Made by a program: the position numbers and the translations under genes
Part shown: positions 1 to 37,030 of the stretch, one piece after another
Numbering within the stretch: position 1 is the first letter of the stretch
How the letters are laid out: each line of letters begins with the position of its first letter
The notes under the pieces: model-generated
What the model was told of the DNA's origin: nothing
What the model saw: only the letters and a program-made list of their open reading frames with translations
Databases searched by the model: none
Assembly: GCA_032718475.1 (NCBI GenBank)
Contig: JAUCBJ010003393.1
Location: 1-37,030 of the forward strand
Length of the DNA: 37,030 bases
Direction: 5' to 3'
Source: Nemertoderma westbladi
Lineage: Eukaryota > Animalia > Xenacoelomorpha

Positions 1-1173
1 CGTTCACGCTGTGCAAGATTCCCACCGTTTTTAAAAATCATAATATTGGACTTGTCCATGTTAACCCGCAAACCCCAATAGTCGGCATAGCAACCAAGGA
101 TATCGAGTGCACCCTGTAGTCCACTAATACTTTCACTAACCAACACGATATCATCAGCATAAAGTAACAGGAAAAGTTTGAGCGCACCTACATCCAGGCC
201 CTGAATTCCTCCATCCCGTAGTTCCGCCTCTAAATCATTAATGAATAGCGCGAACAGAAGGGGACTCAAGCATTCCCCTTGTCGGACTCCTACAAGACAA
301 TCAAACTGCTCAGATACTGAACCCTGAAATCGAACTTGAGACCTCGCCGCACCATACATGTTCTTTATTACTGTAAGAATTTTTCCAGAGAATCCGAGAG
401 AAAGTAATTTTGACCAAAGTGCAGATCTATCAACGGAGTCGAACGCCTTCTGGAAATCTATAAATGCGCAGTATAATTTTCTGTTCGCTCCGCGTTTTAA
501 AAAATGGCTAATTAAAGCATTTAGAGTGAAAATCTGATCAATGGTGCTAAATCCTGTTCTAAACCCGGCCTGGGCTTCGATAAGTACTCCGAAACAATCA
601 GCCCACCACTGAAGTCTGGAATTGATTAGGTGGGTGAACAGTTTACCAAATATACTTAACAAAGAGATTCCCCGAAAATTGTTGGGATCGAACTTACTAC
701 CTTTCTTTTTATATATTGGAACCAAATTAGCAAGACCCCAACAAGAGGGAAAATATCCTGAGTGCAAAATGGCATTAAAAATAGAGGTAACGACCGGTAA
801 CAAACTGTCTGCACCCTCAATAAAAACTTCTGAATTGATACTATCTGGCCCAGTGGCCTTTCCACGCTTGAGCTTGTCGATCCCCCTGCTAACTTCATCC
901 TCTGAGAAAGCCTCACCTAAATACAAGTCAAAAATAGCTTTGCTTTCAGCTAGGTTGCTACTATGAGGCCTGGATATACTGCCTGTATCCATAAACTCAA
1001 AATTACTTTCTACATTAAGCTTACGGAAGTGTTCCTCAAACTGGGAAACACTGCAGCCTTCCTGAAGGCCGTCATTAGAACCGCAGGCAGACTTGAGAAG
1101 TTTCCAAAATTTCTTTGATTCTGAGATTTTAAACTTAGTGAGTCTTGATGACTCTAGGCGATTAAATAAATAT
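1..1173 (-). CDS. LINE A ORF2 reverse transcriptase region (continues past the window edge; joined to the APE part by a 1-nt frameshift)
   Basis: Manual translation: KAxGPD, NFRGISLLSIFGKLF, QAGFR, AFIDFQKAFDSV, GVRQGECLSPLLF, LLLYADD (YADD at 150..161). One extra A in the A5 run near 1173..1177 breaks RAK/YLFNRLES. Confidence 0.9.
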
Positions 1174-2541
1174 TTTTGCCCTACGCAATGCCCCAGCATA
1201 CGCACCCCTTGCAGCTGCTAGGGCTGCGTATGCAGCGGCACTTGGATTTGATTGCCAGTGGCTAAGCGCGACTCGAAAAACTCGCTTATACTGCACACAA
1301 TTTTCATCGTACCAAGGCTTAGCGCACGGCCTTTCACATTCCGTAGCAGTGAATTCACACTGAGTACTTACCTCACATGCACTAGACATGACTTCCGTGA
1401 GATTTTCTACTAAAGAATCTACTTTACCTTGTGAATAGAACCCACTGGAAGCACTATCAATGATTTTGTTTATAGTTGACTGCACACTGTCCGTTTTAAG
1501 TACATTTGAGAATTTCTCTGCAGTACGAGCATTCCAAATATTCTTAGAAGCGGTTAATTTTGGAGCACAGTCCTGTGATGGCTCAGGAACAGAGTCGCTA
1601 ACTACATTAGAAGTTCTCACAACAAAACCTAAATGACAGTGTTTCGAGAATAGGTTTGGCTGTCCAACAAAAAAATCAGAAATTCTCTTAGCGAAATGCA
1701 GCTTACTTAATAGATAATCAATCGTAGAACGGCCAACCTTCTTAGAATGAGAAGTGTTTACATAGGAACTGTAGAAAGTAAACTCACCCACAGCATTGTC
1801 TCTACCTAACCGACCATTCATAATACGTAAACCAGTGCTCTTACACAGGGAAAGAAGTCTGCGTCCATAAGTATTGCAAATTAAGTCACTGTTGGCCCGG
1901 TTAATAGGAACATCCCCCCAGTCCTCTGTAGCGTCGTACACATAGTCGAAAGGTAGGAAGTCATCGAACGGTGAATTATTAAAATCGTCAGAAATATAAT
2001 CTCGCCCCTGACCTGTCCTACTATTTACATCCCCAACAACAACTACATCGGCAAAATCATAGTAGCTAATACCTGCTTCCATTGCATCAAACATTGTAAT
2101 AGGATCGGCCCCGTGGGAAGTAGAACCTATTGGTGGGATATATACTGAGCAAACAACTAAATCGCGATCAAAACCAAAATATTCTTTTTTCAACTTAAAC
2201 CAGAGGAAGTCCTCTTGTTCAAACTGTGGCAGTCTCTGTATTTCGTCAGCGAAGACTGACCTGTAGTACACTACAATACCTCCGCTGTGACGTTTAGCCA
2301 GACGGTGCTTTGACTTCCTGCAGTTAACAAATTTCTCATATCCTACAATATCAATATTTACAAGACTGTTGGGATTGAGCCAAGTTTCGGCACACACAAA
2401 AATATCAAATGAGTTCACAAGGTGATGAAATTCAGGGTTTGAAACAGCAGAAGATAATCCTTCTACATTCAAATATCCTATTGTAACATTAGAGTCACGG
2501 GAATAATTACAGTTCACAGTTCCCACAGACCGTGACTGCAA
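1162..2541 (-). CDS. LINE A ORF2 apurinic-like endonuclease (APE) domain
   Basis: YLNVEGL, CAETW, GGIVVYYR, VYIPP, VVGDVNSRTG, NxYGRRLLSLCKSTGLRIMNGR, STIDY, SKH (SDH-equivalent). Confidence 0.92.
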   Translation of the reverse strand: MQSRSVGTVNCNYSRDSNVTIGYLNVEGLSSAVSNPEFHHLVNSFDIFVCAETWLNPNSLVNIDIVGYEKFVNCRKSKHRLAKRHSGGIVVYYRSVFADEIQRLPQFEQEDFLWFKLKKEYFGFDRDLVVCSVYIPPIGSTSHGADPITMFDAMEAGISYYDFADVVVVGDVNSRTGQGRDYISDDFNNSPFDDFLPFDYVYDATEDWGDVPINRANSDLICNTYGRRLLSLCKSTGLRIMNGRLGRDNAVGEFTFYSSYVNTSHSKKVGRSTIDYLLSKLHFAKRISDFFVGQPNLFSKHCHLGFVVRTSNVVSDSVPEPSQDCAPKLTASKNIWNARTAEKFSNVLKTDSVQSTINKIIDSASSGFYSQGKVDSLVENLTEVMSSACEVSTQCEFTATECERPCAKPWYDENCVQYKRVFRVALSHWQSNPSAAAYAALAAARGAYAGALRRAKIFI

Positions 2542-2546
2542 CCTGT

Positions 2547-3116
2547 CTAGTCCGGATGGGGATTTTGGATAGTTGTTAAATCCGAGTTCACACTGTTACC
2601 CAAGTCACCCACAGTGAAACTGTGTGATGCCTCTGATACCGGAGTATCACGAATGTGACCGGTACTAGCCCGATTGCAATCACTATTACTGCTCGATCTG
2701 GTTTTTGGACCTTGGTAACTGTTACTTCTGGCCCGAGCATTTTTCCTCAGCTGTTTAGGCCTAGTTACTTTGGGATTACCCTTGTTCACATTGGCCACTC
2801 TGTCTGATAAGCTACCTACAGTACTACCCATACTCACTGCTGTTGTGACAACTGGAACATTTTCAGTATCTGAACTACAACCCAAACTTGGTACATCACT
2901 TAGGCCAGATAAAACTGAAAATCTATTTTTCAACTGGGAACTGCCAGTATTTACTGATGCATTAGCAAAATTACTTGTAAACCTAGCATGTGTCGGTAGT
3001 GGGTGTGCTGCAGTATAATTTGTTGCAGCACAACCATTTTGAGACCATCCAGCTGTTGACTGACTAGTTATCAAGGAAGCTATTACCTGGTTTGTAGATG
3101 AGAGTGAATTAGACAC
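2547..3116 (-). CDS. Probable frameshifted C-terminal continuation of LINE A ORF1 (S/T/N-rich, low complexity)
   Basis: Overlaps the ORF1 end, has no ATG start, matches the ORF1 tail in composition, and stops 6 nt before the annotated ORF2 start. Confidence 0.55.
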   Translation of the reverse strand: MSNSLSSTNQVIASLITSQSTAGWSQNGCAATNYTAAHPLPTHARFTSNFANASVNTGSSQLKNRFSVLSGLSDVPSLGCSSDTENVPVVTTAVSMGSTVGSLSDRVANVNKGNPKVTRPKQLRKNARARSNSYQGPKTRSSSNSDCNRASTGHIRDTPVSEASHSFTVGDLGNSVNSDLTTIQNPHPD

Positions 3117-5218
3117 CAGGGAGATGCAATGTTGATGTTGATATTGATGTTGATATTACTACATGTAGGGGTACTTTCAATACAACAGGTAAGCCCGGAG
3201 TAACTATTAGCACTCCCAAGTGATCGGAAATAATTATTATTACTACTGGCATTGGTATTTGCGGCACCCTGTGGATCCACACTAGCATAATTGCCGCTGT
3301 AACTGCTGTTAACAATTGGTCTACTGTGGTAATCAGTAGGAGCAGAGCATAAATTAGATTGGGTACATTCTGCACCTGTAAAAACACCTGGATATCTAAA
3401 CCTAGCTAGATTTGGACTAGGCCTCACCACAGGGGGGCGCATGGGAATGCCAGTTGCATAAGGAATACCGGTAGAATGAACAAAAGCAGATACTGTATTA
3501 CCATTCACAGAATTTGTAGGACGGGGATTAAAATTCCCAATACTATTAACATAACTAGAGACAGGAACTGTGTCACCTTGCACAGAATTCGAAAAACGGG
3601 GATTAAAATTCCCAATACTATTAGCATAACTAGGGACAGACACTGTGTCGCCTTGCACAGAATTCGAAAAACGGGGATTAAAATTCCCAGCACCACTAGC
3701 ATATCCATAGACAGACACTGGGTCACCTTGCACAGAATTCGGAAAACGGGGATTAAAATTCCCAGCACCACTAGCATAACCATAGACAGACACTGGGTCA
3801 CCTTGCACAGAAATCGGAAAACGGGGATTCAAATTCCCAGCACCACTAGCATGTCCATAGACAGACACTGGGTCACCTTGCACAGAATTCGGAAAACGGG
3901 GATTAAAATTCCCAGTACCATATGTACCACCCCCTATTCGTCCATGGCGTACATGGGACATATGTTGAGATGGCACAAAAGTTTGATGAGTACTCGGTAG
4001 GCCTATAGCAGTAGGGCGAAGGTCAGATAACCTAATATTAGGTCGATTAAATATCTCCCAACCAGAAATCCGATTGCCATTCACCAATAGTGAATTCCCC
4101 AATACCCGAGCGATCGCTCCTTGACCACGAGCGTCACGGGCTAGGCGGTGGAGCCCATCACGTTGGACCCGCAATTCTTGGGGCAAATCATCCGATATTG
4201 ATATGAAGGAAGCCGGATCACATCTCCCTCTCATACTCCACACAGTATCCCTCTGTTTTAAACTTAGGAACTCAACCAAAATTGGTCGAAAGCTACTGCC
4301 AGAAGGACGCCGGTTTCCCATTCGGAAGCACCGCTCAATCGAGACATCAAGTTCGAGCCCTAACCCGACCTTTATGAAATTACGGATGAGAGACTCTGTA
4401 TCCTCGTTCGGCGATTCTGTGAGACCACGTATTATTAAATTACGGCGTGATACAATGCGCTCCGTTTCCACCTGACGCCGGTGTAACCATTCAAACTGGT
4501 TCCTATTCATATCAATTCTACTGAGAGCTAAGTCTAGAGACTCCTTAATCTGGGTTATTCCATCAGCCATTCGGGGGATCAGTGACAAACATACATTTAA
4601 GTTTCCCGAGTTGGCGGTATCGGTAGGGTCAGGCAGATGGCGAGAATATGTTTGACTGCCTGCAAAATTCCTCTCCATTGAGACCTGGCTACCCATGCCT
4701 GGGCGCACACCGGAAGAGCTACCCTGTTGGTTCCAAGGGAAGGAATCTGTAGGGAAGTTCAGGTTCTGAACCCACGTTGTTGATGTGAGAGATTGTTGCT
4801 GCGAAACTACGGAAGGGTAGCTAATATTGTCGTAGCTGGTAACCCTGGGCCGTTTCGAAGATGGTCGAACATCAGAAATCCACCCGACGTTGGATGTGCG
4901 AGGAAGTTCATCAACCAGAACCACTTCAGCACGGACACCGCTGTCCTTAAGTGGCGAAATTGGCCGGTTAGTACCCGCATTGCTCGAATTTACTGGGCCT
5001 TCGCCATTGCTGGTGCTGGATCTAACCACTACGTCCGCATCCGTGCCAGTAATGGTGTTAGAAGATTGTTGACTCGGCCCAACCGAACCGCAACTACCGG
5101 TACCGCTACCGTTGGACTGGTTGGAAGTAACGTCATCCTCAAACGCAAAAGAAGCTATTTCAATTTGGGTTAACCCAGATGCGCTTGAAGTATCATTGCT
5201 AGAAATTGGATCGCTCAT
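3083..5218 (-). CDS. LINE A ORF1 RNA-binding protein (coiled coil + L1-type RRM/CTD) with a repetitive tail
   Basis: RRNLIIRGLTESPNED...IERCFRMG...RPILVEF...ISDDLPQELRVQR...LLVNG pattern typical of L1/CR1-group ORF1p. Confidence 0.85.
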   Translation of the reverse strand: MSDPISSNDTSSASGLTQIEIASFAFEDDVTSNQSNGSGTGSCGSVGPSQQSSNTITGTDADVVVRSSTSNGEGPVNSSNAGTNRPISPLKDSGVRAEVVLVDELPRTSNVGWISDVRPSSKRPRVTSYDNISYPSVVSQQQSLTSTTWVQNLNFPTDSFPWNQQGSSSGVRPGMGSQVSMERNFAGSQTYSRHLPDPTDTANSGNLNVCLSLIPRMADGITQIKESLDLALSRIDMNRNQFEWLHRRQVETERIVSRRNLIIRGLTESPNEDTESLIRNFIKVGLGLELDVSIERCFRMGNRRPSGSSFRPILVEFLSLKQRDTVWSMRGRCDPASFISISDDLPQELRVQRDGLHRLARDARGQGAIARVLGNSLLVNGNRISGWEIFNRPNIRLSDLRPTAIGLPSTHQTFVPSQHMSHVRHGRIGGGTYGTGNFNPRFPNSVQGDPVSVYGHASGAGNLNPRFPISVQGDPVSVYGYASGAGNFNPRFPNSVQGDPVSVYGYASGAGNFNPRFSNSVQGDTVSVPSYANSIGNFNPRFSNSVQGDTVPVSSYVNSIGNFNPRPTNSVNGNTVSAFVHSTGIPYATGIPMRPPVVRPSPNLARFRYPGVFTGAECTQSNLCSAPTDYHSRPIVNSSYSGNYASVDPQGAANTNASSNNNYFRSLGSANSYSGLTCCIESTPTCSNININININIASPWCLIHSHLQTR
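3464..3913 (-). repeat. Six tandem 75-bp (25-aa) repeats in ORF1
   Basis: aaattccc recurs every 75 bp (3531 to 3906); unit GNFNPRFPNSVQGDPVSVYGYASGA. Confidence 0.95.
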
Positions 5219-5421
5219 CGTTTCAAGAGTGTCGGGATCGGGAAGGCAGCAAATGTGACTGTTCTTGCATAAGTATACAGATATCAGATATAATGTAGGC
5301 CTAGTACAGTTTGTCGGTACCGGTATATGTAAGTAGTAGGAGAGGTAGTAGGTAGTAGTTTATTATATTATATATATTATATATTATTTATTATATATAT
5401 ATTATATTATATATTATAGTT

Positions 5422-5647
5422 TATTATTACTACTGTACCCCTTTTTTATTGTTGCTATCAGACTGCTATACTGCAGTACTGTCATATTGTTATCAGTGAT
5501 TGGTGTAGATTGATGTAGTGCAGTAGTGCTATTATTTTTATGTACCACGGTCCTTATTACTACTAAATTTAGAATGCAGAATTGAGATATCTAAATACTG
5601 AAACTGCTGAAATGTTTTTATATCCGAACCACTATGGGTTCGTGACA
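5422..5647 (+). repeat. BEL-B 5' LTR (first ~127 bp missing)
   Basis: Matches 12135..12359 with about 1 substitution and 1 indel; ends ...GTTCGTGACA. Confidence 0.93.
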
Positions 5648-5659
5648 TGGTGCGGTGAC
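5648..5659 (+). promoter_or_regulatory. BEL-B primer binding site, tRNA-His-like
   Basis: TGGTGCGGTGAC directly after the LTR; 11/12 match to the complement of the metazoan tRNA-His 3' end (TGGTGCCGTGAC). Confidence 0.8.
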
Positions 5660-6149
5660 AAATTTTGAAATCCAGGACAGACCTGCAAACTGCAAGGTAC
5701 AAACAGTCAGACAGCTCAGCAGTTCCGAATTTAAAAATCGCCAACTGCCGGTACCTACGCCATGATAATAACATTAATGAATACCAATCTGGCGGTCACT
5801 GGTAACCGGTAACGTACCTACTGTCATATACTGCAGATATAGGCTAATATGCCTGATATGATGACACAATATGGCTGACAGTCAGATATAATTGAAATGG
5901 ATACATAAACGCACGGCTTAACTAGCCCTAGAAGAAGCAGCCTAATGCAGTAGGCCTAATGTTATTTCTGTTATTTAATATTGATAATGCAATTCAAATG
6001 CAATTTGGAAATGGTGAGTCAAGTGATGATAGTATTATTATTATTATTGCCTACCTGCTTAGGCCTACCACTACCGGTACCGGTACATCTACTGAACGTT
6101 TACTGGCTGCTATCAACTGAACTTGACCGAAATTGTTAATTGTGAAAAA

Positions 6150-8705
6150 ATGTCTGGGAAAATAAGACAATTAATTGGCCCATTAAAACAACGTTTGATT
6201 AAAAACGTTAATGAATGTTCAACTGTTCTAGACATTCGCATCAGATCAGGCCTAACTATAGATGAGTATAATGTGTTAAGAGAAGATATACTCAAATTAA
6301 ATAATAAAATTGAAAGACAGATTGGACAACTGCAGCAATATGATACCGATTTCTTAGAACTACTTGACGATTTACCCAAAGCAGACAATGAACACGTAAT
6401 TTATGAACAAACTGCTTTGGGTGATAAAGGCTATTTAGATATAGTAGCAATTGGTCAAGATTGTATAGATAGCTTAACTGCCAGATTAAGCACAATTGAC
6501 AGAAATCAGTCATTTGCATCACAAACACCTGTTGAAATCCCCAATGCCAGTGGTAATGTATTTTATGGTACGAGTCAGAGACCACCCGCAGATAGACATG
6601 GACATAGTTTTAGTAGAGATCATAATGCTCGCTTGCCTAAATTAGATTTACCGAAATTTTCGGGTGTTGATATCAACAAATGGGTTGATTATTGGGCAAT
6701 GTTTGAATCATGCGTGGGTTCCAGAACTGATCTCTCTAATATACAGAAATTTTCATATTTGAAAAGTTCTCTGACTGGGAGTGCAGCCAATGTTGTAATG
6801 GGTTTTGCTTTAAATGAAGAAAGCTATATTGAAGCTATTGAATTATTGAATAAAAGGTATGGAAGCAAAACATTACAAAAAACGGCACTATATAAAGAGT
6901 GGGGGTTATTGAAACTATCAAGTAAAAGAGTGTCCGCAATTAGAATTATGGTAGACACAGCACAGAGGATATTCCGCCAATTGAATGTTTTAGGTGATAA
7001 TTTGTATACAAGTGAATTAGTAGCAGCGGAATTCCAAGCAAAATTGCCTGACTGTGTAAAAATTGAACTTTGGAAGGATCACAAAGTGGATGAACCATGG
7101 ATTTTGGTTGATTTATTTGAATGTTTAGATAAATACCTGTTCATACAAGAGCGTCTATCTGAGAACTTTGATAATATCAGTGCTAGTAGTAGTAGTAAAG
7201 AAACCTGTGCCAGATACATTAATGCGAAGGATGACAATTTTGAGAGTGGAACAACTAGTACAATGATGACTACTTCTACTTCCAGTGCATCTACTAGTAG
7301 CAATAAAAATTGTATACTTTGTAATGATCCTCATTATCCAGAGCAATGTACTATTTACAGGACATTGGATAGCAGATTGCAAAAATTGAAATCATTAGGA
7401 CGTTGTTATCTATGTACCCAAAGAGGACATTGTGCAAGTGAGTGTCCTCATAGGGATAATATATTCTGTTTTCATTGTAAAAAACGAAGGCATCACAATC
7501 GATGCTTATGCCCAAGAAAATTTGGTAATGGCAGTGGCAATGCGACAGGGTCTCCTAATATGAGAAATGCTCACAATGATTCCACAAAGAAATCTGGTTT
7601 TCGTGATACTGAGAATTACAGAAAGGGGCCAAACGAAAGTTACAAACCACCTAATAATGTTCAATTTTCATCATCTTCGACCAATTCAGACTGTTCTGTT
7701 AAAAATAAGACTATATCAGATAATTATACAATTAATGTAAATCACACTATGATGAATGTTGACGACTTTACTGTTTTCCACACTGCTACTGTAAAAATGA
7801 GAAGACCAAATTCTGAAACCAGTGTAATGGCAAGAATACTACTAGATTGTTGTTCCAATAAAACATATATTTCAGAACAGAAGGCTAAAGATTTGTCAAT
7901 GGAAAAACTTGGACAACAAGTTCTATCTACAAAAGTGTTTGGAACAAAGAAATTAATGACTGTTTTTTCAGAATTCGGTGAAATTGAAATATTTTTGAAT
8001 GACGGATCAACAAAGTTGATGACTGTAAACACACATCCTGAACTCACAGGAGATATAATTCGTGAGGAGTTAAGTGATGAAGATATGCAAATTATCATGA
8101 AATATCCACGAGAACTACTGGGTGATGAATTAAATAAGGAAAGGGAGATGATTTGCCCAGATATATTGGTTGGCATGGATTACTTTTGGGATTTCTTCAG
8201 ACCAAAGAGATGTGAGAAAGAAATTGAATTGCCATCTGGAATGTTACTTATGCCTTCTACTCTTGGTTTACTTCTTGGTGGGTCATCTGAAAATGGACTA
8301 TACTTACAGAGAGGGGAATCTGCACAAACTTTTTTTGCTTCATCAATGAACAGTTCTATGCATGTTCCATATTTAGAGATTGATAGTAACGATCGTCCAA
8401 CTTACGAAGAGCCAGATTTATCACGATTTTGGAATTTAGAAGCAGTCGGAATTAATGATGATGCTATTGCTAAAGACGACACAGAAATAGACAAACTTCA
8501 AAAAAACATTGTAGTTAGAAATGGCCGCTATCATGTTGGTTGGCCATGGAAAGATAAAAATCCTAAATTGCCCACAAATTACGGTTTAGCGCATGGAAGG
8601 TTAAATTCATTACTCACGTCGTCTATTGAAAGATATACCTTTATTACATGGCTATTCAGATATAATAGTAAAGCAACTGGAAAATGGAATGATAGAAAAG
8701 GTTGA
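6150..8705 (+). CDS. gag: BEL-B Gag (DUF1759-type, three Cys-His knuckles) + aspartic protease; frameshifts near 8620
   Basis: LPKLDLPKFSG...KFSYLKSSLTGSAA; CILCNDPHYPEQC, CYLCTQRGHCASEC, CFHCKKRRHHNRCLC; ARILLDCCSNKTYI; DILVGMD. First ATG at 6150. Confidence 0.9.
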   Translation: MSGKIRQLIGPLKQRLIKNVNECSTVLDIRIRSGLTIDEYNVLREDILKLNNKIERQIGQLQQYDTDFLELLDDLPKADNEHVIYEQTALGDKGYLDIVAIGQDCIDSLTARLSTIDRNQSFASQTPVEIPNASGNVFYGTSQRPPADRHGHSFSRDHNARLPKLDLPKFSGVDINKWVDYWAMFESCVGSRTDLSNIQKFSYLKSSLTGSAANVVMGFALNEESYIEAIELLNKRYGSKTLQKTALYKEWGLLKLSSKRVSAIRIMVDTAQRIFRQLNVLGDNLYTSELVAAEFQAKLPDCVKIELWKDHKVDEPWILVDLFECLDKYLFIQERLSENFDNISASSSSKETCARYINAKDDNFESGTTSTMMTTSTSSASTSSNKNCILCNDPHYPEQCTIYRTLDSRLQKLKSLGRCYLCTQRGHCASECPHRDNIFCFHCKKRRHHNRCLCPRKFGNGSGNATGSPNMRNAHNDSTKKSGFRDTENYRKGPNESYKPPNNVQFSSSSTNSDCSVKNKTISDNYTINVNHTMMNVDDFTVFHTATVKMRRPNSETSVMARILLDCCSNKTYISEQKAKDLSMEKLGQQVLSTKVFGTKKLMTVFSEFGEIEIFLNDGSTKLMTVNTHPELTGDIIREELSDEDMQIIMKYPRELLGDELNKEREMICPDILVGMDYFWDFFRPKRCEKEIELPSGMLLMPSTLGLLLGGSSENGLYLQRGESAQTFFASSMNSSMHVPYLEIDSNDRPTYEEPDLSRFWNLEAVGINDDAIAKDDTEIDKLQKNIVVRNGRYHVGWPWKDKNPKLPTNYGLAHGRLNSLLTSSIERYTFITWLFRYNSKATGKWNDRKG

Positions 8706-9549
8706 TATGATGGATAGTGAAAGTAAAGATGATGACTCAAAGTTAGTACACTATTTACCTCATCATCCCGTGTTCAAACTGGATTCCGAAACTACTCCAA
8801 TAAGAATGGTGTATGATGCATCCTCAAAGGCACATAAATCATTGAATAGTCTAAATGATTGTCTAGTTAGTGGTCCCAACCTTGTCGTTAATTTAACTGG
8901 ACAGTTATTTCGATTTCGCTTATGTAATATTGCTATATTAAGTGATGTAGAAAAGGCCTTTTTGAACATAGGCCTCCATGACAAAGATCGCAATGTATGT
9001 CGATTCTTATGGTTTAAAGATATGTCTAACCCTGTCATGAAAGATAACATTCAATGCTATAGATTTACACGAGTCCCATTTGGCATAATATCCAGTTTAT
9101 TTCTATTACTCGGTGTAATTTATGTTCATCTTGCAATGTATGCTGTAAAACATGAAGATCAAAGGGTTTTATGTGAAGAAATACATGATAATATGTATGT
9201 AGACAATGTTTTGCTGTCCTCAAATACACCTGCAGAAGGGTATGTTAAATATATTGAATTCAAACGGTGCTTCTCAGATGCATCACTCAATCTCAGACAA
9301 TTCATTTCAAATTCTGTGGAATTAATGAATCAAATACCCCCTCAAGACACTTGTGATAACTCTATTGTTAAAATATTAGGACTGACATGGGATACTGATG
9401 CTGATACAATTGCCATTCGAACTGTTAATGCATTAAAATGCAATGATAAATTAACTAAACGAAAATTGATAAATATGGTAGCTAGTTTTTTCAATCCAGT
9501 TAATTCAATTATTATTTCAGAAATCATGGACCTTAGGAAGAAACTATGA
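8626..9549 (+). pseudogene. pol: BEL-B reverse transcriptase (frameshifted at both ends)
   Basis: HYLPHHPV, RMVYDAS, SLNDCL, SDVEKAF, RFLW, RVPFG, YVDN, KILGLTW. Confidence 0.9.
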
Positions 9550-9601
9550 TTGGGATAAGGTACTACCATCTGAGTATCAAGAAGAATGGAAAAATTGTGT
9601 C

Positions 9602-12034
9602 ATGGCAATGAAAAGTGTAGGATTCAAATTTCCACGAAGAATTTTTAGTGATGATAAAGATATAGTTAAAGATATACGATATCAATTGATTTCCTTTACA
9701 GATGCATCAAATTTAGCATATGGGACAGCAATTTATGTTAGAAGGTGTAGTAACAAAACTATTGAAACTAATTTACTTTATGCAAAATCGCGTTTGGCGC
9801 CATTGCCAAAGGTAAAGGCTACTGGAGATGGTAAGGTCAAAGTATCAACTCCTAGACTGGAATTAGTAGCAATTGAAACTGGTATTAAATGCTTTCTATT
9901 TGTGATAAAACATTCCAACCTTGGATTCACTGATATTTATTTGTATTCTGACTCACAATGTGCTTTGCACTGGGTGCAATCTACGAAACCAATGAAAATA
10001 TTTGTTTCGAACAGAGTTAAAGAAATAAATAAATTACCCGCTGTAATTTATCAGTATGTACCAACTGATCAGAACCCCGCTGATCTATTAACACGTGGTG
10101 TAACATCAGAGGCTCTGTGTAACATGAAGTTTTGGTGGAATGGTCCCAACTGGCTCGTTAAGAATGAATCATTTTGGCCAAAATTATGTATGAACCCTAT
10201 TAAGAAAGAAGTTGAAATTGCAATATCAATAGAACATGCCGATATTACTTCAATACATAAAGTATTTGCATTGTCAACCTCATATCCATTAGATATGGAT
10301 CCTACCAGATACTCATCATACATTCAATTATTGCATGTTACAGCTTTTGCATTGCGTTTTATAGCAAAAAGGATGAAGAACAATGTTAAAATTAGAAATA
10401 TGTTTAACCATATTACACTAGATAGAAATATTCATACCAGTGAAGTTGTTATTGCTGAGGCATTATGGATAAAAACAATGCAGAGAATACATTATAAAGA
10501 TGTAATAGAAGATATTATTACTAAGAAATCAAACACTTTGGTTAATCAACTAGGCATATTTATTGATAAAAACAAAATGCTTAGATGTTCCGGACGTTTT
10601 CCTTTTACAGAGGGTTGCTTAGAAAGCAATTTTCCACTATTGTTGGCAAAATCCGATTATGTGACAAAACTGATTATTCTGGAGACACATGAATTGATAA
10701 TGCATGGACGAGTTAATCATACTCTAAGTGAACTCCAGAAAAGATATTGGATTCCACAAGGACGCTCCTTAGTACATCAGATATTGAAATCATGTTATGT
10801 ATGTAAACATTATGGAAATGGTCCCTATAGACTACCTGTATTTAGTCGTTTACCGGATGAGCGAATGGAGGGTTACAAACCTCCCTTTAGTATGACTGCC
10901 TTAGATTATTTTGGGCATATATTTACCAAGAGCTATAAAACAGATGGGGAAAAGGACAAGGTATGGGTATGCTTGTATACCTGCTTGGTTACAAGAGCTA
11001 TTCACTTATAATTGGTACCTGATATGTCTGCTATAGAATTCCTTTTGGCCCTTCAACGATTCTGTTCACGAAGAGGATATCCTAAAAGTATCCTATCTGA
11101 CAATGCATCTCAATTCCTTCTAGCTGATCTTGTCCTTAATGATTTCTGGGATAAATTAATGTTAGACGATGATCTTTCCGGATATCTTACAAAGCGGAGA
11201 ATTAAATGGAAGAACATCCCAGAACTATCACCTTGGCAAGGTGGAATATATGAAAGGCTTGTTGGAGTTGTAAAGACAGTTATGAGAAAGAGTATAGGAA
11301 GGAAACTTTTATATGTTCATCAATTACAAACTATATTGTGTCAAATTGAATATATGATCAACAGTAGACCTTTGACTTACATATCTAGTGAAATTGATGA
11401 TAAGAGGGTAATTACTCCAAATGATCTACTAATTCCAGGACATACTAAATTTATTCAACTATTTGAAGATCATAATGATGATGATGATACTGATTATCTA
11501 CCGAAAGACTCAAGTGTGATGGAAGTTAGGACAAGTTTTAAGAAACAAAACGAAATATTAAATGACTTTTGGTCGCGATGGAATAGAGATTATCTGGATA
11601 TGTTGATGGAGAGAAATACTATATACGATCATAAACACAAGAAGATTAATATTCGTAGCATTCCTTCAATTGGAGAAGTGGTATTACTAAAACAAGATGG
11701 AACTTCCAGGTGTTTCTGGAAAACTGTGATTATTCATGAACTTAATCACAGTAAAGATGGTGAAATCCGTTCTGTACAGGTGATGACCCCCAAAAAGAAA
11801 ATACTAACTCGACCCATAAGCTTATTATATCCATTGGAACTCACAATTGAAGATAAACGAAACAAGAGCAATGAAAAGAATCAAAGCGATTCGGATGGTA
11901 ACAAACATATTGCAAATAGACCAGTGAGGGAATCAGCAATTAAATGTAAGAAACGTATTAGAGATTTGTTACAATCAGATATATTGTTCTCCTTCTGTGG
12001 TGGGGAATGTTGTGAACTCAATAAAAGTACTTAA
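9602..12034 (+). pseudogene. pol: BEL-B RNase H + integrase, with an in-frame TAA at 11009..11011
   Basis: FTDASNLAYG, PRLEL, YSDSQ, NPADLLTRG; HHCC zinc finger; LDYFG, RAIHL*LVPD, SDNASQF, PWQGGIYERLVG; FWSRWNRDYL. Confidence 0.92.
11999..12007 (+). promoter_or_regulatory. BEL-B polypurine tract
   Basis: GGTGGGGAA immediately before the LTR start TGT. Confidence 0.75.
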
Positions 12035-12359
12035 TCTTATTCACGATTTTAGTAGATTACATTTGGTGTTGGGGGGTTATTTCGTGTCGGAAAGTATCTT
12101 TATATTTTGATAGATGTATTAGGTTGTGTTGATATATTATTACTACTGTACCCTTTTTTATTGTTGCAATCAGACTGCTATACTGCAGTACTGTCATATT
12201 GTTATCAGTGATTGGTGTAGATTGATGTAGTGCAGTAGTGCTATTATTTTTATGTACCACGGTCCTTATTACTACTAAATTTAGAATGCAGAATTGAGAT
12301 ATCTAAATACTGAAACTGCTGAAATGTTTTTATATCCGAACCACTATGGGTTCGTGACA
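12008..12359 (+). repeat. BEL-B 3' LTR (352 bp, complete)
   Basis: TGTTGTGAAC...GTTCGTGACA imperfect terminal inverted repeat; identity with 5422..5647. Confidence 0.92.
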
Positions 12360-13967
12360 GTGGGCGAGTCAAATGCCCGGGCGAACTACACAAAACATGA
12401 TACCCGTCCTCTAACCAGTGAGGCAGATGTACAGTCTACGGTGACAGACCAAACTCACGAGGAAACAATCCCCGCGCAGCGAATCCTAACTATCGCTAAC
12501 GGACCCAAATACCGTAAACTTGCCGCGGTGTGATTTATATGGTTTATATACGGGCTAGTGGATTAACAGACTAGCGTAACAATACTGACCGTACTAAATC
12601 AGTCAAAAGGGGGTCGTGCCTAAAGTAACAATACTGTCGGCAGAAACAACAGTCTAATAAGTAAATACTCCTCTTGCCATAAACTAAATATCATATATCC
12701 TAAATTTACAAACTACGAATAGTAAAACTACCGTAGATCCTATCTGAGAATAGCCTAAAGTAGGTAATAACTAGTAGAGCTCTAAGAGTACATATGTTTT
12801 AGGGCATGAGTGTGTGTTTGTGTGTTACGAATAAAATAATTTTGGTGTACTCCATTGTACTAGGTTTTATTGAATTTTGACCGAAACAATACCGGGCACT
12901 AGCTACGAAAATAAGCTAGTCGCACTCTGTAGGGCTTAATACTTACAAAATGACATCAAAGCTCTCTCCTTCCTATCCACAACTCAACCGGGCAATTATG
13001 GTGTTAGTAACTACACCCGTGATCGGCGCAAATACCAGATTCTGGTTGTAAGATAAGAAATAGTTGTTAATTGCTACCGTACGTTAGCTGATCTGGTATA
13101 CAAATTTGATTCTTGAATTTTGTTGCTGCGGTGGTTAGCAGCAATACCTATCAGTATGTGGCAAGGCGCGGTAGGATATTAACAAAACCTCCCTAGGCCA
13201 AGCATGTGCCAGTAGCAGAAATACTCCTTGCCTGATCAAATGACGCGAGCTCAGGCAGGGGGTTGCTACTAATGTATAAGCTACAAAGTGAACCGGTACC
13301 GAACAGGTACCGGTACCTGTGCCTGTGAACCGGTACCTGTGAACCGGTACAGTACTACAAATCACTAAATTATGGAACATATGCTGTCTGTACCTAAAGT
13401 GTACTTGCGTACTGACGAACAGCAATAGTTCACACCTGTAGGGAATACAGGTTAATCGGGGATTTTTAGTACGGGTTCTGCCTGAATCTGAGCTATTTGA
13501 TCCTAAATTTTGCAGCGTCCCAGGACGGCGTCACGCTTACCCTGATCTATAGGTCTTACGGCGGGCAAGGGCGTCAAACAAAGTCTTACCTTCCTCTGAA
13601 ACGGGCGCTGCATGGCAAGGTGGAGTATTTTCGAAGGGGGGGGGGGGGGGGGTGAAGGGGGCGCGCGGGCTAATCTAATGTGGGCGCTTAGCGTGTTGTG
13701 GACATCTTCTCCCTGCGTTGCTGATGGCCTGACAGTTTAAGCAGCCATCTCCCAAACGTTTGGCTGTCCCAATGGTGGACAAGACAAAATATACATGTTC
13801 AAAGTTTACAGTATATTTATGTAATTTACAAAAGATTTATCAAAGTTCAAGTTAATGTAACTAGAAAGGGTATACAAGATTAACAAGATAAGTTAAGGCA
13901 AATAGTTTAGAGTAATAAGATAACTTAATGGTGTTAGTGAGAGTGATAACCGAAGGCAAACCGGCCC

Positions 13968-14104
13968 TTATATAGCAAATATGGGACATAGAATTCACTA
14001 GAACCTTCCAGAGCATTCCATGGCCTCATATTGGAGCAATAAGATGTTCTATGCCCTATGATTGGCCCAACTCATCGTTCCACATGTTGTACGCACCTCA
14101 TTGG
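13968..14104 (-). promoter_or_regulatory. LTR Pol II promoter: three CCAAT boxes + TATATAA (3' LTR copy)
   Basis: ATTGG at 14030, 14061 and 14100; ttatata at 13968..13974; the same arrangement is in the 5' LTR. Confidence 0.6.
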
Positions 14105-14139
14105 CTTATCTAATCAATCAGATCGAAAATAAATAGCCC

Positions 14140-14224
14140 AAAAATGCAAATTTCCTGACTGGGATTCGAACTCGTAACCTAACTGTAATGTAACCAACGC
14201 CTTAACCATCTGACCACTGCGCCA
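14140..14224 (-). ncRNA. tRNA-derived Pol III cassette in the 3' LTR (A box, B box, T5 terminator)
   Basis: TGGCGCAGTGGTCAGATGGTTAAGGCG...GAGTTCGAATCCCAG...TTTTT; no intact acceptor stem. Confidence 0.6.
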
Positions 14225-14361
14225 ATAGAGTCACCTATGAATTAATGTGTACCAATATGAATAGGCATATTACGTTACTGCAATTAAATCAAAATACATC
14301 GGATTTTAGAAAGTTTTTACATTACACTACAAATGCTACATAACAGTGAAATAATCTATCA

Positions 14362-14368
14362 CCGCTCC
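14362..14368 (-). promoter_or_regulatory. BEL-C polypurine tract
   Basis: GGAGCGG directly upstream of the LTR TG on the minus strand. Confidence 0.6.
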
Positions 14369-15880
14369 ATGAAAACAGTAAGTAAGACTGTTTTCACCAA
14401 TCGAAATACAAACCATTGACTAAATATCTCTTAGGTCTAATAGTGGGGCCTAAAATACAAAACAATCACTGTCTATCTATTGCATACTTAATATTGCAGG
14501 TACGGCGTAAATACAATCCATCATACATACAAAATACAAATTTACTAGTCAACTTTAGTGCATAAAATACAAAAGAGGGCTTTCGGTTATCAAAATAAAC
14601 AAATTAGAACAAATAATTTCAAATGTTTCAATAATATATTACAAATATACATAATAAATTCCTCAAATTAAATCAGTTCAATATAAGTAAACATAATGCG
14701 CTAATAATTTCCAAATAAGTCTTAAAGTGTCCTCCTGACGATTTCAATAGTTCGTCCTACTGGTTTGAATATCTTCTCCTGAGCACTGATTGCTAACGGT
14801 AGGCTCGCAAGCATTCCTTCTCTATCTCGCTCCTCCAAATCCAAATAAAATGGTAGGCTCGCAAGCCTTCCTTCCTTTACCTCGCTCTCCTAATCCTTCA
14901 TCGAGCGGGCTCGTCCCCGCCCTCTAAGACGATTGGGTGGTGGTCGAGATCGAATTGGGCTCGGACTTCAGCGTCGAGCTGTCGATGGTTCTAAAATGCT
15001 AGGAAAGGGAACAACAGGAGTCTCGCACATACGTCGGGCACTCAATCCTCTAAATCCTCGTCCGATTCCAATCATTCATTTCGTAGTGTCGGACTGAGAG
15101 TCTCTACAACGCTAGGAGGGAGTCTAAGGGGTGGGACCGTTCTGTCTGCTGACACCTCACTCTCTGATGTTGTCTTAATCCTCATAGGTTCTGGCAAAAC
15201 GTATCCTGTCCCTCCTCGTGGTTCTCTGGGAAGGGAAACCGTGCCCCGAGTCATCCCGATTTGCGACTTCGATGTCGTCCTCTCGGCGACATTTACTACC
15301 TTCTTAATCTCCTTTCCGGCCTTCTGGCTTCTTCCTTCTTCTAAGTATATGAAGCTGCGGATCTTCCTGTGGATGACTTGTCCTTTCGGCTAGCGGCGTG
15401 GCCTTGAAGCCAGTCTCACGCAAAACGTCCGCCTCATCTAAAATACACGAGGTTACACCATTTGTGATAAAATGCGCTCCGGTATGCCCAAACTATCGAA
15501 TGCCAGGCTCCTTGATTCCGCTGTTCGACTCGCAATTTATCGAACTCTCCGTCGGTAATCTTGTTCACCACAGTCTGAAAATTTCATGTGTTCTTATTGT
15601 TAGGGTGTACCTGTAGGAAGTAGTCCCTAACAACCTTGAAACCGCTATCCAATGGCAATATATCTAGCACCTCTAAAAGTTCATCGTATTGAGGCATAGC
15701 TGACACGTATCCTTCCTTCGACATAATGAGAGGGTTTACGGCCCAAAATCCCAAATGCGATCTCATGGGGAAACGGCGTCACTGCGTCGACATATGTTCG
15801 TCTGCTAGATTCTCCCAATGGTCGAATAGCTGTCGAATGATCTTAACTGACATATACTTATAGGGAACGTCCCTAAGTTG

Positions 15881-16060
15881 GCACTCGGATGCCATATGAC
15901 CTTTAATATTGCAATATGTGCACTGAGCCACGAAACGCCAACAGGTGTAGAAAGTGTGTGAACGTTGATCCCCACACCAGTTGCACACTAAATCTGGTAG
16001 AGATATGTGTTTCGCTCCACATTTCTTTGCGTGATGGCCAGTAGCCCCGCATCTGCCACA
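15881..16060 (-). other. Three CCHC zinc knuckles in ORF3
   Basis: CGRCGATGHHAKKC, CNWCGDQRSHTFYTC, CTYCNIKGHMASEC. Confidence 0.9.
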
Positions 16061-16648
16061 AATGGTGTTGGCAGGATAACAAACTCGCTTATAGATGAGA
16101 TCCCCGATGGGGCGAGCGCTACCGTCCACGTGATAATTCTCATCATCCGGGTCAGTCGGTACGTTCGTCTCCGTAGGTTGTACACAAACCATGGCTTCGC
16201 TTTTCTCTAATTCGCGTATCTCGGTTCGCGTCTTCCTCGGAAGGTTCTCCTCTATTTCTATGAGTTGCCGCAATGGCTCGTCTATTATCGCAGACTAGGT
16301 CGGATCCTCATCGCCATGATGTGCGGTAGACTCGCGAGCCTTCCAGGATCCTTCTGGGCCTTTGAACTCCGCGTGGCGTTCCCCGTCGTAGGGTACTAAC
16401 ATCAACATCGACGGTCCGTCGACTAGGCTTCCCGCGTGAGTGAGATAAACGTCCCTAAAAACGCTAAGTCCCTCACGCGTGAAAACTTCGCAGTGCGCAT
16501 CGGTGTTATAAAAGGGTTGGAGAAATCGGCGGAATACATCAGTACGCGTCCTTCCTCCGTCGTAAATGGTATGTCCTTCACCGAGACATAACAGATGTCG
16601 CTTTAGAGTCCTAGACACTACATTGGCGATGAAGCATACGTTCACCGA

Positions 16649-17266
16649 AGATTCAATCGCCAAATAGTATTGCAAGATTATTCGTGGAGGTGAGGTAATC
16701 GCCCAATACACGCAACTTCGCCACTTCAACTGTGACTCAAACTCGTTTACGCCAGGGGTATCTCCCTCATCGTATACGTCTGTGTATTTGCTCCTCTTAC
16801 TCTCTTTATCTCCCAACTGAACATGAGATATGAGTGAGATATAATCCGTTCCAGTTTTTAGCGTGTTATACTCTCTGAAATATCCTTGCTCGATAGCCCA
16901 AAGCAACAATGGTCTAGTATCCACGTAAGGCGTAGGCAATTGATCCTCCTCCTCGGGCATTCCTGCGAAATCACTAATAAGGTCCTCCCGTACACCGGAT
17001 CCGATCTTGACGATACTCTTATCAAGTACAATGTCACGCATGGCCTTTGGCAACATCCTAGCTTCTATGCTACAAGCCAGGTCCATGGATTTAATTATTC
17101 GTTTTATCATTGCGTGTCTTTGCGTCTTTCCTTCAGGCATAGGCATCTTTCTATCGCTCCTCTGTCGGCTGAATACGTGTAGCACTCTGTCAGGTACACG
17201 AATCTGTATGGTCTTTGAAGTGAGGCTCTGCTGATGGCTTCTTCCTTCATTATCATAAAACATATA
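16649..17266 (-). other. WRN/EXD/RNase D-like DEDDy exonuclease domain in ORF3
   Basis: ExoI YMFYDNEG; LPKAMRDIVLDKSIVKIGSGVREDL resembles the ExoII consensus LPxxLxxLLxDxxIxKVGxGxxxD; YVDTRPL; ExoIII-like W...YYLAIES. Confidence 0.7.
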
Positions 17267-18700
17267 ACCGTTCTCATGCAGAGATTGACTCATCGCGTCC
17301 CAATCGTTGAGTAAATTGTCAGTAGGGTTCCAAATTCTCCCTATGGACTTTTTGTCGTCGAAACTAATAGGTTTCCCCGTCCAATTGGTCGCAATGTCGG
17401 TTTCGGTTTCGAACGTGGCGACTCCGATCCATAATCAAATCGTTTTAGCCAGATATCCTCGCAAGATACAAGGTACGATATCCATCCCCGCACGATCCAC
17501 TTCCTTAAAATCCGTAATATGTAGAGGCACGTTGCGTATGATTTTCTGAACTATTGTTCTACGCAACTCCGCCACATCTAACACATCACCAAACGTAACC
17601 GATGGGAGGAAATCCAGGTTCGAAATGATCTCCGGGTGTTCAACTATGGGAATCTCGTAAGTTGTCTCCTCTCGGGTTGGTATACTAATAGGAAAGCTGG
17701 TTGGTCTCGCGACTGGTACTACCGCTTTAGTAGGATGGGGCTGAGGTTCTTGCGTCATCTCGACATGAGGTATCTGTAATCTCTGCGACAAATGCTGAGC
17801 AAAGGTGATACTATCGAAGAGTTCCGGTGTCATCTCCTTCGGTTCAGTTTGATCGTAGGATATCCAATAAAATGGTAGGCTCGCGAGCCTTCCACCAAAC
17901 TCCTCGATCTCGCCTTTCTCGTATGCTTTGTACGCCCTATAGAGGCTCAAAGCTTCCTGTTTCTCTTGTGTCGACTTATTAGACTCGTCCACTATCATAC
18001 TATAGACTTCTGGTTCTACTAATTTGGGTTCATAAATAACAATTTTGCCCATGTTCGGTCCACTCATTTTAAACGAATGGTACGGATTTGTCAAAGGGTA
18101 TCTGCCTTCTTGGTAACACAGACTTTGGTGGTATGAACATCGTGCTAATATCGGCTCGGGGTTCTCCGAGTTCAAGCGCATAGGAATCGCGTTGTCTTGG
18201 TCACGCATATATCCTCCACATTTATAGAACAGTTTATAAATGGAGAATGCGTCCTTGGTCTCTAGATCCGCTCCTCGAGCGCATCTATAAAGATGCATTC
18301 CATCGAATTCGTCCCTAGCTGCAGGCAAGGGTTCACTCCCCGTCAAATATTGCAGCGTATGATATAATCGGCATATCTCCGTGTCTGGATCCTCGCAAAT
18401 GTCACTAGCGTCGCATAACGCATCGTAGGGGTACAAGGCATTGAACTCCGCGCGTACCTCCTCCGCTCTTTTGTCATAAGCGTCCAACCGCTGTCGCCTA
18501 ACATTCGGGTCCACCTTGGATTTAGCGAGCTTGGCCGTACTCCTAGCTATACTCTCCACTCCAAACACGTTAAAGTTTTTGGCTCCATAACGATTAAACG
18601 GTGCCTGGTGCTCCTGCTCCTGTGTAAATCCCTGACATAACTCCTTGTAAATCTTCTCCGCCATCATATACGCGTATATATGGTTACATATCGTTACGTT

Positions 18701-18729
18701 CTACTAGATGAAGCACAAATAGAGGTTAG
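18701..18729 (-). promoter_or_regulatory. Candidate branch point + splice acceptor in front of ORF3
   Basis: CTAAC-CTCTATTTGTGCTTCATCTAG|TAG| followed by 11 open codons to the ATG at 18667. Confidence 0.6.
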
Positions 18730-19435
18730 ATGTGAGGAGACTTAGAGTTTTGTCAGCTTTTGGCTCAACTTTGCTCTAAAACCCCTACCCATTTGCCTAA
18801 TGACTTCGGGTTTCACGTGATTTCGCACTGGCTCCTAATCCAAAAAAAAGTGCCGATAAAAAACGAATTCCGGGTAAACTAGCCGTGAGTCTAAAATACT
18901 CACCTTTTAATTTCCCAAACTACTTTCCCAAAGAAAAATAGTGCAGTCGAGAATTAATTCGGTCTAAAATAATAGTAGACACGACTACGTAGAACAAGGC
19001 CGATTTTCTTTTCCAAAAAAATTTTTATCGGTAGGCTTGCAAGCCTTCCATCCGCTCTTGTCCTCCCCAATTTTAATTTTTATCTAGCTGTATCCTAGAA
19101 TTCGCATCCACTGGAGAATCGTTTTTCTTAAATTTAAATCCAACCAAATGGATTTGTCTAATAAATTTTGAAAAATTGTCTCACTTGTGGGTTCCAAGTA
19201 GAATTCCATTCCTACTGTAACACAATACCGCTCCTATATGTGATACATAAGGGTTCTACCCTCCATGTTCACATATAAAGACAATGGAATTCCACCACTG
19301 CCTTTATCTACAGTGAAGAGGAATACAAATGTGCATACAGTAATACAAAATACTAAATCGCTAAAATACAGTAAGGCTATGTGGCGACCATCGAGGGTCC
19401 CACATCTCTATTTACTTAGATTGGGTGGAGATTTG

Positions 19436-19482
19436 TAGTCTCCTGTCTCGTTTCTAGTCTCCTGTCTCGTTTCTAGTCTCCT
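19436..19482. repeat. 19-bp tandem duplication at the pol stop
   Basis: tagtctcctgtctcgtttc x2.5. Confidence 0.9.
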
Positions 19483-20886
19483 CAAGGAGCACGAGATGTT
19501 GTACAGGCCTATCTACGGTACGTCCGTCAATAGTCCGTACAGTAACTGTCCTTATTACACCAGATGTAGGGTGCGTGGTCAAAATGACTCCAGTCAGCCA
19601 AAACCGTCGTTTCAAATTGGTTTCAGCCAATAAAACATGGTCACCTTGTCTCAAACATCGGGTATTAAGATACCAAGAGGTTCTGGCCAAAATAGAGGGC
19701 AAATAGTGCTTCTGCCATATTTCCCAGAATTTGTTGGCTACAACTGAGTGATTTTCCAAGCTTTGTTGCCGTATCCGTCGTTATCGACAGGTATCGAAGT
19801 GGGCAACAATGTCATCAGCGCCTGCATAAGCAGGTGCGCTGGTGTCAAGGCAAACTGTGAGTCGTTGTTGTCTGGGATCAAAGCGATTGGACTAGTGAAC
19901 TAGAACTTAGTTACTGGACTAGAAAACCGCGTCGATTTCTATTAACAACGTCGTCAGTTGGTCATCTGTCAAGATGCGTTGCGTCGGTATTACTTTCGCC
20001 ATAGCCGTCTTGATTGACCCAATCAGTCTTTCCCAAACGCCACCTCTCCACGGACTGTCAGAAGTGTTAAAGCTCCAGACAATACAGTGAGGACGTAGTT
20101 CTTCGGAAATCTGGTTTTGGTCCAACTTTTTTAAGGCTCTGGTGATTTCATTCCATGCACCCACAAAGTTAGTCCTTGGTCGCAATAAATGGATTTGACC
20201 AATCTGCGTCTAGCGATAAATCGCCGTAAGGCTAGGATAAAGGCGTTGGTGGTTAAATCTGTCACAAGCTCAATATGGACAGCTCTGCTGGCCATGCAAG
20301 TGAAGATCAATCCCCAGCGTTTTACCTGTACCCTTCTGCATTTCGCGATTATGGGTCCAAAACAGTCTATCCCTGTCTCAGTGAAAGGGGGTCAAAAGCC
20401 TGTAATCTTGCTAGTGGTAGTTCACACATTTCTTGGTGTCCTATCCTCGCTCGCGTGCACTTTCTTACAAATCATACAGTTCCGTGTTACCAAACTCAAT
20501 GCCTTGCTAGGCCTAATCAGTACAAACCTCGAGCGTAAGTGTGATAGACAGTGATGCCGACCTACGTGTTTCAGTCGTACATGTGCGTCCAGTATCATAG
20601 CGCGCTGTAAGCGCGCGTTGCGGTATGATGATAGGATATCAAAGTCAATGTTTTGGAGTCTGGACTTGTGACAAAGTAAGCCCCTATAGATTATCAGACT
20701 CCAACTCAGGATCGGTGAAGGATTGATCTGTTTACCCTGATTGATCGCTGTGAACTCTCGTGCGAAATATCGCAATTGATAATGTCTTATAATATCAACT
20801 TCACAAAGACCAACTTTCTCCAAGGTAAGCCTTCTAGGAAAGTCGCGTTTGCCTCTGGCATATTGAGCCATGCTAACTTGCGGCAC
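19454..20886 (-). pseudogene. pol: BEL-C integrase (fragmented)
   Basis: HVRLKH...CMIC; GIDCFGP; IFTCMASRAVHIE; TNFVGA; SPWRGGVWERLIGSIK; KFWEIWQKHYL. Confidence 0.9.
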
Positions 20887-21360
20887 GCGTCAGTCCATGA
20901 TCTAGTTAGGTTGACTATCCTGTCAACGTAAGTGTTAGTGACGTCATCAGGTAAGGTATAGTCAAAGTGTGGGTACTTGTTCGGACTTGGTAGGCCCACG
21001 GGCCTTCCGGTGAGTGTCTCCCTTTGTACAATAGGTTTGTCTGAGTCCTCAAGTATTTTAATCTCCATGGTCTTACCTTTACCGTCCACACTCATTGAAT
21101 TGACTGGCAGTAACGGTTTCAACTCTACAGTATTAGTGTGTTCCTGTGAGCTCGTAAGCTTCCTAACCTTAGTCCCACGTTTACCTGTAGATGGTAAGTC
21201 AAGTATTTTCCTTGAGTGGAGTGTGATCGCTGTGGCCACACCTTCGATGCCCAAGGAAATCAAATTCGGTAAGTTGTTAATACCTAGTGGGTGTGTACTA
21301 GTCCTCTCCAATGGATTCATTGCGTCCTTATAGCACACGTCGTTACTTTCCAATTGTTTG

Positions 21361-21786
21361 TCTAGTGGAAAGTCTAGTAGACAGTCTGGTGAGGCGTCCG
21401 GCGAACAGTCTGGTGAGATGGGTGGTGAGACATAGCACGGAACTTCCGGTGAAATGTCCTGTCGTCTGTCCCAAAGAAAGTCTGGCGTAGCTTCTGTCAG
21501 AATGTCTGGTCCAAAGTCTAGTGGACAGTCTGTCGAGATGTATGGAGGAAAGTCTGGTGAGATGTCCGGTAGACAATCTGTCGAGAGTTCCATAAAACAA
21601 TCTGGCGAATAATCCGGAAAACAGTCTGGTGTCGCTTCTGGCGAATAATCTGGCGAGTCATCTCGTGAACAAAGAAACGTCTGGTGAAATCTCCCGCGGA
21701 ACATCCGGTGAAAGATTCGTACGAATGTCTGGTCGAGTGTCTGCTGAGACGTCTGGCGTAATGTCAGGTCTAACGTCCAGGTCATC
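21361..21786 (-). repeat. Degenerate 12-bp coding minisatellite (about 35 units, xxPD peptide) in the RNase H-integrase linker
   Basis: Period-12 units such as tctggtgagatg, tccggtgaaatg, tctggcgaataa; protein SPDYSPEATPDCFPDYSPD... Confidence 0.85.
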
Positions 21787-21860
21787 AGATTTCATCCGTC
21801 CTTGTTTACTCTTGACCTTGGCGTTGGCTTTCACTTTGGACTTAACAACAGTGTCGATTT

Positions 21861-22716
21861 TTATCTCGGCACCCTCCGGTACCGTGTTAGTTGTCGCGTC
21901 AAATAACGGTGGCCATTCGTCCGATGGTCGTGGTAGGAAGTCAGGTCCTCTAAACCAAAAGGATTTATTGTCCGGTTTACAAAAGTCAATGACGCGATGT
22001 CAGCTGGGTTCAGTTTCCCTGGACAGTGACGCCAATCTTGTTTGTGCGACAGGTCCAATATTTCAGCCCATCTGTTGGCTACAAAAGTCTTGAACTTAAA
22101 TGTTTCGTTGTTTATGTAGCAAAGTACCAACGTGGCATCCGTCTAATACGTGACCTTCAAGTTAGCCTCCAGCTCGCGTTGAACTAGACTGACAATATCG
22201 GTGGATATCGTCCCGGCTTGCAGCTCTCCACGAGGTACAGTCATATACTTCAATGGCATTGTTCTAGCCCTAGAAATAACGAGAGACACATCGTAGCTGT
22301 CCGATTCCACTTGTTGTCTAAGGTATAAGGTAACCCCCAGTCCATCCTTACTAGCGTCGCTGAAACTGTGAAGCTCTAAGTCGGCAGGAAAGGTGGTCTG
22401 CAAAGGAAAGTATACCCTCGGTATGGTATAGTCTTGTAAGAACGTCAGTTGGGCTTCCCAGTCCTTCCATTGTTCAGCTAACTTTGCTGGGATAGGATCA
22501 TCCCATTCCAGTCCGGCTTGCCAAATGCTGCGGAGTATGATCCTGGCGTGTAGGATCACTGGACTAATGAGACATAATGGGTCATACAATCGACTCATGG
22601 TCGATAAGCAAGTCCTCTTTGTGAGAGGTCTAGTCTGGTCATTGGACCTTACTCGCACCCTAAACCTATCGGTGTTTGGGTCCCAACTAAGTCCTAATAC
22701 CTTGGTCGTAGGTTGA
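21861..22716 (-). pseudogene. pol: BEL-C connection/RNase H region
   Basis: KVLGLSWD, LTKR, LYDPLCLISP, WDDP, HSFSDAS, PRGEL, Y*TDA, FVANRW, NPADIAS. Confidence 0.9.
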
Positions 22717-23973
22717 GGTTATAGGTCTAAGTCCAAGTCACCTCCACTGTGATCCATCGGGTCAAATGAGTTTACTAGTTCGGGTTCGTTGGAAGCGAAC
22801 TTAGTGAGGCGAAATCCGCCCTCGGCGAGACAATCTTGGAGTTGGTGCGCTACGGTCGTAGCATACTCCAGAGTGTCACAACTCTTGAGGCCGTCACTCT
22901 CGTTCCACTGTCTGAGCTACTTCTGGGTCAAATTGGTCTCGTCTGTCCAATGCTGTTTACTTTAAGGCGTACATGGTGCAGTTAGGGCTATCCCTGGCCC
23001 CGAAGACTCTTACCTGCATTTGGTAAGTTTCTGGCAGAAGTTTCTGTCCGGGTACCAAAGAAACCTCAAACTGTCCCTGTCCCACTCCAAAGCCTTAACC
23101 TGGTGAAACATGGCCTCTACATCACAGGTGAACTTTGTGTTGTCTAAAACGCATTAGGACTCCCATGAGGTAATTATTCATATTCAGCCTGTCCATCAGT
23201 TCGCTGTACATCCCTTGTATAGACATCCCTTGGTAAAGCGCGGCGCAGTCATTGACTACACGCACCTTGCCAGGTTTGTCCGTGTCCGGGTGTCTAACAA
23301 AATGATGTGGCAGGTAATATGTTTGATCTGTGGTTACCTCGGGATTTAACATCCTAATGGCGTATCCCTTTTGGAGATACGTCTGAAGTTGCGCATTGTA
23401 TTGCATATGGGCTGTCTCATCACGCAACAATCGCTGCCTTATTGATTTGAGTAGCCTCAAAGCAAGCGGGTAGTTGTTAACGAGCTTAGGTTGTCCATGG
23501 CGCCACAACATGCCAATTTCGTAGTGGCCATTCGCAGTCTGGCGAATGGTATCTCTCATAATATTTAATGACCGTTTTTCCTGTTCTGACATAGCGGTCT
23601 CGTAACTACCAGGTTCTGCTGAGTCCTGTTCTAACCATTTAATGGTCCGTTCAGTCAGCAGTCGGTCAAGCGCTGCTTGCACTGCACCATAGTCCTCGTC
23701 TACGTCTTCGTCCGCTGCGGTGGCTAGTGTCAATGTGTCTGGTAGGCTCGCAAGCCTTCCGGTGTCACTAGTCGGCGTCGAAACGTCGTGAGGCGGTTTG
23801 ATAACCTTTTGATCTGTCGGTATGCTCGCAAGCCTTCCAAGATCAACGACCGGTGTCGAAGCCTGGTGAGTGGGGTCAATGACCTTCGGATTTATCGGTA
23901 GACTCGCAAGCCTTCCAAAACCCTCATTCATCGAGTCATCCACAGCAACAACCCTTTGGTCTTCAGTAGTCAA
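22717..23973 (-). pseudogene. pol: BEL-C reverse transcriptase and upstream linker; YVDD motif damaged by a small deletion near 22895
   Basis: GHYEIGMLW, YYLPHHFV, KVRVVNDCAA, DVEAMFHQV, LRFLW, VFGARDSP, DGLKS, GGFRLTKFASN. Confidence 0.9.
23741..23916 (-). repeat. Three 78-bp-period repeats in the PR-RT linker, each carrying the stem-loop
   Basis: GRLAS(L/I)P...KVI.P.H..STP repeated; motif starts at 23741, 23819, 23897. Confidence 0.85.
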
Positions 23974-24078
23974 TACAACCTCTTTCGCTGCAAGTAGCTG
24001 TAAGTCAGAGGTCCGTGTGGTTGTGTCCAGATCAGTTACGTCAGTATCAGTTACGTCAGTGTTAGCGACGCAAGTCTG

Positions 24079-24811
24079 TCATAGTACAGTCTGTACAATT
24101 GGACCACAGGAGTGTGAAGGAGAATTATCTATCGTGGTAGTCAGTAAACTACACATACTCAAAACGTCGTCCTCCTGGTCACTTACCTCTAGTGAACGCA
24201 CTGGTGCTCTAGTATACCAACCTATGGGAGTTCTACATGTGTAGGGGTTGCCCGCTGTAATAACAGATGGGCGTGTCTCCCATACCTGATGTAAGTTAAA
24301 CTGGTCTGTCCCAATCAACATCTCGATTGAGCGAAAGTTAACAGGACATTCTGGTATTCCAAGGTGTCGGAAATACTTACGATCTTCTGCTGATTGCTGC
24401 GAAGTCCTTCGTAGCTGCAAAGGTCAAATTTCTAACCGGAAGTAATGAGCGCTCCACCTTGCTGTGTTCCACTTTGGAAAGAAGAGTATCTAAAGTTAAT
24501 TTAACTCTCGTCACAGGAATCACTCTCTTACCATGCATGCTGCTTACAGTATACTGAGCAGTCTTACCTTTACTCATGTCAGTAACTACATCGGCTACTT
24601 GTTCGTCGACGCAACTATGCGATGACGCAGAGTCTAGGATAGCGTATATACGCCTGCTCCCTCGGGTTCCGGTAATCTTTATAGGAATCACGCTAAACCC
24701 TTTCAATTGGTTCTGTGTGAGGAGTGTTATGGATGGTTGTTCCTCCTCCGCATGCACATAAAAGGTGTCATCTTCCTCCTCGTCCTCGTCCGATGATCCT
24801 GATTGATCCAT
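24079..24811 (-). pseudogene. BEL-C aspartic protease (frameshifted)
   Basis: IPIKI...IYAILDSASSHSCV; IEMLIGTD; TPIGW. Confidence 0.85.
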
Positions 24812-24936
24812 ACAGTTAGTATAGAAGTTATGGATTTCGCATGGGCGCGCCCCATGCGAAATCCATAACTTCTATACTAACTGTATGGATCAATCAGGAT
24901 CATCGGACGAGGACGAGGAGGAAGATGACACCTTTT
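24760..24936. repeat. Perfect inverted repeat, 86-bp arms, 5-nt spacer
   Basis: 24760..24845 is the reverse complement of 24851..24936; spacer cgcgc. Confidence 0.95.
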
Positions 24937-27900
24937 CTAGCCGCTTTATCTGGATGCTTTCGTCGAAAGTGTTTGGTGGGAGTATGACTATTTGTGTGGA
25001 GTAACGCGTCATGGTTACGTCCACATAGAGGACATGTATCATGTCCTGGGCAATCCTTCCGGACGTGTCCAGGCATGGTACATCTCCAACAAGAATCCAA
25101 CAGTCGAATTTGGAGTCTTCTCTCTTCAACTCCCAACTCTCTAAAGGCACGACATCCACGTATGTAATATCCGCTGTAGTTTCTGCTGTTTCGTTCACAA
25201 TATGGGCATCCCATATAATCCGCCGGCAACTGTTGTCGTGGCTGTTTGGTGCCGATAGGCGTCAGAACTTTAGAAGTGTCTGTTGGGGTGGCATAAGTCA
25301 CGGTTTTTAAGTTTCGGCTCACCAGACAGAACCTGGAGCAAGTAATTAAACTTCTCCGTTGAGGTGAAGGCACACTTAGCGATATGGGACTCTACGTAGT
25401 CTACCAGCCTACGCCAGTGCTTCGTGTTGCCAGAGAACTTCGGCGGTTGTTGTGCCGGTAATCCGTGTCTGGCCGCAAACTTAGCAATCTCGCTAACTAA
25501 GTCTAACTGTCCACGTCCCTGTTCGGTTACGTCGTCCAGTCATTCCCTTCCGTGCGTTATCCGTCGGTAGGAAATGTTAATGGGATCTTCTTCTCGATGG
25601 TTCGGAGTCTGTCTAGTCTCCTGTTCTCTCCGTGGTGGTCGATGTTGTCTAGGTTGTTCCACTTCCACAGTCGCTCTTCTATCTGAGGTAGTCGATCCGT
25701 TACAGGTCGCATTATTTCGGTGAGTCTGTTGGTGCGAATCGTCTCAGTCGGTTGTAACACAGGTTTCTGGACGGGTGTTTCTCATGGAGGATTGTTGATG
25801 TAATGATTCGTCGATCTCTCCTCTCGTTTGTAATCATCCGCCGGTCCAGTACGGAATATTTCCCTCTCGGTCGACTCCGAGTCACTAGAGGAGTCGCTGT
25901 CATCCGGATAAGGTGGTTGATGTGTTCGCGTCCGGTGTATTATTCTTGTCGGTCGCGTCTGTCTTTGTACGGCGTCCTCGGTTCTTCGTCTTCTGGTAGG
26001 CTCGCAAGCCTTCCATGAAGTCATAGGTCTCGATAAGTTCCTGTGGATGTACTCCACAAACTTCGTCCATTGTTCGGTGTCCTCGGTTCATCACCGTCTG
26101 GTAGGCTTGCAAGCCTTCCACGAAGTCATAGGTCTCGTTACACAGTGTGTCAGTGGTCGAATAAAGCAGCCAGGATTCGTAGTCGGTCTGTAAATGACTG
26201 GGTTCGCGCAGCACGTTACAGGTTTAACTGCTAACGGCTTACTTACCTGCTTAACTGTCATAAGTACAGGTTCCTCTCTTCCTACGAGTAAACTCTGGCT
26301 TACTGTAGGTGGACTACTTACTTCACCTGCTAAAATCGGCAATGACGTCGCTCTAGGTTGCGGTATTTCTGTCACAACAAACCTGTTACCTTGCATTGAA
26401 CGCACAGGTGATATTTCCTTCGGTTTTGCAACTATGACCAGTTTTACTGGAGTTGTGGGTTTGAGCATAGGAATAACTTGGGGAAAACATTGACAATAAT
26501 CCTCGATGAACTCCTCTCCTTGATCTATAACTCCCACACTTCCTTCCTCGATTCGCTTCTGAATTCCGCGATATTGAGTCTTCATGCGATCCAGGGCAGA
26601 CAAGTCATGTCTAGCTCGAGACCATATAGATCTATAAGTTTCGAGTTCGAGGTCCTCTTGCGCGTTCGCCACCTCGCACGATCTGCAATTTAGTTCGAAC
26701 TGGAGCCGCATCTCCCTTTCGCGTCGATCGGCTACCTGTTGTTGTGCCGCTCACTCCGCTTCCTGTATGGCTAAATGAGCGTTTATTTGTCATGCCTCCA
26801 ACTTGGCACGAGCATTGGATGCTGCTTTCTTCCGTGCTAACTCAGCTGCGTTTACCACCGCAACTCGTGCTAACTCGTCAGCTGCTGCCTGTCGTGCCAA
26901 CTCGTCAGCTGCCGCTTGTCGTGCTAACTCATCAGCTGCCGCCTGTCGTGCTAACTCGTCGGCTGCTGCCGCTGCGGCCGCTTTTCGCCCTAAATCCACC
27001 TCTAATCTCCGCATTTCTGATGCTTCAAATTCGGCTTGAGCCTGGAGTTTTGCAAATTTCGCTACATCGTCTCGTCACTGTCTTTCTCTTTCAGCCGCAA
27101 TCTGTGCCAACTGCCGTTGCGTTTCTTCCTCAGCGACTTGTTGTCGGCTTGCAACCTCCTGTTGTTGTCGAGTAATTACAGACGCTGTCCTACTAACATC
27201 GCCAATGTCGCTCCGTACACTAACAAATGATCTATCCAGTTGTGGAATTTGGTAGGCTCGCGAGCCTTCCGTAGTTAGAACTTCCGTCATCCCTCACGGT
27301 TCGACTTCCAGTTCTTCGATCGGTACGCTGCATCTACGAAGAAAATTGGTGAGTGTCTCTAACCTCCCGTCCAGTTAGTATAGTTCTTCTTCCTCTTTGG
27401 GTTGTAACAACGCGTCCGAAACTGACTCACCTAACAGTTGGTCAAACTGCTGAGCCAATCTTACTACTGATTTAAACTGAATGAGGCTTTCCCTCGCACT
27501 TACCAACTTATCTATTATCTTTACCTGAGTAAAGTTGTCGCCACGCAACTCTGCAAGTTCGTGTAAACCTTTCAGTTTATCTACGGAGGCATGTATCCTA
27601 CTTTCTATCCTTACCTGTAAGGTGTAGAACTCGTATCTCGACATTGGGGCGGTTAACTCGCGTAAAACGCGAAAACTTTCTCCGAAGTTTCGAGTAATCT
27701 GGGCCATGTGTCCTCCTATACTCCTAATAATGTTCTCCTGGCTTCCAGTCGAACTTACCATGTCCGGTTCCCACGATCTGGTCTGCGGGACGGTAAGGAA
27801 ATCTTCGATTCTGCCGTCGCCATGCGTTGCAGCTTCTGGTATTTCCGTTCGGGGTACCGGCGATGCACGCGGTGTGACATCGGTAGAATCTTGGGTTTTT

Positions 27901-27989
27901 CTTCTCGGTTCGTCTACTGTCGATCTATCCAGGTCGCACGAGTCATAGTCGGTAGGTGGTTATCGAGTCGAATGTGGGGTATCACTCAT
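24937..27989 (-). pseudogene. gag: BEL-C Gag (long coiled-coil N-terminus, BEL-type Cys-His array; many stops)
   Basis: ATG at 27989 is in frame with the fragments starting at 27761, 27290, 27014 and 26711; CPYC...C, CWRCTMPGHVRKDC, CPLCGRNHDALLH. Confidence 0.8.
26864..26976 (-). repeat. Four 27-bp repeats encoding AAADELARQ
   Basis: tcgtgctaactcgtcagctgc... at period 27. Confidence 0.9.
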
Positions 27990-28069
27990 GTCTTATTATA
28001 TACGTCAAGTACGGGTAATAAAATGTCAAAGTATCAGAATGTCGAAATGTCAAAATGTCAAAATGTCAA

Positions 28070-28079
28070 ACTTACCTTG
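28070..28079 (-). promoter_or_regulatory. Candidate splice donor upstream of gag
   Basis: CAAG|GTAAGT consensus between the PBS and the gag ATG. Confidence 0.5.
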
Positions 28080-28200
28080 GTATATATATATACTATATAT
28101 ATACCCTAACCGGTACAAATAAAATCAAAAGTATATAATAAAATATGTAATAATCTAGCCTACCGACTAAATTTGTACGAATAAGTGAGATAACGGTATA

Positions 28201-28208
28201 CGCTACCA
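28201..28208 (-). promoter_or_regulatory. BEL-C primer binding site (initiator-Met-like)
   Basis: ...ATCTACA-TTT-TGGTAGCG; TGGTAGC complements the tRNA-iMet 3' end GCTACCA; short match only. Confidence 0.6.
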
Positions 28209-29868
28209 AAATGTAGATCAACAAGTACAAATAATAGGCAAAACAGCAACGTCTAATGGGAAAATAAGTACCAACAACACTACTAATTAGACAGTGGAAC
28301 CCACAAATTTTGAGTACTACTGTGCTCTTAAGTTTGAACGACACGAGTCGTAAAACTTACGCTCCTTTGATCTTCCAGTCGTGCAAATTCCCAAATACAA
28401 ACCGGACGTGGGTCGTTCCGTTTTCAGCATCGCGGACAAATTTTATGTCTCCCAAACTTTGCGAAAAGCGGTCTAATCCCTCGAAGCGGTCCAGAAATGA
28501 GTCCTTGAGTCCTGAAAGGTCGAAGGTGAGAGTTTTACTTCTACTCTACGAAAATCTTCCTAGGTACTGATACAACTTGGTCTTTAAACCCTATGTACCT
28601 TTTCAAGTACCGAAAAGTAACACCGCACACACACGGCGTAAAACAAATTACTACAAAGTGTCTATTCTAATACATGGGCGAGTCAAATACCCGGCGAACT
28701 AGACAAAACAGGATACCCGTCCTCTAACCGGTGAGGCAGATGTACATTCTATGGTGACAGACCAAACTCACAAGGAAACAATCCCCGCGCAGTGAATCCT
28801 AACTATCACTAATGGACCCAAATACCGTAAACTTGCCGCCGTGTGATTTATATGGTTTATATACGGGCTAGTGGATTTATAGACTAGCGTAACAATACTG
28901 ACCGTACTAAATCAGTCAAAAGGGGGTCGTGCCTAAAGTAACAATACTGTCGGCAGAAACAACAGTCTAATAAGTAAATACTCCTCTTGCCATAAACTAA
29001 ATATCATATATCCTAAATTTACAAACTACGAATAGTAAAACTACCGTAGATCCTATCTGAGAATAACCTAAAGTAGGTAATAACTAGTAGAGCTCTAAGA
29101 GTACATATGTTTTAGGGCATGAGTGTGTGTTTGTGTGTTACGAATACAACAATTTTGGTGTACTCCATTGTACTAGGTTTTATTGAATTTTGACCGAAAC
29201 AATACCAGGCACTAGCTACGAAAATAAGCTAGTCGCACTCTGTAGGGCTTAATACTTACAAAATGACATCGAAGCTCTCTCCTTCCTATCCACAACTCAA
29301 CCGGGCAATTACGGTGTTAGTAACTACACCCGTGATCGGCACAAATACCAGATTCTGGTTGTAAGATAAGAAATAGTTGTTAATTGCTACCGTACGTTAG
29401 CTGATCTGGTATACAAATTTGATTCTAGAATTTTATTGCTGCGGTGGTTAGCAGCAATACCTATCAGTATGTGGCAAGGCGCGGTAGGATATTAACAAAA
29501 CCTCCCTAGGCCAAGCATGTGCCAGTAGCAGAAATACTCCTTGCCTGATCAAATGTCGCGGGCTCAGGCAGGGGGTGGGTACTAATGTATAAGCTACAAA
29601 GTGAACCGGTACCGAACTGTCAGTACTACAAATCACTAAATTATGGAACATAATATGCTGTCTGTACTTAAAGTGTACTTGCGTACTGAATATAAATGTT
29701 TAAGGTTTACAGCATATTTATGTAATTTACCAAAGATTTATCAAAGTTCAAGTTAATGTAACTAGAAAGGGTATACAAGATTAACAAGATAAGTTAAGGC
29801 AAATAGTGTAGGGTAATAAGATAACTTAATGGTGTTAGTGAGAGTGATAACCGAAGGCAAACCGGCCC

Positions 29869-30005
29869 TTATATAGCAAATATGGGACATAGAATTCACT
29901 AGAACCTTCCAGAGCATTCCATGGCCTCACATTGGAGCAATAAGATGTTCTATGCCCAATGATTGGCCCAACTCATCGTTCCACATATTGTACGCACCTC
30001 ATTGG
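29869..30005 (-). promoter_or_regulatory. LTR Pol II promoter (5' LTR copy): CCAAT x3 + TATATAA
   Basis: attgg at 29931, 29962 and 30001; ttatata at 29869..29875. Confidence 0.6.
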
Positions 30006-30040
30006 CTTATCTAATCAATCAGATCGAAAATAAATAGCCC

Positions 30041-30124
30041 AAAACTGCAAATTTCCCAACTGGGATTCGAACTCGTAACCTAACTGTAATGTAACCAACG
30101 CCTTAACCATCTGACCACTGCGCC
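30041..30124 (-). ncRNA. tRNA-derived Pol III cassette in the 5' LTR
   Basis: Same A box and B box as 14140..14224, with a T4 terminator. Confidence 0.6.
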
Positions 30125-30263
30125 AATAGAGTCACCTATGAATTAATTTTTTACCAATATGAATAGGCATATTACGTTACTGCAATTAAATCAAAATACG
30201 TCGGATTTTAGAAAGTTTTTACGTTACACTACAAATGCTACTTAACAGTGAAATAATCCATCA

Positions 30264-31270
30264 CCTGATCTAATATAATCCATTGACCCTTTGCTACACA
30301 TAATTAACTTATCATTGGTACCCGGAATTGTTCCTAAAGGTATGAAAATAACAAAAATTATCTTCAGCATATAAATATCTTAATTACTATCTACAAAGCA
30401 AAAAATTTTCGAAAAATTCGTTATAAATTAAGGTGTTATAATGTTGTTAGTGTCCTAACTTTCTTTATTGAAAAGTTTGTTTGTACCAATTAAAATATTA
30501 TTTTTAGAAAAAAAATATCACATCACATCTCGTTAATCTGGGTTTTAAAGAGGACGTTCGCCAGATTTAGCGAATTATCAGACGCTGTAGAAATTTCCAA
30601 ATAGATCTAAATTAGTTAAATTAAAAAGGTCTAAATTAGACCTAAGCTTTCGATACCGTCGACCGTAACATTCTATGTCAAAGATTGGTACATTATGGAA
30701 TTCGGGGTATACCTCTGGAATGGTTTAAAAATTATCTCTGCAACAGATACCAATACGTTCAATATGGTTCGAATGCATCCTCACTTCGGCCTAACACCAT
30801 GGGGTACCCCAGGGATCCATTTTGGGCCCAGGTTTGTTTCTCATGTATATTAATTAATGACATTGTGGAATGTTCTAAACTTTATTCCAGAACAAATTCG
30901 GCTTACATTGTACCATACTCTAGTTAGTCCATATCTGTTGTTTGGTTTAATATGCATTCCAAATAAAAGGAAAAAATAAAATATCCAAATAAAAGCAGGA
31001 AGACATACATGTATCGTTGACAGTGTGTTACTCTAATTTTAAACACAGAAAATCTTTAATAAAACTGCCAATTGAATTTAAGCTCAAAATTTATTTTTAA
31101 TTAATAGACAAATCACACACGTTCTGCCTCAAATTAACGTTTGCCATTGCTCAGAACATTGTATACTCAAAATACCGCCCGCCATCTATCAGCCCCAGCT
31201 TTATGGAATGACCTACCACATTAAATTATACACTCAACTTCCTTGGCCCAATTTAAACGCAGATTAGATG
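30264..31270 (+). mobile_element. Old, heavily decayed CR1/L2-group LINE RT remnant
   Basis: PLLHIINLSLVPGIVP, AFDTVDRNIL, HYGIRGIPLEWFKNYLCNRYQYV, G-VPQGSILGP (frameshifted), INDI. Confidence 0.8.
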
Positions 31271-31384
31271 TAAACGAATCGTCAATCTAAATATAAAACA
31301 ACAACTCTTGTCATAACAGACATTAATTTCTATATTTGAATCTTTTACCTGTTCGTATATTATATTATTCATACATTATATAAA

Positions 31385-32791
31385 TGACTGCTACCGAGGG
31401 ATAGCGCTACTTTCGTGTATGCTAAAAACATACACGTCTATCTTAGCAATGAGACTCTACAGCTGGGTGGAACGCAACGGCATACTCCCCGACGCCCAAT
31501 ACGGGTTCAGGAAGGCGCGATCCACGATAGACGCCGTTAGATGTCTGTACTACCGTATAAACATTGCAATTCAACCAACAGGCGGACACGTTTATTGCGT
31601 TTTTGTAGACTTCCGAAAATGTTTCGATTCAATAAATCGCGAGATCCTATGTATGAAATTATCGAATCTTGGAATAAGTCGTAAGTTCATCACAGCGATA
31701 TGGGCCTTGATATCTATAAACTTTGTATGTATCTGCGTTGGAATTCACATATTGGAACCGATCGCACAAACAATTGGCGTAGTGCAGGGTCATAAACTTT
31801 CATTGCAAGTCTTTTCATTGCGGACCTTCCTGCATGCATCGTAATCGCTTCTATATGGGTTATTATGTATGCTGATGACCTTGTTATTGTTGGTGACACA
31901 ATCGCAGACGTACAAATCAGCTTAAATAAATTGGCAGATTATTGTAAAACGAATGGGCTCCAGGTAAATCTCGATGAAACCAAAGCAGTAAAGTTCCGCA
32001 AAAGAGGTAGATTATCATGTAATGATGTTCTAGAATACAACGGCCAATCAATTGAATTCCAGAATACTTTCCAATACCTGGGGGTTATTCTATCTACTAA
32101 AAATGGCGCACGTGGCCACTTCGATCATTTATATTCAAAAGGAGTCTCCAATTGTGTAATGATCGCTACCAAGGTGAATATGCGTATAATATCGATCGAA
32201 TCATCAAAACGTATATGGCAAGCTATACTGCCATCAACATCCTATGGCTGTAGCATATTCGCACACCACAGTGAAATCACACAACTGGACCATATTCGCC
32301 ACGATCGGGCTTTATACTGGAAGTTGTGGTATGGAATTAGCAAGTTCTCATCATCAACGGCGATCCTCAATGCAACTGATAACCCCCTGGATTCTGGAAT
32401 ATACCTGACTGGACTAACCGGATTTCGTCGTCGCTCTGCCGCGCTGCTTATATCGAACGGCTGCCACCACCGAATATGTACAAAAACAAACTGCTGGAGA
32501 CCCTCAGATGAATGCGTGTGTTGGATGTGCGGCTCCCCTGCAACTACTAAGGAACACTACCGCGAGTGTACACGTATACCGCAGTGCACATCGGAGCTGA
32601 GGACAGCCCTATGGCTAATAATGACAACAGACAAACCATGTATATAGCCACCCCCCCCCCCCCCCCCCCCCCCGGACTGTCCGTATTTTTACCTTTTAGT
32701 ATTGTATTTTATTTACTTATTTTGCTGTATTCAGTTTTTATAGAGTCTAATCAAATGTGTTCCATATGTTGGATTAAATATACAATCAATT
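31385..32791 (+). mobile_element. 5'-truncated LINE (RT + C-terminal Cys/His finger + 3' UTR)
   Basis: YRGIALL, QYGFRKARST, VDFRKCFD, GVVQG, MYADDLV, FQYLGV; GCHHRIC...CVCWMC...HYREC; ORFs 31419..31844 and 31865..32647. Confidence 0.85.
32651..32673 (+). repeat. C23 homopolymer just after the LINE stop codon
   Basis: Direct count. Confidence 0.9.
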
Positions 32792-33359
32792 AATGCATAA
32801 GAAACCGCCATGGGATAAGGTTGATAAAGTGGTTACTGCAGTAATAAATATTAGATACTGCAGTAATTAAGAAGTTCTTAGCTTCTTTCCTGTCTCAATT
32901 TTTCCGCAGATTTTTGGACAATATGGTGGTGAAGAAAAACAAAACCGCATTTTAGACATTTACGTCCCTGATTGGCTAGAGCTACAATAAGGCCTAATAT
33001 ATTACAATAATATACTATTAGTTGACACACAAACTTGGGGGCCCATCCATTCAAACAAAATAGTGGAGTAGTAGCTTACTAGGCCCACATGAGCACCTGT
33101 AGCTGGTGTTTCTATGGCAATTTCTATGGCAATTTCGTGTTATGGGGCTATTTTTCGAAATAAATAAAAGACACTGTAATACATTTTTTCGAAACATTTT
33201 TCCACATCCTGGGGTTGAGCTGCGTCGATTGATATAACTTTCATTGACGGATGAGCTATAGCTTCAGAGACATACATACATTCATAGATAGGTACGTTTA
33301 CAGTAAGAAGTCCTAACGAACTTCTAATAATATAGTAAACTTATTATTAAACAATTAGA

Positions 33360-34500
33360 TGTAATAACGCAAAGGGTTTATATACTGGTATGGTAATGTT
33401 GGACCTACAAAAGGCTTTCGATACTGTAGATCACGAAATTCTGCTTGGTAAGTTAGGCCTGATGGGTGTAGGTTCTATAGACTGGTTCAAGTCCTACCTG
33501 TCAGACAGAGGTCAAACTGTAGTCATTAGCAAATCGCAGTCTACTGTACAAGAGATTACCTGTGGTGTACGGCAAGGTAGTATATTAGGTCCTCTGCTTT
33601 TTGTATGCTATGTAAATGATATGATAAGTAGTATAGATCCCAATTTTAAACTCATTTTATATGCCGACGACAGTGCTCTTATTTTCTCTCATAAAGATCC
33701 TATCCATATTTCCCAAAAGTTAAGTGCAGTTCTAGAATCCTGTAATGAGTGGTTGGTTGATAATAAGCTATCCATTCACTACGGTAAAACTGAAAGTATT
33801 TTGTTTGGTTCCAAAAGAAAGTTAAAGAAGGTAACTAAGTTTGAAGTCACTAGTAATGGACATAAGATTGAAAATAAAAAGGAAGTTAAATATTTAGGCG
33901 CCACATTGGATAACTGCTTATCAGGAGAAAGTACAGTGAAAAATATTTTCTCGAAAGTTAACAGTAGGCTAGGTTTCTATACAGAAATAAAAATAGTTTG
34001 AACACCGACTCCCGCAAGTTACTTTGCTCTTCTTTAATACAGTGTCACATGGACTATGCGTGCTCTTCTTGGTACAGTATGAAGGCTTAACCAAACAGCT
34101 TAAATGTAAATTACAAGTAGCTCAGAATAAAGTAGTACGATTTATTAAAGACTACAAACCTAGGCAGCACCTAACTCCAGATGACTTTTCTGAATCTGGA
34201 CTACTTAACTTAGATAGTAGAGTTAAGCAGCTACGCCTTAACCATGTGCATAAAGTGTATAATGGTAAATGTCCCAATTACCTAAAACAAAAATTCAACA
34301 GAGTACGCGATACACACTCTTACAGTACCAGAGCTAGTGCTTCAAACTTCTACCTCCCGAATTGTAAATCCTTTGAATCTGATACTTTCTTTTTTAACGG
34401 CATAAAAAATTGGAACGCTCTGCCTAATGAAATTAAAAACCTAAATAATCAACATTCTTTTAAATCTGCATGTTCGCGCTTTTGAAGACCTTTAGCAGTT
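33360..34500 (+). mobile_element. 5'-truncated CR1/L2-group LINE RT fragment, frameshifted near 33975
   Basis: [66 protein letters not shown]. Confidence 0.9.
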
Positions 34501-34671
34501 TAACCTGCCAAAATTTATATGTCTTCTAGTTAATTAAAACCACTTTAGCATACGACAATATTTTATGCTAATACGCAAAACATTAGCCGAAGTCAGCCCA
34601 TGCGCGATCATTCACCCGATGGATCTACACCCGGGAGACTGAATTCGGATGCTTGAATTGGATTATTACAG

Positions 34672-35733
34672 TGTAAGGTTGTAGTGTATACCTAATGTAT
34701 TATTCGATAGATCGTTAATAATTAATCTCTGACAGATATTATTGGCTTTCGGGAAATATTAACAGTTCCTTTAGGACGTGGCGCTTTATCTATTTAAACA
34801 GAACTAAGACTTATACTAAACGCAACGATACTGCTTATGATTAAAGTATAAAACGTATTCTTTAGGAAATACTTTGTTACCAATCACAATCATACACACT
34901 ATTCTGCCGCCAGTCAGTACATTTGATCACACATAAAGAGAGCAGTAATTGACTCACGTAGGGTCTGCTAAATAACATTGGATTCAATACACACCACATT
35001 AATATAAATCGCAATTGTTATATATAGCCGGTCTCTCTAACCTGTAGTGTTATCAAGAAAATTGGGAATTGGGTGATTTATCCGTATTATCCAAATAGCA
35101 ATATTTCCATCAACAAATATTTACAATTAATAACTGACGGTAAAATAACAGTACAAACAATATGATCAATGCAATTAAATTAAGTGAGTATGTTAATTAA
35201 GATTGATCAATTAGTTAAGATTCGTTAGGTTAGGTAACAGTTTATACTTTCGATAATTCAAGCAGTTTACGGTACAGCAGTATCTATCCAAAAATGCCGA
35301 TGTTTCTGGCTTAGACAGCAATAACAACAAAGTATCAAGAAAAAACAGTAAGACTGAACACTCTCCTTATGATCGGCAGAAAAGCTACACGTCGACAGGA
35401 AAAACCGCCCTGATTGGCCCAAGCCAAACAAAGAACCACGCGGCCAATGGCTGTTTCCATGTCAGCAACCAGCTGCTAGATGTCGTAATATGAATCATCA
35501 CGGCTAAGCTGTGAAAGGTGGTTGGTGCATTACAAGTTTTTTGTCTTACCATGTCCGCTAAAACACGTATATAGCAGAATGATTTTTATGTCCGTTAAAA
35601 CACCTGTAAAGGTACCTTGCGGGCGAGGGGAATATATATACAGTTAGAAAACCTTTTTTAGAGTATTCCAGCGCCTGGGGGGGAACTGGCCAGCAAAGGC
35701 AAACGTATCAGTTATCCCACAAAAGCTTTTACA
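34672..35733 (-). repeat. Putative 3' LTR of element D
   Basis: Minus strand GGGAGCAG|TGTAAAAG resembles the BEL-C PPT/LTR junction GGAGCGG|TG; TGTAA...TTACA ends. No second copy in the window, so the left boundary is uncertain. Confidence 0.4.
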
Positions 35734-35811
35734 CTGCTCCCAGAAAATGGGATTTAAGTCTATAAAATATACAAAATCACAGTTTCTAAAATACAAAAAT
35801 ACTCTAAACAG

Positions 35812-37030
35812 TTAGTCTTTCTTGCGCGGACGGCGTTTACGTAGTTTTTTGAAGCTAGCAAGAGTCCTTTTCTCTTTGGGGCGAGCCACTTTACTAGGAG
35901 GGCTATAACTCCTGGGTGAAGGGTGCAATATGATTGCATCAGAAGGTATGGGATTGCGATCGGTATATCCGCCGGTCGAAGTACCGGGTTGATTAACATC
36001 AACGTCAGGGGAGAGGGGTCTAACGGCTTTGAGAGCTCGTTTCAAGACAGCCGCTCTTACGGGTCCTTTACGAGTGGTCTGAACGAGGGCCGTGGGTGGA
36101 CCATAGGCCGTTAGAAACTTCCTTGGTTTAATGGTTCTTTCTAATTCGCGTTCGCGGGCTCGATACTCGTAAGGCCGTCGATATACTTCTTGTAACTCAG
36201 GGTGTGAGTTGACGAATAAGTCTCCATAGGCAGGGTCTTGACGGATAAAGTTTATTAAGTTGTAAGACTGGATGTCACTCGGATTAATGCTCCTGAGAAA
36301 TTTACGCACATATTTGGTTGAAATACATTCTCCAACGCGCTTCAATAGTTCATAACTTGATAGGCGCGATTTCTGCTCGACGGAGGCAAACAAATATGGA
36401 TGGAACGCATAAACTCCTTCATAGGCGCGTCCAGGATAATAGCGATGGCGTGAATCACAATGTAAATCAGTGTTCGCTTCCCAAGCTCTGATGTAACGTA
36501 GTGTGATCATTTCATCTACGCTTTCCAAATCGTGATTAAAAAGGGCAATCGAAACTGGCATGTCCCTTTAGTTGACAATGGTGACATTGAGTCATAAATT
36601 GAGGGCAAACCGCAAAAATGTGCAAATTATTAAATCTGCAATACGCGCAATAAATTTCCATCGCCGGTTGTTCGTGGAAATAGGAACAGCGGACGTTTGT
36701 GTCCATGGGCGTAACATGGTCTCTCGATGCGCATAACCGACAACGTTGCCGAGAAACATAGTTGGCATGGCGATAATCGTACGCAGTGAGACACTGTGGA
36801 CCTTGATACCATTCTAGGATGTAATCGTTGTCGCTGTTCCGAGCGCGATAGGCTGAATCTCCTCAGATTCTAGGCATATTGGTTCGTCTTCCCAGTCTGT
36901 TACGAATAGAATTTTCGTGATCTATTCTCGGTTTATCGTTACGACTCCGCTGGGTATGATATTTAAATAGAACCATTTCCCTTTAGGGTGTCTACATCGT
37001 CCGTATCATGTAAATCGATAGGATGGCCGG
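35812..37030 (-). pseudogene. Element D accessory ORF, homologue of the BEL-C ORF3 C-terminal half (knuckles + downstream domain + basic tail)
   Basis: An unlisted frame at 36545..36742 reads CRLCASRDH...C, CAYCRFNNLHIFAVCPQFMTQCHHCQLKGHASFDC and shifts at the run 36538..36542 into ORF 35812..36561. Confidence 0.8.

Follow-up and report, generated by a model that had tools for sequence, protein, structure and literature searches.

A BEL/Pao element with a third open reading frame

We examined a 37,030-nt stretch of contig JAUCBJ010003393.1 from Nemertoderma westbladi, here referred to as the window, and identified a 17.9-kb BEL/Pao element on its minus strand, which is the sense strand of the element (Table 1). 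Two direct LTRs flank gag-pol, and the pol is of the Pao type, with PF05380 and the PR-RT-RH-IN order. All 12 copies of a 20-nt motif, reported in the initial annotation of this DNA, are carried by this element, whose family is abundant in public sequencing runs of one organism. The LTRs differ by 2.9% substitutions across 1585 aligned columns, with a bias to CpG (13/112 vs 33/1473; GpC control, 7/136). Among the transitions private to this copy within the element, 8 of 22 were at CpG (P 0.12; transitions among the listed rows of the family comparison). The 3′ LTR adjoins the LTR of a neighbouring BEL element.

Table 1 Features of the BEL/Pao element, in window coordinates
Feature	Position	Strand	Details
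5′ LTR	28675..30265	-	~1.6 kb; 0 motif copies; self-BLAST 93.1% and 96.5% to 3′ LTR
gag	24900..27989	-	frame -3; decayed, in-frame stops; from stops per frame, tblastn of BEL polyproteins and ATG from sequence
Motif copy, gag N-terminal part	27251..27270	-	phase 2, EGSRAY, loop CGCG
Motif copy, gag linker	26100..26119	-	phase 1, WKACKPT, loop TGCA; 105-nt tandem pair
Motif copy, gag linker	25995..26014	-	phase 1, WKACEPT, loop TGCG
gag Cys/His knuckle region	near 24996-25208	-	
pol (protease, RT, RNase H/Peptidase_A17, integrase)	19481..24871	-	broken by stops and frameshifts
Motif copy, pol, 78-nt tandem unit 1	23897..23916	-	phase 0; private deviation at 23902
Motif copy, pol, 78-nt tandem unit 2	23819..23838	-	phase 0; private deviation at 23823
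Motif copy, pol, 78-nt tandem unit 3	23741..23760	-	phase 0, GRLASLP
Variant copy, RNase H-integrase linker	20989..21008	-	GRPVGLP, loop CGTG; pair 8:13 changed on both sides
Motif copy, non-coding, between pol and ORF3	19030..19049	-	loop TGCA
Possible splice acceptor before ORF3	18701..18729	-	branch-point-like CTAAC, pyrimidine tract, AG; predicted from sequence only
ORF3	15400..18667	-	one frame with in-frame stops, read through with X; ~1080 codons; 3′ end uncertain
Motif copy, ORF3	17874..17893	-	phase 0, GRLASLP, loop CGCG
Motif copy, ORF3	16325..16344	-	phase 1, WKAREST, loop CGCG; private deviation at 16330
Motif copy, 3′ region before LTR	14852..14871	-	54-nt tandem pair
Motif copy, 3′ region	14798..14817	-	stem deviation at 14813
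3′ LTR	12361..14363	-	~370-nt insertion at 13416-13787; 0 motif copies

The gag frame has 14 stops in 1019 codons, compared with 64 and 48 in the other frames. The pol domains were matched by Pfam (PF05380, E 2e-40; PF17921, E 2e-5) and by tblastn of 8 BEL polyproteins, and two linker expansions specific to this element (~24178-23682 and ~21850-20829) contain all four pol copies of the motif.

ORF3 is composed of an unassigned N-terminal part, for which the Atlas gave no usable match, a middle part weakly resembling DEDDy 3′-5′ exonucleases, and CCHC knuckles (PF00098, E 0.0018). For the middle part, the Atlas lead was 0.84 with a low recognition score, PF01612 being present in 38% of the matched cluster, and a stretch resembling RNase D ExoII was detected at E 0.058, below significance, while the ExoI- and ExoIII-like stretches rest on visual comparison with known motifs. 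No significant match to a DEDDy exonuclease was found in Pfam, NCBIfam or PDB searches, and two single-sequence structure models had a pLDDT of 32, with an uninformative fold search. No transmembrane segment was detected in ORF3 (hydropathy maximum, 1.48), and its predicted product is not env-like. No ORF3 homologues were identified by word search, by HMMER over 1.84 billion representatives, or in phages, plasmids, NCBIfam and PHROGs.

Searches with a piece of pol retrieved 8 and 1 related proteins at 27-40% identity; the motif peptides were found in none of them, RLASL alone being present in three. No close relatives of the element were found, including among viral contigs.

Twelve copies of one 20-nt motif

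All the 12 motif starts given in the initial annotation proved exact. Allowing up to 3 mismatches, 12 sites were found in the window, where 0.01 is expected by chance and the maximum among 100 shuffles was 1. As the motif is near-palindromic, 11 of the 12 sites also match on the opposite strand; the single orientation claimed earlier is nevertheless correct, since all 12 copies share one asymmetry (read on the minus strand, positions 3 and 18 are both A), and none forms a perfect palindrome from either half-site. In a profile scan of the window the copies scored 28-37 bits and the next-best site 7.7 bits, with no half-decayed copies and none in the neighbouring elements, as the annotation had it, nor in either LTR.

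The stem had been described as 8 bp with an A.A mismatch and a 4-nt loop. The A.A opposition is indeed fixed, but the stem has 7 Watson-Crick pairs, and a further pair is possible between loop positions 9 and 12; thus, the full 20-mer is self-complementary. Variation among the copies falls mostly within the central six positions, and four copies (14798, 16325, 23819 and 23897) deviate in the stem. At 20989 the reported pair swap was seen, with both sides changed, although the loop of this copy lies outside the loop set listed in the annotation.

Nine of the 12 copies are coding, split 5, 3 and 1 over the three reading phases, which bears out the proposed frame independence, and three are non-coding, among them the 19030 copy, rightly called intergenic. 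The peptide at 16325 was read as before. The GRLASLP reading given for pol and ORF3 applies to 23741 and 17874 and not to 20989, and the EG(L/S)(R/Q)AY reading given for gag applies to 27251 only, because the gag frame is -3. Seven copies sit in tandem units, leaving 8 independent sites, in line with the earlier count of about 8.

Rfam covariance models gave 0 matches in the window at E 1; around three copies only chance-level matches (E 2-9) appeared, with no relevant family at E 10. Three resemblances to known motifs were dropped: the histone stem-loop (no Rfam match), bacterial GTAG-type REP and the YNMG tetraloop, which the TGCA and CGTG loops do not fit. The annotation had not recognised the motif from any described LTR element, and our literature search likewise yielded no such motif in LTR retrotransposons. 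The motif had 0 matches in viral contigs. In metagenome contigs, 73 single matches were found, 72 of them with a GC of at least 0.54; in none of the 73 contigs was there another copy at up to 3 mismatches, and none resembled the window ORFs in tblastn. These single matches were rejected as family members and are taken as chance or unrelated prokaryotic sequence.

Nucleotide constraint and predicted pairing

Conservation of the motif against its flanks, a check related to one proposed in the initial annotation, came out in favour of the motif. In the 78-nt tandem triplication, 23 of 58 spacer positions vary, against 1 of 20 in the motif (Fisher P 0.004); with the private site masked, the motif count falls to 0 of 19 (P 0.0004). 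Such a contrast suggests selection at the nucleotide level. The same units were compared over the family in 181, 364 and 130 contigs from three runs (two samples), with a variation threshold of 8%; a fourth run yielded no contigs over 23712-23946. None of the 60 motif bases varies at this level, except at the two deviations of the window itself (23902 and 23823), where 99.97-100% of the depth disagrees with the window. The deviation at 16330 is also private to this element copy (four runs compared), so that three of the four stem deviations are private mutations. Family polymorphism, at 0/60 motif positions vs 6-8/175 in the flanks, is too sparse alone to decide. Tandem joints in the family contigs suggest that unit number differs among family members, and the idea that 12 copies correspond to 12 capsid pentamers was dropped for this reason. 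The 8 independent sites are spaced more evenly than random (P 0.013-0.031 with a minimum-gap control).

In predicted folds, the 8 undeviated copies form homoduplexes of -31 to -35 kcal/mol, as a self-complementary dimerisation signal would; the retroviral DIS is a comparable dimerisation palindrome. In sense RNA, G.U pairs make each of the four loop types self-complementary, compared with 2 of 4 in antisense, and for the commonest loop type the predicted homoduplex is -30.7 kcal/mol in sense vs -22.9 in antisense. The name stem-loop did not hold up well, since 6 of the 7 clustered copies are predicted to pair with the adjacent copy in sense RNA (15.5-17.9 bp) rather than to fold as hairpins. 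Within 220-nt contexts, the predicted fold contains the hairpin at 5 of the 12 copies when sense RNA is folded and at 7 when antisense RNA is, and the flanks lengthen the stem on neither strand (Stouffer z -0.16 for sense, 8 sites).

Covariation, which the annotation had proposed to check, consists of one pair in one copy (pair 8:13 at 20989), was matched by 121 of 500 shuffles and is not significant. This change weakens the predicted pairing with other copies (-21 to -27 kcal/mol). Two G.U-compatible stem changes carry no weight because they are private mutations, and every loop variant is a simple CpG transition from CGCG.

The motif is thus conserved, family-wide, confined to the internal region, independent of frame and better kept than its flanks. 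Of the distributed recognition code suggested in the annotation, the family-wide and frame-independent occurrence, the nucleotide constraint, the restriction to the internal region and the even spread stand, and the stem-loop label is not supported in that form. The family abundance, the private deviations, the triplication contrast and the even spacing of the 8 sites are new in this analysis.

Candidate functions of the motif

We tentatively propose, with a probability of about 0.45, that the motifs are tags, dispersed along the genomic RNA of the element, for self-recognition and packaging. Each tag would first fold into a short hairpin, which zinc-knuckle proteins (Gag and possibly ORF3) may help to convert into a 20-bp duplex with another copy. 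Pairing inside one RNA would compact the ~16-kb genome, pairing across two RNAs would dimerise them, and both could select the RNA for the particle; the helix end with the A.A opposition, shared by hairpin and duplex, is what a protein would most likely recognise. Tandem duplication probably created new sites, as did copying from one distant site to another, with the insertions falling in linkers able to tolerate seven extra residues.

The use of three reading phases and of three non-coding copies places the constraint on nucleotides, and the proposal is further favoured by the absence from the LTRs, the even spacing, the asymmetry common to 12/12 copies, the G.U self-complementarity of every loop type in sense RNA, the predicted pairing among clustered copies and the two-sided change at 20989. 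Against it stand the non-significant covariation, the flanks without stem extension, the commoner hairpin in antisense contexts, the loop variants explicable as CpG transitions, the weaker inter-copy pairing of 20989, and the fact that uniform orientation is also seen for the DNA-level VANC motifs (PMC5735166). Such tags would not separate genomic from spliced RNA, because the possible ORF3 acceptor precedes four of the copies.

Dispersed packaging signals are known in RNA viruses, namely MS2, picornaviruses and HBV (PMC6281560), alongside which we cite a SARS-CoV-2 preprint (10.64898/2026.06.18.733228), and palindrome-driven RNA self-recognition has a precedent (PMC13079385). As in those viruses, where spacing matters, a short sequence-structure motif is repeated along the coding sequence of a genome that needs selection and condensation; the viral signals, however, vary around a short core with graded affinity (PMC6281560), whereas the copies described here are near-identical, fully self-complementary 20-mers. 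Ty1 PAL1/PAL2 are also self-complementary sequences in the RNA of an LTR retroelement, pairing within or between genomes, with Gag as the chaperone in Ty1 (PMC6844567). Ty1 carries only a few PAL sequences, in the 5′ UTR, and DIS and PAL signals come as one or few leader copies, while here 12 copies span the whole internal region from gag to the 3′ region, mostly in ORFs, with 0 in the leader. The motif boxes of Sireviruses, a lineage of LTR retrotransposons with a third ORF, are symmetric and high-copy as well, but they are non-coding, cluster in the LTRs and before the env-like gene, and belong to plant Ty1/copia elements (PMC2829016).

A bolder form of the proposal, which we regard as doubtful, is a private RNA code, in which regular 20-nt tags in the element's own genes are read by a dedicated third-gene product. 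This product, with its putative exonuclease fold and zinc knuckles, would coat the genomic RNA to pack it, transport it or conceal it from host silencing.

The main alternative, though on the whole unlikely, is that the sites act as DNA, with the ORF3 protein binding the near-palindrome in chromatin along the element and countering host silencing, by analogy with the VANC system of Arabidopsis VANDAL elements. VANC motifs are likewise family-specific, numerous, in one orientation, gained in tandem and located beside an extra gene (PMC5735166), the near-dyad symmetry fits a dimeric DNA binder, and variation is concentrated at the centre. They are, however, 9-nt, non-palindromic motifs of a plant DNA transposon with demonstrated binding, mostly in non-coding tandem repeats (PMC5735166), while 9/12 copies here are coding and 7/12 are tandem. 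The internal region lacks CpG depletion (o/e 1.01 vs 0.56 and 0.73 in two neighbouring elements), a point in favour, yet the sequence to the right of the element has the same o/e of 1.01 and is motif-free. Both LTRs, where the promoter lies, lack the motif, the ORF3 leads point to RNA-binding modules, and half-site binding needs neither a self-complementary centre nor a two-sided change, nor is any copy perfectly palindromic for either half-site.

Less probable is that RNA hairpins are read mainly by the exonuclease-like fold of ORF3 as an adaptor or shield, not for packaging; ORF3 would then carry the RNA to the germ-line nucleus, or shelter it from decay and from small-RNA pathways. The weak DEDDy lead from two sources, the CCHC knuckles and the predicted non-env product would agree with this, as would Egalitarian, whose exonuclease-homology domain encloses stem-loop signals, one of them the ILS in the coding sequence of the I-factor retrotransposon (PMC13186709). 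Egalitarian is, though, a host reader of bent, bulged and sequence-diverse helices, not one fixed 20-mer, and the I-factor is a non-LTR element (PMC13186709). The rotifer elements Juno and Vesta have a non-env DEDDy ORF3 after pol; they are apparently not BEL/Pao and, in the available sections of that paper (PMC5408684), come without a repeated cis motif, while the DEDDy assignment here is a lead that stays below significance in Pfam, NCBIfam and PDB, with low-pLDDT models. In the neighbouring BEL element of the window neither a third ORF nor the motif was found, and the motif was absent at the peptide level from 9 BEL proteins of other origin; the co-occurrence of motif and ORF3 is known from one family.

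We consider it improbable that a host protein, whether an adaptor in RNA export or transport or a transcription factor, was co-opted to bind the motif. A sequence fixed at every site suits an unchanging host partner, and retrotransposons exploit host transport signals (PMC13186709), but 20 nt is a long specificity for a host factor, all other elements in the window lack the motif and the Rfam searches gave no relevant family. A functionless palindrome, re-copied by recombination or template switching, is strongly disfavoured: the distant copies 17874 and 14852 share 9/10 downstream bases, showing that copying occurs, and all four copies in pol occupy expanded linkers, but decayed intermediates are missing, the tandem spacers diverge by 40% around a motif that persists, and the motif is invariant over the family contigs.

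To our knowledge, little is known beyond the yeast Ty leader signals of how LTR retrotransposons pick out their own RNA from that of the host and condense it. A near-invariant 20-mer along the whole genome, for which the element pays with peptide insertions in three proteins, brings this RNA-selection question within reach of experiments with a single short oligonucleotide. Were ORF3 the reader, the so far unexplained third ORFs of animal retroelements that are not env would gain a function, and a compact, orthogonal RNA tag-reader pair would be at hand; the private code, if true, would be a self-encoded reader-tag pair and an RNA-level parallel to the VANC motifs of plants. Should the sites work as DNA, they would represent an animal counterpart of VANC anti-silencing.

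Copies of the motif and the element that carries them

All twelve starts given by the initial annotation for the 20-nt near-palindromic motif were confirmed; 12 sites in the window match its pattern at ≤3 mismatches, against 0.01 expected. Across the copies, 12 of the 20 columns never vary, among them the two that hold A on the minus strand (positions 3 and 18). When the window was scanned with a profile, the copies scored 28–37 bits and any other site ≤7.7 bits, a gap that leaves no half-decayed copies in the window. By the same scan, the motif is missing from the neighbouring elements, as had been claimed, and was not found in the LTRs of the studied element.

This BEL/Pao element has a Pao-type pol with 27–40% match to BEL polyproteins, and the copy studied is decayed, with stops and frameshifts. 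Downstream of pol lies a third ORF (ORF3) of about 1080 codons in a single frame, stops being read as X. It has two canonical CCHC knuckles, no transmembrane segment was found in it, and we infer from the sequence a possible splice acceptor upstream. The middle of ORF3 was assigned to an Atlas cluster named Werner-like (0.84, low recognition score), and its best alignment was to RNase D (E 0.058), on a stretch that we take to be ExoII; this is a weak lead towards a putative DEDDy exonuclease. The remaining ORF3 homology searches (protein sequences, Pfam, NCBIfam and PHROGs) were blank or uninformative, as were its predicted folds and their comparison.

As for the LTRs, the lack of a TGG-type primer-binding site may reflect a misplaced 5′ LTR end or an unusual primer, and the tRNA-like sequence, on which ARAGORN and Rfam made no call, could be a SINE that was captured, or a Pol III promoter. 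The inverted repeat at the gag-pol junction looks like a local inversion-duplication of this copy, or an assembly fold-back. The second BEL/Pao element stops a single base short of the studied element's 3′ LTR, and neither a third ORF nor the motif was found in it. The long ORFs at the beginning of the window gave no Pfam match above cut-off.

Table. Positions of the motif copies and of other features in the window
Feature	Position	Strand	Remarks
Motif copies (starts)	14798, 14852, 16325, 17874, 19030, 20989, 23741, 23819, 23897, 25995, 26100, 27251	minus	
Studied BEL/Pao element	about 30265 to 12361	minus	LTRs 2.9% apart
Second BEL/Pao element	5422-12359	plus	226-nt repeats 99% alike
Long ORFs	1162-5359	minus	upstream of RT; 75-nt tandem array at 3506-3920
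Insertion	13416-13787		about 370 nt, long G run; 3′ LTR only
tRNA-like A-box/B-box	30081-30127; near 14180-14225		by eye; both LTRs, the second being the matching 3′ part
Sequence right after aligned 5′ LTR end	28660-28675		no TGG-type primer-binding site
Gag-pol junction repeat	24760-24936		perfect 86-nt inverted repeat, 5-nt spacer; a joint across it in three runs
Degenerate 12/24-nt repeats	21359-21790		Pro/Asp/Ser-rich product; lengthen RNase H-integrase linker
27-nt tandem repeat in gag	26865-26970		alanine-rich product, probably helical

Arrangement and constraint

Since gag is in frame -3, the nine coding copies fall in phase 0 (five), phase 1 (three) and phase 2 (one); all three phases are used and the motif is independent of reading frame, as first proposed, while the peptide then reported for gag is replaced in two copies by WKAC(K/E)PT. 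The four pol copies sit in linkers far longer than those of other BEL proteins. Merging tandem duplicates reduced the 12 copies to 8 independent sites, in line with the earlier estimate, which lie 1.2–2.8 kb apart with an evenness above random (P 0.013 with gaps of at least 200 nt imposed, 0.031 with at least 400 nt). Copies 17874 and 14852 have 9/10 downstream bases in common, which suggests copying between distant sites.

The family was sampled in four public runs of one organism (10066, 15890, 8519 and 447 matching contigs, mostly 90–99% alike), of which two share a sample and one possibly supplied the window itself. Of the window's four stem deviations, three (16330, 23823 and 23902) are private, with 99–100% of other depth differing from the window; outside 23712-23946 this check covered 40 of 2539 variant rows, among which the fourth deviation does not appear, and within it all variants at 8% or more (12 rows) were covered. 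In this triplicated part of pol, 0/60 motif bases were polymorphic versus 6–8/175 flank bases, a difference that alone is not significant. Divergence among the 78-nt tandem units is the stronger test: 23/58 spacer positions differ versus 1/20 motif positions (P 0.004), or 0/19 with the private site masked (P 0.0004), although these P values are somewhat generous because the motif was picked for being conserved. The expected excess of conservation over the flanks was borne out by the tandem units. The motif is a real, selected, family-wide cis element of unusual design.

Predicted pairing and possible readers

Predicted energies were -7.6 kcal/mol for the bare hairpin and, for undeviated copies paired as a homoduplex, -31 to -35 kcal/mol. 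In sequence context, the hairpin was predicted for 5/12 copies in the sense and 7/12 in the antisense strand, with no stem extension by the flanks. Copy-with-copy pairing was predicted in three clusters of the sense RNA (15.5, 17.3 and 17.9 bp) and in 2/3 on the antisense strand; in the form first proposed, the stem-loop label was not supported. The covariation check proposed for the stem gave one pair in one window copy, not above shuffles. In sense RNA, G.U pairs make each of the four loop types self-complementary, versus only two in antisense; the same types are the products expected from CpG transitions of CGCG, and CpG-biased change is present in the element's LTRs.

We tentatively favour, at a probability of about 0.45, a self-recognition of the RNA that would serve its dimerisation, compaction and packaging, and in which each site would have to pair with other sites or be read like them. 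Such recognition would account for the sequence-level identity across sites, as well as for the fixed polarity, the lack of LTR copies and the even spacing; past the sequence and conservation data, we infer every step of the mechanism. Unlikely, yet the nearest competitor, is that the copies act as DNA sites bound as by VANC, the anti-silencing protein of VANDAL transposons. It is more doubtful still that they would form a transport or protection code read by ORF3, and a host protein as the reader seems improbable. A neutral by-product, set beside the constraint among the tandem units, is very improbable.

Viral and metagenome contigs held no multi-copy or BEL-linked motif, which says little about related families because those collections are poor in animal genomes. 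The titles and abstract starts searched described no LTR retrotransposon with near-identical motif copies scattered over its ORFs, a scope outside which repeat libraries and subscription papers may hold the family; five papers matching an 11-nt piece of the motif look unrelated by title. The motif resembles the multi-site self-recognition codes of RNA viruses (PMC6281560) and of VANDAL transposons (PMC5735166), its own function being putative.

Follow-up and report, generated by a model that had tools for sequence, protein, structure and literature searches.

A candidate WRN-type exonuclease and zinc-knuckle gene in the env position of a decayed BEL/Pao retrotransposon with dispersed hairpins

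Introduction

What does a long additional ORF in the env position of a BEL/Pao retrotransposon encode, and what might the element use it for? The question is raised by a locus of the xenacoelomorph Nemertoderma westbladi (assembly GCA_032718475.1), within a 37,030-nt stretch of contig JAUCBJ010003393.1 that was analyzed as a whole and is called the window here. An original prediction, made from the letters alone, proposed a DEDDy 3'-5' exonuclease-like domain followed by three zinc knuckles. Nuclease cargo of this kind is known from bdelloid rotifers, where the LTR retrotransposons Juno and Vesta, as well as Athena/Terminon, are described as carrying a DEDDy ORF3, the purpose of such nucleases being posed as an open question in the same paper (Rodriguez et al. 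2017, PMC5408684). The rotifer precedent named in the prediction was thus borne out. A nematode precedent named alongside it was not, as the word is absent from PMC5408684 and our literature search found nothing. Papers on a BEL/Pao element with such a nuclease ORF were likewise not found in the open-licence collection searched.

Results

The ORF, named ORF3 here, belongs to a decayed LTR retrotransposon that spans ~18 kb on the minus strand. Two direct LTRs with TG...CA ends delimit the element: a 5' LTR of 1,589 bp (28675..30263) and a 3' LTR of 2,001 bp, including a 373-bp extra stretch (12361..14361). The gag-pol region (19457..27989) comprises gag knuckles, a protease with DSAS, RT, a Peptidase_A17 region, integrase and DUF5641. 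Both the pol order PR-RT-RH-IN with gag knuckles and the pol matches to PF05380 (E 1.3e-38) and DUF5641 (E 3.5e-16) confirm the predicted BEL/Pao host. Gag-pol is interrupted by stops and many frame changes and ends at ~19457, placing ORF3 between pol and the 3' LTR, in the env slot as proposed. A check for the tRNA primer site found no TGG at the start of the sequence after the 5' LTR. As to a target-site duplication, the flanks of the element are unlike each other (GACAG versus CCTGA), the left one being the LTR of a younger element. At a K2P distance of 3.0% between the LTRs, ~1.9 new internal stops would be expected in ORF3, compared with four seen. These values indicate a copy that was inactive from roughly the time it inserted, with ORF3 stops compatible with neutral decay.

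As had been recognized, four annotated ORFs form a single minus-strand frame (15434..18667), broken by stops at 17435, 16295, 15779 and 15584. Read from its ATG at 18667 until a further stop at 15436-15434, the frame holds 1,077 codons and just these four internal stops, compared with 48 and 78 in the other two frames. The ~1300 codons initially given were too many: beyond 15436, down to 14723, the frame contains 13 stops in 238 codons. A different frame is free of stops for 105 codons at 15389-15072, and this basic, Pro/Ser-rich stretch (15072..15389, minus strand) may be a frame-shifted ORF3 tail, which would bring the total to ~1,200 codons. The N-terminal 410 aa (17438..18667) consist of a region for which searches gave neither a family nor a relative, followed by a Pro/Glu/Ser/Thr-rich linker; an Atlas search with the first 290 aa returned nothing (best 0.76). 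No window of the 1,077 codons exceeded hydropathy 1.6, the highest 19-residue value being 1.48, and ORF3, devoid of a membrane-spanning stretch, is not env.

Profile evidence points to a likely DEDDy exonuclease domain of the WRN/EXD2/Mut-7 type, interrupted by two insertions (16600..17383, minus strand), wholly within one stop-free stretch of ORF3. The main profile was built from 54 bacterial WRN-like domains. Among the 372 six-frame chunks of the window, its top match fell on ExoII (window-wide E 0.036), and a 379-aa ORF3 piece scored 8.2 bits against it, compared with 2.7 for the best of 1,000 shuffles. hhalign aligned ORF3 and this family over 85-86 columns (P 55%, pairwise E 1.2e-4). As a check of the profile's own identity, a 20-row subset retrieved PF01612 proteins (45 of 45) and, in the PDB, placed WRN, Mut-7 and EXD2 on top. 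Matrices for six family motifs recovered the sites expected for them, correctly ordered along ORF3, with ranks of 10/1064, 3/1060, 1/1054, 1/1067, 1/1063 and 50/1056, the three central motifs each coming first. The motifs picked out in the original prediction are present: YDNEG (17257-17243), LPKAM...REDL (17053-16979), YVD (16927-16919) and YLAIES (16666-16649). The acids of the candidate domain are D-x-E, D and, at the candidate ExoIII, Y-x3-E.

Judged from the sequence, the likeness is uneven, being strong for ExoII, moderate for ExoI and weak for ExoIII. The ExoII motif (K-x-G...D, the following strand and the LG..K helix) is present in full, with 11 bits, a level attained by 0 of 500 shuffles, and an hhalign P of 70%; of all 74,033 six-frame positions in the window, none has a higher matrix score. 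For ExoI, the D-x-E site ranks tenth of 1,064 in correct order and its D is aligned by MAFFT. Five profiles of ten WRN-like sequences each gave 6-9 bits on ORF3 (0/500 shuffles each), compared with -4 bits (95/500 shuffles) for a ten-sequence profile covering bacterial RNase D only, not Rrp6. In addition, the K-x-G form of ExoII is WRN-type, occurring in 94 of 95 such homologues, whereas the RNase D/Rrp6 form is K-x-x-H, and no Pfam match to an HRDC domain was obtained in ORF3. An independent language-model search put a WRN-like exonuclease cluster in third place (0.86; a lead only). Placement in the WRN/EXD2/Mut-7 branch, not with RNase D, is therefore supported at the level of motifs and profiles. 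ORF3 shares with WRN, EXD2 and Mut-7/Nibbler (PF01612) the K-x-G ExoII, the order of the six motifs and the D-x-E and D acids; it differs in its two insertions, in the E at the candidate ExoIII acid and in falling below Pfam detection. None of the known partner domains of these proteins was found in ORF3 by Pfam.

Other results weigh against the domain. ORF3 matched no exonuclease family in Pfam, NCBIfam or PHROG, including DNA_pol_A_exo1, the Pfam family initially suggested as a check. Block HMMs for ExoI-beta3 and ExoIII missed their sites, 160/500 and 80/500 shuffles equalling ORF3. In 107 pairwise alignments, the candidate ExoIII E fell opposite the family D just 6 times, and the ExoI D was paired with a D 32 times. 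MAFFT alignments did not reproduce the proposed ExoIII or beta2-beta3 placement, and three further layouts, in which MAFFT put blocks in wrong places, were discarded. The candidate ExoIII site (rank 50/1,056) corresponds to a position where D is found in 98 of the 99 homologues; if the site is correct, the canonical ExoIII D would be absent from this copy. The E given as last acid in the original prediction occupies this weakly supported site. Modeling, also proposed at the outset, did not assemble the domain: a single-sequence AlphaFold model and a second one, supplied with WRN-like rows just for its 70 central residues, reached pLDDT values of 31 and 56, with a best Foldseek E of 0.1. A VIA search with these low-confidence models gave Z up to 2.1 for EXD2, while a wide VIA search gave Z up to 3.2 for unrelated helices. 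The weak EXD2 matches of the second model are partly circular because of the WRN-like rows supplied. Overall, ORF3 likely holds a DEDDy exonuclease domain; the profiles uphold this part of the original prediction, with ExoIII and the modeled fold as its weak points.

The domain is followed by the predicted three CCHC zinc knuckles (15881..16060, minus strand), CX2CX4HX4C at 16060-16019, CX2CX5HX4C at 15985-15941 and CX2CX4HX4C at 15922-15881; the last 233 residues of ORF3 exceed the Pfam zf-CCHC cut-off (22.7 versus 20.8 bits). A post-knuckle domain (15437..15880) completes the frame. Both parts recur in a second, divergent homologue that occupies two frames of the minus strand (35812..36862), its 5' part extending past the window end. 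The knuckles match at E 7e-8 and the post-knuckle domain at pairwise E 6e-7 (24% identity over 80 aa), with no match at the DNA level, and the homologue likewise ends in a tail similar in make-up to the candidate ORF3 tail. The existence of so divergent a homologue of the knuckles and C-terminal part indicates an old ORF3 gene, conserved at the protein level. Database searches with ORF3 residues 400-1090 and with the 379-aa piece found no relatives, nor did searches with the core of this piece against plasmids and with the knuckle piece against viral contigs. Exact look-up found 0 of 8 pieces, and a PDB sequence search yielded only two chance matches, both to disulfide isomerase.

The element further contains a 20-nt imperfect hairpin, GGAAGGCTYGCRAGCCTACC, in 12 copies on the minus strand (14798..27270), starting at 27251, 26100, 25995, 23897, 23819, 23741, 20989, 19030, 17874, 16325, 14852 and 14798. 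The 12 sites, compared with 0.01 expected, share one orientation and are confined to the element, with none in the 22.7 kb outside its internal region. An A-A mismatch is kept in 12/12 copies, in a stem of only 7 bp; in one copy, both bases of the closing pair have changed. Two G-U variants were left out of the support because ordinary decay suffices for them. The copies fall in differing reading frames and are evenly spaced (P ~0.011, clusters set after the fact). We considered whether they are copies of a tiny host insertion; the absence of a flanking 4-8-nt duplication in all 12, the single orientation and the confinement to the internal region make this less likely. The hairpins may be protein-binding sites on the element RNA. 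Rfam gave no match to the hairpin; its one match, which stayed under the cut-off, was between a miRNA family and the long palindrome around 24.8 kb. Five exact metagenome matches had only the core in common with the window and no translated match, and were taken as chance. Papers on dispersed hairpin signals in BEL/Pao elements were not found in the open-licence collection searched.

Two of the 12 hairpin copies sit inside ORF3. With copies of the element's hairpin within ORF3 and also on both sides, a secondary insertion of ORF3, raised at the outset as a refuting scenario, is unlikely. No long direct repeat brackets ORF3; its flanking regions have seven 10-mers in common, two of them hairpin-derived.

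Discussion

Our tentative reading, which we hold to be plausible rather than probable, is that ORF3 is a broken accessory gene for a captured WRN/EXD2/Mut-7-type exonuclease with knuckles that would bind the element's own RNA in its ribonucleoprotein. The substrate would be this RNA. By analogy with the trypanosome enzyme discussed below, the knuckles might grip single-stranded RNA and guide its 3' end into the active site. The putative 3'-5' exonuclease would then trim RNA 3' ends within the ribonucleoprotein. Hairpins could serve as repeated docking sites from which Gag or ORF3 loads along the unusually long genomic RNA. ORF3 and the hairpins are tied only by belonging to one element.

A possible but somewhat unlikely alternative is that the protein acts on host small RNAs, trimming or sequestering piRNA or siRNA 3' ends as a counter-defence. 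Mut-7/Nibbler, which has a role in small-RNA trimming or silencing, lies in the same branch as the ORF3 domain, and a soluble protein with an ORF of its own could work in trans. A mut-7-like silencing role was also raised by Rodriguez et al. (PMC5408684). However, the WRN-type match does not favor Mut-7 over EXD2 or WRN, and the hairpins are left unexplained. In another reading, which we consider unlikely, the exonuclease would be catalytically dead and serve as an RNA-binding surface, as in Egalitarian, and ORF3 would be the element's own adaptor, reading the 12 hairpins so that the RNA is transported or packaged. As described in PMC13186709, Egalitarian-BicD recognizes stem-loops in RNA, among them the signal of the I-factor retrotransposon, two stem-loops per transcript increase specificity, and the exonuclease-homology domain of Egl binds them without catalytic residues. 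Compared by description, Egl is a possible working model, although it is a host protein with LOTUS-like domains and ORF3 is element-encoded. The even hairpin spacing and the E replacing the near-invariant ExoIII D also speak for an adaptor. Yet three acids and the tyrosine are retained, which would be unexpected in a long-dead enzyme, and the E may postdate insertion; bdelloid ORF3s with a D-to-E change at another position (DEED) are read as possibly active in PMC5408684. Moreover, the stem is short, and Gag with its own knuckles is a simpler reader.

It is improbable that the resemblance to exonucleases is incomplete or due to chance and that ORF3 is a knuckle protein of no known family with one WRN-like stretch. 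The missing family matches and relatives, failed fold tests and unsupported ExoIII would agree with this; the window-wide first rank of ExoII, the ordered central motifs and the language-model lead speak against it. Proofreading of reverse transcription, the least likely of the three proposed functions, appears very improbable. The element is ~18 kb long, and DNA polymerases of families A and B use DEDDy domains for proofreading (PMC5408684), but ORF3 is separate from RT, not fused, and nothing links it to the RT complex; furthermore, the knuckles are RNA-type and ExoII has the WRN-type form.

Our preferred reading, RNA binding and trimming by a captured exonuclease, can be set against known systems. 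Like bdelloid ORF3, the gene occupies the env position and would encode a soluble exonuclease of DEDDy type in which E replaces D at one of the acids. In the account given in PMC5408684, the bdelloid hosts are the Juno and Vesta clades, not termed BEL/Pao, and their ORF3 is RNase D-like with the motif DEED, whereas the present ORF3 is WRN-type with a candidate DEDE in a BEL/Pao host; neither a knuckle array nor dispersed hairpins, both present here, feature in that description. Env-bearing BEL/Pao elements (semotiviruses; PMC2774666) share the superfamily and a third ORF after pol, but their env, as described, differs from ORF3, which lacks a membrane-spanning stretch. The architecture, called unfamiliar in the original prediction, is partly precedented by Trypanosoma brucei RNase D (TbRND), which joins Exo to four CCHC knuckles (PMC7797062; PDB 7c42/7c45). 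In TbRND, the CCHC array increases RNA binding and cleavage, and the fourth acid is required, D230A being nearly dead (PMC7797062). Both proteins place a knuckle array after a DEDD-type exonuclease. TbRND is described as a cellular mitochondrial enzyme of ~375 residues from the RNase D group with intact DEDD, in contrast to ORF3 with three knuckles, ~430 more N-terminal residues and an additional C-terminal domain, and the likeness is probably convergent.

Nuclease cargo as such is already known from rotifer elements; the BEL/Pao host, the WRN-type branch and the dispersed hairpins are the additions. With them, nuclease cargo in the env slot reaches from rotifers into the BEL/Pao superfamily and involves another DEDDy branch, an indication that LTR elements have captured RNA-trimming enzymes repeatedly and independently. 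More speculative, and quite unlikely in our estimate, is that a giant BEL/Pao clade encodes its own RNA-handling system, in which a WRN-type exonuclease-knuckle protein reads a hairpin every ~1-3 kb. If so, a 16-18-kb RNA would be marked, moved or compacted by the element's own protein and numerous scattered signals in place of a single packaging site near the 5' end. The precise 20-nt hairpin, repeated 12 times, offers a handle on what such nucleases do.

A BEL/Pao element with a third gene

The large long terminal repeat (LTR) element runs from 30263 to 12361 on the minus strand. The K2P distance between its LTRs (28675-30263 and 12361-14361) is 3.0%, from 46 differences over 1,585 aligned sites; six indels also separate them, one of 373 bp. 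Gag-pol (27989 to about 19457, minus strand), interrupted by stops and many frame changes, matches PF05380 (E = 1.3e-38) and DUF5641 (E = 3.5e-16), which, together with the protease-RT-RNase H-integrase order of pol, assigns the element to BEL/Pao. No target duplication is visible at its ends, since a younger BEL/Pao element (5422-12359, plus strand) adjoins its left end at the 3' LTR. Open frames in this 7-kb neighbor are long, and its 226-bp LTRs are nearly identical, with one mismatch between them. It lacks both ORF3 and the dispersed hairpin described below, and shows a CpG observed/expected ratio of 0.56 versus 1.01 in the large element.

Further features of the large element were recorded. 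After the 5' LTR (28600-28674, minus strand), the sequence opens with TGTATTAGAATAG, not the usual TGG primer site. At the gag-protease junction (24760-24936), a perfect inverted repeat with 86-nt arms set 5 nt apart looks like a fold-back duplication. The RNase H-integrase linker (about 20800-22000, minus strand) is larger by ~350-400 codons with Ser-Pro-Asp-rich 12/24-nt repeats, an expansion absent from the younger neighbor.

ORF3, the third gene, follows pol after a gap of 800 bases. As originally predicted, four annotated ORFs form one frame: from the ATG at 18667, 1,077 codons contain 4 stops, compared to 48 and 78 in the remaining two frames. LTR divergence leads one to expect about 1.9 new stops, so post-insertion decay suffices to explain those observed. 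The frame does not stay open past 15436, where 238 codons contain 13 stops, and the proposed length of ~1,300 codons is reached only by including a stretch in another frame (15389-15072), a candidate tail. No membrane segment was found in ORF3, which is, therefore, not an env. The predicted triple zinc knuckle is present, its three CCHC units jointly exceeding the Pfam cut-off, while residues 1-410 gave no match in domain-family and relative searches. The main frame (15437-18667) has zero frame changes over 3.2 kb and the gag-pol motifs (19457-27989) switch frame often; selection on ORF3 may have lasted longer than on gag-pol. Between pol and ORF3 (18835-19323, minus strand), splice-acceptor-like sites begin at positions 19323 and 18850; position 18906 has a donor-like AAGGTGAG. 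ORF3 may be expressed from a spliced or internal transcript.

A candidate WRN-type exonuclease domain

Because standard libraries (domain-family and PDB sequence) gave no exonuclease match in ORF3 and database searches found no sequence relatives, we built a custom reference from a pattern scan yielding 120 bacterial loci, 54 of which provided a domain of at least 170 aa. A 20-row subset retrieved PF01612 proteins (45 of 45) and, against PDB, placed WRN, Mut-7 and EXD2 first. Among 372 six-frame chunks of the window, the top match of the reference profile was the ExoII motif LPKAM...REDL (E = 0.036). The 379-aa stop-free piece of ORF3 holding this motif scored 8.2 bits, higher than every one of 1,000 shuffles (best, 2.7), and hhalign extended the match to LGDKESK over 85-86 columns (P 55%, pairwise E = 1.2e-4). 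Six motif matrices built with 107 domains gave the ORF3 sites, previously chosen by eye, ranks of 10, 3, 1, 1, 1 and 50 among roughly 1,060 positions, and the sites follow family order. Block HMMs recovered ExoII only; MAFFT put ExoIII at a place other than the site chosen by eye, and its acid-on-acid pairing appeared in 6 of 107 pairwise alignments.

On ORF3, WRN-like subset profiles reached 6-9 bits versus -4 for an RNase D profile of equal size, which points to a domain of WRN/EXD2/Mut-7 type. An Atlas search with a WRN-like cluster in third place (0.86) is treated as a lead. Two fold models were of poor quality, and structure searches on them gave no clear fold match. Judged from sequence, ORF3 very probably contains an exonuclease fold. 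Putative nuclease activity in its living ancestor has only a slightly better than even chance because three acids and the tyrosine are retained but the candidate fourth acid (ExoIII) is E, a position occupied by D in 98 of 99 homologues. The corresponding D is required in Trypanosoma brucei RNase D (TbRND; PMC7797062).

A second, divergent homologue

A knuckle search over all six frames of the window detected a CX2CX5HX4C / CX2CX4HX4C pair near its end, with motifs and 21-residue spacing both as in ORF3. The pair belongs to a broken ORF3-like copy (36862-35812, minus strand) that occupies two frames and ends in a basic tail. With its 5' part outside the window, the comparison covers two segments: the knuckles, matching at 34% over 38 aa (E = 7e-8), and the post-knuckle domain in the other frame, at 24% over 80 aa (E = 6e-7). 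DNA similarity between the two copies was not found. Such protein-level matching without DNA similarity argues that at least the C-terminal half of ORF3 is an old protein, present in two divergent lineages within one genome.

A dispersed hairpin links ORF3 to its element

A pattern search for a 20-nt imperfect hairpin, GGAAGGCTYGCRAGCCTACC, returned 12 sites with at most three mismatches (0.01 expected), spread over 14798-27270 in a single orientation. All lie within the internal region of the large element, with none in the LTRs, the neighboring element or the flanks. The hairpin explains the top-ranked dispersed 12-mers of the large element (best 8 of 14 rows), and no 12-mers of that kind occur in the neighbor or either flank. 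Its core translates as GRLASL at some sites and WKA at others, and the flanks are mostly unlike; these differing frames and flanks place the constraint on the nucleic acid. An A-A mismatch is retained in all 12 copies, and at 20989 the closing T-A is replaced by C-G. In a 200-base context, the inner stem has a probability of at least 0.85 in six copies and near 0 in three. The sites form eight clusters with 1.2-2.8 kb between them (evenness P about 0.011 for clusters defined post hoc). Either an RNA hairpin or a DNA dyad would fit these data. Two copies lie within ORF3 and three just outside, which argues that ORF3 belongs to the element and disfavors its later, secondary insertion, the scenario named as counter to the original prediction.

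Precedents and possible roles

Bdelloid Juno and Vesta elements and Terminons carry DEDDy ORF3s (PMC5408684; also PMC5718144 and PMC6431247), bearing out the rotifer precedent initially named; their motif is DEED, and PMC5408684 shows no activity for them. The nematode precedent was not confirmed: that paper leaves nematodes unmentioned, and literature searches yielded no Cer case. In searches of mainly open literature, no DEDDy ORF in BEL/Pao or Cer elements turned up among the papers listed, judged in part by title. Nuclease capture by LTR elements has precedent, as does the combination of exonuclease and CCHC knuckles, so the architecture first thought unfamiliar is known in that part; the ORF3 observation is real, and new are the BEL/Pao host, the WRN-type branch, the second divergent homologue and the dispersed hairpin.

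Our tentative preference, held at somewhat less than an even chance, is that ORF3 would serve as an accessory 3'-5' nuclease that binds RNA and acts on the ribonucleoprotein of its own element. It draws on analogy with TbRND, in which the CCHC array increases RNA binding and cleavage (PMC7797062). Putative counter-defense against small RNAs is possible, if on the unlikely side. Rather unlikely is a dead nuclease serving as a candidate hairpin-reading adaptor, by analogy with Egalitarian, whose exonuclease-homology domain binds stem-loops, among them the I-factor signal (PMC13186709). That the exonuclease likeness is partial or arose by chance seems improbable; profile and motif support, clearest for ExoII, favors the DEDDy-like domain originally proposed, while ExoIII placement and the fold models count against it. 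A putative proofreading role is very improbable.

Other open reading frames

The 3-5359 region (minus strand) holds an RT-bearing ORF (3-1217), preceded by ORFs of 477 and 758 aa with no family assigned, the latter containing a 75-nt tandem repeat. Two RT fragments at 31796-34001 (plus strand) derive from another retroelement.
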